Position numbers and translations under genes: made by a program
Notes under the pieces: model-generated
Databases searched by the model: none
What the model was told of the DNA's origin: nothing
Seen by the model: only the letters and a program-made list of their open reading frames with translations
Assembly: GCA_965232515.1 (NCBI GenBank)
Contig: CBDDPY010000002.1
Location: 6,688,001-6,752,000 of the forward strand
DNA length: 64,000 nucleotides
DNA from: Alphaproteobacteria bacterium
GTDB lineage: Bacteria > Pseudomonadota > Alphaproteobacteria > GCA-2731375
Direction of reading: 5' to 3'
Shown: one piece after another, positions 1-64,000 of the stretch
Layout: every line of letters begins with the position of its first letter
How positions within the stretch are numbered: the stretch's first letter is position 1

Positions 1-172
1 TCGGTTCCGATTGCTGGTCTTGGCGAGCGGCCGGCCGCTCGGTCTCGCGCGCGTCGCTGTCCGGGTTCTTGTGAACCTCGGTCAGAACATCGGAAAACTG
101 GTCTTCAGACCCCGGCTGACCGTTTACCTTTGGCGGCGGCGGGGCGGTCGGGGCGACGGGCAAGACGTTCAT
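1..172 (-). CDS. N-terminal part of a gene running off the window edge, possibly flagellar hook-length control protein FliK
   Basis: Hand translation from ATG at 172: MNVLPVAPTAPPPPKVNGQPGSEDQFSDVLTEVHKNPDSDARETERPAARQDQQSEP, open to position 1. Pro-rich low-complexity start, sigma54 motif upstream, flagellar context. Confidence 0.45.
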   Translation of the reverse strand, partial: MNVLPVAPTAPPPPKVNGQPGSEDQFSDVLTEVHKNPDSDARETERPAARQDQQSEP

Positions 173-218
173 ACTGACACCAGGTTGCTCGCACTGCGGA
201 ATCGATTGGCCGCACACA

Positions 219-234
219 AGCAAGGGTCAGGCCA
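219..234 (-). promoter_or_regulatory. sigma54 (-24/-12) promoter
   Basis: Minus strand reads TGGCCTGACCCTTGCT: GG-N10-GC spacing with TTGC at -12, upstream of the ATG at 172. Confidence 0.65.
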
Positions 235-316
235 AGCAGTCTCCAATTTAAGTTGTTGAAATCATTGGGTAAGCGCCGCCTTGTCGATCAATCGCGGGCG
301 GCAGCTTCGACCGGTC

Positions 317-353
317 CGGCAGAACCTGCCGAGCCTGCGGGTGGTTTTTGCCG
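317..353. promoter_or_regulatory. ftr-like (FlbD-type enhancer) sites
   Basis: Perfect inverted repeat CGGCAG-AAC-CTGCCG (317-331) and a second partial site ending TTTGCCG (353), about 85-120 bp upstream of the sigma54 motif. Confidence 0.5.
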
Positions 354-381
354 GGAGGTCTTCACAACCCGTCAGCCCGCG

Positions 382-396
382 TTAACGGATTATTAG
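382..396. promoter_or_regulatory. CtrA-like box
   Basis: TTAA-CGGATTA-TTAG, one mismatch to TTAA-N7-TTAA, in an AT-rich patch upstream of the Sel1 gene. Confidence 0.4.
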
Positions 397-482
397 TCAA
401 ACGTCACACATGATTAGGGTTAATGCGACCTTTCGCCGGTCTGGGCGGGTCGCGCGTCGTCGTACCAGAAGGAACCGTTCAA

Positions 483-1175
483 ATGTCGAATGCGGATTCT
501 GCGACAGAGGCCTATGACCGCGGTGATTTCGCCACGGCGATGGAAGAATGGCGCCAGCGTGCCGATGCGGGTGACGTTGAGGCACAGGTCAATCTCGGCT
601 TCATGTACAGCAGCGGCAATGGCGTTGAGCAGGACTTCGCGAAAGCACATGCGTTGTTTAGCAAGGCGGCGGAGCAGGGTCACCGCGAGGCCGAGTATAG
701 TCTTGGGGTCCTGTACGGAACCGGACTCGGTATCGAGCACGACAGCGCCGAGGCGGCCTATTGGTTCACAAGGGCGAGCGACAAAGGGCACTCGTCAGCG
801 ATGTGCAACCTGGCCTCTCTCTATGAACGCGGCGAGGGCGTGACCCAGGATTTCGTCAAGGCGGTCGAGCTTTACGGCAAGGCGGCGGAATCCGGCAATG
901 TCGTGGCGATCTTCAATCTCGGCGTGATGTGTGAGAACGGGGTCGGGGTCGCGCAAAACTTCGAGCGTGCGATTGAGTTCTACCGCGCAGCGGCGGATGT
1001 CGAGTTCCCGCCGGCGCAATACAATCTTGGCGTTTTGCTGGCCCAGGGCTTGGGCACCGACGTCGACCTCGACGGCGCGAAGGTGTGGTTCAAGCGGGCG
1101 GCCGACCACGGCTACGAGCTGGCGCAACGCAATCTTGACATGCTGGCGGAAGACAAAGCGGCGGCGGCGCGCTGA
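483..1175 (+). CDS. Sel1-like repeat protein
   Basis: Five SLR units (AQVNLGFMYSSGNGVEQD, AEYSLGVLYGTGLGIEHD, AMCNLASLYERGEGVTQD, AIFNLGVMCENGVGVAQN, AQYNLGVLLAQGLGTDVD). ATG at 483 after GAAGGA; ORF track starts at 423. Confidence 0.9.
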   Translation: MSNADSATEAYDRGDFATAMEEWRQRADAGDVEAQVNLGFMYSSGNGVEQDFAKAHALFSKAAEQGHREAEYSLGVLYGTGLGIEHDSAEAAYWFTRASDKGHSSAMCNLASLYERGEGVTQDFVKAVELYGKAAESGNVVAIFNLGVMCENGVGVAQNFERAIEFYRAAADVEFPPAQYNLGVLLAQGLGTDVDLDGAKVWFKRAADHGYELAQRNLDMLAEDKAAAAR

Positions 1176-1290
1176 GCTCAGCGGCGTTCGTTTCCCGCCG
1201 ATTTCGTCGTCCGACGGTCCTGGCCGTCGTTTCTCAGCCGTTCCCGGCAATACCGCGGTCCGAACGGACTGGCGGCGCCCGCGACAGACT

Positions 1291-1306
1291 TGGCCTCAGG
1301 CTTGCA
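1291..1306 (+). promoter_or_regulatory. sigma54 promoter upstream of flgK
   Basis: TGGCCTCAGGCTTGCA matches -24/-12 spacing; ftr-like CGGCAGCATTTGCCC at 1446-1460. Confidence 0.65.
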
Positions 1307-1538
1307 AGTCAGGCAGCAGTGAAACTGAAATCCTGTCGGTGGAGCTCTGCCCTCGTCATGACTGCGACGAAAATAATTCAATCGCGACGGCCAGTTAGCA
1401 ATAGGCCGCGCATCGAGGTGCGCCGCCGGCCATCGGCCAATCGGGCGGCAGCATTTGCCCATGCGCGGCGGTCGGTTGCCGGTCGGTGGCAGCTTCTTCC
1501 CAGCGCGATGCCGACGCCAGCTTCCGAGGTCTGAACCC

Positions 1539-3650
1539 ATGTCACTGGATGCCGTATTGCGCTCCGCAATTACCGGCCTGAATGCAAGCCAGGCAGCGCT
1601 GCGCGTCACGTCGACCAACATCGCGAACGTCAACACCCCAGGGTATGCGCGTCAGGAGGTGCAGTTCGCCACCACCGTGGTCGGCAACGAGACGGCCGGC
1701 GTCGAGATCAGCGGTATTCGCCGCATCGTCGACGCCTTTCTGCAAGGCGAACTCGTCAACGCCACCGCCAACGCCTCATACCACGAGCGGCAGGCCGAGC
1801 TGCACGACAAGCTGCAAACAGTGCTGGGCCGGCCCGATGGCGGCAACACGCTGGCCGCGCGCCTCGACAAGATGTTTGCCTCGTTGGCCGAGACCGCGGT
1901 CGAGCCCAGCGATATCGCGCGTCGCATCGGCGCCGTGAGCGACATTCAGACACTGGCCGACGACATCGACAGGATCGCCCGGCAGGTCAACACGCTGCGC
2001 GCCGACGCCGACCGTCAGATCGCCAGCGACATCAACACGATCAACGCGGCGCTGGAAGAGATCTTCGAGCTGAACCCGCTGATTAACGAGCAGATGCTTA
2101 TCGGCGGCGAGACGTCGGGTCTGGAGGAGCGCCGTCAGCAGGCGATCAACCGGATCGCCGACATCGTCGATATCCGCGTCATCACGCAGCCGGATGGCTT
2201 CGTCAACATCGCCACCCGATCCGGTCTCGTGCTGCTCGACAAGACGCAGCGGCAGCTGCAGTACACGCCGAACGGCCAGGTCGACACCTCGAGCCAGTTC
2301 AACCAGATCACCGTCAACAAGGTGGATTCCATCACCGGGGTCGTGGCCTCGACCGGCGATCCACTCTATCCGGGCCTCCGCTCCGGCAGTCTCAAGGGGC
2401 TGCTCGACATGCGCGACAAGGAGCTGCCGGAGATCCTGAGTTCCCTCGGCGAGTTGTCTTCGCGCGTGATCGACCAGCTGAATGCGGCCCATAACGACAA
2501 TTCGCGCGTGCCGGCGCCGAATGCGCTGACCGGCCGCAACGTCGGCGCGTTGGGAACCGATCCGCACGGCTTCACCGGCGATGCGACCTTCGTGGTGCTC
2601 GACGCCAACAACGAGATCGTGTCGCAGTACACCGTCAACCTGGACAATCCGGCGCTGGTTACGCTGAACGATGTGATTGCGGATGTGAACGGCAATCTGA
2701 CAGGCGGCACGCTGGCGCTCACCAACGGCGTCATGAGCCTGACGGCGACGGCCGGCACCAACGGGGTCGCCATTCAGCAATCCGCCGCCGATCCCAGCAG
2801 CCGCGGCGGGCGCGGCTTCGCCCACTACTTCGGCATGAACGATCTGATGGAGGCCCGTGGGCCCGCCCACTTCGATACCGGCCTGACCACGGCGGCGGGG
2901 CACGGTTTCGGCGCCACCGGCACGGTGTCGATCTCGCTGCAGGGGCCGGGCGCACAAGTTGCCACGACCTATACGCTGAACTTTGCGTCGGTCGGCGGCA
3001 CCGTCAACAACGTGCTTTCCGACCTGAACACCAACTTCGCCGGTTTCGCGACCTTCGGGCTCGACGGCAACGGCAAGCTGACGGTGACGCCGGCGGCAGG
3101 CTTCGGGGATTATGTCATCAACGTCAGCAGCGACAGCACCGGTCGCGGCACGACGGGCGTGACGTTCTCGGAGTTCTTCGGCCTGGGCGAAAGGCACCGT
3201 CAAGACGCGGCCTTCAACGTCAAGCTAAAGGACGCGATCAAGGCCGATCCGAACCTGTTGGCGCTGGCCAAGGTCGACCTGACGGCCGGCGCGGGCGTGC
3301 CGGCGCTGACCACGGGCGACAATCGCGGCGCCTTGGCCCTGCAGGCGGCCGAGACCGCCGCGGTCGGATTCGATGCGGCGGGCGATCTGACCTCGATCAC
3401 CACGACGCTCGCCAGTTATGCCGGTGCGCTTCTCTCGACCGTGGGGCAGGAGGCCGACAAGGTATCGAACCTGTCGCAGGACCGGGAAACGCTGCGGGCC
3501 GAAATTGAAGCCAAGCGCGAGCAGATATCGGGCGTGAACCTGGATGAGGAGCTCGCCAACATGATCATCTACCAGCAGTCCTACAACGCCGCCGCGCGCA
3601 TGATCACCACGGCGAACGAGATGTTCGACGCGCTGTTGAGCGTGACCTGA
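1539..3650 (+). CDS. flgK: flagellar hook-associated protein 1
   Basis: N-terminal GLNASQAALRVTSTNIANVNTPGYARQ and C-terminal SGVNLDEELANMIIYQQSYNAAARMI; ATG at 1539 after GAGG. Confidence 0.95.
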   Translation: MSLDAVLRSAITGLNASQAALRVTSTNIANVNTPGYARQEVQFATTVVGNETAGVEISGIRRIVDAFLQGELVNATANASYHERQAELHDKLQTVLGRPDGGNTLAARLDKMFASLAETAVEPSDIARRIGAVSDIQTLADDIDRIARQVNTLRADADRQIASDINTINAALEEIFELNPLINEQMLIGGETSGLEERRQQAINRIADIVDIRVITQPDGFVNIATRSGLVLLDKTQRQLQYTPNGQVDTSSQFNQITVNKVDSITGVVASTGDPLYPGLRSGSLKGLLDMRDKELPEILSSLGELSSRVIDQLNAAHNDNSRVPAPNALTGRNVGALGTDPHGFTGDATFVVLDANNEIVSQYTVNLDNPALVTLNDVIADVNGNLTGGTLALTNGVMSLTATAGTNGVAIQQSAADPSSRGGRGFAHYFGMNDLMEARGPAHFDTGLTTAAGHGFGATGTVSISLQGPGAQVATTYTLNFASVGGTVNNVLSDLNTNFAGFATFGLDGNGKLTVTPAAGFGDYVINVSSDSTGRGTTGVTFSEFFGLGERHRQDAAFNVKLKDAIKADPNLLALAKVDLTAGAGVPALTTGDNRGALALQAAETAAVGFDAAGDLTSITTTLASYAGALLSTVGQEADKVSNLSQDRETLRAEIEAKREQISGVNLDEELANMIIYQQSYNAAARMITTANEMFDALLSVT

Positions 3651-3670
3651 TCGGTGAGGGGATAGACATC

Positions 3671-4624
3671 ATGACCCGCATTTCCACCTACGGACAGAAT
3701 CAGATCCTGATCACGCAGATGCTGCGCAATCAGGCCGACTTCCAGCAGTCCCAGGTCCAGGTCGCGACCGGCAAGAAGGCGATCAACTTCCAGGGTTTCG
3801 CCAACGAGTCGAGCGCGCTTCTCAGCGCGAAGACGGTACAGACCCAGACGAAGACCTATATCGGATCGAACCAGCAGCTGATGCAGCGGCTCGAGCTCTA
3901 TAACCTCTCGCTCGGCGAGATCGGCAATATCGCCGATACACTGCGCGAGGACATGATCAAGGCGGTTAACCTGAACTCGGGCCTCGGCCTCATCGACAAA
4001 GTCGAGTCGCAGCTCGACCGGCTGATCAGCCAGCTCTCGACGACCTACGAAGGAAAGTTCATCTTTGCCGGCAACTCGTCCGAGACCAACCCGATCAACA
4101 TCAGCGACACCGCCAGCCTGCTCGCCCTGCCGGCCTCGGCGAACGCGTTTCAGAACAGCCAGCTGAAGCCCAGCCTCTCGGTCGATGAGAACCAGACGCT
4201 GGAATATGGCGTGCTGGCCGACGACGCGGCAGGCGGGGTGTTGGAGGCGATGTACCGCATTCTGCAGTTCGAGAACGGCACCCTGCCGACCGGCGCCGGG
4301 GCGTTCGCGCCGGCCGGCAGCTTCAGCGACCCGCTGACGCCGAACCAGCGCGATTTCATCATCTCGGAACTGACCAACGCGGTCGCGGGCATTGACGCGG
4401 CGCGCCAGGCAGAGGCCAAGAACGGCGTCAACCTGCAGATGATCGACCGGTTGATCGACCGTCAGAGCGAGGAGCTCGGGTTTCTCGGCACGTTCATCCA
4501 CGATATCGAGGACATCGATGCCGCCACGGCGATCTCCAAGCTGAACCAGGATCAGACGACGCTCGAGGCCTCGCTGCAGACCATCGCGCGCCTGAACCAG
4601 ATCACGCTTCTGCAGTTCATCTAG
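3671..4624 (+). CDS. flgL: flagellar hook-associated protein 3 (flagellin family)
   Basis: MTRISTYGQ..QVATGKK, GKFIFAG, C-terminal IEDIDAATAISKLNQDQTTLEAS..LLQFI; directly after flgK. Confidence 0.9.
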   Translation: MTRISTYGQNQILITQMLRNQADFQQSQVQVATGKKAINFQGFANESSALLSAKTVQTQTKTYIGSNQQLMQRLELYNLSLGEIGNIADTLREDMIKAVNLNSGLGLIDKVESQLDRLISQLSTTYEGKFIFAGNSSETNPINISDTASLLALPASANAFQNSQLKPSLSVDENQTLEYGVLADDAAGGVLEAMYRILQFENGTLPTGAGAFAPAGSFSDPLTPNQRDFIISELTNAVAGIDAARQAEAKNGVNLQMIDRLIDRQSEELGFLGTFIHDIEDIDAATAISKLNQDQTTLEASLQTIARLNQITLLQFI

Positions 4625-4645
4625 CCACTCGGGGATTGAACGCTT

Positions 4646-5665
4646 ATGACGGCGCAGGACATTCAGATCGGCGGGATCGACCTGGTTACCGGCGGCGCCG
4701 GTTTCATCGGCAGCCATTTGGTCGACCGCCTGTTGGCCGACGGCCGGCGGGTGCGCGTCATCGACAGTTTCGTCTCCGGTGGGCCGCACAATCTGGCCCA
4801 CCTGAAGGATGATGCCAGGCTTGACCTGCGGCAGATCGACATCCGCGACCGCGCGGCGACCATGGCGGCGGCGTCGGGCTGCGAGCGGGTGTTCCATCTC
4901 GCGGCGCTGGCTGACATCGTGCCGTCGATCCAGATGCCGGACGCCTATCACGACACCAATGTCGGCGGCACCTTCAACGTGCTGCAGGCGGCGCGCGAAG
5001 CCGGGGCGAAGCGCTTCGTTTACGCCGCCTCAAGCTCCTGCTACGGCATCCCCGACACTTATCCGACGCCGGAGACGGCCGAGATCCGGCCGCAATACCC
5101 CTATGCCCTGACCAAGTATCTGGGCGAGCAGATGGTGCTGCATTGGGGTCAGGTCTACGGGCTGCCCGTGGTGTCGCTGCGTTTCTTCAACGTCTACGGT
5201 CCGCGGTCGCGCACCTCAGGCGCTTATGGCGCGGTGTTCGGCGTGTTCCTGGCTCAGATTCTGGCCGGCCAACCGCTGACCGTCGTCGGCGATGGCGAGC
5301 AGACGCGCGATTTCACCTTTGTCGGCGATATCGCCGACGCGGTGGCGACGGCGGCGGCGAGCGACGTCTCGGGTGCCGTATTCAATGTCGGCACCGGTCG
5401 TGACGTCAGCGTCAACCGCCTGGTGGCGCTGCTGGGAGCGGCCGACAAGGTTCATCTGCCGAAACGTCCGGGCGAGCCGGACTGCACGCTGGCCGATGTG
5501 CGTCTGATCCGCGAGCGGTTGGGCTGGCAGGCCAGCACGCCGATCGAGGACGGCGTCGCCGTGATGCTGAAGAATATCGATTATTGGCGCGCGGCGCCGG
5601 TTTGGACGGCCGACAAGATCGCCGACGCGACGAAGGACTGGTTCCGCTACCTGTCCGACGGCTGA
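4646..5665 (+). CDS. NAD-dependent nucleotide-sugar epimerase/dehydratase
   Basis: [15 protein letters not shown] catalytic motif, RFFNVYGPR. Confidence 0.92.
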
Positions 5666-8310
5666 TCTGACAGATCGATACAGCGCGGCGCTTCGCCGGC
5701 CAGATAACTCTTCCACATCGCCTGGATGCTGGCTTCGAGATTCTGCCGGTGACGCTCGGTATCGAATAGCGCGCAGCCGTCGCGCTTCGCCACCAGCCGG
5801 GCCTTCAGGTCGGCGAGCCGCTGTGGCTCGTGCGCCAGCGCGACCGCTGTCTCCACATAGGCCGACAGATCGTCGACGATGAGCTCCGGCATGCCGGCGG
5901 CGCTGACCAGCGTCGCGCCGAGACGGGCCGGCGGCGTGTTGCCGAACATGGTCAGGACCGGCAGACCCGTCCACAAGGCATCGACAGTCGTAATGCCGCC
6001 GCCATGATGAAAGTTATCGAGCGCCAGATCGGCCTGTGCCAGCCGGGCGCAATGCCATTCATGCGGCACGATGTTGGCGAACCGCAGTCGCTCCGGATCG
6101 ACTGCGTGATCTAGCGCCTCGCGCCAGAGGTTGCGCTTGGTCGCGGTGGTCCAGTCGCCGAACCACATGACGCTGTTGGGTACCCGCTTCAGGATGTCCA
6201 TCCAAGCCTTGAAGATGATCGGCTCGAACTTGCACGGATGGTTGAAGTTGGCGAAGACAAAAGCCCGGTCCGGCAGGCCAAGCTCGGCTCGCGTCGGCTG
6301 CCAGTCGGCGATCGGCTGACGCACGGTCGCCATGAACGTGTCCGGCATGTAGACCAGCTTCTCGCTGCAGAGATGTTGCCATTCCGGTGGAATGTAGATC
6401 CGGTCGGTGATCAGGTAGTCGATATAGTCGGCGCCCGTGGTGATCGAATAGCCAAGATAGTGGGCCTGCACCGGCGCCGGCCTGAGCGCCATGATCGGCA
6501 TGCAGTTGAGGGCGGTCAGACCGGCCACGTCGATCAGCACGTCGACCTTGTCGTCGTGAATGATCGCGGCACCGGTATGGGGGTGTCGAAACGGCAAGTC
6601 GGTGAAGTGGTCGAATGTCTTTCGATAGCTGACGCTGAACTCGCCGCCGTTGCAGGGCTGAGTGCAATAGCCCAGCACCTCGAAGCGGTCGCGGTCGTGA
6701 CCGGCGACGATGTCCTTCAGCACCAGCGGCAGGCTGTGAAAATGCGTGTAAGGCAGCAGGTACCCAAGCCGAATTCGTTTACCGCGGCCGATCGCCGGCG
6801 CGGCATGCGCATACGGTGCGCCGGGACGCTTTCCCTGAACCTCCTCGGCGACACTGCCGGCGCGATTGACAGCCGCATCGGAGATGAATGAATAACTGAC
6901 GGGCAATGCTTGCAGGTTGAAGACGTCGAACCTGATCGGATCGCCGGATTCGATCTGGTCCGCGATGCGGTCAATCAGCGCCGCCGTCCGATCGTCGTAG
7001 TCCCGCCAGTCGCAGATGCTCAGCGTGAGGTCGAAGAGTCGCGCCTCGGCCCGCTGGTTGTCAGGACATATCTGCAGGATTCGCCGGTAGAGCTCGATCG
7101 CCTCCTCTTCGAGTTTCAGCGACTCCAAGAAGCCGGCGGCAACCGTCAGGTTATGTACGCTGTCGTCGCAAAGCGGCAGTATGGCGCGGAGATGTTGCTG
7201 AGCTTCGGACTTGCGGCCCATGTCGATCAGGCACTTGGTCATGCTCAGGTTCGCGCTCACGAGCTCAGGCTCGAAGGCGATGGCCCGCTTGCATGCGGCC
7301 AACGCCTCGTCGAAGCGTCGTAAGTTCATCAGTGCGACGGCGAGGTTGTTCCAGATGCCCGCGGCTTCCGGCAGGCGGCGGTTCAGCATTTCGAGAATGG
7401 GCAACGCCTCGCGGTGGCGCTCCAGATCGAGCAGCGTCGTGGCGCGTTCGATGGTCGGCCCCAGCGCTGGCGCCAGCTTGCGTTCGGCTTCCTCAAAGCA
7501 GCTCAGCGCCGTGTCCAGATCCGACAGGCAGCGATGGCACAGGCCCAGATTATGAACCGACAAACCATCGTCGGGATTGAGTTCGAGCGCCCGTTGAAAA
7601 GCATCGACGGCGCTCTCCAGGTTCCGCCGCTGCAGCTCGATCACACCGTAGGTATGCCAGCCGTGAGCATAGTCTGGGTGTTGCGCGACCAGCAGTTCGG
7701 CCGCGTCGGCCGCGTCGTCAAGGCGATCGGCATTGCGAAGCGCTTCCGCCAGACTGGCCCGGATAGCTGGTGCTGGCGATAGCTCGGCGGCCCGCTCCAG
7801 ATACTCGATCGCCAGGTCATGGTCTTCGGTCTCGTAGAAGCTCAGACCGAGGTGCAAATTCGCATCGGCGTCCTTGGGCTCGCGGACCAACACGTCCTGC
7901 AGCGTTTGCCGTCCGGCACCCGTCTGGTCCAGCGCGAGTTGACAGATGCCGAAGTTCCGCATCACCTCCAGCGCGTGCGGATCTGCTTCCAGGATTCGCC
8001 GATAGTGGCCGGCTGCCTCGGCGACGTGGCCGACGACACGAAGACAATCGGCCAACAGGGCGCGCTCTTCGAGTCGGTGCGGCTCGCCGTCGACCAAAGC
8101 AGCCAGGATCTCGATCGCTTCCTGGTGCCGACCGACAGCGCCCAGCACCAAGGCCATGTTGCGTTGGGCCGCCGCATTGTCGGGCTCGACCGCCAGCGCT
8201 TCGCCGTAGAGCTCCAGGGCGCGCTCGAACTCGCCTTTCGCCGCAAGGAGGTCCGCCGAGACGACGATGGCGCCCGCGTCCTGCACGGCTTCTGCCAGAT
8301 GACTGTTCAT
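5647..8310 (-). CDS. TPR-repeat O-GlcNAc transferase/SPINDLY-like (GT41) glycosyltransferase
   Basis: About a dozen N-terminal TPRs; C-terminal APVQAHYLGYSITTGADYIDYLITD, FANFNHPCKF, GGGITTVDALWTGLPVLT. Confidence 0.88.
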   Translation of the reverse strand: MNSHLAEAVQDAGAIVVSADLLAAKGEFERALELYGEALAVEPDNAAAQRNMALVLGAVGRHQEAIEILAALVDGEPHRLEERALLADCLRVVGHVAEAAGHYRRILEADPHALEVMRNFGICQLALDQTGAGRQTLQDVLVREPKDADANLHLGLSFYETEDHDLAIEYLERAAELSPAPAIRASLAEALRNADRLDDAADAAELLVAQHPDYAHGWHTYGVIELQRRNLESAVDAFQRALELNPDDGLSVHNLGLCHRCLSDLDTALSCFEEAERKLAPALGPTIERATTLLDLERHREALPILEMLNRRLPEAAGIWNNLAVALMNLRRFDEALAACKRAIAFEPELVSANLSMTKCLIDMGRKSEAQQHLRAILPLCDDSVHNLTVAAGFLESLKLEEEAIELYRRILQICPDNQRAEARLFDLTLSICDWRDYDDRTAALIDRIADQIESGDPIRFDVFNLQALPVSYSFISDAAVNRAGSVAEEVQGKRPGAPYAHAAPAIGRGKRIRLGYLLPYTHFHSLPLVLKDIVAGHDRDRFEVLGYCTQPCNGGEFSVSYRKTFDHFTDLPFRHPHTGAAIIHDDKVDVLIDVAGLTALNCMPIMALRPAPVQAHYLGYSITTGADYIDYLITDRIYIPPEWQHLCSEKLVYMPDTFMATVRQPIADWQPTRAELGLPDRAFVFANFNHPCKFEPIIFKAWMDILKRVPNSVMWFGDWTTATKRNLWREALDHAVDPERLRFANIVPHEWHCARLAQADLALDNFHHGGGITTVDALWTGLPVLTMFGNTPPARLGATLVSAAGMPELIVDDLSAYVETAVALAHEPQRLADLKARLVAKRDGCALFDTERHRQNLEASIQAMWKSYLAGEAPRCIDLSDQPSDR

Positions 8311-8463
8311 GCGCTGTCAGCAATCAACTTCATGCGGTCGTCCCGATTATCCAGGACGGACAATTATCCACCACCGGCGCAGCGGAATTCGGCGTAGGCC
8401 ACCTAGCTGTCAAATCAGCGGCACCGCCAGCGTCGGAATTCCCAAATGGTGGATCAATTAGGG

Positions 8464-8521
8464 TTGATGCTCGGTTAATGCCGGGAGAATTGTGTTTCTG
8501 GCTGCCTTAACAATTCCTTAG
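8464..8521. promoter_or_regulatory. two CtrA-like boxes in a divergent promoter region
   Basis: TTGA-N7-TTAA (8464-8478) and TTAA-N7-TTAG (8507-8521). Confidence 0.45.
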
Positions 8522-8621
8522 GCATACCGCGAAAAACTCTCGGCATGGCGGCAGCGCGATTGATGCGCATTTTCGGCCGCGAGGATCGGCTTTGTTCGGC
8601 CAGGTATCGAAGGTCAGGGGA

Positions 8622-9806
8622 ATGTTGGACATCGGCCTTTATCGGATGAGCGAGAGCCTTGCAAAACAGGCAATCCGCACCTGGCGGTACGCCCAGGTTC
8701 ACCGGCTGGATGTCTTCGAAAAGGCCGGCTTTCCGGTTCGGATCAGCAACATCGGGGAACTCGATCAGATCGTCGGCTCGATGCACAACAATGACCGGTT
8801 CATCGAACTCCAGGCGGAAATCGCCGGGTTTGACGGCGCCGACCTCGATTTGTTCACCGCCGCACTTGCGGATTTCTACGAGTTTCATGCGACGGCATTT
8901 CGCCGGCCCGAGATCACCATGCCGCTGGCGGAGATGATCGCTCATCTGGCGATCTACAAGATGATCTCCGCCTATCGGTCCGACTTCCGCAGCGTGCTCG
9001 AAATCGGCCCCGGCAATGGACTTTTGGCCTTCTTCCTGCGCCGTCATACGGCGCTGGAGAACTACACCCAGATCGAAGCCTGCGAGTCGTTCTACATGCT
9101 GCAGAGCCTGATCTGCGCGCACCTGTTCGGTTCGGCCTTCGACGAGTGGGCCCGGCCGCGAGGCATGGACGCGGCCGCCAACTGCTACGTCGGCGATGGT
9201 CAGGTCGCGGTGCAGCAGTTCACGCGCAAACCCGAACTGAACCCGACCCTTCCGCTGGACGTCGACACGTTGTGCCATCACGTGCCGTGGTGGCGGATCG
9301 GCGAGGTCGCCGAGCGCGGCTGGACATTTGACGTCGTCACCTCCAACGCCAACCTGCTCGAGTTTACGCCCGAGGCGCTGAACGACTATGTGTCGCTGAT
9401 GCATCAGGCCCTGGCCGACGACGGCATTCTGTACGTCCAGTGTTTCGGCGGACGCGTCAACGGCCAGGTCGCCGACGCGGTTGCCAAGCTTTATGCCGCC
9501 GGCTTCCGTTCGCTGCTTCTGGTCCCGGACGGCGGCACGCTGTCGGGGCACGAGAGCGGTCTCGAAAAGCGCCTGGCGCTCGGCAACGGCGTCTTCGTCA
9601 AGGAAGGTCATAGCGAATTCGATAAAGCGCCGTCGGCACCGCCCGCCGAGCACGTGAGCGATTGCGACACCGTCCGCCGAATGTGCTTCAGCACGCCCTT
9701 GGAAGGGCGCCGTCAGGTTAGCGAGGCCGACGTCCTGCAAGTCGTCACAGCCGAGAACCGACGTCGTCGCACCACGTCGCCGCGAGCAACCCGTGCGGCC
9801 GCGTAG
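8622..9806 (+). CDS. SAM-dependent methyltransferase-like protein (putative sugar modifier)
   Basis: VLEIGPGNG motif I-like and FDVVTSNANLLEF; start uncertain (8592/8622/8646). Confidence 0.6.
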   Translation: MLDIGLYRMSESLAKQAIRTWRYAQVHRLDVFEKAGFPVRISNIGELDQIVGSMHNNDRFIELQAEIAGFDGADLDLFTAALADFYEFHATAFRRPEITMPLAEMIAHLAIYKMISAYRSDFRSVLEIGPGNGLLAFFLRRHTALENYTQIEACESFYMLQSLICAHLFGSAFDEWARPRGMDAAANCYVGDGQVAVQQFTRKPELNPTLPLDVDTLCHHVPWWRIGEVAERGWTFDVVTSNANLLEFTPEALNDYVSLMHQALADDGILYVQCFGGRVNGQVADAVAKLYAAGFRSLLLVPDGGTLSGHESGLEKRLALGNGVFVKEGHSEFDKAPSAPPAEHVSDCDTVRRMCFSTPLEGRRQVSEADVLQVVTAENRRRRTTSPRATRAAA

Positions 9807-9857
9807 CGACATGCATTCCGTCAAGAACCCGCGCTGAAACGAAAGCACGGCTTCATC

Positions 9858-11540
9858 ATGCGTAACGACGTTCTCTATGCTTGTTTTGACCTCGACGTGG
9901 CCCCGCCGGGCTACAATTTTCTCAATTTCCTCGTGCTCGCCGATATCGCACGCGAAGAGCTGGGGCTGGCGACGGTGCACGTCGTCTTCGTGCCCGGCGA
10001 GGCCGACGGCTTTCGGCGGGAGGACATCGAGTATCCGCTAGTCAACAAGGAATGGCGGCTGCGGCAGATCTGCACACCCGCACTTTGCCTGCTGCCGACG
10101 TGTACGGGCCATACCGTCTGCGCCAGTCGGGACGAAGCGGTCACGCTTCTTGACGGCCGCGCGCAGCACGTTTTTCCCTTCGGCTACCAGGTCGATTTGC
10201 CTGTGCCCGATCACGACTATATTCGGATCGTTCAATCGGCAGCGGCCGGACAGCGGATCGATCGTCTGCAGGCGCCCGGCCAAGCGCGCCTCTATGTCAA
10301 GAACTGGCTGAACGCGGTTGCCGGTGACCGCCGCGTTGTCACGATCACGCTGCGCGAGAGCACCTACGACGTTCATCGAAGCAGCACGAATGAAAACTGG
10401 ATTGCGTTGGCGAAGGAAATCGAGGCGCGTGGCTTCTGTCCGGTCTTGGTCAGGGATACCGAGCGCCTATTCGAAACTCAGCCGGCAGAATTCGATGGCG
10501 TTCCCGTCTTTCCGCATGCCGCCGTCAATCTGGAGCTTCGCGCCGCACTGTATGCCGAAGCGTATTTGAATACCGGGATCAACCAGGGACCGTGGACGCT
10601 TTGGCATTTCCTTGCAGAGGTTCCGTACCTCTGTGTCTACATCATCGATCGCATGCTGGAAGGTTGGCACGTCTATCACATCGACGGTTCCGGCTTCACC
10701 GTCGGTGAAGACATGCCGTTCGCCCGAGGCTGCCAGGTGACCTATTGGGGTGATGATCATCTGGAAGACTTGCGCCGTGAGTTCTGGGCTCTGGTCGACC
10801 GGCTCGAGGCCGGAGATCACCGACGATCTGCGCGTACCGGCGGCGAACCCAGCGGGCAAAGCGGTTTCGAATTGGCGGATCGCTATCGCGATAATGGGCA
10901 GTATGCCCACGCGCTGGCGATCTACCGGTCCATGCTGGACCAGGATCCCGACAATCTACAGGTTCAGTTTCGGGCTGCCGTGGTGAGTTTCGAGGCCGGC
11001 GACTTCGAATCCGCCGTCAACTATTTGGTCCAGCCCCTTGCCGCACTGGGGCCCGAGCCGGCGGTCATTGACATCTTGGTGCGAGCGAAGACGAAGCTCG
11101 GGGCAACCGATCAGGCGCTCGCGCTTCTCGAGTTGGGGATCGCCGAGCATCCGGACGATTGTGGGTTGTTGGAGCGTCAGGGCGACGTCTTGATCGATCA
11201 ATCCCGTGCTGCCGATGCCAGGGATTGTTTTCGCCGCGCCCTTCAACTGCAGCCGGATTCGCCTGTCCTGGCCAAGAAGCTGGCTGATGTCTCTCTGCAG
11301 TTGGGCGAAATCAACGACGCGATCCGTCTTTATGCTGGCCTGATCAAAGATCATCCCATCAGCGTCGTCATTATCGAGTGCCTGGCACGCGCCTTGAAAC
11401 TGGCCGGCCGGGATGGTCTGGCCGCCGACTGTTATGAGGTCAGCACCGCCCTTCGCTCCGGTCGTGAGCCGTCTGTCGATCGGCTCGACCAGGTGATCGC
11501 GGACTGCTTGCAGAACGAAAACGACAGCGAGGCGGCATGA
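9858..11540 (+). CDS. hypothetical protein: N-terminal glycosyltransferase-like region plus C-terminal TPRs
   Basis: VVTITLRES..RSS..NW..LA and LELRAALYAEAYLNTGINQGP recall GT9-like GT-B folds; TPR helices over the last ~220 aa. Confidence 0.55.
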   Translation: MRNDVLYACFDLDVAPPGYNFLNFLVLADIAREELGLATVHVVFVPGEADGFRREDIEYPLVNKEWRLRQICTPALCLLPTCTGHTVCASRDEAVTLLDGRAQHVFPFGYQVDLPVPDHDYIRIVQSAAAGQRIDRLQAPGQARLYVKNWLNAVAGDRRVVTITLRESTYDVHRSSTNENWIALAKEIEARGFCPVLVRDTERLFETQPAEFDGVPVFPHAAVNLELRAALYAEAYLNTGINQGPWTLWHFLAEVPYLCVYIIDRMLEGWHVYHIDGSGFTVGEDMPFARGCQVTYWGDDHLEDLRREFWALVDRLEAGDHRRSARTGGEPSGQSGFELADRYRDNGQYAHALAIYRSMLDQDPDNLQVQFRAAVVSFEAGDFESAVNYLVQPLAALGPEPAVIDILVRAKTKLGATDQALALLELGIAEHPDDCGLLERQGDVLIDQSRAADARDCFRRALQLQPDSPVLAKKLADVSLQLGEINDAIRLYAGLIKDHPISVVIIECLARALKLAGRDGLAADCYEVSTALRSGREPSVDRLDQVIADCLQNENDSEAA

Positions 11541-11598
11541 AGGCGTTTCCTCTCGTGTCGCCAGGGCGTCGACCAATGAAAAATCTGGAGATTGAGTG

Positions 11599-12987
11599 AT
11601 GCGTGTTCTCTTGGTCGTTTACGACAACGACGCCTACATGCACTGGTTCCCGCAGGGTCTTGCCTATATCGGCGCCGTGCTGCGCAATGCCGGCCACGAG
11701 GTCGAGGTCTACAGCCAGGACATGCATCACTGGCCGGACGACCACTTGAAAGACTATCTGGACGAGAACGAGTTCGACGTCGTCTGCGGCAGCTTCATCG
11801 CCGGCTACTACCAGTACCGTCGCCTGAAAGGTCTGTCCCGGGCGATCAACGAGTCCAAGAACCGGCCGTTCTACGTGTTGGGCGGCCATGGACCGACGCC
11901 CGAACCGGAATTCTATATCGGCGTCACCGGCGCCGACGTGATCGTCTGCGGCGAGGGCGAGCAGACCATCGTCGACCTGATCGACCGGCTGCAGAACGGT
12001 TTGCCCTGGGGCGACGTCAAGGGCATCGCCTACATGGACGGCAACAAGTGCGTGGTCACGCCGCGGCATCCGTTGATCGAGGATCTCGACTCGATCCCGT
12101 TCCCGGCCTACGACCTGTTCCCGATGGAGTATTACCGGCTGATGCGCGAGCCGCATATGGATCCGTCGGATTTCATCATGCCGGTGCTGTCGGCGCGCGG
12201 GTGTCCCTTCCGCTGCACCTTCTGTTACCGGATCGATCCCGGCTACCGCGCGCGGCAGCCGGAAGGCATCATCGAAGAGATCGAGATGCTGAAGAAGGAC
12301 TACGGCATCACCTACATCATCTTCTCGGACGAGCTGCTGATGTCGTCGGTGAACCGCACGCTTGAGCTATGCGAAGCCTTCATGAAGGCCGATATCGGCG
12401 TTAAGTGGAACTGCAGCGGACGCCTGAACTGGGCGACGAAGGAGGTGATGAAGGCGATGAAGGACGCGGGCTGCGTCTTCATCAACTACGGCATCGAGAG
12501 CGTCGACAACGAGGTCCTGAAGAAGATGAAGAAGGGCCTGAACTACGACCAGATCATCGAGGGCGTCGAGAACACGCTTGAAGTCGGCATCAGCCCCGGC
12601 CTGAACATTATCTTCGGCAATGTCGGCGACGACCGCGCCACGATGAAGAAGAGCATCGACTTCCTGCTGCGCTACAGCGACGGTTCGCAGATGCGTACGA
12701 TCCGGCCGGTCACGCCCTATCCGGGTTCGCCGCTCTATTACACGGCGATCGAGCGTGGGCTTCTCAAGGACGCGCACGACTTCTACGAGGTCAAGCATAC
12801 AAACTCGGACCTGATCACGGTCAACATGACCGAACTGGAGGACGACGCGTTTTATGGCTTGCTCTCGGAGGCGAACCAGATCCTGATCGATGACTACTTT
12901 GAAAAGAAGCGCGCCAACGCCATGGATGAGATCGTCAGCCTCTATGGCGAGCGCGACGACAGCTTCCGTGGTTTCCGCCACACATGA
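11599..12987 (+). CDS. cobalamin-binding radical SAM enzyme
   Basis: N-terminal B12-binding domain (PQGLAYIGAVL, VLGGHGPT, GEGE); SARGCPFRCTFC cluster motif; YGIES; TPYPGSPLY. Confidence 0.92.
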   Translation: MRVLLVVYDNDAYMHWFPQGLAYIGAVLRNAGHEVEVYSQDMHHWPDDHLKDYLDENEFDVVCGSFIAGYYQYRRLKGLSRAINESKNRPFYVLGGHGPTPEPEFYIGVTGADVIVCGEGEQTIVDLIDRLQNGLPWGDVKGIAYMDGNKCVVTPRHPLIEDLDSIPFPAYDLFPMEYYRLMREPHMDPSDFIMPVLSARGCPFRCTFCYRIDPGYRARQPEGIIEEIEMLKKDYGITYIIFSDELLMSSVNRTLELCEAFMKADIGVKWNCSGRLNWATKEVMKAMKDAGCVFINYGIESVDNEVLKKMKKGLNYDQIIEGVENTLEVGISPGLNIIFGNVGDDRATMKKSIDFLLRYSDGSQMRTIRPVTPYPGSPLYYTAIERGLLKDAHDFYEVKHTNSDLITVNMTELEDDAFYGLLSEANQILIDDYFEKKRANAMDEIVSLYGERDDSFRGFRHT

Positions 12988-12989
12988 GC

Positions 12990-13181
12990 TTATGGCGCGT
13001 CGTCAGCGTCGGCTGATCGCCGGCGCGCCAGCTCTTCCTCGGCCAACGCGCGAACGCGCGGGTCACGGTATGCGCCGTCGCGCAGGCGTGTTGTCAGTTC
13101 TTCGTCCGTCAGCGCTGACAGATCGGCCCGGAGCAGGTCGAGACCTTTCGTCCGTTCCCGTGACCATTCGTTGATCGGCAT
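12990..13181 (-). CDS. small hypothetical protein (63 aa)
   Basis: Fills the intergenic gap; helical LSALTDEELTTRLRDG..RALAEEELARR. Confidence 0.4.
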   Translation of the reverse strand: MPINEWSRERTKGLDLLRADLSALTDEELTTRLRDGAYRDPRVRALAEEELARRRSADADDAP

Positions 13182-13237
13182 GGATTCGAACCGATGGACA
13201 TTGCAGATCGGCAAGACGATAGACGATCCGAGTTGAA

Positions 13238-14134
13238 ATGACGATCCAGTCTGAAGCGGAGATCCGTCCAGCGGACAAGGGCCCGACGACCTCCGGCCAC
13301 GAGAGCAGGATCGGCTTCATGCAAGGACGGCTGTCGCCCTTGGTCGATGGCCGGATTCAGGCGTTTCCGGCGCAACATTGGCGCGACGAAATACGGCTCG
13401 CGGGTGACCTGGAATTCCGACGCATGGAGTGGACGCTCGATCACGACGGATTGCACGAGAATCCCCTGCTGACTCCCGGCGGCCGAACCGAGATAGAGAA
13501 GCTGGCGGGCGAACAGGATCTGCTGATCAGATCCGTCACCGGCGATTTCTTCATGCAGGCACCGTTTTTCAAGTTCGACGGGTCCGAGCGGCGCGCACGC
13601 CTTGACGATCTGCAACGCGTGATCGATGCCTGCCTGGCGATGGGAATTACCTGTCTGGTCGTGCCGCTGGTGGACAACGGCAGCCCCGACGGACCGCGCG
13701 AGCGGGACCTGGTTTCGGAAACACTGACGGGGCTCATGGCGCAGCGGCGGGACGAACCGTTCCGGCTGTTGTTTGAAAGCGACCTGCCGCTGGATCAACT
13801 GCGCGCCTTCATGGATCGGTTCCCCGATCGAGGCTTCGGCGTCAATCTGGATATCGGCAACAGCGTTGCACTCGGATTCACGCCAGCTGAAGAGATCGCA
13901 ACGCTGGGTCCGCTCATTCATAACGTCCATGTCAAAGACCGCCTGCTCGGCGGGACCACGGTGCCGCTGGGTCAGGGCGCCGCCGATTTTCCGGCCGTCT
14001 TTGACGCCCTGCGGCGCATGGGTTATGGCGGTCAGCTCATTCTGCAAACCGCCCGGGCGGCTGACGGCGACCATGTCGGCGCCCTGGTCGGATATCGCGA
14101 CCAGGTCCGCACCTGGCTGGCGGATGCGGCCTGA
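13238..14134 (+). CDS. sugar phosphate isomerase/epimerase (xylose isomerase-like TIM barrel)
   Basis: IGFMQGRLSP, LLFESD, VNLDIGN, NVHVKDR, VPLGQG metal-ligand motifs. Confidence 0.88.
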   Translation: MTIQSEAEIRPADKGPTTSGHESRIGFMQGRLSPLVDGRIQAFPAQHWRDEIRLAGDLEFRRMEWTLDHDGLHENPLLTPGGRTEIEKLAGEQDLLIRSVTGDFFMQAPFFKFDGSERRARLDDLQRVIDACLAMGITCLVVPLVDNGSPDGPRERDLVSETLTGLMAQRRDEPFRLLFESDLPLDQLRAFMDRFPDRGFGVNLDIGNSVALGFTPAEEIATLGPLIHNVHVKDRLLGGTTVPLGQGAADFPAVFDALRRMGYGGQLILQTARAADGDHVGALVGYRDQVRTWLADAA

Positions 14135-14883
14135 TGGATCTTGAACTGGGGCACAAATCGGCGGTCGTTGTCGGCGCCTCGCGCGGCATCGGCCGCGCCA
14201 TCTGCGTGTCGCTGGCGGCCGAAGGCGCCGATGTGCTGGCGCTGGCGCGCGGGGAAGCCGATCTGGCGCGGCTGGCGAGCGAGCATGGGGTGCGGACGGC
14301 GATTTGTGATGCCATTGAAGCGGCCGATCTCCACCGGGTCGCCGGCGCCATCGCCGAAACCGGACGGCCGATCGATATCTTGGTCTGCAACGTCGGATCG
14401 GGCCGCTCGACGCCGCCCGGCGAGGAAAGCGTCGCCGAGTGGCGGCGGGTGCTGGACATCAATCTGCTGTCGACGGTGGGCGTGATCGAGCGGCTGCAGC
14501 CGCACCTGGCGTTGGATGCCGTTGTCATCTGCACCTCGTCGATCGCCGGTCGGCAGGCCCTGGGCGCGCCGACGGCCTATGCGGCCGCCAAGAGCGCGCT
14601 CGACGCCATGGTCGCCAATCTGGCCCGCCCGTTGGCGAAGACAGGCATCCGCATCGTCGGTGTGGCGCCGGGCAATATCCTGTTTCCAGATTCGGTCTGG
14701 GACCGGAAGCTGAAGGAGGATGCGCGGGGCGTCGGCGACATGCTGGAGCGTGAGGTGCCGCTGGGCCGTCTGGGACGGCCGGAAGAGATCGCCGACGTCG
14801 TCGCGTTCCTAGCCTCGCCGCGAGCGGCATTCATGACCGGCACTACAGTCGTCGTCGACGGCGGCCAGACGCGCGGTCACTGA
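14134..14883 (+). CDS. SDR family oxidoreductase
   Basis: GASRGIG, YAAAK, VAPGNI; start overlaps the upstream stop. Confidence 0.92.
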   Translation: MDLELGHKSAVVVGASRGIGRAICVSLAAEGADVLALARGEADLARLASEHGVRTAICDAIEAADLHRVAGAIAETGRPIDILVCNVGSGRSTPPGEESVAEWRRVLDINLLSTVGVIERLQPHLALDAVVICTSSIAGRQALGAPTAYAAAKSALDAMVANLARPLAKTGIRIVGVAPGNILFPDSVWDRKLKEDARGVGDMLEREVPLGRLGRPEEIADVVAFLASPRAAFMTGTTVVVDGGQTRGH

Positions 14884-14886
14884 GAC

Positions 14887-15702
14887 ATGGGCGATCTCGA
14901 CAACCGAAATGTGCTGATCACGGGCGCCGCCGGCCTGCTGGGCCGCGAGCATGCGGTCGCAATTGGCCGCGCCGGCGGCCGGCCGGTGCTTGTCGATATC
15001 GATGCTGGTCACCTGAAAGAGGCTGTCGGCGACGTAAACGATCGGATCGGCGGCGAGCGTGCGATCGGCCATGTCGCCGACATCACCGATCGCGATGGCC
15101 TGGTCGCGCTGAACGACGAATTGACACGCGACGTCGGCGGCGTCGACGCCGTCGTCAACAACGCGGCGATCAATCCGACGATGAGCGGGCCGCAGGCGAC
15201 GGCGGCGTCGCGGTTCGAGACCTATCCACTGGAGATGTGGAACGCCGAGCTCGCCGTCGGCCTGACCGGCGCCATGCAGGTCGCGCAAATCTTCGGCAAG
15301 GCGATGGCGGATCGCGGACGCGGCGTGATCGTCAACATCGCCTCCGACCTCGGCGTCATCGCGCCGGATCACCGGATCTACGCGTCGAGCCGGCGGATGG
15401 AGGATGTCGAGAGCTTCAAGCCGGCGAGCTACGTCGTCTGCAAGACCGCGATCATCGGCCTGACCCGTTACCTCGCGACCTATTGGGCGCATCGCGGCGT
15501 GCGTTGCAACGCGCTGGCGCCGGGCGGTGTGTTTGCCGATCAGGCCCAGGCCCTGGTCGACGGCATCGTCGATCGCGTGCCGCTCGGTCGTATGGCCAGG
15601 CCCGACGACTATCACGGCGCCATCGTCTTTCTCTGCAGCGACGCCTCGGCCTACATGAATGGCCAGGTCATGGTCATGGATGGCGGGCGTAGCGTCTGGT
15701 AG
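14887..15702 (+). CDS. SDR family oxidoreductase (PtmA-like)
   Basis: TGAAGLLG, NNAA, IASDLGVIAPDHRIY, YVVCK, NALAPGG. Confidence 0.88.
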   Translation: MGDLDNRNVLITGAAGLLGREHAVAIGRAGGRPVLVDIDAGHLKEAVGDVNDRIGGERAIGHVADITDRDGLVALNDELTRDVGGVDAVVNNAAINPTMSGPQATAASRFETYPLEMWNAELAVGLTGAMQVAQIFGKAMADRGRGVIVNIASDLGVIAPDHRIYASSRRMEDVESFKPASYVVCKTAIIGLTRYLATYWAHRGVRCNALAPGGVFADQAQALVDGIVDRVPLGRMARPDDYHGAIVFLCSDASAYMNGQVMVMDGGRSVW

Positions 15703-16594
15703 CCGGCACGACCGCCGACCCGCATAGCGAATTGCAGTAAGCGCCGATGTCCCTGAAGGTCATGCTCGTCGCGCGCGCCAGCTTGTCCGACCGCATCGAA
15801 ACATTCACGGGCCGGGCTTCCGAAAGATCGAAGTCGTGGATGCTACACGGCTTTATCGTGATGTCGCGGACACCGGTTGCCGAACTGAACGCGGCGAGCA
15901 GAATTTGCAGCAATTCGATCCGGCGAAAGGCTTTGTTGCCGGAGAGGTGAAACAGACCGGACAAATCGCGCTCGATGACGCGCGTGATCGCCGTCGTCAC
16001 GTCGTCGATGTGAACGGGCGAGAAAATCTGGTCCTGGGCACAGGTGATGACGGCGCCGGGGTGGAACTGATCCAGCCAGTTGGTGAACAGTGTGCCGTCG
16101 CCCAGCTCACCACCAAACACCTTGGCCAAACGAAGAATGGCGTGGGGTACGCCCAACCCGTTGAGATAGCTTTCCGCGTCCAGCTTCTGCCGTCCGTAGA
16201 GAAGGATCGGCCGGGCGTCATCTTCCTCGTCGTAGTTTCCGCGCCTGCCGTCGAAGACGAATTCCGTCGAGGTGAAAACGGGCTTGATCCCCATCTCTGT
16301 CAGCTGGTCGAAGATGCGGCAGACGCTGTCGACATTGAGCGCCTGGGAATGCTGGCTGTCCCGCACGCAGCTGTCAGGCTCGGTGTCGCCAAGCAGGACG
16401 ACGGCGTGCGAGAAGGCGGCCGGGTCGTCGACGATCTGGGCGAGCCGATCGGTGAGCGCGTCGAAGGCGATGCCGCCGGGAAACGGAGTCGAGCAGTAGG
16501 TGCCGACGGCCCGCGCGGGGCCCAGGTGTCGGAGCAGGTGGCGGCCGACGAAACTGGAGGCCCCCAGCACCAATATCCTGCCGCCGCCGGTCAT
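15674..16594 (-). CDS. RmlD-like NDP-4-keto-sugar reductase
   Basis: GASSFVG, STEFVFDG..GNYDEED..P..LYGRQK, DQIFSPVHIDD. Confidence 0.85.
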   Translation of the reverse strand: MTGGGRILVLGASSFVGRHLLRHLGPARAVGTYCSTPFPGGIAFDALTDRLAQIVDDPAAFSHAVVLLGDTEPDSCVRDSQHSQALNVDSVCRIFDQLTEMGIKPVFTSTEFVFDGRRGNYDEEDDARPILLYGRQKLDAESYLNGLGVPHAILRLAKVFGGELGDGTLFTNWLDQFHPGAVITCAQDQIFSPVHIDDVTTAITRVIERDLSGLFHLSGNKAFRRIELLQILLAAFSSATGVRDITIKPCSIHDFDLSEARPVNVSMRSDKLARATSMTFRDIGAYCNSLCGSAVVPATRRYARHP

Positions 16595-16601
16595 CGGCGG
16601 G

Positions 16602-17729
16602 TCAGGACTTCAGAGACTCGGCGATCTCCATGGCCTGGGCGATGCAGTCGTCGACGTCGACGCGGTACTGATAGCTGCCGGCGCGGCCGATCGAGAATAC
16701 GCCGTCGGGCATGGCGTCGAGATACTTCTTGGCCCTGGCATACTCGCTGGTCAGCGGCACCGGATAGTAGCGGCCGTTCCGGGACGGGATTTCCATGCCG
16801 ATGATGGTGCTGTCCGCGTCGTAGTTCTGCCGGGTGAACTGCTTGTACTCGACCAGCCGGGTAAACGGCTCCTGGCTGGCGTAGTAGAGGAAGTAGACGT
16901 TCTCCGGGAAGGCATGCGCGATCGGCAGCACGAATTTGTAGAAGTCGCGGCCGATATAGGGCAAGTCGCCGTATTCCCCGTTCATCACGGTATCGGGCGA
17001 CAGCGTGTTGACGATGACGTCGTAGCTCTGTTTCTCGCCGTCGACGACCACGGTCTTTGCCGGAAGGTCATAGGCTTCGATGCGCGTTCGCAGACGCACG
17101 TTCGTGTCGGCCGTGGCGATCTCGAAGTAGTCGTCATAGCCGTTGCGGGCGTGCGGGTAGGCGGAGATGGCGCTGTCCCAGGCCTCGCGCGGCCCTTCTT
17201 TCAGGGTCACGCCCTTTGGCGACCAGTTGAAATCGTCGATGGTCTTGTTGTCGTCGACCATCCACATCTTCTGCGAATAGGTGTTGACGAACTTGTCGTA
17301 GAGCGTGCGGCCGATCGAGGCGATCCAGAACTCCTCGAAGTTGCGGGCTTCAATGGAGCCGCTCAATGCTCGGGCCTCCTCGAGCTCGGCATGGATCTGA
17401 TCGCGCTCGGGCATCCGGTCCACGTCATCGATATGGACCGGGTAGTTGTAGAACTGTGCGTCCTGCTCGACATAGGTCAGGAAGACGTGATCGTTGCAGC
17501 GCCGCAGCGGGCAGTGCTGGTTCAGGTATTCATAGACCTTCTCGTTCTGGGTCAGAAAATGCCGTGGGCCGAATGTAAAGGGGTGACCGCCATACCAGAG
17601 CGTTTTGCAGCCGCCGCCGAGGAACGGCGCCGCCTCGACCAGGGTCACGTCCCACGCGCCGTTCGCCGAGAGTAGGTGCGCCGCGGCGCAGCCGGCGAAA
17701 CCGCCGCCGATGACAAGAGCCGTCTTCAT
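16602..17729 (-). CDS. FAD-dependent UDP-galactopyranose mutase-like protein
   Basis: IGGGFAG dinucleotide-binding motif, FGPRHFLT, FTRLVEYKQF, YYPVP, GRAGSYQY; ATG at 17729 after GAGGGA. Confidence 0.8.
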   Translation of the reverse strand: MKTALVIGGGFAGCAAAHLLSANGAWDVTLVEAAPFLGGGCKTLWYGGHPFTFGPRHFLTQNEKVYEYLNQHCPLRRCNDHVFLTYVEQDAQFYNYPVHIDDVDRMPERDQIHAELEEARALSGSIEARNFEEFWIASIGRTLYDKFVNTYSQKMWMVDDNKTIDDFNWSPKGVTLKEGPREAWDSAISAYPHARNGYDDYFEIATADTNVRLRTRIEAYDLPAKTVVVDGEKQSYDVIVNTLSPDTVMNGEYGDLPYIGRDFYKFVLPIAHAFPENVYFLYYASQEPFTRLVEYKQFTRQNYDADSTIIGMEIPSRNGRYYPVPLTSEYARAKKYLDAMPDGVFSIGRAGSYQYRVDVDDCIAQAMEIAESLKS

Positions 17730-17922
17730 TTCCCTCAACGCCTTTCAGCAGATCGTCCCGGTATGCCGGTAACCACCGACCAAAGTCATTGAGCGCGAAT
17801 ATGGTAAACAATCCCTTCACGGTGCCTCGCCGGGCCGCCGCGACGGCGCTGGTCCAGGCGCCTGACGAACGATAACCGACGCTGCCCCGGCGGGCCGTTG
17901 AGCGGCCCCGGTTTCCGTTTTC

Positions 17923-17949
17923 TTAACCATTGCCAACCAGATTAACCAT
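17923..17949. promoter_or_regulatory. tandem CtrA half-sites upstream of neuB
   Basis: TTAACCAT at 17923-17930 and again at 17942-17949. Confidence 0.55.
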
Positions 17950-18014
17950 GTTGCGCCTGGCGCCGGTTTCGGCGGCCGGCAATCCCGCCGGGGCGGACGA
18001 TCGGAGGAACGACT

Positions 18015-18878
18015 GTGAGCTTGTTTCTGATTGGCGAAATCGGCATCAACCACAACGGTGACATCGCGATCGCAAAACAGCTGATCGACGCCGCCGCCGA
18101 CGCCGGCTTCGACGCCGTCAAATTTCAGAAGCGCACCGTCGACAAGGTTTATAGCGAGGAATACCTGGACAGCCCACGGCAGAGCCCCTGGGGCACGACC
18201 CAGCGCGACCAGAAGCTGGGCCTCGAATTCGACGAGGCGGCGTTCGGCGAGATCGACCGCTATTGCCATCACCGCGGTATCGGCTGGTCGGCCTCGGCCT
18301 GGGACACGGACAGCCAAAGCTTCCTCGATAGGTTCGATCTGCCGTTTAACAAGGTCGCCTCGCCGCTGCTCGGACACCGGCCGTTGCTGCGCCAGATCGC
18401 GGCCGAGGGTCGCAAGACCTTCATTTCGACGGGCATGTCGTCGCTCGATGAAGTCGACGAGGCGGTCAACTACTTTGTTCAAGCCAATTGCCCGTTCGAG
18501 CTGATGCATTGCAACAGCAGCTATCCGATGGCCGAGGAGAACGCGAACCTCAAATGCATCCCGATGCTGCGCGAGCGCTTCAATTGCGATGTCGGCTATT
18601 CGGGACACGAATCCTCTCTGATCAAGATCAGCGCCGCCGCGGTGGCGTTGGGCGCGACGTCGATCGAACGGCACATCACACTGGATCGCGCCATGTACGG
18701 TTCCGATCAGGCCGCGTCCATCGAGGCCGGGTCGCTGCGGGGCTTCGTGCAGGCCGTGCATTCGGTCGAGAAGGCAATGGGCGACGGTGGAAAGTCGGTT
18801 CGGCCGGAAGAGCAGGCCGCGCGCGACAAGCTGCGTGTCGATGTAGCGGACACCGGTCCGGAAGTGGTCGCCGCCTGA
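18015..18878 (+). CDS. neuB: N-acetylneuraminate (nonulosonate) synthase family, short form
   Basis: IGEIGINHNGD, AVKFQKR, KVAS, ISTGMS, MHCNSSYP, GYSGHE, IERHITLDR. Confidence 0.93.
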   Translation: MSLFLIGEIGINHNGDIAIAKQLIDAAADAGFDAVKFQKRTVDKVYSEEYLDSPRQSPWGTTQRDQKLGLEFDEAAFGEIDRYCHHRGIGWSASAWDTDSQSFLDRFDLPFNKVASPLLGHRPLLRQIAAEGRKTFISTGMSSLDEVDEAVNYFVQANCPFELMHCNSSYPMAEENANLKCIPMLRERFNCDVGYSGHESSLIKISAAAVALGATSIERHITLDRAMYGSDQAASIEAGSLRGFVQAVHSVEKAMGDGGKSVRPEEQAARDKLRVDVADTGPEVVAA

Positions 18879-18906
18879 CCGTATTCGGTATCGACGAGTA
18901 GCGACG

Positions 18907-19686
18907 ATGTCGACCAAGCCCATTGTGCATGCGCTTATTCCGGCCCGGGGCGGCTCCAAGGGCGTGCCGGGAAAGAACGTCCGCAGCGTCGGCGGCTTTC
19001 CCATGGTGGCTTTCAGCATTTTAGCGGGACTCGAGGCGGCACGCATCGACCGTACCGTGGTCACGACGGACGCCGAGCATATCGCCGATCTGGCGCGGCA
19101 GTTCGGCGCCGACGTGCCGTTCCTGCGCCCGGCCGAATTCGCCCGCGACGAGGCGCCGGATCTGGCCTACATCAACCATTATCTCGATTGGCTGCAGGCC
19201 TATGAGGGCGCGCTGCCGGATTGGCTGGTAATCCTGCGGCCGACGACGCCGCTGCGCGACCCGGTGGTGCTGGACGAGGCTATCGACGCCTTCGCGGCGC
19301 GTCCGGAAGCGACCGGCCTCCGCTCCATTCATCCGCTCGCCGAACCGCCGCAAAAACAACTGGGTCTCGAGGACGGCTGGCTGGTCGGTCTGTTCCCCCA
19401 CGACCCGCGCGCCGAATACTACAACCTGCCGCGCCAGTCCTTCCCGCAATCCTATCAGCCGAACGGCTATGTGGATGTCGTCCGGGTCGACTACATCCGC
19501 GAGACCGGCATGTTGTACGGCGATCGCTCGCTGGGATTCGAGACAAAGCCCGTGATCGAAATCGATCATCCCGAAGACATGGATTACCTCGCCTATTGGA
19601 TCGAGCGGCATGGCGATCCGCTGCTGGACTTGCTGCGTAGCCGGTTCGGGCCGCGCGAGATCGTCCCGGCGGCAGCAGGAGACTGA
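18907..19686 (+). CDS. neuA: acylneuraminate cytidylyltransferase family
   Basis: IPARGGSKGVPGKN, PFLRPAEFARD, LRPTTPLR, PRQ, IEIDHPED. Confidence 0.93.
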   Translation: MSTKPIVHALIPARGGSKGVPGKNVRSVGGFPMVAFSILAGLEAARIDRTVVTTDAEHIADLARQFGADVPFLRPAEFARDEAPDLAYINHYLDWLQAYEGALPDWLVILRPTTPLRDPVVLDEAIDAFAARPEATGLRSIHPLAEPPQKQLGLEDGWLVGLFPHDPRAEYYNLPRQSFPQSYQPNGYVDVVRVDYIRETGMLYGDRSLGFETKPVIEIDHPEDMDYLAYWIERHGDPLLDLLRSRFGPREIVPAAAGD

Positions 19687-19692
19687 CGAGCG

Positions 19693-21075
19693 ATGTCGTT
19701 TCATTTCAGCCGGACGCCGGTCGAAACCGCGCCCGTCGAGACCACTTACCGCCGCATCGCCACGCCGCTGCCGGTGCCGGATTCCCTGCCGTTGCTCGAT
19801 GAGCTGGCCGCCGTCGAAACGCGGGCGATGCACGGCCAGATGCCGATCGTCTGGGATCGGGCCAAGGACTTCCAGGTCTGGGACCGTTGGGGCAATTGCT
19901 GGATCGACTTCACCTCGACGATCTTCGTCGCCAATGCCGGACATGCGAACGACCACGTGCTGGCCGCGCTCAGGCAGGCGCTCGATGCCGAGCTGCTGCA
20001 CAGCTACAACTATCCGACCGAGATCCGGGCCCGCTATCTGACCGCGCTGGTCGCGGCGATGCCGCCGCATATCGACAAGGCCTATTTGATGTCGACCGGC
20101 ACCGAGGCGACGGAGGCCGCGTTCCGGCTGATGCGCATTCACGGTCAGCGAAACGGCAAGGGACCGGGCGTGATCGCGTTCGAAGGCAGCTATCACGGCC
20201 GCACGCTGGGCGCCGCCCTGATGAGCGGCAGTTCGGCGTCGCGGGATTGGATCCGCTACGAGGATCCGCACGTCCACCGGTTTGATTTCCCCTTTGGCTC
20301 CGACAGCGACAACGTCGACTGGCGTGCGGTGTTCCATGCCGAGCTCGATGCACTCGCGGCGCGTGGCGTCGATCCGAAGCGGGATATCAGTGGCCTGATG
20401 CTGGAATCCTATGTCGGCTGGGCCGCCGCGTTCTTCCCCCGCGCCTACGTCGATGCCGTCGCGACGTTTGCCCGGGAAAACGACATTCTGCTGGCGTTCG
20501 ACGAGGTCCAGGCCGGTTTCGGCCGGACAGGCAAGTTGTTTGCTTATCAGCACTATGATGTCGAGCCGGACCTAATCTGCTGCGGCAAGGGCATCGGCAG
20601 CGGTTTTCCACTGTCGGCTCTGGTCGGCCGTGGCGAGATCCTGGACCTTCCCGAGACCGGCATTCTGTCGAGCACGCATTCGGCCAACCCGTTGGGCTGT
20701 GCCGCCGGCCTGGCGACCCTTGAAGAGTTCGAACGCCGCGATCTGGTTGCCGCGGCCGAACGCAAGGGAGATCTTCTGCTGGCGCGTCTGCACGATTTGC
20801 AGGGCCGCTTCCCCGGCCATATCGACCGCGTCAACGGCCGCGGACTGGTAGCGGCGCTGATCTTCCGCGACCCCGAAACCGGGGCGGCGGATTGCGATAC
20901 GCCGAGCCGGATCTGCGAGGAAGCCATGCGTCGTGGCGTGCTTCTGGTCCATACCGGCCGGGAGTCGATCAAGTTCGGACCGCCGCTGACCATCGACGAA
21001 GCCGCGATCGACGAGGGCATGGATGTCCTGACCGAGATCATGGCCGAGCTGTGTCATCGAGGCCCGCGCCCATGA
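19693..21075 (+). CDS. class III PLP-dependent aminotransferase
   Basis: STGTEATE, SYHGRT, FDEVQAGFGRTG, CGKGIG, STHSAN. Confidence 0.92.
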   Translation: MSFHFSRTPVETAPVETTYRRIATPLPVPDSLPLLDELAAVETRAMHGQMPIVWDRAKDFQVWDRWGNCWIDFTSTIFVANAGHANDHVLAALRQALDAELLHSYNYPTEIRARYLTALVAAMPPHIDKAYLMSTGTEATEAAFRLMRIHGQRNGKGPGVIAFEGSYHGRTLGAALMSGSSASRDWIRYEDPHVHRFDFPFGSDSDNVDWRAVFHAELDALAARGVDPKRDISGLMLESYVGWAAAFFPRAYVDAVATFARENDILLAFDEVQAGFGRTGKLFAYQHYDVEPDLICCGKGIGSGFPLSALVGRGEILDLPETGILSSTHSANPLGCAAGLATLEEFERRDLVAAAERKGDLLLARLHDLQGRFPGHIDRVNGRGLVAALIFRDPETGAADCDTPSRICEEAMRRGVLLVHTGRESIKFGPPLTIDEAAIDEGMDVLTEIMAELCHRGPRP

Positions 21076-21509
21076 GCGGCCTCCGTCATGTCGGGATCGT
21101 CGTCACCGACGCGGATGCATCGGCGTATTTCTACAGCGACTATTTTGGGTTCGAGACGCTGACCGACACGGTCGAGGAAGGCGAGGCCCTGTCCCGTCAA
21201 CTGGCGCTGGCCGGCGTATCGGTGCGAACCGTGAAGATGCGCCCGCCCGGCGGCGGCGTTCTGTTGGAGCTGCTGCAGTTCCGTTCGCCGACAGCCGCGC
21301 ACCGGGACCCACGTCCGCTCGCGGCCTTGGGCCTGACGCATATCGCCCTCACCGTCGACGACGCCGACGCGGTCTACCGGCGCCTGCGGGATGGCGGTGT
21401 CAGCATGCGCTCGGCGCCGACGGCGTCGGCCGACGGCAAAGTCGAAATGTTCTTCTGTGCCGATCCGAATGGCGTGCAGCTCGAGATCGTGCAGGAGAAG
21501 GCGGCGTGA
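21072..21509 (+). CDS. VOC/glyoxalase family protein
   Basis: RHVGIVV, LELLQF, THIALTVDD, DPNGVQLEIV; ATGA overlap with the upstream gene. Confidence 0.88.
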   Translation: MSGLRHVGIVVTDADASAYFYSDYFGFETLTDTVEEGEALSRQLALAGVSVRTVKMRPPGGGVLLELLQFRSPTAAHRDPRPLAALGLTHIALTVDDADAVYRRLRDGGVSMRSAPTASADGKVEMFFCADPNGVQLEIVQEKAA

Positions 21510-22168
21510 GTTTCATCCCGATCGCCGGTACGAATTATACCGATATCGCGCGGCGGCGCCTGACCGGCGAGATCGCCGAGTTGACCTGGCTCCAGCAGTT
21601 CCGCGATCTGCTGCGGCCGCATCTGCGCCCGGGCATGGTGGTCGCCGATTTTGGATGCTCGACGGGGTACGCCTATACCAGCCTGGCGGAGTTCGACATC
21701 CGCTACGTCGGCATCGATTTCGAACCGGCCTATCTCGCCATCGGACACGATTACTTTGCCGGTAATCCGAACGTGTCCTTTCGCCAGCACGACATCACGT
21801 CCGAGCCGATCGATCTCCGGGCCGATGCCGTGATCTGCAGCGCAATGCTCGAGCACTGCCCGGCGCTCGAGCCGGCCTTGACGAACATCGCCAACGTCGC
21901 CGACCGGCTGTTCCTGCTGCGGACATTTATGGGTCCGGAAGAGATTATCGAGAGCTATGTCGCACCGGTCGAAGGCAACGACGAAGGGGCTATCAAGCAT
22001 TCCAACGTTTATGACCGCGACGGTCTGGTGCGGCGCCTGTCCGACTTGGGCTTCGATGCGCATGTGATCGCCGATCGCTATACGGGAAGCGAACGCCGGA
22101 GCGTGCAGGGCCGTGACCGGGCGTTTCATGTGCTTCAGGCAAAACGGGGCGCGCGCGGTCATGCATAG
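21506..22168 (+). CDS. class I SAM-dependent methyltransferase
   Basis: VADFGCSTG, YVGID, CSAMLEH. Confidence 0.85.
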   Translation: MSFIPIAGTNYTDIARRRLTGEIAELTWLQQFRDLLRPHLRPGMVVADFGCSTGYAYTSLAEFDIRYVGIDFEPAYLAIGHDYFAGNPNVSFRQHDITSEPIDLRADAVICSAMLEHCPALEPALTNIANVADRLFLLRTFMGPEEIIESYVAPVEGNDEGAIKHSNVYDRDGLVRRLSDLGFDAHVIADRYTGSERRSVQGRDRAFHVLQAKRGARGHA

Positions 22169-24005
22169 CGCCGCCCTTAGAAACGATGCCGAGGTGGAGG
22201 AACTGTACGGCCGGGCGCGTCTGGCTTACGCCAACAACGACTTTGAAACGGCGTTGGATTTGTTCCAGAAGATCTTGCAGCGGATCCCCGACCACGTCAT
22301 GGCGAATTTCCACATTGGGCTGATCGCGCATCGTACGGGGAACTCAGACTTCGGCCGCAAGTTCTTTGCCCGCGCGGTTGACGAGCTGCGTCTGCTGGCT
22401 TTTGCGCATGGGGGCGACCGCGAGGTTTGGCTGGCGTTGATTTGCGCGGTAGCTGGCAGCGCCGACGACGACGCGATTGCCGAAGCCGTTCGGGACGCGC
22501 GCAGCCTGGCCGGCGAAGACGTCGGCTTTCTGCAGGACATCGGCAACCAGCTTGTCGAATACGGCCAGTTCGAACGGGGCATTGCCCTGTTCGAGGAGGC
22601 GCTGGCGATTGATCCGAACTGCCCCTTGCTGTTGAAGAAGTTCGGACGCGCCATGGCGAAACTCGGCCGGCACGATGAAGCCGTGACATATTATGAAAAG
22701 GTTTTGGAGCGGCTGCCCGACGATGCCAGCACCTACGATGCGCTGGGCATGGTCTTCAATCACAGCAATCTGAACGCCGACAAGGCAGCTTCGGCCTATC
22801 GCAAGGCTATCGAGATTGACCCGAACGCCGTCCGCTATAGTCAGATGGCCGACAGCTTGCGGCTTTATGGACAGTTCGACGCCGCTGTCGAGGCGCTTAC
22901 CGAGGGCATCGCGCTGTGCCCGCCATACGAACTGCCAATGAAGTGCGAGATGTTGCAGCAACTGGGCTGCAACTTAGAATTGGCCGGCCGGCGGGCTGAC
23001 GCCGAACAAAAGTGGCTGGAGTCTCTGGACCTGACGAGGCAGTTCCTGGCCACCTGTCCGAAGACGGATGTTCTGGCGATCTGCCGAGAGATACGGCTGC
23101 TTTGGCGGCTGGATCGGCGGCAGGAAGCGATTGACCGATACACGGCCCTGAAGGCCGATGCGGCGGGGCGTGCGTTCACCTACTCGCCCGACACCTATTC
23201 GCAGGACATGGCGGGCGCCTTGACGCGGTTGCACGAAATCGTCGGCGGCCGGGACGTGTTCCTGTTGTTGCACGGTCCATCCGCCAAGGTCTTCGCAGAC
23301 AGGATCGATGCGTTCGGCGGCCGGGACATCTGTTTCATGACCGGACACAGCTTCGAGTTTTTCGAAGAGGGTCCGCTACGTGAAATCGGGGCGAAGGTCG
23401 AGCTGGCGACGGTCAGCAACGCCATGCTGATGAAGGCGCACGGCGATCAGATCGAAGCGTTCCTGGCGCGCGATGCGAAAAACCAGTTGCTGACCTGCCG
23501 CTTCTGCTTCGATCAGGCCGGCCAGACGAATCTGAGTTCGCAGGACTTCGAGGCGCGGTACCAGAGCAAGATGCTGTTCTTCCCGCCGCCGAACGTATCG
23601 CTGTTGCCGGTGCCGCATTCGCCGTTGGCCTTCCCGCTCTGCAATACCCTGTCGACCATGCTGCCGTTTCTGGTTCTCGGTCGGCCGCGCCGGGTGTTCC
23701 TGTTCGGGGTCGACGGCGTCGGGCGGGATGCCGCCGGCGGCGGCGAACGCTACGGGACGAACAATAAGCACTATCGGTACGCGCCCGCCGACGATCATGA
23801 AGAGCGAATGCTGGCGCTCAACCTTCTGGCTGACACGTTGACATTCGGATTTGCGGCGGAGCTGAGTTTGGTCGGCGTATCGCTGATGTACAATTTGCCG
23901 ATCCCGCCGATCTATACCGTTTCGCCTGACAGCCATATCGATCTGTTTCCAAGGATCGATATCGACGCCTGCATCGAGATGCTGCGGGCGTCCGACTCCG
24001 GCTAA
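22161..24005 (+). CDS. TPR protein with C-terminal Maf/DUF115-like domain; candidate nonulosonate transferase
   Basis: N-terminal TPRs; C-terminal VFLLLHGPS and LGRPRRVFLFGVD resemble Maf/CstII-type motifs. Confidence 0.6.
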   Translation: MHSAALRNDAEVEELYGRARLAYANNDFETALDLFQKILQRIPDHVMANFHIGLIAHRTGNSDFGRKFFARAVDELRLLAFAHGGDREVWLALICAVAGSADDDAIAEAVRDARSLAGEDVGFLQDIGNQLVEYGQFERGIALFEEALAIDPNCPLLLKKFGRAMAKLGRHDEAVTYYEKVLERLPDDASTYDALGMVFNHSNLNADKAASAYRKAIEIDPNAVRYSQMADSLRLYGQFDAAVEALTEGIALCPPYELPMKCEMLQQLGCNLELAGRRADAEQKWLESLDLTRQFLATCPKTDVLAICREIRLLWRLDRRQEAIDRYTALKADAAGRAFTYSPDTYSQDMAGALTRLHEIVGGRDVFLLLHGPSAKVFADRIDAFGGRDICFMTGHSFEFFEEGPLREIGAKVELATVSNAMLMKAHGDQIEAFLARDAKNQLLTCRFCFDQAGQTNLSSQDFEARYQSKMLFFPPPNVSLLPVPHSPLAFPLCNTLSTMLPFLVLGRPRRVFLFGVDGVGRDAAGGGERYGTNNKHYRYAPADDHEERMLALNLLADTLTFGFAAELSLVGVSLMYNLPIPPIYTVSPDSHIDLFPRIDIDACIEMLRASDSG

Positions 24006-24991
24006 ATCTCAGTCGGCGTCCCCGCGAACCAGAGATTTTCGCCCAGCCGGTGGCGGCAGAGGATCGCCTTATAGCGCCGGTCGGTATCGGCCATCAGATC
24101 CGCGAGTTCGGTCTGCAATTCCGCCGGCAGGCCTGCATTGAGCGGTAATCGGGCTGGCCCCAGTCCCTGATGCGCCGATGGCTGCGGTTCGTCGCGCAGC
24201 GCCCAATGCAGATGATTGAGCATGTTGTAGTCCTGCGCATAGCTCACCTCGCCCCTGACGCCGGCGCGCGCCAGGACGGCGCTCAGCGATGCCGCGCTGA
24301 AATACCAGAGATGGGCCTTGTGATAGTAGAAGCTCCGGTACCGGGGGGCGTCGTAGAGCGACAGGAGTGGATCGTCGAGGTTCGGCACTTCGACAACGAG
24401 GGTGCCGCCCGGCCGGACATAGCTGGCGAAGGTTTTGCAGGCGGCGATGGGATCGTCAATATGTTCCAGCGTCTGGATGGCGACGACCAGATCGAAGGCG
24501 TTTTGGGGCAAGCCGGATTCCGCCAACGTGCCGCTATGGGTGGTCAATCCGAGCTCGTCGCGGGCGAAGGCCGCCGCGCCGGAATCGAGATCGAAGCCGA
24601 CCGCTTCGCCCACCCGTTCGTTCAGGTGGGAGAGCAGATGGCCCGTCGAGCAGCCGATCTCGAGCACTCGGGCGTCGGCGGTCAGATTGGGCGCCAGCAA
24701 GTCCAGGCGCTGCTGCTGGTAGTTGACGTGCGCCTCGAAAATGTCGCGGTAATCGGCCGGGCGGCCCGGCGTCGGTCCATGGTGTTTGCGATATTCGCCG
24801 TCGTAGTAGGCCTTCAGGTCGGCGCCGGCATCGTGCTCGCGTTCGAGGATGCCGAGGTCGCAATCCGGACAGTGTAGAACCCGGCCGGGCCCGTTTCGCA
24901 GCTCCGTCGTCAAGACGGCAAGATTCTGTCGGCCACAGAGATAGCAGGCGGTCGCAGACGTTTCGGCATGCGGTTGCGGCATTGCGGTCAT
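24002..24991 (-). CDS. class I SAM-dependent methyltransferase with N-terminal Zn-ribbon
   Basis: CYLC..CPDC, VLEIGCSTG, LEHIDDP, VEVPN. Confidence 0.9.
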   Translation of the reverse strand: MTAMPQPHAETSATACYLCGRQNLAVLTTELRNGPGRVLHCPDCDLGILEREHDAGADLKAYYDGEYRKHHGPTPGRPADYRDIFEAHVNYQQQRLDLLAPNLTADARVLEIGCSTGHLLSHLNERVGEAVGFDLDSGAAAFARDELGLTTHSGTLAESGLPQNAFDLVVAIQTLEHIDDPIAACKTFASYVRPGGTLVVEVPNLDDPLLSLYDAPRYRSFYYHKAHLWYFSAASLSAVLARAGVRGEVSYAQDYNMLNHLHWALRDEPQPSAHQGLGPARLPLNAGLPAELQTELADLMADTDRRYKAILCRHRLGENLWFAGTPTEI

Positions 24992-25012
24992 GATCGGGTC
25001 TTTGACCTCCGG

Positions 25013-25927
25013 TTAAGCGCTGGCGGAGAGGGCAGGAGCGCTGGCCACGGCCTGCGAACGCGCGTTGGCATTGACGAATGTTGAGATCTGTCGGTGGGTT
25101 GAATCCGGGGTAAATCCGGTGACCCGCTCGAGCTTGCTGGTGTCGATCCAGAAGCTTGGCGGGCGTTCGCCGTCATCCACCAGCTCGGAGCGTGAACCAC
25201 AAAGCTCGCGCATCCGCGCAAGGGTCTCGCGCAGCGGCTGGGGCGCCGTGGCGGCCGCGTTCACGACGTGATGGCCGTTGGGACCGGATCCGATCACGTG
25301 GTCGACCAGCCTGTTCAGTTCGCTGGCGTCGAGCAGATTGTTGAACGGCCGGTCGCCGTTGACGAAGGTGACGGGACGGTTGTCATTGAGCGCCTGCAGC
25401 ACCTGGCCGATCCAGGCGCGGAAGTAGCCCGGACCGGTGATGCCGGGCAGGCGCAGACACAAGACGTCGCACGTGTTCGGCAAGTCCAGCAAGATCTCCT
25501 CGGCTAACCGCTTTGTCCGGCCGTAGAGGTTGGGCGCTCGCGGCTCTTCCGTCTCGCGCAGGCACGATCCGTCGATGCCGCCGTAGACGCTTAGCGTAGA
25601 GAGATAGATCAGGCCTCGGACATTGGCCTGATCGACATAGCGGGCAATGTGCAGCGCGCCATCGACATTCGTTCGCGCATAATCGGTGGCGGTCAGCGTC
25701 GGGTCCAGATGCGTGACAGCGGCGGCGTGCACCACCCAATCGACGTCGGTCGGAAGGTCGAGCGGATGCCGCAGATCGGCCTGCAGGATCCGATGCCGGT
25801 CGTCCGCCGGCAGCGACGGCGGCGTGCGATGATAAACGCTGAGGACATGGTGGCCGCGTGCCAGCAAGTCTGCGGCCATCAGACGGCCGATGAAGCCGCC
25901 GGCCCCGGTGACGAGCACGCGGCTCAT
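25013..25927 (-). CDS. NAD-dependent epimerase/dehydratase
   Basis: TGAGGFIG, HAAA, YGRTK; ATG at 25927 overlaps the upstream stop. Confidence 0.9.
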   Translation of the reverse strand: MSRVLVTGAGGFIGRLMAADLLARGHHVLSVYHRTPPSLPADDRHRILQADLRHPLDLPTDVDWVVHAAAVTHLDPTLTATDYARTNVDGALHIARYVDQANVRGLIYLSTLSVYGGIDGSCLRETEEPRAPNLYGRTKRLAEEILLDLPNTCDVLCLRLPGITGPGYFRAWIGQVLQALNDNRPVTFVNGDRPFNNLLDASELNRLVDHVIGSGPNGHHVVNAAATAPQPLRETLARMRELCGSRSELVDDGERPPSFWIDTSKLERVTGFTPDSTHRQISTFVNANARSQAVASAPALSASA

Positions 25928-26526
25928 TTTGACCGGTCGGTGGAAAGACCCTCGATGGCGCATTCGACCGCGCGCAGCAGCCGTCGCCGCCCTGCCTTGT
26001 CATCGGCGGCCGGCGCCCAGTCGGGGTAGGTGGCGTCCCGGTCGGGACGGAACGGCCCTGGCTTGGTCTCGTGATAGACGCACCAGCCGCTGAGCGGGTA
26101 GACCATGTGATATTGCCCGACCTCGATCCGGTAGATCAGGCAATCGTGACCGAGACGGGCGATGTCGACGATCTCGCCGTCGTCGTCGAAGACGATCGAG
26201 GCGAGCTGGCCATCGATGATCTGGTGCCCCTCGGCCTTTTCCAGATGCTTGTGCGGGCGGCAGTAGATCCCCCGCCGTTGCACGATGATCATCTGGTGAA
26301 AAGCATCGTTCCGGTCGCCGTGAATACAGATACGGGCGTTGTCGACCTTCTCGGCCTGCGCCGTTTGCTTCAGCCAGGCAATGATGTCGGGCCCGATCCC
26401 GCCCCTGGGATCGGTCTGCACAAATGACAACGACGCCGCGGACATGTCCTGGCGCAGGCCAGATGGAACGGTCAGCTGGGCGGTCGGCTCGGCCGGCGCG
26501 ACGGGGGGCTGGGCGAGGGCCGGCAC
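25924..26526 (-). CDS. WbuC-family cupin metalloprotein
   Basis: ARICIH..HQMII..YCRPHKH..KAE..FDDDG..YHMV..YHETKPGPF..PDWAP; start may be 26445. Confidence 0.82.
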   Translation of the reverse strand: MPALAQPPVAPAEPTAQLTVPSGLRQDMSAASLSFVQTDPRGGIGPDIIAWLKQTAQAEKVDNARICIHGDRNDAFHQMIIVQRRGIYCRPHKHLEKAEGHQIIDGQLASIVFDDDGEIVDIARLGHDCLIYRIEVGQYHMVYPLSGWCVYHETKPGPFRPDRDATYPDWAPAADDKAGRRRLLRAVECAIEGLSTDRSK

Positions 26527-26664
26527 CGGTTAGATCCCGGACCCGCCTGATGTTGATGCCGGCATATCGGACCGATGGACCGCTACGACCGTGCCGTTGG
26601 GCGTACGCGAAGCGACGCCGTATGGACATGCCTTACGCATGCGTTAATTTTGCGCCGTCTATGC

Positions 26665-26679
26665 TTAACAAACGTTTAC
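26665..26679. promoter_or_regulatory. CtrA-like box
   Basis: TTAA-CAAACGT-TTAC in the divergent wbuC/mnmA gap. Confidence 0.45.
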
Positions 26680-26748
26680 CGACCGCCTGCCCCCGGGGGC
26701 AGGCGCCGGCGGTTGTCGCGACGGCGTCCGGCGCTATATAAGGCGCGC

Positions 26749-27876
26749 ATGGAACGGATCGATCTCGATGGTCTCCAGAGAGGGGCGCGGGTTGTCGTGG
26801 CCATGTCCGGCGGCGTCGACTCGTCGGTCTGCGCCGCGCTTTGCCATGAGGCCGGCTATGACGTCATCGGCATCACGCTGCAGCTCTACGACCATGGCCA
26901 GGCGGCGCGGCGCCCCGGCGCCTGCTGCGCCGGCGTCGACATCCATGACGCCAAGCGGGTGGCCGAGCGCCTCGGCATTGCCCACTATGTGCTCGACTAC
27001 GAGGATCGTTTTCGCCAGTCGGTGATGGACGATTTTGCCGACAGCTATCTTGCCGGCGAGACGCCGGTGCCTTGCATCCGCTGCAATCAGACCGTGAAGT
27101 TCCGGGATCTCCTGGGCACCGCCCGCGAGCTTGGCGCCGAAGCGCTGGTCACCGGCCACTATGTCCGCCGGGTGGCGGGCGAGGCCGGCCCCGAACTGCA
27201 CCGCGCCGTCGATGCGGCGAAGGACCAGAGCTATTTCCTGTTCGCCACGACCGCGGCCGAGCTTGATTTCCTGCGCTTGCCCCTGGGCGAAATCGCCGAC
27301 AAGGCGGCGACCCGGGCGGTCGCCCATCGCCATGGCCTGCCGGTGGCCGAGAAGGCGGACAGCCAGGACATCTGCTTCGTACCGCAGGGCCGCTATGCCG
27401 AGGTGATCGAGCGCCTGCGTCCGGGCGCGGCCGATCCCGGCGAGATCGTCGACCAGGCGGGCCGGGTGCTCGGCCGGCATGACGGTATCATCCATTTCAC
27501 CATCGGCCAGCGCCGCGGCCTGGGCCTCAGCATGCCCGAACCGCTCTACGTGCTGCGGCTGGAGCCCGAAACCCGGCGTGTCGTGGTCGGCCCACGGGCG
27601 GCATTGCTGGAGCGGCGCATCGTCCTGAAGGACGTGAACTGGCTGGATAGCGCGGCCGTGCCGCCGGCCGGCCGGGCTGTCGGCGCCCGCATCCGCTCGA
27701 CCCGGCCGCCGGTCCCGGCCACCGTCTTCGCGGCGCTGGATGGGCATATCGAGGTCAGCCTGCACGAGCCTGAAGCCGGTGTGGCGCCCGGTCAGGCCTG
27801 CGTGCTCTACGACGGCAGCCGGGTTTTGGGCGGCGGCTGGATCGCCCGCGCCGAGGGCAACCGCGCCGCCGCTTGA
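26749..27876 (+). CDS. mnmA: tRNA 2-thiouridine(34) synthase
   Basis: [53 protein letters not shown]. Confidence 0.97.
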
Positions 27877-27901
27877 CAGCAAGGCCGCTTCGTCCCTATA
27901 T
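27872..27901 (+). promoter_or_regulatory. sigma70-type promoter for the tRNA
   Basis: CTTGAC(A) ... CTATAT, an alphaproteobacterial housekeeping pattern, 38 nt before the tRNA. Confidence 0.55.
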
Positions 27902-27939
27902 CCACCGCCTGCGGCAGAGGTAGCGAGCCGCGTGCGTGT

Positions 27940-28016
27940 GGCGGGGTAGCTCAGTTGGTTAGAGCAGCGGAATCATAATCCGCGTGTCGGGGGTTCAAGT
28001 CCCTCCCCCGCTACCA
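27940..28016 (+). tRNA. tRNA-Met (CAT), elongator type
   Basis: GGCGGGGTAGCTCAGTTGGTTAGAGCAGCGGAATCATAATCCGCGTGTCGGGGGTTCAAGTCCCTCCCCCGCTACCA: cloverleaf, CAT anticodon, encoded CCA, no initiator GGG/CCC anticodon stem. Confidence 0.93.
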
Positions 28017-28140
28017 AATTTCCTGAATTAGAACAATCTGCTAGAAGTCCCGCTTGCACCTTGCGTGGTGAAGATGCAGCGCTGTGCCGGGGGCATTGAG
28101 CGGGAACCAAGAGGCGTGGAGCCGTGGCACGGACGCAATC

Positions 28141-28503
28141 ATGATCCGGTCGGGTGCGGGGATTGCCGTCGTTCTGATGCTCTTGCTGTCGGCCGATGGC
28201 AAGGTCGGCGCCTCGGCCCCGCGATTCTCCAACCTGCAGGTCTTGCCGGAAGACGCGACGCCGGCCGAGGTGTTCCAGGTCATGAAGCTGATGACCCGCG
28301 CGCTCGGGACCGAGTGCCGTGTCTGTCACCGCACCGGCGCGCGCGATTTTGCCGCGGACGCGGAGCCCCTCAAGGTCACGACGCGCGGCATGATGTGGCT
28401 GGAGTCGACGGTTCGCGGCGGCATTGACTGGCGCGAACCGCCCGCCGACCTGTGTGTCGACTGCCATCGAGGTCGGCTGCGGCCGCCGCCCGGCGGCGGT
28501 TGA
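28141..28503 (+). CDS. small secreted diheme c-type cytochrome
   Basis: Signal peptide-like N-terminus; CRVCH and CVDCH; NLQVLP..MKLMTRALG pattern like the reaction-centre cytochrome c family repeat. Confidence 0.8.
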   Translation: MIRSGAGIAVVLMLLLSADGKVGASAPRFSNLQVLPEDATPAEVFQVMKLMTRALGTECRVCHRTGARDFAADAEPLKVTTRGMMWLESTVRGGIDWREPPADLCVDCHRGRLRPPPGGG

Positions 28504-28604
28504 GCGGTCGGCCGCAAAGGCGAGGCCGCGTATTCTCGTAATTTCGCGAAAGGGCTATGATCGGGGACGGTTGACAATGGTCGAACCGCCGGAGAAGCGA
28601 AACA

Positions 28605-31600
28605 TTGTCTCGCGCGCGACTGGCCCCGGTGCTGCTGCTTCTTGCGCTCTTTTCGTCGAGCCACGAGGCGCGGACGGCCGACACGCAGGATGGATACGCA
28701 GGCTCCAAGGCCTGCGAAGGCTGCCACACCTACATTTACAACCAGTGGCGGGGCACACGGCATAGCTTCTCCGTCAAGACGCCGGCCGAGGCGCGATCCG
28801 CCGGTTTCCCGTTGCCCCGGCCACGCCAAGGCGGCGGCGAGCTAACGATCCGGTCGTGGGACGACGTCGCTTACGTCATCGGCGGGCGGCAACGTATCGC
28901 CTATGCGGATGCCGCGGGTCGCGTTCAGGACACCAGCTATCACCATCGGACCGGGGGTTGGGATGCGTTTCCAACCAAGCCCATGTCCGTGTGCGGCCCG
29001 TGCCACTACACCGGCTTCGGCGTGGGCCCCGAACATTCGGACAATCCGGTGCTGCCCGGCCGCTGGGTCGAGCGAAACATCGGCTGCGAAGCCTGCCACG
29101 GACCGGGCGCGCGCCACGTCGAGAGCCTGGAGAAGGCGGACATCCAGGCCGACCCGTCGTCACGCGTCTGCGGTCAATGCCACACGGCGGTGGGCAAGGT
29201 CCTGCCCAAGGGCGAGCTGCATGCGACCCACGATCTGGTGCAGGGCTGGAACCAGGACCCGCACGTCACCGGCGTCCGCTGGAATTCCGACAACGCCTTC
29301 TGCGCGCGCTGTCACGCGCCCTATCAGGGCCACATTCCGGAGGCTGGCGAGGGTGCGGCGCGTCGGGTCTTTTCCGAGACGAAGCGGAACATCACCTGCA
29401 TCGGCTGTCACAATCCGCATCAACTGACCAATGCGAACTATGGGCCTGACAACGTCTTGCTGACGCCGCCGCTGCCAATCCCGTGGCATACCCACGAAGG
29501 CCATGATGCGGACTTTACGACCACCGACTACAAGGCCTGGGACAGCACCGATGAGGTCTGCGAACGCTGCCACCGGGGGGCGGATCGGGTCGATCTGGAT
29601 CACGCCAACGCGACGTGCCAGGACTGCCACAATCAGTTCAACCGCAACCATGGACGCGAGTCCCGACGGCTCCACGACGCCAACCACCCCGCGTTGAGCT
29701 GCCGTGGCTGCCATGAGGATGCCGACCACTTAATGGCGGTGCTTTACCGGGATCCCGACTTCCTGGCGCCAAAGCACATCCACAACCTGAGGACATTGCC
29801 GGCGCGGGCGCGGACGAAGTATGGCTTCCGCTACGCGGAGCTGATCCGGCCAGGCGCGCTGGCAACGAACGTCTCGATCCAGGAAACAGCGGCCGCGGTC
29901 GCAGAGCAGAACCCGAACGGCGATTTGCCGAACCAGCCAACCGTCATTCGGCAGACCGGATCTGCTCACCACGAGGCGCTGCGCGAACTGCTGTCAGCGC
30001 CGGTCCACCGCCGCCTCGCCGGGGACGAGACCGTGTCGGCGAAGCAACGGGCTCTATCCGAGGCGCCCGACTCTGTCGGTCGCTATCTCGACCTGGCTGA
30101 TGTCTACGCGGGGCAGGGTGAATTCTCGGCGGCACGGGAGATTATCGCGCACGGGCTGGCGCTCGACGCGAGCCGGCTCCTGCTGGAGCTGCCCTTCGGC
30201 CGAGACGCGGACAGGTCCGACATGGGCGAGACGGCCGAGGCCAGGGCTCGCACATTATTGCCGCCGTCCGCGTTGCCGGGCGAGGAGGCCCTTCGAGCTT
30301 GGCTTCAGGGCTATCTGGAAATGACCGAAGGACGCTTCGCGGACGCCGCCCGGACGTTGGCGTCCGTGCAAGCGGGTTCGACCGAGCGCGTGTCGTTGCG
30401 ATTTCATCTGGCGCTGGCCGAGTTGGGGCAAGGCCGCTATCGCGAGGCGCTCGTGGCAATCAAGGCGAACCTTCGTGCGAACCCTGAGCACCGGGCATCG
30501 AAAGTCGGGCTCGGATTCGTGCACCTCGCTCGGCGCCGATCCAAGCCCGCGATCGAGGCGCTGACGCGGGCGATCGCCGACCATCCCGGTGACGCCGCGG
30601 CGCTCTATATTCTGGGGCGCGCTTATCTGACTGGCCGGGATATGGCCAACGCCGTTCAGGCCTATCGGGCCGCGGTCGATGCCGATCCCAATTTTCTCTT
30701 GGCCCGGTTCGACATGGCGCGGGCCTATGGCTTCGGCGGACGACCCGATGCGGCGACGCGCGTTTATCGAGAAATCGTCCGCCGCCAGCCTGGTCTGTTT
30801 CAGGCCCGGTTCGAGCTTGCCAATGTCTTGAAGCTGCTGAGCGACAGGCTGGCCTATCAGCTGCAGTCCGCGCGCGAGACCAGCCCGCCCACGGACATCA
30901 GCGTCGCGCGCTGGCGGGACCGCCTGTCCGGTTGGGAGCGGGAAGTCGAGAAGTTCCGGGATCTGGCGCTCTCCGAGCTGGCGATCGCGGCCAGTGTCAG
31001 ACCCTCGGCGATCGAGGTGATCCGGCAGGTGGCCGAGATCTACCGGCAGTCTGGGCGCCTGTCCGAGGCCGAGCGGTTCTACCGGTGGCTGGCACGCCGC
31101 CAGCCCGAATGGTGGCTCTACCGGTATCGGCTCGGTGTCGTTCAAATCAGGCAGGGCCGCGACGCCGAGGCGATCGAGACGCTGACACGGGCGCTGACGA
31201 TGGCGCCGACGGACGGTGACACCTTTCTTGCGCTCGGCCTGGCGCAGATCCGCGCCGGCCGACTTGACGCCGCCATCGACACCTTCGAGCGCGGCAGGAT
31301 CTACGAACCGTTCAATCCGGCTCTCTACACCAATCTGGGCGCGGCATATGCACGCCGCGGCAATCTCGAACACGCGAGCGCCGCGCTCGAACGTTCGCTG
31401 GAGCTCGCCAGCTTTCCGCTGCCGCGTGTGCACCTGACACATACGAATCTCGCCATCGTGCGTATCAGGCAGGGCCGCCCCGAGGCTGCGGCTCAGTCGC
31501 TGAGACGCGCCCTGCACAGTTTTTCGCAGTACGCCTATGCCCGCGAGCTGCTCGACAGGCTGAATGCGGGTGAGCATCTGCACGAAGCTGACTCGCCGCC

Positions 31601-31670
31601 CGACGTCGTCTTCAACGATCTGCTCGAGCGCTTCGGCGAGGTCACGACGGTCGCGTTCGCCAATGACTAG
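28605..31670 (+). CDS. secreted multiheme cytochrome c (9 CxxCH) fused to a TPR array
   Basis: Signal peptide; CEGCH, CGPCH, CEACH, CGQCH, CARCH, CIGCH, CERCH, CQDCH, CRGCH; TPR-like repeats over the last ~520 aa. Confidence 0.88.
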   Translation: MSRARLAPVLLLLALFSSSHEARTADTQDGYAGSKACEGCHTYIYNQWRGTRHSFSVKTPAEARSAGFPLPRPRQGGGELTIRSWDDVAYVIGGRQRIAYADAAGRVQDTSYHHRTGGWDAFPTKPMSVCGPCHYTGFGVGPEHSDNPVLPGRWVERNIGCEACHGPGARHVESLEKADIQADPSSRVCGQCHTAVGKVLPKGELHATHDLVQGWNQDPHVTGVRWNSDNAFCARCHAPYQGHIPEAGEGAARRVFSETKRNITCIGCHNPHQLTNANYGPDNVLLTPPLPIPWHTHEGHDADFTTTDYKAWDSTDEVCERCHRGADRVDLDHANATCQDCHNQFNRNHGRESRRLHDANHPALSCRGCHEDADHLMAVLYRDPDFLAPKHIHNLRTLPARARTKYGFRYAELIRPGALATNVSIQETAAAVAEQNPNGDLPNQPTVIRQTGSAHHEALRELLSAPVHRRLAGDETVSAKQRALSEAPDSVGRYLDLADVYAGQGEFSAAREIIAHGLALDASRLLLELPFGRDADRSDMGETAEARARTLLPPSALPGEEALRAWLQGYLEMTEGRFADAARTLASVQAGSTERVSLRFHLALAELGQGRYREALVAIKANLRANPEHRASKVGLGFVHLARRRSKPAIEALTRAIADHPGDAAALYILGRAYLTGRDMANAVQAYRAAVDADPNFLLARFDMARAYGFGGRPDAATRVYREIVRRQPGLFQARFELANVLKLLSDRLAYQLQSARETSPPTDISVARWRDRLSGWEREVEKFRDLALSELAIAASVRPSAIEVIRQVAEIYRQSGRLSEAERFYRWLARRQPEWWLYRYRLGVVQIRQGRDAEAIETLTRALTMAPTDGDTFLALGLAQIRAGRLDAAIDTFERGRIYEPFNPALYTNLGAAYARRGNLEHASAALERSLELASFPLPRVHLTHTNLAIVRIRQGRPEAAAQSLRRALHSFSQYAYARELLDRLNAGEHLHEADSPPDVVFNDLLERFGEVTTVAFAND

Positions 31671-33042
31671 TCGGGTGTTAGGCGTCGTCGCCGGGCTGTT
31701 GGGCCTGCTGGCCATTGTTGAAGGCGCGATGCTGTGGCAGCTGCATCAAGAACACGCCACGGCCAGTATCGAACTTCGCGCCAGCAATGCCGGCCTGGAA
31801 CTCGGTCCGGAGCATGGACGGGTCTTTGTTCATCCGGCGGAGCGGACCGACCAACTCGTCGCCGAGGGCGCCCTTGAAGAGGAAATCGCGGTTGCGCCCG
31901 GGACCTACGACGTCCGCGTGCTGTTTACCCGCTCAAAGGACAACCAGAGCATTTGGCTCGACGACGTCGTGCTCGAGCGAGGTGCGCGGGCGACGCACAC
32001 CGTCGAGTTCGGCTCCGGCGAGCTTAGCGTCGAGGCCACGGTCGGGAGCGGCGCCGGCGAGGTCGTGGTCTATGTCTTCGAGAGTGGCGACCAGGACAGG
32101 ATCATTACGTCGATGCAACCGGGCCAACCGGTTTTGATTGCCCCCGGCACATACGATGTGCGGATCGTGCTCACCGAAGCCGCCGAGGAGCGGGCCGTCC
32201 GCTGGCGAAAGGGCGTGCCGGTTCAAACCGGACTGCAAACCAGGATCAACGTCCGCTTCCAACAGGGCGCGTTGCTCGTCGCTGCGCTGAACGGGCAGCA
32301 ACCGTTGCCCGACGGCGCCGTGGAGCTGACCGTGTTCCGCGCCGGCGACGCTCAACGCGAGGTGGTCGCCTTCGGCCTCGCCGGATCGCCACTGCATCTT
32401 GCCGCCGGGCGCTACGACATCAAGGCGACGTTTTCGGCATCGAACGACAAGCCGGTCATCTGGCTCGAGGATCTGGCGATCACGGAGGAAGAAGCGCTGG
32501 AGAAGTCCATTGCGTTTACATCCGGAACCGCCGTCGTCAGCGCGGAGATGAAGCACGGCGCGACGCTCGACGACTTCCAGGCCTACGTTTACTACTACAG
32601 GGTCGGGGACCACCAGGAGCCGGTTGCCTATGCCCCCGCGCCCGAACCGGTGGTGCTGGCGAGCGGCCGTTATGACGTGCGCGTCAACTTCCACCGCTCG
32701 CACGACCGGCCCGACCTTTGGATTCGGGATCTGTTCGTGCCGCCAGGCGGGCGCGTCTCACGAACCGCGGTCTTCGCATCCGGCATGCTGCTTGTGCGGG
32801 CCTACGATGCGGCCGGGATCGAACTGGTTGGCGACAACATATTCGTGCGAGTCCATGCGGCGGGCGAGGCCAGTCGGCCCATTGCGGTCGCGCGCAGCGG
32901 CGAGATTCTCGTTCTCTCCGACGGCGTCTATGACGTTGTCGCCGAGGACACCCGAAGCCCCGGAACCGAGCGCCGCATCGATCGCGTCGCTGTGACGCCG
33001 GGGAAACTGTCGGAGCACACCCTGACGTTTGGGCGGCCGTGA
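31663..33042 (+). CDS. membrane-anchored protein with five beta-rich repeats
   Basis: N-terminal TM helix; repeats centred on PGTYDVRV, PGTYDVRI, AGRYDIKA, SGRYDVRV, DGVYDVVA; start overlaps the upstream stop. Confidence 0.75.
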   Translation: MTSRVLGVVAGLLGLLAIVEGAMLWQLHQEHATASIELRASNAGLELGPEHGRVFVHPAERTDQLVAEGALEEEIAVAPGTYDVRVLFTRSKDNQSIWLDDVVLERGARATHTVEFGSGELSVEATVGSGAGEVVVYVFESGDQDRIITSMQPGQPVLIAPGTYDVRIVLTEAAEERAVRWRKGVPVQTGLQTRINVRFQQGALLVAALNGQQPLPDGAVELTVFRAGDAQREVVAFGLAGSPLHLAAGRYDIKATFSASNDKPVIWLEDLAITEEEALEKSIAFTSGTAVVSAEMKHGATLDDFQAYVYYYRVGDHQEPVAYAPAPEPVVLASGRYDVRVNFHRSHDRPDLWIRDLFVPPGGRVSRTAVFASGMLLVRAYDAAGIELVGDNIFVRVHAAGEASRPIAVARSGEILVLSDGVYDVVAEDTRSPGTERRIDRVAVTPGKLSEHTLTFGRP

Positions 33043-33222
33043 GCCCGATATCGCGCCGTCAGGTCGCGTCGGTTAAGGCGCGCAATGGCTGATCACGACG
33101 ACAGGCTGGAGCGCATCCCAAGCTGCTAAATTTGCGCCGGACCGGCAAAATCACTTACCATAATGCCGGTCGATGGTGTCCGGCCGTGTCGGACGACCTT
33201 GTCTGCTTGAGGAGGGACCACG

Positions 33223-33972
33223 ATGGGCATCCTGCAGGGCAAAGCGTTGGTGGTGCTGGGCGCGCTGGTCGCGATAGGCGTTCTGGCCAGTCCCACGACA
33301 GGCCACGCGCTGGTCGAGACAAAAAAGCAGCCGTTCGTCAAAAACTCCGCGTTCATTGACTTCAAAAAGCTCGGCACGATCAGGAAGCTCAGCCTGGAGA
33401 TCCAGAGTCTGGAACGAGTCGAGTTCAAACCGTTTGACAAGCCCAAGGGAAAGCCGAAGAAGAAGGGGCCTGTCTTCAAGTTCAGCGAGCCCATCCAGGG
33501 ACCGACCGGCGGGCCGGTCGTCGACATTGAGCTGGTCTCACTGTCGCTTGTCAGCACAAGTCCGGTGTTGCTGGACGGCCAGACCGGGCACCTCGTGCTA
33601 ACGCATGATCCCGCCCGGTCGAGTGGCGGACCGGGCATCATCAGGTTCGACGACAAATCCAAAAAGACCGGCAAGTTCGACGCGAAGTTCGAAAAGCTCC
33701 TGAAGCTGAAGCTGAAGGACGACAAGAACCAAAAGACCAAGGTCGACAAGGGCAAGATCGGGCTGCCAGTTAAATTCGACGGCGTCGCCTTCAGACAGCA
33801 GTCGCCGATCACGGTCACTGAGGCGTTCTGTATTGGCCCTCAGGATAGTTCGATCGCCGAATTCTGCCTGCGTCCGATACCCGAACCGCCGACACTGCTG
33901 CTGCTTGGTCTGGGTCTGACCGGGCTTGTCGCGGCATTCGCATTCGGGCGGCGCCGGGAACCGGCCGCATAA
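33223..33972 (+). CDS. PEP-CTERM sorting-domain protein
   Basis: Signal peptide; C-terminal IPEPPTLLLLGLGLTGLVAAFAFGRRR; GGAGGG RBS. Confidence 0.85.
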   Translation: MGILQGKALVVLGALVAIGVLASPTTGHALVETKKQPFVKNSAFIDFKKLGTIRKLSLEIQSLERVEFKPFDKPKGKPKKKGPVFKFSEPIQGPTGGPVVDIELVSLSLVSTSPVLLDGQTGHLVLTHDPARSSGGPGIIRFDDKSKKTGKFDAKFEKLLKLKLKDDKNQKTKVDKGKIGLPVKFDGVAFRQQSPITVTEAFCIGPQDSSIAEFCLRPIPEPPTLLLLGLGLTGLVAAFAFGRRREPAA

Positions 33973-34026
33973 AGGCAGCGGACCAAACAGCATAGCCGTT
34001 CAGTCAGTCTATTGACAGCGGCGCGC

Positions 34027-34395
34027 CTACCGCGCAGCGAGTTGTTCGACGGCTTTGACGATGTCGGCGTTGGCGAAGGGTTTGGTGATGAAGAGATCGG
34101 CGCCGCAGTCGAGGGCGGTTTCGCGGTCTTCGCGCTGGCCCTTGGCGGTCAGCACCAGCACCGGCAGGGTTTCCGCCCGGCGGTCGGCGCGCAGGCGGCG
34201 CAGGACTTCATAGCCGTCCAGTTCCGGCAGCATGACGTCAAGGATCATCACGTCGGGCGTGTCCGCCAGCGCGGCGTTCAAAGCCTTGCGCCCATCGGTT
34301 TCGACCGCCACGTCGAACCCCGCCCGTTCCAACAGAAAGGTCAGGGGTTCGACGATGTTCGGCTCGTCCTCCGCAAGCAGGACGCGCTTTGTCAT
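34027..34395 (-). CDS. single-domain response regulator (receiver only)
   Basis: LLAEDE, ILDVMLPELDG, LTAKG, ITKPF; ATG at 34395 after GGGAGGA. Confidence 0.93.
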   Translation of the reverse strand: MTKRVLLAEDEPNIVEPLTFLLERAGFDVAVETDGRKALNAALADTPDVMILDVMLPELDGYEVLRRLRADRRAETLPVLVLTAKGQREDRETALDCGADLFITKPFANADIVKAVEQLAAR

Positions 34396-34534
34396 GGTTA
34401 AGAATGTCCTCCCGTTGACGAACCGTCTTGCGTGAACGTCGGCAACGATTAGACGGTACCAGGGGCGTCTCTGCAATCGGGAATTGCCGGCAGAGGGGCA
34501 GGGCGGGTTGAATTCGGCCGTCCTGCGCGTCTAG

Positions 34535-35947
34535 CTACTCGGCCAATGGGTCTTCGACGCGGTGTCGGCAGCTCCGGCGCGGGCAGAGGCGGCAGCTTGG
34601 GCCGACCTCCTCGACCGGCGCCGAGGGTTCCGGGGCATAAACCGTTTGCTGCGCGTCGTCCTCGGTCATGGCCAGCATGTCGGTCACGTAGTGGCGCGGC
34701 TGGCCGAAGCCGGTCGCGCCGGCATTGCGGGCGCGGCCGACGAAGACGAAACGCGCGCCGGTCGGGAACTGCACGCGCTGGCGCACGACGGTCTCGGGCG
34801 ACTGCTGCGCGCAATAGAGCACCCAGAGCGGGCAGGCGGCGGCGTATCGCGGCACGGCGAGCCCGTCCAGACCGAGCATTTCGATGATCGAGCCCGCCGC
34901 GTTGGCCCGGTAGTAGCCGAAGCGCGGCCGGCCATCGGCGCGCGGCAACGCGGTCAGCCGATGACAGACGGCGGTAACCTCGGCGGCAAATGCCGCCGCC
35001 AGCGCCTCGATATCGAAGCGCAGCTCGACAGCACGTTCCTTGAACGCCGCCATGGGCATCAGGATGGCGTCGACCGCATAGTCCGATAAGGCCCGCCGCG
35101 CGCGTTCGCGGGCAGCCGCGGTTTCGATCTGCGGCTGGCGCTCGGTGATCTCGTCGATCAGGTCGCGCAGCCGTTCGTCCGTCAATGCGCGGGCCGCTGC
35201 GCGTTGGGCGGCGGCGTGTCCGCCGTTGATTTCCGGCGCGAGCGTGGCGGCGGCTGTTTCGATCTCGTTGAAATGATTCTCGCGTGCGTCGAACAGAGCT
35301 TCCACCTCGTCCAGCGGCGTGAGCGTCCGGTCCGGCTCGTCGGCCTTGTCGAGATAGGCCGCCAGCGCCTCGCCGACATCCGACAGCGCCCGGCTTTCCT
35401 CGTGGATGATGCGGTGGAACCGGTCGCGCCGGTCGGCCGGCGCGTCGGGAAACTCGGTCAGGATTTCGGCGGCCGAGCGGACCGCCGCGATCCGTGTCAG
35501 CATACGATGCACGGTCTCGCCCAGGAACGGATCGTTCGACAGGCGGTCGGTCAGCGTCTGCGCCAGCGCCGTCGCTTGGCGTTCCGAGCGGGCGAGCGCG
35601 GCCAGCCCCCGGGCCCAGCCGGGAAACCGTCCGATCAGCTCGCCCGTGCGCTGGTCCTCGATGCCGAGGGTGCCGAGCGAGGGGAGGTGGGCGATCTCGG
35701 TGAGCGTCTCGAGCAGGCGGCGTTCGGCCGCGCCGTCGAGATCGTCCAGTTCCAGGTCCAGGGCCTCGGCGGTCTTGCGCAGCAGGGTGCCCGCGATCCG
35801 CCGTTTGTTCAGCTCGATCAGATTCAGATAGGAGGCGGAGATGCCGATCCGTTCCGCGAGCGCGACCTGGGTGATGCCGATCTCGCGCCGGCGCTGGCGG
35901 ATGCGGGTGCCGAGGATCGAACGATCCATCTCGGAAAGCTGTTTCAT
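34535..35947 (-). CDS. XRE-family short-chain fatty acyl-CoA regulator (ScfR/RamB/PrpR-like)
   Basis: HTH TQVALAERIGISASYLNLIELNKRRI; AILMP..F, VCHRLTAL, ACPLW, C-terminal VGPSCRLCPRRSCRHR. Confidence 0.9.
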   Translation of the reverse strand: MKQLSEMDRSILGTRIRQRRREIGITQVALAERIGISASYLNLIELNKRRIAGTLLRKTAEALDLELDDLDGAAERRLLETLTEIAHLPSLGTLGIEDQRTGELIGRFPGWARGLAALARSERQATALAQTLTDRLSNDPFLGETVHRMLTRIAAVRSAAEILTEFPDAPADRRDRFHRIIHEESRALSDVGEALAAYLDKADEPDRTLTPLDEVEALFDARENHFNEIETAAATLAPEINGGHAAAQRAAARALTDERLRDLIDEITERQPQIETAAARERARRALSDYAVDAILMPMAAFKERAVELRFDIEALAAAFAAEVTAVCHRLTALPRADGRPRFGYYRANAAGSIIEMLGLDGLAVPRYAAACPLWVLYCAQQSPETVVRQRVQFPTGARFVFVGRARNAGATGFGQPRHYVTDMLAMTEDDAQQTVYAPEPSAPVEEVGPSCRLCPRRSCRHRVEDPLAE

Positions 35948-35970
35948 AACAGCGGCTTGTCCTTCCGATC

Positions 35971-36060
35971 TGTAAAGAATTTACAAGCAAGTCGGTATCG
36001 CGAGGAGAATTTTGACAAAAAAGTTAATAAAATTCAAATACTTATTGCTGATTTGACAAA
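35971..36060. promoter_or_regulatory. candidate operator sites between the regulator and the ABC operon
   Basis: Palindrome TGTAAA-GAA-TTTACA (35971-35985); two copies of TTTGACAAA (36010-36018 and 36052-36060). Confidence 0.5.
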
Positions 36061-36176
36061 TCTCCCGCAGCTTATTGCCAGGGTCGATCGAAATCGCCCA
36101 AGGCCGAAACAGCACCGCGAAGCCTGGCTTCCGCCTTCGGCACCAACAACGACAAACACGCTAAGGGAGAACATTC

Positions 36177-37517
36177 ATGAGCAAGTGGGATATCAGTCGT
36201 CGCGGTCTGCTGAAGAGCTCCGCCGCGATGGGCGTCGGTCTCGCCGCGCCGACCATCTTTACCAGCAGCGCCTGGGCCACGAGCTATACCAACGAGCCGA
36301 AGGGCGCGACCGTCACGCTGGGCTTCAACGTGCCCCAGACCGGCGCCTATGCCGATGAGGGCGCCGACGAGCTGCGTGCGTATCAGCTCGCCGTCGAGCA
36401 CATCAACGGCGAGGGCGACGGCGGCATGCTCAACACCTTTTCGTCGAAGGCACTGACGGGCAAGGGCATCAATGGCAAGAAAGTCGAATACGTTACCGGC
36501 GACACCCAGACCAAGTCCGACGCCGCCCGCGCCAGCGCCAAGCGCATGATCGAGAAGGACGGCGCCATCATGATCACCGGCGGCTCGTCGTCGGGCGTGG
36601 CGATCGCGGTACAGGGCCTGTGCCAGGACGCCGGCGTCATCTTCATGGCCGGCCTGACCCACTCGAACGACACCACCGGCAAGGACAAGCGCGCCAACGG
36701 CTTCCGCCACTTCTTCAATACCGAGATGTCGGGCGCGGCGCTCGGTCCGGTGCTGAAGAATGCCTTCGGGTCCGACCGCGTCGCCTATCACCTGACGGCC
36801 GACTACACCTGGGGTTGGAGCCAGGAAGGCTCGATCATCAAGTATTCCGAGGAGCTCGGCTGGCAGACCTCCGCCGCGGTGCGCACGCCGCTCGGCGCCG
36901 GCGATTTCTCGCAGTACATCACGCCGGTCCTGAATTCGGGCGCCGACGTGCTGGTCCTGAATCACTACGGCCGCGACATGGTCAACTCGCTGACCCAGGC
37001 CGTGCAGTTCGGCCTGCGCGACAAGCAGGTCAACGGCAAGGACTTCGCCATCGTCGTGCCGCTCTACAGCCGCCTGATGGCACAGGGCGCCGGCGAGAAC
37101 GTGAAGGGCATCTTCGGCTCGACCAACTGGCACTGGTCGCTGCAGGACGAGGGCTCGAAGGCCTTCGTGAAGTCGTTCGGCCAGAAGTACGGCTTCCCGC
37201 CGAGCCAGGCCGCACACACCTGCTACTGCCAGGCCATCCTCTATGCCGACGCCTGCGAGCGCGCCGGCACCTTCCGGCCGTCCGCTGTCGGCAAGCAGCT
37301 GGAAGGCTTCAAGTTCGACGGCCTTGGCAACGGTCCGACCGAATACCGCGCCGAGGACCACCAGTGCTTCAAGGACGTGCTGGTGGTGAAGGGCAAGGAG
37401 AACCCGTCCTCGAAGTTCGACGTGCTCGAAGTCGTCGAGGTCACGCCGCGTGCGCAGGTGGAGTATCCCGCCTCGATGCTGGGCGGCGAGCTGGGGCCGT
37501 ACAACGACGGCGCCTGA
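36177..37517 (+). CDS. Liv/HAAT-type ABC transporter substrate-binding protein (Tat-exported)
   Basis: SRRGLLK Tat motif; PQTGAYADEG, TGGSSSGVAIA, ADYTWG. Confidence 0.92.
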   Translation: MSKWDISRRGLLKSSAAMGVGLAAPTIFTSSAWATSYTNEPKGATVTLGFNVPQTGAYADEGADELRAYQLAVEHINGEGDGGMLNTFSSKALTGKGINGKKVEYVTGDTQTKSDAARASAKRMIEKDGAIMITGGSSSGVAIAVQGLCQDAGVIFMAGLTHSNDTTGKDKRANGFRHFFNTEMSGAALGPVLKNAFGSDRVAYHLTADYTWGWSQEGSIIKYSEELGWQTSAAVRTPLGAGDFSQYITPVLNSGADVLVLNHYGRDMVNSLTQAVQFGLRDKQVNGKDFAIVVPLYSRLMAQGAGENVKGIFGSTNWHWSLQDEGSKAFVKSFGQKYGFPPSQAAHTCYCQAILYADACERAGTFRPSAVGKQLEGFKFDGLGNGPTEYRAEDHQCFKDVLVVKGKENPSSKFDVLEVVEVTPRAQVEYPASMLGGELGPYNDGA

Positions 37518-37538
37518 TGTTCCTGACCTGACCAACTT

Positions 37539-37574
37539 CCGGTCGTCCCCGAAACAAACACCGGGGACGACCGG
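37539..37574 (+). other. intergenic stem-loop after the binding-protein gene
   Basis: CCGGTCGTCCCCG / CGGGGACGACCGG perfect 13-bp stem, 10-nt loop, no U-tract; likely an mRNA-stabilising element. Confidence 0.65.
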
Positions 37575-37595
37575 CCCCTCGGGGGAGCCCGAACC

Positions 37596-38624
37596 ATGGA
37601 TGCGATATTCCTGCAGATCCTGAATGGCCTGGACAAGGGCGGCGCCTACGCCCTGATCGCGTTGGGTCTGACAATCATTTTCGGCACGCTCGGCGTCGTG
37701 AACTTCGCGCACGGCGCGCTGTTCATGCTCGGCGCGTTTTGCGCGGTTTCGGTGAAAGCTTTGTTGAGCCTCGAGAAGGTTACGCTCGATCCCGAAAAGG
37801 TGACGGCTTGGGGCTCGCCGATGGAGATCCGCACGCCTTATGTCGAGGCGTGGCTCGGCGATTTCGGCAGCACCCTGCTGAATTACTCCGTGCCGGTCTC
37901 GATCCTGATCGCCATTCCCGTGATGCTCTTGATCGGCATCGCCATGGAGCGCGGGCTCATTCGGTTTTTCTATAAACGGCCGCACGCCGAACAGATCCTG
38001 GTGACCTTCGGCCTGGCGATCGTCATTCAGGAGATCGTCAAGGGGCAGTTCGGCGCCAACCCGATCCCGCAGCCGGCGCCCGATGCCGCCAAGGGCATGG
38101 TCGACTTCGGCGTCGCGCTTGGCTTCCAGGCCGGCAACGTGGTCTATCCGGCCTGGCGGCTGATCTATTTCCTGTTTTCGGTCTTGGTGATCGGCGCCGT
38201 CTTCGCGTTTCTGAGGTTCACGACGTTCGGCATGGTGGTCCGCGCTGGCATGGCCGACCGAGAGACGGTGGGTCTGCTCGGCATCGACATTGACCGGCGC
38301 TTCACCATCGTGTTCGGCATTGCCGCCGTGGTCGCCGGCCTGGCGGGCGTGATGTACACGCCGATCCTCAGCCCCGACTACCACATGGGCATGGATTTCC
38401 TGGTCTTGAGCTTCGTCGTCGTCGTGGTCGGCGGCATGGGCTCGCTCGGCGGCGCCGTCGCCGCCGGCTTCATGCTCGGCATCCTGCAGAGCTTCGCCTC
38501 GATGAACGAGGTCAAGAACATCCTGCCCGGCATCGATCAGATCATCATCTACCTGATCGCCGTCGTCATTCTGCTGGTGCGCCCCCGTGGCCTGATGGGC
38601 CGCAAGGGCGTCATGGAGCACTGA
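37596..38624 (+). CDS. Liv-type ABC permease (LivH-like)
   Basis: YALIALGLTIIFG..VVNFAHG; VVVVGGMGSLGGA. Confidence 0.93.
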   Translation: MDAIFLQILNGLDKGGAYALIALGLTIIFGTLGVVNFAHGALFMLGAFCAVSVKALLSLEKVTLDPEKVTAWGSPMEIRTPYVEAWLGDFGSTLLNYSVPVSILIAIPVMLLIGIAMERGLIRFFYKRPHAEQILVTFGLAIVIQEIVKGQFGANPIPQPAPDAAKGMVDFGVALGFQAGNVVYPAWRLIYFLFSVLVIGAVFAFLRFTTFGMVVRAGMADRETVGLLGIDIDRRFTIVFGIAAVVAGLAGVMYTPILSPDYHMGMDFLVLSFVVVVVGGMGSLGGAVAAGFMLGILQSFASMNEVKNILPGIDQIIIYLIAVVILLVRPRGLMGRKGVMEH

Positions 38625-38627
38625 GCC

Positions 38628-39779
38628 ATGACCCAAGCCATCAAGAAACAGAGCGACCTGATCCTGCTGGTCTGCTTCGCCGCCGCGGTGCTGGCCGGCC
38701 CGGTCATCCTGGCGCCGATCGGCGCGGGCTATCCCGACCTGCTGCAGAAGTTCGCGATCTTCGGCATCTTCGCGCTGGGATTCAATATCCTCTTCGGCCT
38801 CACCGGCTACCTGTCCTTCGGCCACGCCGCGTTCCTGGGCGTCGGCTCCTACACGGCGGTGTGGACGTTCAAGCTGCTCAGCATGAACCCGATCCCGGCG
38901 ATCATCTTCGCCACGTTGATCGGCGGTCTGTTCGCCGCCCTGATCGGCTTCATCTCGTTGCGGCGCTCGGGCATCTACTTCTCGATCCTGACGCTCGCCT
39001 TCGCGCAGATGAGCTACAACCTCGCCTATTCGGTGCTGACGCCGATCACCAACGGCGAGACCGGCCTGCAGCTGGCGCAGTCCGACCCGCGGGTGCTGGA
39101 CGTCGCCTTCGGGCGCGATTACGGCGCCGTGCTGCCGTCGTCCGACCTGTTCGGCCTCACCATGACCGGCTATCCCGGCTTTTACTTCTGCGCGATGATG
39201 CTGATCCTCTGCTTCTTCATCTCGATGCGCATCTTCCGTTCGCCGTTCGGCATGATGCTACGCGCGGTGAAGTCGAACCAGAACCGGATGAACTACACCG
39301 GGCTCAACACCCGGCCCTACGCGATGGCGGCGTTCGTGATTTCAGGCATGTATGCGGGCCTGGCCGGCGGCCTGATGGCGGTGACCGACCCGCTGGCGGG
39401 CGCCGAGCGCATGCAGTGGACGGCGTCCGGCGAGGTCGTGCTGATGACCATTCTTGGCGGCGCCGGCACCTTGCTCGGCCCCGTCATCGGCGCGGGCGCG
39501 ATCAAGTACTTCGAGAACATCTTCTCCGCCTTCAACGAGGGCATCCTGATGCAGGCTTTCGACTTCCTGCCGGAAGGGTTGCAGCACCTCATGGTGTCGC
39601 TGACGTCACTGTTCGTCGGCGAGGGCTGGCACCTGACGCTGGGCGCCTTGTTCATGATCATCGTGATCTTCCTGCCGGGCGGCCTGATGGAAGGCTTCAA
39701 CCGCCTGCGGGGCTGGATCGCGGGCCGCTTCGGCGGTGGCGGCGGCGCGCCCGAATTGTCGCCGGCGACGGCAGGCTAG
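38628..39779 (+). CDS. Liv-type ABC permease (LivM-like)
   Basis: [37 protein letters not shown]. Confidence 0.93.
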
Positions 39780-39790
39780 GGGAGGTCGAT

Positions 39791-40542
39791 ATGAACATTC
39801 TCTCGGTCCAGAACGTCAACAAGCATTTTGGCGGCCTGCAGGCGCTGAACGAGGTGAACCTCGAGGTCGAGGCCGGCACGGTGCACGCCATCATCGGCCC
39901 GAACGGGGCAGGCAAGTCGACGTTGCTTAACTGCTTCGTCGGCCGGCTCGAGCCGGACACCGGCTCGGTCATGTTCGACGGCCAGTCGCTGCTGGGCATC
40001 AAGCCGCACGAGATCAACCAGACCGGCGTCGCCCGCGTGTTTCAGACGCCAGAGATCTTTGGCGACCTGACCCTGCTGGACAATGTGATGATTCCCGCCT
40101 TCGCCAAGCGGGACGGCGCCTTCACCATGAACGCCTGGGGGTCCGTCGCGGGCGAGGCCGACATCTATTCCAAGGCGATGACCATGCTGTCCGACGTCGG
40201 CCTCGCCAATCAGGCGCACGACATCGCCGGTCAGTTGTCGCGTGGCGACAAGCGGCGGCTGGAACTGGCCATGTGCCTGGTGCAGGACCCGAAGCTCTTG
40301 CTGCTCGACGAGCCGACGGCCGGCATGGCCCGGGCCGACACCAACAACACCATCGACCTGATGAAGCGGATCGCCGAGAGCGGCGTCACCATGGTGGTGA
40401 TCGAGCACGACATGCACGTGGTGTTTTCGCTGGCCGACAAGATCAGCGTCCTGGCGCAGGGTACCGTGATCGCCGAGGGCCTGCCGGACAGCATCAAAGG
40501 AGATCCGCGCGTCCAGGAAGCCTATCTCGGAGGAGCCCACCT

Positions 40543-40546
<4 letters not shown>
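39791..40546 (+). CDS. Liv-type ABC ATPase (LivG-like)
   Basis: GPNGAGKST, LLLDEPTAGM, IEHDM; ATG at 39791 after GGAGG (ORF track over-extends the start). Confidence 0.94.
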
Positions 40547-41373
<827 letters not shown>

Positions 41374-41404
41374 TCGCACCCGCGCCGTTCGGGAGAGAGG
41401 ACGG

Positions 41405-42094
41405 ATGCCCGAGCCCGCCGCCGGAATGCAGTTGCCGCTCGCGCTGAATACGAAGCTCGAAGAGGACTTCATCTCGCCGCTGACCGCGGTGCGCGGCGCG
41501 ATCGAGATCCTGCGCGACTATCCGGACCTGGCGGCCGACGAGCGAAACCGGTTCATCGAAACGGCGCTGCGCGAATGCGCCCGGCTGGAAAAGGGCGTGG
41601 CGGACCTGGCCGAGACGGTCTACGCCGCCGGCCAGCGCGCGCATCTGCGGCCGGCCACCAGTCTGTCGCCGGAGACCTATCGCGAATATGCCGGCCGCAT
41701 CCGCTTCCACGACGCCATCGACGTGGTCGAGATCGATTTCAGCGACTTCGCCTTCCGCAACTCGAAGATCGTCAATGACTTCCATGACGTTATCGAGGCC
41801 GAGGTGAGCGCGACCGGCCGCGACTGGTATTTCGTCGTCAACCACCAGGCCTGCAGTGTCTGGCCGGAAGCCTGGGTCGCTTTTGCGCACCGCGGCAAGA
41901 AGGTGCAGGTGGCCCATGCGCTCGCAACGGTCCGCTATGCGGCCGAGCCCGACTCCGGTGACCAGTCATCGAACGCGTCGCGCGCCGGCCACGACCCCAA
42001 CATGTTTGCGTCGAGAGACCTTGCTCTGGCGCACGTTGAAGAGTTGCGCCATGCCGCCGACCTGACGCCGCCGCAACGACAACATCGACACTAG
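41405..42094 (+). CDS. hypothetical protein with a His-less HisKA/DHp-like N-terminus and no ATPase domain
   Basis: EDFISPLTAVRGAIEILRDYPDLAADERNRFIETALRECARL fits the DHp pattern; no N/G1/F/G2 boxes follow. Confidence 0.7.
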   Translation: MPEPAAGMQLPLALNTKLEEDFISPLTAVRGAIEILRDYPDLAADERNRFIETALRECARLEKGVADLAETVYAAGQRAHLRPATSLSPETYREYAGRIRFHDAIDVVEIDFSDFAFRNSKIVNDFHDVIEAEVSATGRDWYFVVNHQACSVWPEAWVAFAHRGKKVQVAHALATVRYAAEPDSGDQSSNASRAGHDPNMFASRDLALAHVEELRHAADLTPPQRQHRH

Positions 42095-42234
42095 ACCCGT
42101 CACGTCGGTTGCTCGCCGGTTTGGCCACAACCGAGATCTGCGCGTCAGCAATCTTGCTGATTGAATATCACCGATTTTCTACAGACTCGGAAAAATAGAA
42201 TCGATACCATTTATGCGAATCAATAAGGGTATTA

Positions 42235-43494
42235 ATGAGGGCAAGCATCGTGTCTGGCGATATCGACGTCAGCAACACCATGAAGTTGCTGAATGATGCC
42301 GAGTTGATTTTTCCCGAGGCAATTTCATTCTTCGCCGGCCGGCCGCCAGACAGATTTATCGAAACCGCGCGCGTGCCCGCGTGGCTCGCGAACTTCGTCG
42401 ACAAGAACAAGACGATCGATATCGGTGCCGGCGACGACGCCTGGCTGACGATCGGTCAATACGCCGCGACAAACGGCATCATGCTGGAGGCGGCAACGCG
42501 CTATCTCGCGAACGATGCCGACATCCGCGTCGCGCCCGAGGCCTGCATGATCACAAACGGGGCGCAGGAGGCGGTGACCATTTGCCTTGCGGGACTGGTC
42601 GGGCAAAATCGCTGCGTGCTGGCGGCCGATCCGACCTATATCGGCCTGACTGGCGCCGCCGACGTCCTCGACATCGCTGTCGAGGTCGTGCCCGACGACC
42701 TTGAGTTCGTCGACCGGGTCGAGCATGCGCTCGTCGACCGCGGGCCCGATCAGCTGCCGGTCGGCGCGCTTTACCTGGTGCCGGACTTCGCCAACCCGTC
42801 GAGCCGCCATCTCTCGGTCGCCGAGCGCCGCCGCCTGATCGAGCTCGCAGACCGCCACGACTTTTATATCCTCGAAGATGTGGCCTACCGCTGGTTCGCC
42901 TACGACGGCCGCTCGACGCCGCCGATGAAGTCGCTCGACGACGTGGGCCGTGTCATTTACATCGAGACCTTCGCCAAGACCTTTCTGCCGGGCGTGCGGC
43001 TGGCCATCATGGTGGCCGACCGTGCCGTCGAAGGCGGCACTCTGGCACAGCAGCTGGCGGCCATCAAAAGCTATGTCTCGGTGAATACGTCGCCGTTGAA
43101 CCAGGCGATCTTGGCCGGGTTCCTGGACGAACAGAACTACTCGCTTGCCGATTGGATGGCGCCGCGCCGCGCCTCGCTGCAGTCCCGGCGCGACGCCTTC
43201 GACCGCGCCTTGACGGCGCATTTCGGCACCGGCGCCAATGCCATCGCGCGCTGGGAGCTGCCGCTCGGCGGCTTCTTCTTCCGGCTGCAGATCGGCGCGA
43301 GCTTCGGCATCGACGATTTTCTGCGTTGCGCCCGCGATGGCGGCGTCATCGCCATGCCCATGTGCTGCTTCTCGACCGCGGGCGGGCATGCCGACGAGAT
43401 CAGGCTGTCGTTCAGCAACAACACGGCCGAGGACATCGCCGAAGGTGTCGCGCGTCTCGCCGCCTTTCTCGAAAACCACAATCCGGCGACTTGA
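42235..43494 (+). CDS. class I/II PLP-dependent aminotransferase
   Basis: ITNGAQEA, PDFANPS, ILEDVAY, TFAKTFLPGVR, GGFF, IRLSFS; start uncertain. Confidence 0.9.
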   Translation: MRASIVSGDIDVSNTMKLLNDAELIFPEAISFFAGRPPDRFIETARVPAWLANFVDKNKTIDIGAGDDAWLTIGQYAATNGIMLEAATRYLANDADIRVAPEACMITNGAQEAVTICLAGLVGQNRCVLAADPTYIGLTGAADVLDIAVEVVPDDLEFVDRVEHALVDRGPDQLPVGALYLVPDFANPSSRHLSVAERRRLIELADRHDFYILEDVAYRWFAYDGRSTPPMKSLDDVGRVIYIETFAKTFLPGVRLAIMVADRAVEGGTLAQQLAAIKSYVSVNTSPLNQAILAGFLDEQNYSLADWMAPRRASLQSRRDAFDRALTAHFGTGANAIARWELPLGGFFFRLQIGASFGIDDFLRCARDGGVIAMPMCCFSTAGGHADEIRLSFSNNTAEDIAEGVARLAAFLENHNPAT

Positions 43495-43552
43495 AAAGTC
43501 GACTGGTGTCAGTAAGTTAAGCGATTTTTGTGAAGTTGTTTGTCGAAAGCGA

Positions 43553-44098
43553 TCAGGGCAACGGAAAGGCATCGAGGTAGCCCTGATAGTCGGGCTCGAC
43601 GTCGATCTCAAGCGTCTCCAGCACACGAACCACGGCGTTGTAGAAGCCGATCACCAGCACCAGCTCGACCAGCAGCTTGTGGCCGAGCGCGGCTTCGAGT
43701 TCGGCATAGGTCGGATCGGCGATCCGCCGCGTTTCCGTCATCTCGCGCGCCGCCCGCAGCACGGCGCGGTCGAGCGCCGGCAGGCCGCTGTCCTGACCGG
43801 CGGACTCCGCGGCAATCGCTCTGACGTCGTCGTCGCTGACGCCGAAATCGCGGCCGATGCCGATGTGATGGCTATATTCGTAGGCGCTGCGCGCGAGGTA
43901 GCCGACCTGCAGAATAGCCATCTCGCGCAGGCGCGGGTCCAGCGAACTCTCGTAGCGGATCCAATGCCCGAGTTTCTGGAAATGCCGCGTGCCGTCGGGG
44001 CTGTGCGTCAGCGCCCGGTAGAGATTGATGTTGCGCTTCAGCAGGTCGCGGTCGTCTTCGGCGAGGTCCGGCGGGTCGAGGTAGGGCAGGCGCGCCAT
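43553..44098 (-). CDS. carboxymuconolactone decarboxylase/AhpD-like protein
   Basis: LDPRLREMAILQVG..SAYEYSHH..G..FGVS; IGFYN. Confidence 0.85.
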   Translation of the reverse strand: MARLPYLDPPDLAEDDRDLLKRNINLYRALTHSPDGTRHFQKLGHWIRYESSLDPRLREMAILQVGYLARSAYEYSHHIGIGRDFGVSDDDVRAIAAESAGQDSGLPALDRAVLRAAREMTETRRIADPTYAELEAALGHKLLVELVLVIGFYNAVVRVLETLEIDVEPDYQGYLDAFPLP

Positions 44099-44110
44099 CG
44101 ATCCGGCCTC

Positions 44111-44917
<807 letters not shown>

Positions 44918-44951
44918 TTGCCTTGCGTTTTCCTCCCGTTAGCGCCGCTGC

Positions 44952-45398
44952 TTAAGGCAAGTCCTTCAACACCTCGTCCGGATGATCGGCGGGCGTCACC
45001 TTGGCATAGACCTTGGCGATGCGGCCTTCCGGATCGATCAGATAGCTGATTCGCGCAGGATATTGCGCGTCCGCTGAGTCGGCCGCCCCATAGGTCATGC
45101 TGATGGCGCGGTCCTCGTCGCACAACAGATCGTAGGGAAAGCCGAACTTTTCTTGAAACGCCCGGTTCTCCGCCGGCGTATCGCAGCTGATCCCGAGCAC
45201 GATGGCGTTCTTGGCTGTGAAGTCTTGGATTCGATCACGGAACCCTTTGCCTTCAATGGTTCAGCCGGGGGTGTCAGCCTTCGGATACCACCAGAGAACG
45301 ACGTAGTGCCCCCGATACTGATCCAGTGAGGTCTGAATCCCCTGCTGGTTCGGCAGCGAAAAGGCGGGGGCGACATCCGCCTCATTCAACAAAGCCAC
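44952..45398 (-). CDS. bcp: selenocysteine-containing peroxiredoxin (BCP/PrxQ type), 148 aa, Sec46
   Basis: AAAGGAGA RBS and GTG at 45398. Hand translation MALLNEADVAPAFSLPNQQGIQTSLDQYRGHYVVLWWYPKADTPG-U(TGA 45263-45261)-TIEGKGFRDRIQDFTAKNAIVLGISCD continues in frame into ORF 44952..45200. TGA sits at the peroxidatic Cys of YPKxxTPGCT. Confidence 0.88.
45219..45254 (-). other. candidate bacterial SECIS hairpin
   Basis: After the UGA: ACCAUU GAAG GCAAA GGGUUC CGUGAUC GAAUCC AAGA CUUC. Upper stem GGGUUC/GAAUCC, lower stem GAAG/CUUC, G-containing apical loop 21 nt after the UGA. Confidence 0.55.
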
Positions 45399-45499
45399 GC
45401 GAGTCTCCTTTCCATTGTTGACGAGATAGAAACAAAAGATAATTGAACAAAAACAGTAATTTAAAAGCTTGTTCTCATGTTTTATCGAAGTTTGACGAC

Positions 45500-45748
45500 T
45501 TAGCCGTCATCCGGCGTTTCCAAGCGGATGGCGAACGGGATGCCGTCAGCCGTGCCACGCAAGACAACGGCTGGGTTGCCGCCTGCGATCGCGGTGTCAC
45601 CTGGGGCTGGCGTTGCCTGAGGCGTGGATTCGGCCTCACGGGCATCCGCGCCGGCGAACAGGTCATCGAACTGTTTTCGGCTCTCCGCCAAGAGGCTGTC
45701 GAAGGCGTCCGACATGCCGCCAACGTTGCTGTCCGAATCAGACGCCAT
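45500..45748 (-). CDS. small acidic hypothetical protein (82 aa)
   Basis: ATG 6 nt after the isochorismatase stop; amphipathic helix, P/A/T linker, short beta-rich tail; helix matches the HyuB N-terminal motif. Confidence 0.7.
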   Translation of the reverse strand: MASDSDSNVGGMSDAFDSLLAESRKQFDDLFAGADAREAESTPQATPAPGDTAIAGGNPAVVLRGTADGIPFAIRLETPDDG

Positions 45749-45754
45749 CGGTTT

Positions 45755-46465
45755 TCAGGCGTCCACCTTGGGGCGTTCGTTCCACCAGCGCTGGAAGTTT
45801 TCGTTCGCGGTGCCGCCTAGACCGGCGCTCGCCACCTGCTTGATGTACCCCAGCGCTTCGTCGGCCGAGACCACGTCGCAGTATTTGGCGTCGAGGTCGA
45901 AGAGGTTCGCCTCGTGCGGTCCGTCGGCCCGGTCGCCGACGGCCTCGCGCACCACGATGGTGAGATAGCCGCTCTGCATCGAGTCGAGCGCCGAGGCGCG
46001 GACGCAGCCGCTGGTCGTGCAGCCCGTGACGATGACCGTGTCGACTCCCTGCGATTTCAGGTAGGCGTCGGCGTCGGTGCCGAAGAACGCGCTGGCGAAT
46101 TTCTTCTCGACAACATATTCGCCGGGCTGCGGCCGGAGGCGGTCGTCGATCTCGACCATGTGCGAGCCGCGCCGCAGGATCGACAGCGACGGCACTTTCT
46201 TGATGAACACGCCGGCGTCGCGATAGTCGGCGTCATAGGCCGTGGTCGTATAGACGATTGGCAGGCCGCCGAGCCGGAACGCCGTCAACAGGTCCTTCGT
46301 GACCGCGATCTCGTTCGTGAGATCGCCGCCGAGCGGGGTCGACGGGTCGGTGAAGCCGTTGATGAAATCGACGATCAGCAGCGCCGGCTTCTGGCCGTAG
46401 CCCGAGCGGACGGCGAAGCCCTTCTGCTCATAGTCGTCCCGCGTGCCGCGCTGCCAGTCGTTCAT
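45755..46465 (-). CDS. isochorismatase-family cysteine hydrolase (N-carbamoylsarcosine amidase/maleamate amidohydrolase-like)
   Basis: ALLIVDF (Asp), KKFASAFFGT (Lys), GCTTSGCVRASALD (Cys), HEANLFDLDAKYCDV; ATG at 46465 after GGAGG. Confidence 0.9.
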   Translation of the reverse strand: MNDWQRGTRDDYEQKGFAVRSGYGQKPALLIVDFINGFTDPSTPLGGDLTNEIAVTKDLLTAFRLGGLPIVYTTTAYDADYRDAGVFIKKVPSLSILRRGSHMVEIDDRLRPQPGEYVVEKKFASAFFGTDADAYLKSQGVDTVIVTGCTTSGCVRASALDSMQSGYLTIVVREAVGDRADGPHEANLFDLDAKYCDVVSADEALGYIKQVASAGLGGTANENFQRWWNERPKVDA

Positions 46466-46658
46466 CACCCACCTCCCGATTACCGTCCGGCAATCATGCC
46501 CCAGCCGCGGGGCATTTTGAAAGCCGTTGTTCGTCCAACCGACGTCGCCGCCACGACGGAATTGTCGTTTGTGCTTGGCAAGGGCGGCGCGAGGCCGGAA
46601 ACTTGGGCCCCAACCCAAGAAGTCAATCAAGCAAAACTGGGTTTCCGGAGGCCAACAG

Positions 46659-47732
46659 ATGAGTGAAGAGTCCTACGACAACCGTTCCCCACGGCCGGCG
46701 GCGCACGGCCTCGGCGGCAAATCCGCCCTCGGGCCGCGCTACCGGCCGAGCTCGCTGGTGACCTCGCGCGGGCCGTCGGCGCTGTCCGCCGGCAGCCGCC
46801 AGTCCGCCGTCAGCGGCCGCAAGGAAATCTTCTGCGCCTTCGGCATCGACGTCGACGCGGTGGCCGGCTGGCTCGGCTCCTATGGCGGCGAAGACTCGCC
46901 CTGCGACATCTCCCGCGGCCTGTTCTCGGGCGAGGTCGGCACGCCGCGGCTGGTGCGGCTGTTCGACCGCATGGGAATCAAGACCACCTGGTTCATCCCC
47001 GGCCATTCCGTCGAAACCTTCCCCGAGCAGTGCAAGATGGTGGTCGACGCCGGCCACGAGATCGGCATGCATGGCTACAGCCATGAAAATCCCATCGCCA
47101 TGACGCCCGAGCAGGAAGAGGCCGTCATGGATAAGTGCATCGAGCTGATCGAGCGCCTGTGCGGCCGCCGCCCGACCGGTTATGTGGCGCCGTGGTGGGA
47201 GTTCAGCCCGGTCACCAATGAGCTGCTGCTGTCGAAAGGCATCAAGTACGACCACAGCCTGATGAACAACGACTTCCAGCCGTTCTACGTGCGGGTGGGG
47301 GACAGCTGGACGCCGATCGACTATTCGAAGCACCCGGACGAGTGGATGCGGCCGCTGGTGCGCGGCCAGGAGACCGATCTGATCGACATCCCCGGCAGCT
47401 GGCATCTCGACGATCTGCCGCCGATGATGTTCATCAAGTCGGCGCCGAACAGCCACGGCTTCGTCAATCCGCACGATGTCGAGGCCTACTGGCGCGACCA
47501 GTTCGATTGGGTCTATCGGGAGTACGACTACGCGGTCTACACGCTGACGATCCATCCCGACGTCTCGGGCCGGCCGCACGTGCTGATGATGCTGGAGCGC
47601 CTGTTCGAACATATCTCCAGCCATCCGGGCGTGCGCTTCTGCACCTTCGATGAAATCGCCGACGACTTCGCGCAGCGCTTCCCGCGCGGCTCCGTCGACA
47701 ACATCGAAGCGGCCTCGCTGGCGCAACGCTAG
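46659..47732 (+). CDS. polysaccharide deacetylase-fold hydrolase (HP0310/PuuE-like)
   Basis: [54 protein letters not shown]; about 50 aa N-terminal extension. Confidence 0.9.
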
Positions 47733-47743
47733 GGCCGGGCGCT

Positions 47744-48079
47744 ATGTGCAGCCTCTGCGGCGTGCTCGGCGGCCGGGGCCACTGGACGGAAACGGCCAGC
47801 AACCCGGACGCTTTCCAGAGCCGCGCCGAGACCCATACCTGGCATCGTGAGCGGCAGACCCGAACGCGGCTCGTCAACGCGGTGCTGCGGCACTACGGGC
47901 TCAAGCTTGATGACTGGTCGGGCAACGCCTACATGCTGCGCAGCAAGACCGGCCGCACGGCGCTGGTCGACAACCTGACCGAGGTCTGGACCGCGGCCGA
48001 GCAGATCGGCCGCGGGGTCTGCGACCCGCTCGACGAGGACTTGCTGGCGTCCTTGTCCGATTCCGGGTCGGCGCGATGA
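47744..48079 (+). CDS. small Cys/His protein of unknown function
   Basis: MCSLCG..GHW..CDPLD; ATGA-coupled to the CobW gene. Confidence 0.75.
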   Translation: MCSLCGVLGGRGHWTETASNPDAFQSRAETHTWHRERQTRTRLVNAVLRHYGLKLDDWSGNAYMLRSKTGRTALVDNLTEVWTAAEQIGRGVCDPLDEDLLASLSDSGSAR

Positions 48080-49128
48080 CCGACTATGCCGCCCTGATCC
48101 CGATCAACGTGATCACCGGCTTTCTCGGCAGCGGCAAGACCAGCCTGCTGCAGCGGCTGCTGGCCTCGCCAAGCCTGTGCGATACAGCGGTGCTGGTGAA
48201 CGAGTTCGGCGAGGTCGGGCTCGACCACCAACTGCTGCAGCATGTCGCCGAGAGCACGCTGCTGCTGGACAACGGTTGCCTGTGCTGTGCCGTGCGCGGC
48301 GATTTGCAGGACTCGTTGCGGCAGCTTTTCTCGCAGCGCGAGCGCGCCGAGATCTCGCCGTTCCGCCGGGTCGTGATCGAGACATCCGGCCTCGCCGATC
48401 CCGTGCCGATCGCCTACACCATCTTGGCCGAGCCGGTGATCCAGCATCATTTCCGTCTCGGCAACGTGGTCACCACCATCGACGCGGTGAATGGCGGACA
48501 GCAACTCGACGCCTACCCGGAATCGGTGAAACAGGCAGCCATCGCCGACCGCGTGGTCGTGACCAAGACCGATCTGGACGAGGAGGGACGTTTCGGCGCC
48601 CTGGAGCATCGCCTCCGGCAACTCAATCCGTCGGCGCCGGTGATCCGCGCGGCGGACGGGGTGCTGGACCCCGAACAGCTCCTGGCCCAGGACGTCTACG
48701 ATGCCGACAGCAAGCAGCGGGACGTCGAAGACTGGCTCGCCGCCCACACGGTGTCGACCGAAAACCAGGGTGGCCACGACCATACACACGGCGTCGCGTC
48801 GTTCTGCCTGACCTTCGATGCGCCGCTCGACTGGACGGCGTTCGGCATCTGGATGACCATGCTGCAGCACCGGCATGGCGAGAACGTGCTGCGTATCAAG
48901 GGCATGCTGAACGTCGCGGGTCAGTCGGCGCCGGTGCTGATCAATGGCGTCCAGCACATCGTGCACCCGCCGACCCATCTCGACGCCTGGCCCGATGCCG
49001 ACCACCGCTCGCGCATCGTTTTCATCACGCGCGGCCTCGACCAGGCGCGCATCGAAGCCTCGCTTGCCGCCTTCAACCGGTTGGCAAATCCCGTCGCGGC
49101 GCGGATGCCCGTCGACGCCTTGGCCTGA
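48076..49128 (+). CDS. CobW/COG0523 metallochaperone GTPase
   Basis: GFLGSGKT, NEFGEVGLD, GCLCC, IETSGLADP, HDHTH, LRIKG. Confidence 0.93.
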   Translation: MTDYAALIPINVITGFLGSGKTSLLQRLLASPSLCDTAVLVNEFGEVGLDHQLLQHVAESTLLLDNGCLCCAVRGDLQDSLRQLFSQRERAEISPFRRVVIETSGLADPVPIAYTILAEPVIQHHFRLGNVVTTIDAVNGGQQLDAYPESVKQAAIADRVVVTKTDLDEEGRFGALEHRLRQLNPSAPVIRAADGVLDPEQLLAQDVYDADSKQRDVEDWLAAHTVSTENQGGHDHTHGVASFCLTFDAPLDWTAFGIWMTMLQHRHGENVLRIKGMLNVAGQSAPVLINGVQHIVHPPTHLDAWPDADHRSRIVFITRGLDQARIEASLAAFNRLANPVAARMPVDALA

Positions 49129-49136
49129 TTAGACGA

Positions 49137-49664
49137 TCAGCTTGAAGGTCCGGGTGTCGTCATCCGCGGCGGCGGCCGTCGCGGCGTCCAGCCCGTGCGG
49201 AAGGCTCGGACCACGAAGTGCAGCAGGTAGAAGATCACCGCCAGGATCACCAGCAGGATGATCGACAACAGCTTGCTGCCGAATTCGGCATCGACGATGG
49301 CGCCGCGGCTCATCAGATGCTCGCTCAGCACCTCGATGGCCTGAATGGTGGCGCCGGCGCAAAAAATCACCGCGATCAGGATGGCGATCTGCAACGTGTC
49401 GAAGACCAGGGTTTCCACATTCAGCTGGCCGCTGCTGTGGAAGATATTTTTCCGAAACGACTGCCAGTGCGCGATGGCATAGCCGATGACGCCGACCAGC
49501 GAGGCGAACCAGAAGATCACGTTGCTGAAGCGGATATTCGGAATGTGCTCGACCAGATAAGTCTCGAACGGCTGATAGAAGTAGAGAAAGATCAGCAGGA
49601 TAATGACGCCGCCGAGGACGATCCAAAACCGCGGCCGCTCAGAATGTTCCTGTTCCTCGGACAT
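49137..49664 (-). CDS. hypothetical integral membrane protein (4 TM)
   Basis: Four hydrophobic segments; divergent from hyuA. Confidence 0.75.
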   Translation of the reverse strand: MSEEQEHSERPRFWIVLGGVIILLIFLYFYQPFETYLVEHIPNIRFSNVIFWFASLVGVIGYAIAHWQSFRKNIFHSSGQLNVETLVFDTLQIAILIAVIFCAGATIQAIEVLSEHLMSRGAIVDAEFGSKLLSIILLVILAVIFYLLHFVVRAFRTGWTPRRPPPRMTTPGPSS

Positions 49665-49937
49665 GGGCTGTTCTTCGCCTCGTTGGTTACCGGCAGGGAT
49701 CGTATACGAAATCCCGCGCCCGTCAAAAGCGCTTCACCGATGCCCCTGACTCGCCCGCGCCGAACCTGCAAGACGTAAATCAGATTGACCGGATGACGCG
49801 CGTTGGTGATCATTCGGGAAACGATAAATCCGCGGAGGCGTTTCTTGCTGGTTTCGGATTATCCGACAACCGCCCTGGGCGGTGCGTGTTCGGTGCGCGT
49901 GCGCGTCGACCTGACGTGGGCGACGTAAGGACGGAGC

Positions 49938-51995
49938 ATGACCAGTCGTCTCTGTATCGATGTTGGCGGGACATTCACCGATCTGTTGCTGGTCGACGAC
50001 GACAGCGGTCGGCGGACGCATCTGAAGACGCCGACGACGCCGGGCGATCCGGCGGCGGGAATCCTGAGCGGTATCGAGCAGATCACGGTCGAGGCCGGCG
50101 TCGCCGCGGCGGAGATCGGCGCGGTGCTGCACGGGTCAGGCTTGGCCGTCGACGCGGTGCGGCGGAAGACGGGCGCCAGGGTCGGCCTGCTGGTGACGCA
50201 AGGCTTCGAGCATCTGCTGCACCTGGCGCGCGCGCGGACGCCGGCGCCCATGGGCGGCTGGACGACGATGAAAAAGTCGGCGCCGCTCGCCGACATCGAA
50301 TTCACGCACGGCGTGACTGAACGCATCAACGCGCGCGGCGACGTGGTGACGCCGCTCGACGAGGCCAAGGCGCGCGCCGCCGTGCGCGCGTTGTTGGACG
50401 CCGGCGCCGACTCAATCGTCGTCGCATTCCTGCACGCCCATGCCAACCCCGCGCACGAGCAGCGGGTCAAGGCCCTGGTGGCGGAAATGGCTGCCGATAT
50501 GCCGGTGGCGCTGTCGTCCGAGATGTCGTCGCGGCACGGCGAGTACGAGCGCACGCTGGTCGCGGTGATGAACGCCTATCTGCGGCCTGGCATGCAGCGC
50601 TACCTGGACGACATCGAGACGAAGCTGCGCGGCGCGGATGTGGCGGCGCCGATCAGCATGATCCGTCCGGACGGCGGGCGCATGGCCGCGATCTATGCGA
50701 CCGAGCGGCCGGCCCAGACCATGCTGTCGGGTCCCGCCGCCGCCGTGTCCGCCGCCGCCGCGGCAGCGGCGCAGGCCGGACACCAGAATGCGATCAGCTT
50801 CGACATGGGCGGCACGTCCACCGGTGTCGCGGTCATCCGCGACGGCGAAAGCCAGACTGGTTCGCACATGACGTTCGCCGACGATGCCGTTGCCGTACCG
50901 TCAATCGACATGCGCAAGATCGGCCGGGGCGGCGGGGCGGTCGCCCATGTCCCGGTGACGGGCGCCCTGCGGGTCGGGCCCGAGGGCGCCGGCGCCGTTC
51001 CCGGCCCGGCCTGTTATGGTCGGGGCGGCGACCGGCCGACGTTGACCGATGCCAACGCCGTTCTGGGCCGCCTGCCGGGAACGCTGCTCGGCGGCCGGAT
51101 GCCGCTCGACACCCGCGCCGCCGAGGAAGCGATGGGCAAGCTCGCCCGGACGCTCGGTCTCGACACCTATCAGACGGCCCTCGCCATCGTCGACGTCTGC
51201 AACGAGGATCTGGCGGGCGAGGTGCGGCTGGCCGCGGTGGCGCACGGGCTGGACACCGGCGATATGGCGATGGTCGCCGGCGGCGGCGCCGGACCGATGC
51301 ATGCCGTCGCACTGGCGCGGCTGATCGGCTGTTATCCGGTTATCGTGCCGCCGACGCCCGGCCTGCTGTCGGCATGCGGCTTTCTGAACGCCGACATTCG
51401 CCATGAATGCGGTCGCGCTGTCATGCGCCTTGTCGACGAGATCGACAGCGCCCGTTTCGGTGACGTGCTCGACCGGCTGGCGGCCGACGCCACCGCGCTG
51501 CTCGAGGCCGAGCAGGTGGAACCCGCGGCCCGGTCGCTGCGGTTCGAGGCGGACCTGCGATATCTCCGTCAAGGCAGCGAATTCACGTTCACCGTCGAGC
51601 CGGCCGGTCTGCGCAACGGCGGTCTTCAGGATCTCGCCACACGCTTCGCGGCGGCACACGAGCGGCGGCACGGCGTCAAGCTCGATCAACCGATCGAGCT
51701 GCTGGCGATCCGCGCCATTGGCCTAGGTCGGACGGCGCAGCCGTCTGATGCGACCGTCGAGGCGGGTGGACCTGACGCCTCGGCCGCCATTGTCGACCAG
51801 CGCCAGGTCTATTTCGATCAGGGGTTTGTCGCGACTGACATCTACGACCGGGCTTTGCTGCGCGCGGGCAACCGCCTGATCGGACCGGCGATCGTCGAGC
51901 AGGCGGACGCGACCACGGTCGTGCATCCGGGGCATGTCGCCGAGGTCGATGCGCACGGCAACATGCTCATCCGGCCCGAGGCCGTTCGGCACTAG
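49938..51995 (+). CDS. hyuA: hydantoinase/oxoprolinase subunit A (divergent motifs)
   Basis: IDVGGTFTD, DMGGTST, PGPACYGRGG..PTLTDAN, GPAIVEQADATT. Confidence 0.9.
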   Translation: MTSRLCIDVGGTFTDLLLVDDDSGRRTHLKTPTTPGDPAAGILSGIEQITVEAGVAAAEIGAVLHGSGLAVDAVRRKTGARVGLLVTQGFEHLLHLARARTPAPMGGWTTMKKSAPLADIEFTHGVTERINARGDVVTPLDEAKARAAVRALLDAGADSIVVAFLHAHANPAHEQRVKALVAEMAADMPVALSSEMSSRHGEYERTLVAVMNAYLRPGMQRYLDDIETKLRGADVAAPISMIRPDGGRMAAIYATERPAQTMLSGPAAAVSAAAAAAAQAGHQNAISFDMGGTSTGVAVIRDGESQTGSHMTFADDAVAVPSIDMRKIGRGGGAVAHVPVTGALRVGPEGAGAVPGPACYGRGGDRPTLTDANAVLGRLPGTLLGGRMPLDTRAAEEAMGKLARTLGLDTYQTALAIVDVCNEDLAGEVRLAAVAHGLDTGDMAMVAGGGAGPMHAVALARLIGCYPVIVPPTPGLLSACGFLNADIRHECGRAVMRLVDEIDSARFGDVLDRLAADATALLEAEQVEPAARSLRFEADLRYLRQGSEFTFTVEPAGLRNGGLQDLATRFAAAHERRHGVKLDQPIELLAIRAIGLGRTAQPSDATVEAGGPDASAAIVDQRQVYFDQGFVATDIYDRALLRAGNRLIGPAIVEQADATTVVHPGHVAEVDAHGNMLIRPEAVRH

Positions 51996-52008
51996 GGGCG
52001 CGGGCGCA

Positions 52009-54081
52009 ATGACAGAACAGAACACGCCCGCCCATCCGGTCTCGCTCGACGACCTGCTGCGGTCGAACAAGGATCAGTTCGACAAGGTCTTCGACACCCA
52101 GATGCGCCGCATCGACGTCGGCGGTACGACCTATACGCCGGCCGCCGAAGAGGCGCCGCCGCCCAAGGTGGTCGTTGCGGCCGAACAGGAAAGCGAAATG
52201 CCGTCGGCGTCGCCGTCCGGCCAGGAACCGGTGCTGGCGCTCGCCGCGCCGGAGACGCTCACGCGCGTCGAGGCCCGGCCGAGCGCGGACGTGGATCCGG
52301 AGCGCGCGCCGGACGCGATCTCGCTTGATCTGGTCGAGGGCGCGTTGCGGAACGCCCGGCGCGAGATGGACGCCGCTCTGCGGTGGCAGGCCATCTCGCC
52401 GGCGATCCGCGACCAGCATGACGCGTTTCCGACGCTTGCCGACGCCGAGGGCCGAATGCTCGCCGGTTCGTTCGGCGGCTTTCTGCGGGACATGTTGCAG
52501 CAGCAGATGCCGGATCTGCAGCCGGGCGACGTGATCCTGCAGAGCGACCCCTACCGCAGCGACGGCGCGGTTGGCCACGTGAACGACTGGCTGGTGCTGA
52601 TGCCGGTGTTCTACGGTGACGTGCCGGTCGGGTTCAGCGCCATGTGCGGCCACATGGTCGACGTCGGCGGGCCGGTGCCCGGCAGCCTGCCGACCTCGGC
52701 GACCTCGATCTTCGGCGAAGGCATCCGCATCCCGCCGATCAAGCTCTACGCGGGCGGTGAGCCGAACCGGGCCGTGCTCGACCTGTTATGGAATAACACC
52801 CGGACGCCCGACCTGAACTACGCCGATCTGATGGCGCTGGTTGCCGCCTGCCGGGTCGGCGAGCGGCGCCTGATCGAGATCTGCGACCGCTTCGGCGTGG
52901 CGCCTTTCCGGCGCGCCGGCGAGGCGCTGCGCGAACGCACGAAACGCACCCTGCGGCGCCTGATCGTCCAATATCTGCCCGAGGAACCGCAGTCGTTCGA
53001 GGACCATATCGACAGCGACGGACGGGGGAACGGGCCGTTCAAGATCAAGCTGACGGTCTGGCGCGAGGGCGAGCAGGCCTTCTTCGACTGGACCGGAACG
53101 GCCGCCCAGGCGCCGGGGCCGGTCAACTTCTATCTGCATGACGGTCTGTTTAAATCCGTCGTCGGCGCCTATTTGAGTCGGGCGGTCGATCCGCGTATCC
53201 AGCTCAACGATGCATTCTACGATCTGATCCACGTTACCCTGCCGAAGGGCTCGTTGCTGCGCCCGACATTTCCAGCAGCGCTTGGCGGACGCGCGCATGC
53301 CATGTCGCGGCAGTTCGACGTGCTGACGGGCGCCATGAGCCGCACCATGCCCCGCGAGGCGACGGCGGCCGGCTGCGGCTCCAGCCCGCAATTCCGCTTC
53401 GCCGGGATCGATCGCGACGGTCGACCCTTCCAGTTCGCGGATCACGTTTTCGGCGGCATTCCCGGCCGGCCCGTCGCCGACGGCATCGACGGCCATGCCT
53501 GGCAACCGATGGCCGAGACCGCGCCCGTCGAAACTCTCGAAAGCTGCTATCCTGTCATCGTCGAGCGTTGCGGCGCGGTGCCGGACTCCGGCGGGGTTGG
53601 ACAGCATCGCGGCGGCAACGGGGTGGAGAAGGTCTACCTGCTGCTCGAGACGGGGGAGGTGTCAATTCACGACGATCGCGAGCGCACGCAGCCCTGGGGT
53701 ATTGGGGGCGGCGGGCCGGGCGCCAGTTCGGCGAAGTGGATCGAGCGGAAGGACGGCGAGCGCGCGCCGCTGCCGTCGAAGATTGATCGTCTCAAGGTGC
53801 GCAACGGCGACCGCATTATCTTCCGCACCGCCGCCGGCGGCGGCTGGGGCGATCCGCTGGAGCGCGATCCGGTTCGGGTCCGTAAAGATGTGGTCCGCGG
53901 CCTCGCGACCGCCGAAGCGACGCGGGCGGCCTACGGCGTCGTGCTGACAGAGGACGGCCTTGAGATTGACATCGGCGCGACCGAGGAGTTGCGAGACGAA
54001 AAGCGCCGGAACCGGCGACCGACGTCGGCATTCGACTTCGGTGAGCGGCGGCGCGACAATGGCGACACGGATACGAGTTGA
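52009..54081 (+). CDS. hyuB: hydantoinase B/oxoprolinase subunit with ~100 aa N-terminal extension
   Basis: DPY..HVND, GHMVDVGGPVPGS, FGEGIRIPP, DSGGVGQHRGG, GGGWGDPLERD. Confidence 0.9.
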   Translation: MTEQNTPAHPVSLDDLLRSNKDQFDKVFDTQMRRIDVGGTTYTPAAEEAPPPKVVVAAEQESEMPSASPSGQEPVLALAAPETLTRVEARPSADVDPERAPDAISLDLVEGALRNARREMDAALRWQAISPAIRDQHDAFPTLADAEGRMLAGSFGGFLRDMLQQQMPDLQPGDVILQSDPYRSDGAVGHVNDWLVLMPVFYGDVPVGFSAMCGHMVDVGGPVPGSLPTSATSIFGEGIRIPPIKLYAGGEPNRAVLDLLWNNTRTPDLNYADLMALVAACRVGERRLIEICDRFGVAPFRRAGEALRERTKRTLRRLIVQYLPEEPQSFEDHIDSDGRGNGPFKIKLTVWREGEQAFFDWTGTAAQAPGPVNFYLHDGLFKSVVGAYLSRAVDPRIQLNDAFYDLIHVTLPKGSLLRPTFPAALGGRAHAMSRQFDVLTGAMSRTMPREATAAGCGSSPQFRFAGIDRDGRPFQFADHVFGGIPGRPVADGIDGHAWQPMAETAPVETLESCYPVIVERCGAVPDSGGVGQHRGGNGVEKVYLLLETGEVSIHDDRERTQPWGIGGGGPGASSAKWIERKDGERAPLPSKIDRLKVRNGDRIIFRTAAGGGWGDPLERDPVRVRKDVVRGLATAEATRAAYGVVLTEDGLEIDIGATEELRDEKRRNRRPTSAFDFGERRRDNGDTDTS

Positions 54082-54164
54082 GGACGACGGCCGATAATGG
54101 GCGTGCGTGAATTGCGTTTTCAAACGCGCGGCAGAGCAACGACAAAAAGACGGGTGCTGGGGAC

Positions 54165-56981
54165 ATGTACGAGATCGGAATATCACTGCTGATTGCGGCG
54201 ATCGTTGTTATCGCGATCGTCTACATCATCTCCATCTGGATCTATAAACGCGCGCCGGCCAACATGGGCTTCATTCGGACCGGCTTCCTCGGCACCAAAG
54301 TGTGTCTCGGCCGCGGCGCCATCGTGCTGCCGGTGTTCCATGAGGTCACCTGGATCTCGCTCGAGACCATCAAGCTGATCGTCAGCCGCTCGCGCGACCA
54401 GGCGATCCTGACCTCGGACAAGATCCGCGTCGATGTCGTCGCCGAGCTCTATGCCCATGTCGGCCATAGCGAGGACGCGCTGCTGACCGCCAGCCGCAGC
54501 CTGGGCGAGAAGACCTTCGATCCGGAAAAGGTCCGCAACCTGCTGGAAGCGAAGGTGGTGAGCGCGCTGCGCAGCTACGCGGCGACGAAGACGTTGACCG
54601 AGCTGCACGAGAACCGCGATGCCTTCGCGCAGGAGATCAAGGCGAATGTGCTGGAGAGCTTCAGCGCCAACGGTCTCATGCTCGAAGAGGTCACGATCGT
54701 GACCATGGAGCAGTCGTCGAAGGAATACTTCAAGACCGACAACGTGTTCGACGCCGAGGGCCTGAAGATCATCACCGAGATCACCTCGGACGCCCGCCGG
54801 CGCGTGCATGACACCGAGAAAAAGACCACGGTCGCTATCCGCCAGAAGGATCTGGACACGCAGCTCGAGCTGCTCGAGATCGAGCGGCAGGAGGCCTTCG
54901 CGCGCGCCGATCAGGACAAGTCTGTCGCCAACGAGCAGGCGCTGCAGCTCGGCCAGAAGCAGATCTACGTGCTGGACCAGCGCATGGCCGTCGAAGAAAA
55001 GGAGATCGAGAACGACAAGAACCTCGAACGGCTGCGCACGGAACGCGATGTCGCGGTCACCGAGGAGGCGAAGAAGCGCGAGATCGCCGAGATCCAGAAG
55101 GCCCTGGCGTTGGAGCAGGAGCGGCGCGACCGCGAGATCGCCATCATCGCCAAGGCCGAGCAGGAGGAGCTCGCCAATATCGGCCGCAATCTGTCGCTGG
55201 AGAAGGCCGAGAAGGATCGCGAAATCGAGCTGATCGGGAAGGCGAAGCAGGAGGAACTGGCCGAGATCCAGCGCGGGCTCGAGCGCGAGCGTGCCGAGAA
55301 GGACCGCGAGATCGAGCTGACTGAGAAGGAGCGCGAGCGGCAACAGGCCGAGATCCAGCGCGTCACCGCCGTGACCGAGGATGAAGAAGTCGCGCGCGAC
55401 AAGCGGCACCAGGTCGCCGAAGCGACAGCGCTCGCCATGCGCAAGCGCAGCCTCGAAACCAAGCTCGCCATGCTGAACATCGACAAGGACGAGGCCGTGG
55501 CGGCCGCCGTGCAGCAGCAGGAAGTCTCTCACGAGAAGGCCCGCGTGCTGAGCGAGCAGCAGCGTTTCGTGCTGGAGCAGCGCTGGCAGGTCGAGAAGGA
55601 GGAGATCGAGAAAGCGCTGGCGCTGGAGAAGGCGCAGATCAACAAGGAAGCCGCGATCCTCGAGGAGTCGAAAGTGCGCGAGGCGGCCGAGATCCGTCGC
55701 ACGCTCGCCCGCGAGCAGGAGGAGCGGGACCGCGAGATCGCGCTCGTGGCCAAGGCCGAGGAGCTGGAGCGCGCGGAGATCCGCCGGGCGCTGGCCCGCG
55801 AGCAGGAGGAGCGCGACAGCCAAGTGGCGCTGGTCGCCAAGGATGGCGAGGTCCGCCGGGCCGAGGTGCAGCAGACGCTGCAGGTCGAGATGGCCGAGCG
55901 CGACCGCGAGATTTCGCTGATCTCCAAGGAACAGGAGCGCGAAAAGGTGGATATCCAGCGCTTCCTGGCGCGCGAGGTCGAGGAGCGCAACCGCGAGATC
56001 GTGCTGGTCGACAAGACCCGCGAGCTGGAGGAGGTCGAGGCGAAGCGGCTGCAAACCACGGCCGAGAAGGAGCGGGCCGAGCATGCGGTCCAATCGGTGC
56101 GCCAGCGGGCCGATGCCGAGCTGTCGAAGGAGATCGATTTGATCTCGGCGGCGAAGCTGGCCGAGAGCCGGCGGATCGACGAGGAAAACAAGGCTCAGAT
56201 TACGCGCATGCACATGCTGACTCAGTCGGAGGCCCGCAAGGCCGCGGCGCAGCAGGAATCGGAGGCGACGCTGATTCGGGCGCGGGCCACCAGCGAGGCT
56301 CAGAAGATCACCGCCGACGGCATCGAGCGCGAGGCCGGCGCCAAGGGCCGCGCCGAAGCGGAGATCGAGGCGCTCAAGGCCGACAACGCCAAGCGCATGC
56401 TGGAGGCCGAGGCCAGCGGCATCGAGGCCAAGGCCGACGCCTTGAAGAAGTACAACGACGCCGCGACATTCCTGGAGCTCGCGAAGCTGCACATCGAGGC
56501 CGAGCGCGATATCCATATCGATCAGGCCAAGGCGATGGGCAACGCGTTGTCGGGCGCGCAGATCCGCATGTATGGCGGCGGCGACGGCACGGTCGACACC
56601 ATTCGCGGCATGTTCACCTCCGGCTTCGGCCTGGGCGAGGCGCTGGAAGGCGTGGCCCAGTCGTTGCCCGAGGGCATTCGCGAGCGCTTTGCCGAGAACG
56701 GCATCCGCGGCCTGTTCGGTCGTCCCGGCGGCAACGGCGAGTTCCGCCAGTCGGTCGCGCGGCTGGCCGAGCTGGTGCAGAGCAACATGCGCTCGCGCAA
56801 GGCGCGCGAGGTGCCGTTCAAGGACGCCATGGCGACGCTGCAGGCGCAGGTCGGCGACGACGCGGCGGCGGGCCGCGCGCTGACGGTGTTGAACGAGCTC
56901 AACGCCAACGGCACCTTCGACGAGGTGCCGTTCGAGAGCGTCTGGTCGCTTCTGCAGGCGACGATGAAGGCGGCGGATTGA
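54165..56981 (+). CDS. very long flotillin/SPFH-family protein (938 aa)
   Basis: N-terminal TM; YKRAPANMGFIRTG..GRGAIVLPVFH, ALRSYAA, NGLMLEEVTI, NVFDAEGL; long E/A/R/K helical region; AKAMGNALSGAQIRMYG. Confidence 0.9.
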   Translation: MYEIGISLLIAAIVVIAIVYIISIWIYKRAPANMGFIRTGFLGTKVCLGRGAIVLPVFHEVTWISLETIKLIVSRSRDQAILTSDKIRVDVVAELYAHVGHSEDALLTASRSLGEKTFDPEKVRNLLEAKVVSALRSYAATKTLTELHENRDAFAQEIKANVLESFSANGLMLEEVTIVTMEQSSKEYFKTDNVFDAEGLKIITEITSDARRRVHDTEKKTTVAIRQKDLDTQLELLEIERQEAFARADQDKSVANEQALQLGQKQIYVLDQRMAVEEKEIENDKNLERLRTERDVAVTEEAKKREIAEIQKALALEQERRDREIAIIAKAEQEELANIGRNLSLEKAEKDREIELIGKAKQEELAEIQRGLERERAEKDREIELTEKERERQQAEIQRVTAVTEDEEVARDKRHQVAEATALAMRKRSLETKLAMLNIDKDEAVAAAVQQQEVSHEKARVLSEQQRFVLEQRWQVEKEEIEKALALEKAQINKEAAILEESKVREAAEIRRTLAREQEERDREIALVAKAEELERAEIRRALAREQEERDSQVALVAKDGEVRRAEVQQTLQVEMAERDREISLISKEQEREKVDIQRFLAREVEERNREIVLVDKTRELEEVEAKRLQTTAEKERAEHAVQSVRQRADAELSKEIDLISAAKLAESRRIDEENKAQITRMHMLTQSEARKAAAQQESEATLIRARATSEAQKITADGIEREAGAKGRAEAEIEALKADNAKRMLEAEASGIEAKADALKKYNDAATFLELAKLHIEAERDIHIDQAKAMGNALSGAQIRMYGGGDGTVDTIRGMFTSGFGLGEALEGVAQSLPEGIRERFAENGIRGLFGRPGGNGEFRQSVARLAELVQSNMRSRKAREVPFKDAMATLQAQVGDDAAAGRALTVLNELNANGTFDEVPFESVWSLLQATMKAAD
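55128..56048 (+). repeat. 87-bp (29-aa) coding repeats in two arrays inside the flotillin
   Basis: D/N-REI-type units start at 55128, 55215, 55302 and at 55728, 55815, 55902, 55989; spacing is exactly 87 nt within each array. Confidence 0.85.
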
Positions 56982-56997
56982 GCGCGTAACCGGGCCG

Positions 56998-58080
56998 ATG
57001 CCGCAGTACGACGTCATCCTGGAGCATGTCGACAAGACCTTCGACGGTGACGTCCGAGCGGTGATCGACTTCAACGCTGAGATCGAGCAGGGCGAGTTCG
57101 TCGCCATGCTCGGTCCCAGCGGCTGCGGCAAGACCACGACACTGCGCATGATCGGCGGCCTGGAGGAGGTGACGGCCGGCAAGATTTTCATCGCCGGCCA
57201 GGACGTGACCGATCTGCCGCCGTCGCATCGCGACACGGCGATGATGTTTCAGAGCTTCGCGCTGTTCCCGCACCGCACCGTGTTCCAGAACGTCGAGTTC
57301 AGCTTGAAGATGAAAGGCATCGCGCCGGACGAGCGGGCGCGTCATGTCTGGGAAATGTTGGAGATGGTCGGCCTCGCCGATTTCTCCAGTCGGCGTCCGA
57401 GCGACCTCAGCGGCGGTCAGCAGCAACGCGTGGCCTTGGCCCGCGCGCTGATCAGCCGGCCGACGGTGCTCTTGCTGGACGAGCCGCTGGGCGCGCTCGA
57501 CTACAACCTGCGTCAGACCATGATGGTCGAGCTGAAGAAGATCCAGCGCGAGACCGGCATCACCTTCATCATGGTCACGCACTCGCAGCAGGAAGCCATG
57601 TCGATGGCCGACAAGGTCATCGTCATGAGCGACTCCGTGATCCAGCAGATCGGCACCTCGCGTGAAATCCATGAGTATCCGCGCACCAAATTCGTCGCCG
57701 AGTTCATTGGCAACAACAACCTGTTCCCCGGCGTGATCAAGTCGCGGAGCGGCTCGATCATCTTCGTCGAGTTCAACGACCATCTGCTCTATGTGAAAGC
57801 GCCCGAGGAATTGCGCGATGTCGAGGTGGGCCGGGAGATCTATTTCTCCGTCCGCGCCGACCTCATGCATGCCGGCGACCACCCCGACATGGCGAACCGG
57901 ATCGAGGGCAGCTACGTCACCACAGAGTTCATGGGCACGCTGGAAACGGATGTCTTCGAGGTCGCGCCCGGCATCTACGTGCATGTCGAGCAGCACCGCA
58001 AGGTAACCGACCATGTCTACAGCATGGGCGACCGCGAAACGATCTGCTGGGCGGCCGAGGCCGGCGTCATTCTGGAATAA
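56998..58080 (+). CDS. PotA-like ABC transporter ATPase
   Basis: GPSGCGKTT, LSGGQQQRVALARAL, LLLDEPL, VTHSQ. Confidence 0.94.
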   Translation: MPQYDVILEHVDKTFDGDVRAVIDFNAEIEQGEFVAMLGPSGCGKTTTLRMIGGLEEVTAGKIFIAGQDVTDLPPSHRDTAMMFQSFALFPHRTVFQNVEFSLKMKGIAPDERARHVWEMLEMVGLADFSSRRPSDLSGGQQQRVALARALISRPTVLLLDEPLGALDYNLRQTMMVELKKIQRETGITFIMVTHSQQEAMSMADKVIVMSDSVIQQIGTSREIHEYPRTKFVAEFIGNNNLFPGVIKSRSGSIIFVEFNDHLLYVKAPEELRDVEVGREIYFSVRADLMHAGDHPDMANRIEGSYVTTEFMGTLETDVFEVAPGIYVHVEQHRKVTDHVYSMGDRETICWAAEAGVILE

Positions 58081-58124
58081 CCGCCGGCTGCCCATTGGTA
58101 TCTCCAAAATCGGGTGAGTAAGGC

Positions 58125-59591
58125 ATGACCAAGGGAGAAGGCGAGCGCGCCTTGCGGGTGGCGGTGATCGGCGCCGGCATGTCGGGCATTCTCGCCGCCA
58201 TCAAGCTGCGCGAGGCCGGCATCACCGACATCGCGATCTACGAGAAGGCAGACCGTCTGGGCGGCACGTGGCGCGACAACACCTATCCCGGCCTGTCCTG
58301 CGACGTGCCCTCCCACCTCTACACCTATTCTTTCGAGCCGAACCCGGACTGGAGCCATCGCTTTTCGCCCGGGGCCGAGATCCAGGCCTATTTCGAGAAG
58401 GTCGCGGCGAAATACGACGTCGAGCCGCTGATCGCCTACAACGCCGAGGTCACGCGCGCCGCGTTCGAGGACGGCAAGTGGCGGCTTGAGATCAAGGACG
58501 GGCGGACCGATTTGGTCGACATCGTGTTGACCGCGACCGGCGTGCTGCACCACCCGGTCTACCCAACGATCGACGGTCTCACCAGCTTTGCCGGCGCCTG
58601 TTTCCACAGCGCGCGTTGGGACCACGGCGTGCCGCTCGCGGGCAAACGGGTCGGCATCATCGGCACCGGCTCGACCGGCGTTCAGATCCTGCCCGCCATC
58701 GTCGACGAGGTCGCCTCGATCAGCCTGTTCCAGCGCACCGCGCAATGGATCCTGCCGCTGCCGAATCCCGCGCACAGCGAAGAGGAGAAGGCGGCGTTCC
58801 GGGCATCGCCCGAGCTGCTGCGGGCGACCTACCTCGATCTGGCGGAGCGGTTCCAGAACACCTTCGCCCGCGCCGTGGTCGGCGATTCCGCGCAGATGCA
58901 GCGCATCGCGGATGCCTGCCAGGCGAACCTTGACGACAATGTCGCCGATCCCGAGCTGCGGCAAAAGTTGACGCCGGACTATCAGGTCGCCTGCAAACGC
59001 CTGATCATGTCGGATCAGTTCTATCCCGCGATCCAGAAACCGAACGCCCATCTAGTGACCGAGGCGATCACCCGCATCGAGCCCGAGGGCGTGCGCGCCG
59101 CCGATGGGCAACTGCACGAGCTGGACGTGCTGGTGCTGGCGACCGGCTTCGACGGCCACCGCTTCATGCGGCCGATGCAAATCGTCGGCCGCGACGGCCG
59201 GACCTTGGAAGACGCCTGGGCCGCCGCGAACGAGGCCTATCGCTCGGTCGCTGTGCCCGGCTTCCCGAACTTCTTCACGATGGTCGGTCCGAACAGCCCG
59301 ATCGGCAATTTCTCGCTGATCATGATCTCCGAGATGCAGCTCGCCTACATCATGCAGCTCATCGAGCTGGTCCGGACGGGCGAATGCCGGGAGGTCGCGC
59401 CGACCGCGGCCGCGACTGTGCGCTTCAACGCTGCCATCAAGGAGGCCATGAAAGGCACGGTCTGGGTTACCGGCTGCCGCAGCTGGTATCTCGACAAGAA
59501 CGGCAATCCGGCGATGTGGCCCTGGACCTTCGAGCGCTTTGAGGCCGAGATGGCCAAGCCCGACCTCAGCGAATTCGAGCTCGTCGCCTGA
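58125..59591 (+). CDS. Baeyer-Villiger/flavin-containing monooxygenase
   Basis: GAGMSG, GGTWRDNTYPG, FAGACFHSARWD fingerprint, GTGSTG, ATGF. Confidence 0.93.
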   Translation: MTKGEGERALRVAVIGAGMSGILAAIKLREAGITDIAIYEKADRLGGTWRDNTYPGLSCDVPSHLYTYSFEPNPDWSHRFSPGAEIQAYFEKVAAKYDVEPLIAYNAEVTRAAFEDGKWRLEIKDGRTDLVDIVLTATGVLHHPVYPTIDGLTSFAGACFHSARWDHGVPLAGKRVGIIGTGSTGVQILPAIVDEVASISLFQRTAQWILPLPNPAHSEEEKAAFRASPELLRATYLDLAERFQNTFARAVVGDSAQMQRIADACQANLDDNVADPELRQKLTPDYQVACKRLIMSDQFYPAIQKPNAHLVTEAITRIEPEGVRAADGQLHELDVLVLATGFDGHRFMRPMQIVGRDGRTLEDAWAAANEAYRSVAVPGFPNFFTMVGPNSPIGNFSLIMISEMQLAYIMQLIELVRTGECREVAPTAAATVRFNAAIKEAMKGTVWVTGCRSWYLDKNGNPAMWPWTFERFEAEMAKPDLSEFELVA

Positions 59592-59596
59592 GTTCC

Positions 59597-59682
59597 TGGA
59601 TGCCCGGATCAAGTCCGGGCATGACGTTGCGGTGATGCGATCGGACCAAATTCGTCATTACCGGGCTTGACCCGGTAATCCA
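59597..59682. repeat. inverted pair of REP-like palindromes between convergent genes
   Basis: TGGATGCCCGGATCAAGTCCGGGCATGAC (59597-59625) and GTCATTACCGGGCTTGACCCGGTAATCCA (59654-59682); each is internally palindromic and the two are mutually inverted. Confidence 0.8.
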
Positions 59683-59712
59683 GTCAGCGGTCCATGCGGA
59701 TTGGAAGCTGCG

Positions 59713-60540
59713 TCACCTGAACCGGCGCATCAGCAGCGTGTAGATCACCAGGAACAGGCCGATCATCAGCAGCGAGAACACGGTCGACGCCGTGCCCAGC
59801 GCAAACAATGTCGGTCTTATGCGCTGGGTCATCGAGGCGTTGATGTCGAGCGGCAGGGTGTTGAACTCGCCGGCGAGCAATGTGGTGCGCGCGAACTCGT
59901 CGTAGGACAGCGTGAAGCCGAACAACCCGGCGGCGACGATGCCGGGCGTGATCAGCGGCAGCGTCACCTCCTTGAAGACCGTCCATTCGTCGGCGCCCAT
60001 ATCGCGGGCCGCCTCCTCCAGTCTGCCGTCGAAACGGTTGAACACGGCCATCATCACCAGGAAGCCGAACGGCAAGGTCCAGACCACGTGCACGCCCAGC
60101 GCCGAGGAATACCAGGCCGGCGGAATGCCGATCTGCCGCATCAGTGAGGCGAGGCCGAGGCTGAGCAGAATGCCGGGCACCATCAGGCCCGCCATCACCG
60201 TGTAGAACAGCACGTTCGACCCGGTGAAACGCTTGCGGAAGGCCATCGCCAGCATGGTCGAGAACAAAGCCGTAATGACCATGACGATCAGCGCCAGGAT
60301 CAGCGAGCGCAACAGCGCGCCCTGCAGATCGCCGACAGTGGACGGCTCGATCAGCTTCTGCCACCAGTGCAGACTGAAGCCGCGCATGGGAAAGCTGGTG
60401 CCGCCGCGACGGCCCTGGAACGACAGCACGAACATCGCGATCATCGGGCCGTAGATGAACAGGATGAAGATGACGTAGTAGACGCTGAACCCGCCCTTGA
60501 TCCAGGCTTTCTTGCGGCGCTCCGGGGTCCAGCGCGCCAT
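59713..60540 (-). CDS. PotC-like ABC permease
   Basis: GFSLHWW, LEEAARDMGA..F.EVTLPLI.PG EAA loop, FTLSYDEF. Confidence 0.92.
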   Translation of the reverse strand: MARWTPERRKKAWIKGGFSVYYVIFILFIYGPMIAMFVLSFQGRRGGTSFPMRGFSLHWWQKLIEPSTVGDLQGALLRSLILALIVMVITALFSTMLAMAFRKRFTGSNVLFYTVMAGLMVPGILLSLGLASLMRQIGIPPAWYSSALGVHVVWTLPFGFLVMMAVFNRFDGRLEEAARDMGADEWTVFKEVTLPLITPGIVAAGLFGFTLSYDEFARTTLLAGEFNTLPLDINASMTQRIRPTLFALGTASTVFSLLMIGLFLVIYTLLMRRFR

Positions 60541-60541
60541 C

Positions 60542-61522
60542 TCAGAGCTCCTTGCGGATGTTGACGACGCGCAGGATCACGACCACGCCGATCATCATGG
60601 CCAGCATCAGCATCAACGCGTTGACCGCCGCGAAGGGATAGTTCGCGATCGCGTAATAGTTCAGGATCACCGTGCCGGTGGTCGTGGTCTTGCCGCCATA
60701 GACCACGACGGCCGTGGCGAATTCGCCCATGATCATGACGAAGATGAAGATCATGCCGATGGCCACGCCCGGCAGCGACAGCGGGCCGATGATCTCGCGG
60801 AAGATCTGGAACGACGTCGCGCCCATGTCGCGCGCGGCTTCCAGGATCGCCTTGTCGATCTTCGCCAGCGAAAAGAAGATCGGCCCGACGCAGAGCACGA
60901 CATAGAGCTGCACCAGCGCCATGGTGTAGCCGAACTCCGAATAGAGCAGCAGGCTTGTCGGCTTGTCGATGGCGCCGATATTGATCAGGAACGTGTTCAA
61001 CAGCCCGCGCCGGCCCAGCATCGGCAGCCAGGCCACGGCGCGGATCAGATAGCTGGTCCAGAACGGCACCATGGCCAGCAGGAACAGCGCCATCTGCCAC
61101 TTGAACGACTGCACCTGCATGGCCAGGAAGTAGGCGATGGGATAGCCGACGATCAGGCACAGCACCATGACCGCCAGCGTGAAATAGAGCGTCGAGCCCA
61201 GCGTGCGCAGGAACACGCTCGGCGTCAGGAAGCGATCACTCTCGGGGTCGAAAAAGCCCTCCGCCTCGAAATAGGCGCGATAGTTCTCCAGCGTCAGCGC
61301 CGGCTCCATACCGTGGCCGGACGACGACCAGAAGCTGAAGACGATGATGCCGAGCAGCGGCAGCACCAGAAACAGGATCAGCCAGGCGCTCGGCAGCGTG
61401 ATCAACCAGGCCGTCGGGAAGCCGGGCTCGCGCCGCAGCTTCTTGGCCTCGTCGATTGCTTGCGGCGGGACCGGCTGGCTGCCGATCAGGCCGGCGTGAT
61501 GTGTATCGGCGATCTGCTGCAT
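60542..61522 (-). CDS. PotB-like ABC permease
   Basis: VPFWTSYLIR..AW, ILEAARDMGA, PLSLPG. Confidence 0.92.
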   Translation of the reverse strand: MQQIADTHHAGLIGSQPVPPQAIDEAKKLRREPGFPTAWLITLPSAWLILFLVLPLLGIIVFSFWSSSGHGMEPALTLENYRAYFEAEGFFDPESDRFLTPSVFLRTLGSTLYFTLAVMVLCLIVGYPIAYFLAMQVQSFKWQMALFLLAMVPFWTSYLIRAVAWLPMLGRRGLLNTFLINIGAIDKPTSLLLYSEFGYTMALVQLYVVLCVGPIFFSLAKIDKAILEAARDMGATSFQIFREIIGPLSLPGVAIGMIFIFVMIMGEFATAVVVYGGKTTTTGTVILNYYAIANYPFAAVNALMLMLAMMIGVVVILRVVNIRKEL

Positions 61523-61552
61523 GCTGGCATCGACGACGCGTTACGACCGAAA

Positions 61553-61583
61553 CGGGCGGGCGCGGCCATTGCCGCCCCGCCCG
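61553..61583 (-). other. GC-rich stem-loop between binding-protein and permease genes
   Basis: CGGGCGGG(C)GCGGC-CATT-GCCGCCCCGCCCG. Confidence 0.5.
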
Positions 61584-61614
61584 CCGGTTACACCATTGAT
61601 TGCCGGACCCGCGC

Positions 61615-62904
61615 TTAGGCGCTCAGGAACTCGGTCCAGCGCTTCACCAGATAGTCGTTCTCGTCCATCAGCGAGTTCCAGACGGCGATGTTGCTGAAGC
61701 GGTCCCAATAGGAGCCGCCGTCGCGCACTTCGCCCTTTTCGACGATGATGGTGTCGAACGGATCCGGCAGCTCCTTCGCCGCCGGCTTGCCCATGTACCA
61801 GTAGTCCCACTCTTCGGGCTCGAGGTGCTTCTTCACGTTCTCGGGCACCGACATGTAGTAGCCCTGGCGCGCCACGAACGCGCCGGCCCAGCCGTCGAGC
61901 CACCAGTTGAGATATTCATAAGCGGCGTCGAGCTGCTTGCCCGTGACCTTGGCCGAGATCGCCAGGCCGCCGTGCCAGCCGCGCATGCCTTCCTTCGGGA
62001 AGGCGTAGATGCAGGGCACGCCTTCCGCCTTCACGGCGGTGACGGCGGGCGACCACATGCTTTGCACCGCGACCTCGCCGCTGACCATCAGGTTCACCGA
62101 CTGGCCGAAGGTTTCCCAGAACGCTCGGAAATGGCCTTCCTTCTTCCTCTCGATCAGGAAATTGATCAGGAAGTCGATTTCCTCCCGGGTCATGTTGCCC
62201 TTGTCTTTGAAGGTGTAGGCGCCCATGGCCTCGATCGCCAGCGCGGCGTCCATGGTGCCGATCTGCGGCACGTTCAACAGCGCCACCTGGCCCTTGAAGT
62301 CGGCGCTGAACAGGTCGGCCCAGCTCTCGATGTCGCGGCCGGTTTCTTCCGGGTTGTAGCCGAGCGAATCCGCGTTGTGCCAGCCGGGCAGCATCGAGAT
62401 GTAGCGCGACGGGCCATCGACCCGGTTGCCGTCGGCGTCCAGCCAGAGGTGCCGAAACGGCGCATCGCCCTGGCCGGCATTCGATTCCGGTGTCAGTTTG
62501 CCGGTTTTGGAGAGGTTGGTGACCTTATCCCATTCCTTGATTCGTTGCGTATCGATCGGCTGCCAGACCTTCGCCGGGATGAAGACATCCATGTCGTTGA
62601 AATAGCCTTCGGCGATCTCGTATTGATCGTTTTGGTTCAGCATCTTGCCGAACATGGCGCCATACCCCAACGCCTGCCCGCGTACCCCGATGCCGAGATC
62701 CTGGGACGCCTTGCCCTGAATCTCGTTGATGACGCTCACGCCCAAACCGATGGTGCGCAGCGATTCCGCGCCATGACCGATGCTGGGGAAGCCGCCGACG
62801 AACGAACCCGCCGCGACGGCGCTCGCGGTCGTGCCCATGAACTTGCGGCGGCTGATGCCCCTGCTCTTGGTCTTGCTGGTACCCGTTGGCTTCTTTGCCG
62901 TCAT
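61615..62904 (-). CDS. PotD-like ABC substrate-binding protein (Tat-exported)
   Basis: SRRKFM Tat motif; NADSLGYN, SWADLF, QSMWSP, PKEGMRGW. Confidence 0.88.
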   Translation of the reverse strand: MTAKKPTGTSKTKSRGISRRKFMGTTASAVAAGSFVGGFPSIGHGAESLRTIGLGVSVINEIQGKASQDLGIGVRGQALGYGAMFGKMLNQNDQYEIAEGYFNDMDVFIPAKVWQPIDTQRIKEWDKVTNLSKTGKLTPESNAGQGDAPFRHLWLDADGNRVDGPSRYISMLPGWHNADSLGYNPEETGRDIESWADLFSADFKGQVALLNVPQIGTMDAALAIEAMGAYTFKDKGNMTREEIDFLINFLIERKKEGHFRAFWETFGQSVNLMVSGEVAVQSMWSPAVTAVKAEGVPCIYAFPKEGMRGWHGGLAISAKVTGKQLDAAYEYLNWWLDGWAGAFVARQGYYMSVPENVKKHLEPEEWDYWYMGKPAAKELPDPFDTIIVEKGEVRDGGSYWDRFSNIAVWNSLMDENDYLVKRWTEFLSA

Positions 62905-63088
62905 ATTCTGCCTCCCGTTGTTACTGGGTAATCCCGTGTCTCACGGTCCCAAAGATGTGGATCGCTATGCCAATGGCGTATCCGCTAACAGCTAGCTTTT
63001 ATTTAGGATTTTCCATGACGTGCTTTGTCGAATGATAGCTTAGAGTCGGGGGCTGGGAAACGCAAAGAAAGTAAGGGGGAGGCGGAGT

Positions 63089-64000
63089 TTGAGCGTACTG
63101 ATCAAGAACGGCCGCGTGGTTACGGCGAACGACGATTACCGGGCCGATATCTTCATCAACAACTCCACCGTCGACGTTATCGGGCGCAACCTGGAGATCG
63201 ACGCCGACCGGGTGATCGACGCCGCCGGCAAGCTGGTGATTCCGGGCGGCATCGATCCGCACACGCATATGCAGATGCCGTTCGGCGGCACCGAGACGTC
63301 GGACACGTTCGAGACCGGTACGCGCGCCGCGGCCTTCGGCGGCACCACCTGCATCATCGATTTCGCCATTCAGGCCCGCGGCACGTCGACCATCGCCGCG
63401 CTTGACGACTGGCACGCCAAGGCCGAGGGCCGGACCGCCATCGACTACGCCTTCCACATGATCATCACCGACATGCCGGAAGAGCGCATGCCGGAAATGC
63501 GCCGCCTGTCGGATGAGGGTGTCACCAGCTACAAGATGTTCATGGCTTATCCCGGCGTGCTGCTGTCGGACGACGCCACGATCTTCCGCGCCATGCGCAA
63601 GGCCGGCGAAGACGGCACGCTGGTCTGCATGCATGCCGAGAACGGCATCGTCATCGACGAGCTGGTCAAGATCGCGCTGGCCGAGGGCAAGACCACGCCG
63701 CGCTATCACGCCTACACCCGGCCGACCCGGCTCGAGGCAGAGGGCGCGCACCGGGCGCTCGCCATCGCCGAGGTCGCGCAGGCGCCGGTCTATATCGTTC
63801 ACCTGAGCTGCTACGAGGCGCTGCAGGAGTTACGTCTGGCGCAGGCCCGCGGCGTCATGGCCCATGCCGAGACCTGTCCGCAATACCTGCTGCTGGACGT
63901 CGATCATTACGACGAGCCCGGATTCGATGGCGCGAAATACGTGCTGACGCCGCCGCTGCGCGAGCAATGGCACCAGGACGAGCTCTGGAACGGGCTGCGC
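63089..64000 (+). CDS. hydA: dihydropyrimidinase/D-hydantoinase (truncated by the window end; absent from the ORF track)
   Basis: TTG start after GGGGAGG: MSVLIKNGRVVT..IPGGIDPHTHMQMPFGG..AAFGGTT..TSYKMFMAY..MHAENG..YIVHLS..AETCPQYL..TPPLR. Confidence 0.93.
   Translation, partial: MSVLIKNGRVVTANDDYRADIFINNSTVDVIGRNLEIDADRVIDAAGKLVIPGGIDPHTHMQMPFGGTETSDTFETGTRAAAFGGTTCIIDFAIQARGTSTIAALDDWHAKAEGRTAIDYAFHMIITDMPEERMPEMRRLSDEGVTSYKMFMAYPGVLLSDDATIFRAMRKAGEDGTLVCMHAENGIVIDELVKIALAEGKTTPRYHAYTRPTRLEAEGAHRALAIAEVAQAPVYIVHLSCYEALQELRLAQARGVMAHAETCPQYLLLDVDHYDEPGFDGAKYVLTPPLREQWHQDELWNGLR

Follow-up and report, generated by a model that had tools for sequence, protein, structure and literature searches.

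The cargo of encapsulins includes peroxidase-type enzymes. In bacterial microcompartments (BMC), the encapsulation peptides are, in the portion of PMC4594438 that defines them, terminal amphipathic helices of 15–20 residues with a poorly conserved linker, found only on the enzyme copy encoded in the cluster. Among the cages of the SPFH family, the wall of human flotillin comprises 186 aa and is 22 nm high, as given in a section of PMC11260169. The structures of SPFH cages are now known, but the purpose of their lumen and the cargo of the related vault are open questions. Here we have analyzed a window (the whole stretch of DNA, 64,000 nucleotides; Table 1) that holds, at minimum, an undescribed gene cluster, conserved in proteobacteria, in which a flotillin of great length is encoded together with a docking-type helix specific to the cluster; in the open literature, with subscription papers lying outside the search, we found no published description of it. 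That the conserved helix always lies beside the long flotillin suggests that enzymes are collected in a membrane-anchored cage, as yet undescribed, the binding partner being read from the gene context. An oversized cage and tailed soluble enzymes in one locus would make SPFH-cage cargo loading testable with a handful of genes in E. coli and, if the reading is true, would provide a new targeting peptide and a new compartment for engineering.

Table 1. Features of the cluster, with positions in the window.
Feature	Position	Strand	Remarks
Probable selenocysteine peroxiredoxin	44952..45398	-	Follows the small gene directly; TGA codon in frame at 45261-45263
82-aa short form of the "small" family: helix, linker and beta-hairpin	45500..45748	-	Rad52-like core lost
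Conserved hairpin, G-T-A-D-G-I-P-F core	45521..45568	-	Insert of the full-length family, retained in short forms
Conserved amphipathic helix, small-family type	45656..45703	-	Helix 9-29 in family model
Isochorismatase-family amidohydrolase	45755..46465	-	Cluster-specific C-terminal tail F-x-R-W-W, about 45758-45817
Polysaccharide-deacetylase/PuuE-like hydrolase	46659..47732	+	N-terminal tail of ~45 aa, conserved R-Y-x-P about 46731-46760
111-aa protein, N-terminal CxxC	47744..48079	+	Outside any Pfam/NCBIfam family
CobW/COG0523 metallochaperone GTPase	48076..49128	+	
175-aa multi-pass membrane protein	49137..49664	-	Outside known families; in 58/58 loci with ~10 kb upstream
Hydantoinase/oxoprolinase A subunit (HyuA)	49938..51995	+	In this lineage, changes in two family motifs
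Hydantoinase/oxoprolinase B subunit (HyuB), N-terminal extension of ~100 aa	52009..54081	+	D-H-D-H metal tetrad intact; long branch
Conserved amphipathic helix, HyuB type	52045..52092	+	
938-aa flotillin/SPFH: N-terminal TM helix, SPFH domain, helix of ~570 residues, putative cap-like region, extra C-terminal helical domain	54165..56981	+	
PotA-like ABC ATPase	56998..58080	+	After the flotillin in 73/73 loci with room
PotC/PotB/PotD-like ABC permeases and binding protein	59713..62940	-	Extended cluster

The shared peptide and its family

A sequence-only reading of this DNA had pointed out a 16-residue peptide common to the 82-aa protein and the N-terminal extension of HyuB, and retranslation of both segments returned the same two peptides, identical at 7 of 16 positions (BLOSUM62 score 38). 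Taken alone, this pair is within chance. When the six-frame translation of the genome (10.45 million positions) was searched without gaps, each peptide was the best non-self match of the other, with thin margins over the runner-up (38 vs. 37 and 38 vs. 34). Shuffling 17 local proteins gave some pair with a score of at least 38 in 47 of 60 trials, the shuffled small protein reached 38 against its 16 neighbours in 66/1000, and two unrelated pairs of real local proteins scored 44 and 39. The pairwise score was rejected as evidence, since shuffled and unrelated real pairs score as high. The match becomes significant because the family profiles of the relatives match: the profile of the small family aligned with that of the HyuB motif (95%, E=2e-8), and a profile built only from 12 distinct HyuB motifs, one of them identical to the window's own, ranked the small ORF, genome-wide, first among its other matches (18.6 vs. 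13.6 bits).

The 82-aa protein had been taken for an orphan, but it has a family of relatives. A single module composed of the helix, a linker and a Rad52/dsRBD-like domain has given rise, in reduced form, to both this protein and the HyuB extension (99.9%). The peptide is shared because this longer module descends from a common ancestor, so what the window holds is a pair of paralogous remnants and not different proteins separately recruited through the motif, as had been proposed. Both have lost the Rad52-like domain and kept the helix, and so have 8 of 66 HyuB and 7 of 46 small proteins in which the core is absent. A full-length family member has the Rad52-N fold (Foldseek E 8.5e-4, Z 9.3, rmsd 3.2 over 83 residues); dsRBD folds also reach Z 6–7, so that membership of the Rad52 family is unsettled. 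The matches to PF04098 were weak, below the cut-off in most proteins and above it in one. A profile search of PDB sequences did not have Rad52 among its matches at E<=10, and the HyuB extension gave no match under E 0.01 in a PDB sequence search.

The helix is terminal and amphipathic; L, L, N, F and I are spaced in an a/d-like manner, and a linker of variable sequence follows it. Its two faces are strictly conserved, including D, D, K, Q and D; its hydrophobic moment is 0.45–0.59, its mean hydrophobicity is negative and its polar face carries invariant aspartates. Among eight close homologues of the small protein, 15 of its 16 positions are invariant and the linkers vary. We found it in all 67 flotillin-linked HyuB from loci holding the hyuB 5' end and in none of the 18 other HyuB paralogues of this genome; the motif is conserved in orthologues and absent from these unrelated HyuB. 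Carriers also include 46 members of the small family and a third type of protein, a Redoxin-family peroxiredoxin that represents a single lineage (P0032 repeats the G029 protein). A search of 1.84 billion representative proteins placed 71 of 71 motif matches near the N-terminus. Weak matches in G027 and G033 (E>0.008; unrelated frames on inspection) and in G084 (E 8.6e-4, a 36-aa frame) were treated as chance, and P0014, P0033 and P0054, where the motif adjoins kinase, FtsW-like or TPR pieces, were not counted as fusions since they resemble frameshifted or chimeric HyuB fragments.

The profile scan and co-occurrence check that had been suggested found motif and long flotillin together. Across metagenome loci selected by the HyuB extension and with at least 2.7 kb of room, the flotillin was the next gene in 56 of 56, and both markers were found in the same 18 of 401 genomes of the class, plus one marginal match, so that the motif was not seen on HyuB from flotillin-free loci in either set. 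Either marker appeared in 0 of 400 other genomes of the phylum sample, a figure informative on rarity only. Against the docking reading, the co-occurrence of helix and flotillin follows from their linkage in a single cluster that is inherited as such, and related genomes do not count as independent cases.

The cluster and its long flotillin

From what its genes are predicted to encode, the cluster is a conserved proteobacterial set for the breakdown of nitrogen compounds. Two of its other enzymes also bear conserved tails, the deacetylase in 53/53 and the isochorismatase in 43/47 cases, compared with 0/4 paralogues, and a scan of this genome with profiles of these tails gave no other convincing carrier. 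The same scan returned one 19-bit match in a 66-aa frame. The hyuA gene was found in 58/58 testable loci and the isochorismatase in 46/58; the latter and the small gene are absent from many loci, and HyuB keeps its helix where the small gene is missing. RNA coverage was discarded as a sign of expression: contigs of a relative about 90–95% identical, from four RNA libraries, covered all 30 bins, intergenic DNA included, with no silent control stretch for comparison.

The start codon of HyuB is the ATG at 52009 and residue 102 is the first of its Pfam domain, in agreement with the earlier estimate that the catalytic fold begins some 100 residues in; the nearest sibling clade starts without the extension. 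The D-H-D-H tetrad, the ligands that CapB needs according to part of PMC8453981, is found in the window protein and in 56 of 66 HyuB. The 10 without it keep the helix and the gene position, and in them conservation is no higher for the helix than for the remainder of the domain (46% in both). A tree obtained by a quick method, with long-branch warnings and excluding four frameshifted or cut HyuB (L087, L092, L112 and L123), required at least two changes for the ligand loss. Change in hyuA and hyuB is accelerated in the window lineage. Both subunits match models of ATP-dependent lactamases/hydantoinases, below the equivalog cut-offs.

The flotillin has a Band_7 domain (PF01145, 53.8 bits vs. 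a cut-off of 23.6) after its membrane anchor (TM helix 2–29 in the model), with a positive-inside pattern (4.1 K/R and 0 D/E after the TM helix). Its first 261 aa are 40% identical to a 598-aa paralogue, it scores 31.9 bits against NF058507, the FloT equivalog with a cut-off of 700, and its profile gave 0 matches among solved structures in a PDB sequence search. The long helix consists of 29-residue repeats, and flotillin lengths were 851, 909 and 938. A structure predicted with low confidence (pLDDT 63, pTM 0.23) places the helix at 197–797, and an invariant I-R-M segment just after it (800–802) is unmodelled (pLDDT <50). The wall of ~570 residues is about three times that of the human cage. 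Co-folding of a 36-aa HyuB helix segment, with an alignment of 48 rows, and flotillin 62–290 and 705–938 in two copies each scored 0.00, a value that counts neither way, with residues 291–704 left out, no controls folded and a set-up unlike the calibration of the tool.

A putative flotillin cage and the alternatives

The helix probably makes a contact between proteins of this cluster. It can be read as a docking element because it is cluster-confined, has moved to another enzyme and persists where the Rad52-like domain or HyuB catalysis has been lost. Our preferred, still tentative reading, to which we give slightly under an even chance, is that it docks on a large cluster-encoded assembly, most likely a cytoplasm-facing cage of the long flotillin; with the same reserve we consider the flotillin its contact partner. 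The sequence-only reading, a targeting peptide onto a flotillin scaffold, therefore stands in part: the helix is conserved and cluster-confined and the flotillin always adjacent, but the recruits are not independent and the partner comes from gene context, which does not single out the flotillin because the linkage is just as tight for hyuA, potA and the gene of the small membrane protein.

By analogy with structures of the SPFH family, the flotillin would assemble into a ring or dome. Many subunits would form a dome roughly 65–85 nm tall on the inner membrane, its size being an extrapolation, which may cover the ABC transporter and/or small membrane proteins. The helix would tether HyuAB, which in a homologue is a tetramer of 17 nm, to the cage, the small protein could be an adaptor or plug, and the isochorismatase and deacetylase tails might dock those enzymes too. 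An imported cyclic amide or N-heterocycle would have its ring opened by ATP-dependent HyuAB, the product being finished by amidohydrolases beside the membrane.

Two alternatives appear unlikely, to a similar degree. The helix might self-associate in homo- or hetero-bundles that cluster HyuAB tetramers and the small protein, the flotillin touching the core otherwise or only organising the membrane. Its amphipathicity and a/d-like spacing would fit, BMC encapsulation peptides aggregate cargo (a passage of PMC4594438), and the attached domain shares the fold of ring-forming Rad52. However, conservation on both faces suggests a defined partner, the helix was not found apart from the flotillin in the 401 class genomes and 56/56 metagenome loci, and HyuB retains it without the small gene. 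It might instead dock on PotA, HyuA or the small membrane protein in a transporter-enzyme metabolon, the flotillin merely surrounding the membrane proteins like stomatin or HflK/C. The linkage of hyuA and the membrane protein (58/58) and potA (73/73 testable loci) is compatible with this, and known SPFH cages do enclose membrane proteins (PMC12624060, in part), but a wall three times longer than a membrane protein needs, and of stepwise lengths, is left unexplained, and HyuA pairs with HyuB in 18 paralogues that all lack the helix.

Far less probable is that the match is a mere relic of the duplicated module, or a degron or regulatory element, foreign to any assembly. The homology does span the whole module and hyuA/hyuB are changing faster in the window lineage; against this, the helix stays nearly invariant beside variable linkers, outlasts the domain in both proteins and has moved to a peroxiredoxin. 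An amphipathic membrane anchor that needs no protein partner to take the enzymes to flotillin microdomains is very improbable, since, in spite of the hydrophobic moment and of such microdomains being established, the mean hydrophobicity is negative, the polar face bears invariant aspartates where typical membrane anchors are basic, and conservation at individual positions is higher than lipid binding calls for.

The flotillin cage, if it exists, could even add, in bacteria, a third type of protein organelle to microcompartments and encapsulins, a possibility that we regard as rather doubtful: a membrane-anchored, vault-sized cage of a single flotillin, with ~100 subunits (a published helix-length regression, section 12 of PMC12624060, pushed far beyond its range) and a height set in 29-residue steps, peptide-loaded with a cyclic-amide catabolic pathway and transporter-fed at its base. 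HyuAB and the repurposed Rad52-like domain would also be structural parts, and catalytically dead copies would therefore persist.

Comparison with known systems

Like the BMC encapsulation peptides of PduP, PduD, EutC and CcmN, the helix is short, terminal and amphipathic, has a variable linker and is restricted to the cluster copy (67/67 vs. 0/18 paralogues). Those peptides are conserved in pattern only, whereas the helix is strongly conserved in sequence and comes from a Rad52-like module. The BMC shell family PF00936 had 0 matches in this genome (96% complete; control positive in 2/14). Encapsulin cargo-loading peptides are alike as short terminal peptides that would load enzymes; the family 1 encapsulin shell PF04454 (Linocin_M18) gave 0 matches in this genome (control positive in 3/14), and no capsid-like family recurred among the cluster neighbours.

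Both Hyu subunits match the ATP-dependent lactamases and hydantoinases CapAB, HyuAB and OplAB, with the tetrad in 56/66, and differ from them in the N-terminal helix and Rad52-like domain and in the 10/66 ligand-less proteins. The full-length module shares the fold of the Rad52/Rad22, Sak and Mgm101 annealase domain; unlike in those annealases, the domain is fused to a hydrolase or docking helix, is dispensable and has no DNA-repair neighbours.

The flotillin has the TM anchor, Band_7 domain, long non-heptad helix and putatively the cap-like C-terminal region of human FLOT1/2, HflK/C, QmcA, stomatin, B. subtilis FloT and E. coli YqiK. The SPFH proteins surveyed in a section of PMC11260169 have walls of 44–189 aa vs. 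about 570 aa here, and this flotillin is set apart from such cages by its 29-aa modular repeats, its extra C-terminal domain and its fixed linkage to tailed soluble catabolic enzymes. The eukaryotic vault (MVP, SPFH family), as presented in part of PMC12624060, is an SPFH-derived cage with soluble cargo and of a size comparable to the one predicted here. MVP repeats were not detected in the flotillin, which, unlike the vault, is bacterial, membrane-anchored and accompanied by a defined set of metabolic genes.

Descent and distribution of the helix

The two matching peptides that the sequence-only reading had placed in the small protein and HyuB are present at those positions (see table), with seven of 16 residues identical and a score of 38. 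They are mutual best ungapped matches over the whole of G000, the genome holding the window (a MAG of 7.39 Mb, probably alphaproteobacterial, 96% complete), by a narrow margin. A score of 38 for some pair among 17 local proteins was reached in 47 of 60 shuffles, so that the case stands on the relatives and not on the pair. Profiles of the HyuB helix, with consensus S-[LF]-D-D-L-L-K-A-N-K-x-Q-F-D-x-[IV]-F, and of the small-protein variant, S-x-F-D-D-M-L-x-x-[NS]-K-K-[RQ]-F-D-D-L-[YF], align with E=2e-8. Most HyuB carry, before the catalytic part, the same helix, linker and Rad52-N/dsRBD-fold domain that make up 35 of 46 small proteins (about 160 aa), where the domain bears a hairpin insert. These modules align end to end (99.9%, 35% identity) and are also linked by Atlas structure search; the helix is thus common to both through descent. 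In G000 the domain is gone from both; HyuB retains helix and linker, and the small protein helix, linker and hairpin. The domain scores below 10 bits in eight of 66 HyuB scattered over the tree, one of which by eye still has a worn copy, while seven of the 46 small proteins are truly short and a further four are truncated by a frameshift or the end of a contig.

The motif was expected to be conserved in orthologues and to be missing from HyuB without a flotillin, and both expectations were borne out. The helix was found in every flotillin locus that reaches the hyuB 5' end (67 of 77, the other 10 being cut by contig ends). Among 80 metagenome loci chosen by the HyuB extension, flotillin was present in all 56 with at least 2.7 kb downstream, and still visible in seven of the 24 that were too short. 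Of 401 genomes of the class, 18 have the flotillin C-terminus; the motif was found in exactly these and gave one marginal match besides. All these co-occurrence counts reflect a single cluster passed on by inheritance rather than separate events. The small gene with its variant accompanies isochorismatase in 46 of 47 loci. None of the 18 other HyuB of G000 has the helix, and the nearest sibling clade, represented in G000 and by a second copy in three of four inspected loci, begins without the extension. A search of 1.84 billion protein representatives gave 71 matches, all near the N-terminus and nearly all HyuB pieces; besides these there were a single small protein and a single peroxiredoxin of the Redoxin family.

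A Redoxin-family peroxiredoxin with the HyuB-type helix directly follows the small gene in genome G029. Its end is apparently cut, as judged by eye, by an adjoining transposase-like ORF; P0032, a database representative of 202 aa, is the complete form. A selenoprotein-type peroxiredoxin occupies this position in the window, as it does in no fewer than three other loci. The in-frame TGA of the window gene lies at the expected active-site position with a hairpin just downstream, the same TGA occurs in loci L022, L028 and L060, and selA and tRNA-Sec are present in G000; the gene probably encodes a selenoprotein.

Coordinates of the features discussed
Feature	Source	Position	Strand	Remark
229-aa protein	window	41405-42094	+	
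Peroxiredoxin-like gene	window	44952-45398	-	in-frame TGA 45261-45263
Small gene	window	45500-45748	-	helix 45656-45703
175-aa membrane protein	window	49137-49664	-	
hyuA	window	49938-51995	+	
hyuB	window	52009-54081	+	helix 52045-52092
Flotillin	window	54165-56981	+	938 aa
Flavin monooxygenase	window	58125-59591	+	between potA and potC
Membrane protein paralogue, 369-aa membrane protein, second isochorismatase	G000, contig C2	6752588-6755016		just past the window
Extension-less sibling hyu pair	G000, contig C2	841-845 kb		
Helix-bearing peroxiredoxin	G029, locus L013	2827-3279	-	

The gene cluster and its enzymes

The cluster runs small gene (-), isochorismatase (-), deacetylase, 111-aa CxxC protein, CobW, membrane protein (-), hyuA, hyuB, flotillin, potA. 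This order was seen again in 20 regions of related genomes and in 77 loci that were retrieved via flotillin and whose records come under Alpha-, Beta- or Gammaproteobacteria or SAR324; the two sets partly overlap. Among 58 loci with about 10 kb upstream, hyuB, hyuA and the membrane protein were each present in 58, deacetylase in 55, CobW in 52, the CxxC protein in 50 and isochorismatase in 46; potA followed flotillin in 73 of 73. Beyond potA, G000 has PotC/B/D-like genes, an amidohydrolase that from its motif we take to be dihydropyrimidinase-like, two further membrane proteins and another isochorismatase. Judging from its enzymes, the cluster probably serves to import a cyclic amide or N-heterocycle and hydrolyse it. 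The flavin monooxygenase, found in one of the 77 loci only, is a lineage-specific addition. The 229-aa protein gave a weak HisKA match below cut-off, and no ATPase domain was detected in it.

Of the 66 cluster HyuB, 56 have the complete D-H-D-H metal tetrad, described as essential in caprolactamase (PMC8453981); the window copy is among them, and all 18 paralogues of G000 have it too. The 10 HyuB that lost it, with at least two origins on a quick tree that carried long-branch warnings, retain the position before flotillin and the helix. At 46% identity to a reference, however, their helix is no better conserved than their catalytic domain (also 46%), which cautions against reading too much into its retention. 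Their HyuA partners (seven of the 10 aligned) have altered nucleotide motifs. The pattern suggests that the whole HyuAB unit may have a structural role, in which catalysis would be dispensable but position would not. In the window, hyuA and hyuB are about 53% and 60% identical to orthologues versus 65-80% for flanking genes, and two HyuA motifs are altered, possibly an early degeneration toward a non-catalytic role. The hydantoinase/oxoprolinase family is unusually large in G000, which has 19 genes for B subunits and a similar number for A subunits.

Other cluster enzymes also have tails. All 53 testable deacetylases (five were too short) have an N-terminal extension that is rich in Gly, Ser and Arg and contains R-Y-[QR]-P, and a helix-like C-terminal F-x-x-[WF]-W tail occurs in 43 of 47 cluster isochorismatases versus none of four paralogues.

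A predicted flotillin cage and the possible role of the helix

In a model of low overall confidence, the flotillin has a TM helix (2-29), a Band_7 domain, a helix with short breaks (197-797), then a conserved segment resembling a cap and, at 859-936, an additional helical domain. The helix has a period of 29 residues, and the frequent lengths of 851, 909 and 938 aa are spaced by multiples of 29. A mean of 4.1 K/R and no D/E follow the TM in 71 sequences, so by the positive-inside rule the bulk of the protein is probably cytoplasmic. The ESM Atlas holds further long flotillin clusters of about 700 aa in Actinomycetota and Bacteroidota, whose neighbourhoods might hold parallel systems.

Human flotillin is described as a 44-mer dome 22 nm high and 32 nm wide (PMC11260169), and differs in its wall, of 186 aa against about 570 residues here. 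Extrapolated from it, the cage would be about 65-85 nm high, and a published helix-length regression (PMC12624060), taken well outside its data, would give about 100 subunits. A CapAB-like tetramer, reported as 7 x 8 x 17 nm (PMC8453981), would fit inside. Just past the window lie a paralogue of the 175-aa membrane protein and a 369-aa membrane protein that belongs to no known family; they are candidates for a channel beneath the predicted cage.

Our leading reading, held tentatively and at somewhat under even probability, is that the helix would dock HyuAB, the small protein as an adaptor and occasionally a peroxiredoxin onto a flotillin cage covering the transporter. Self-association of the helix into an enzyme core is unlikely, and docking on the membrane protein, PotA or HyuA is doubtful to the same degree; gene context does not separate these two from flotillin docking. 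That the helix is a relic seems very improbable, and within the shared module it is the part retained. Lipid binding is the least probable.

Comparison with known systems

No published description of the cluster, or of a bacterial SPFH cage loaded with soluble enzymes, was found in the openly accessible literature, covered mainly at abstract level and in main texts only. The helix may act like a BMC encapsulation peptide, yet it is no member of a BMC system, nor of a family 1 encapsulin system, and the 96% complete G000 yielded no shell of either kind. Locus-specific tails on several enzymes are reported as the pattern from which BMC cargo was identified (PMC4594438), and the likeness is that several cluster enzymes here carry such tails. 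The proposed scaffold is itself a member of the SPFH family, but one with an exceptional wall.
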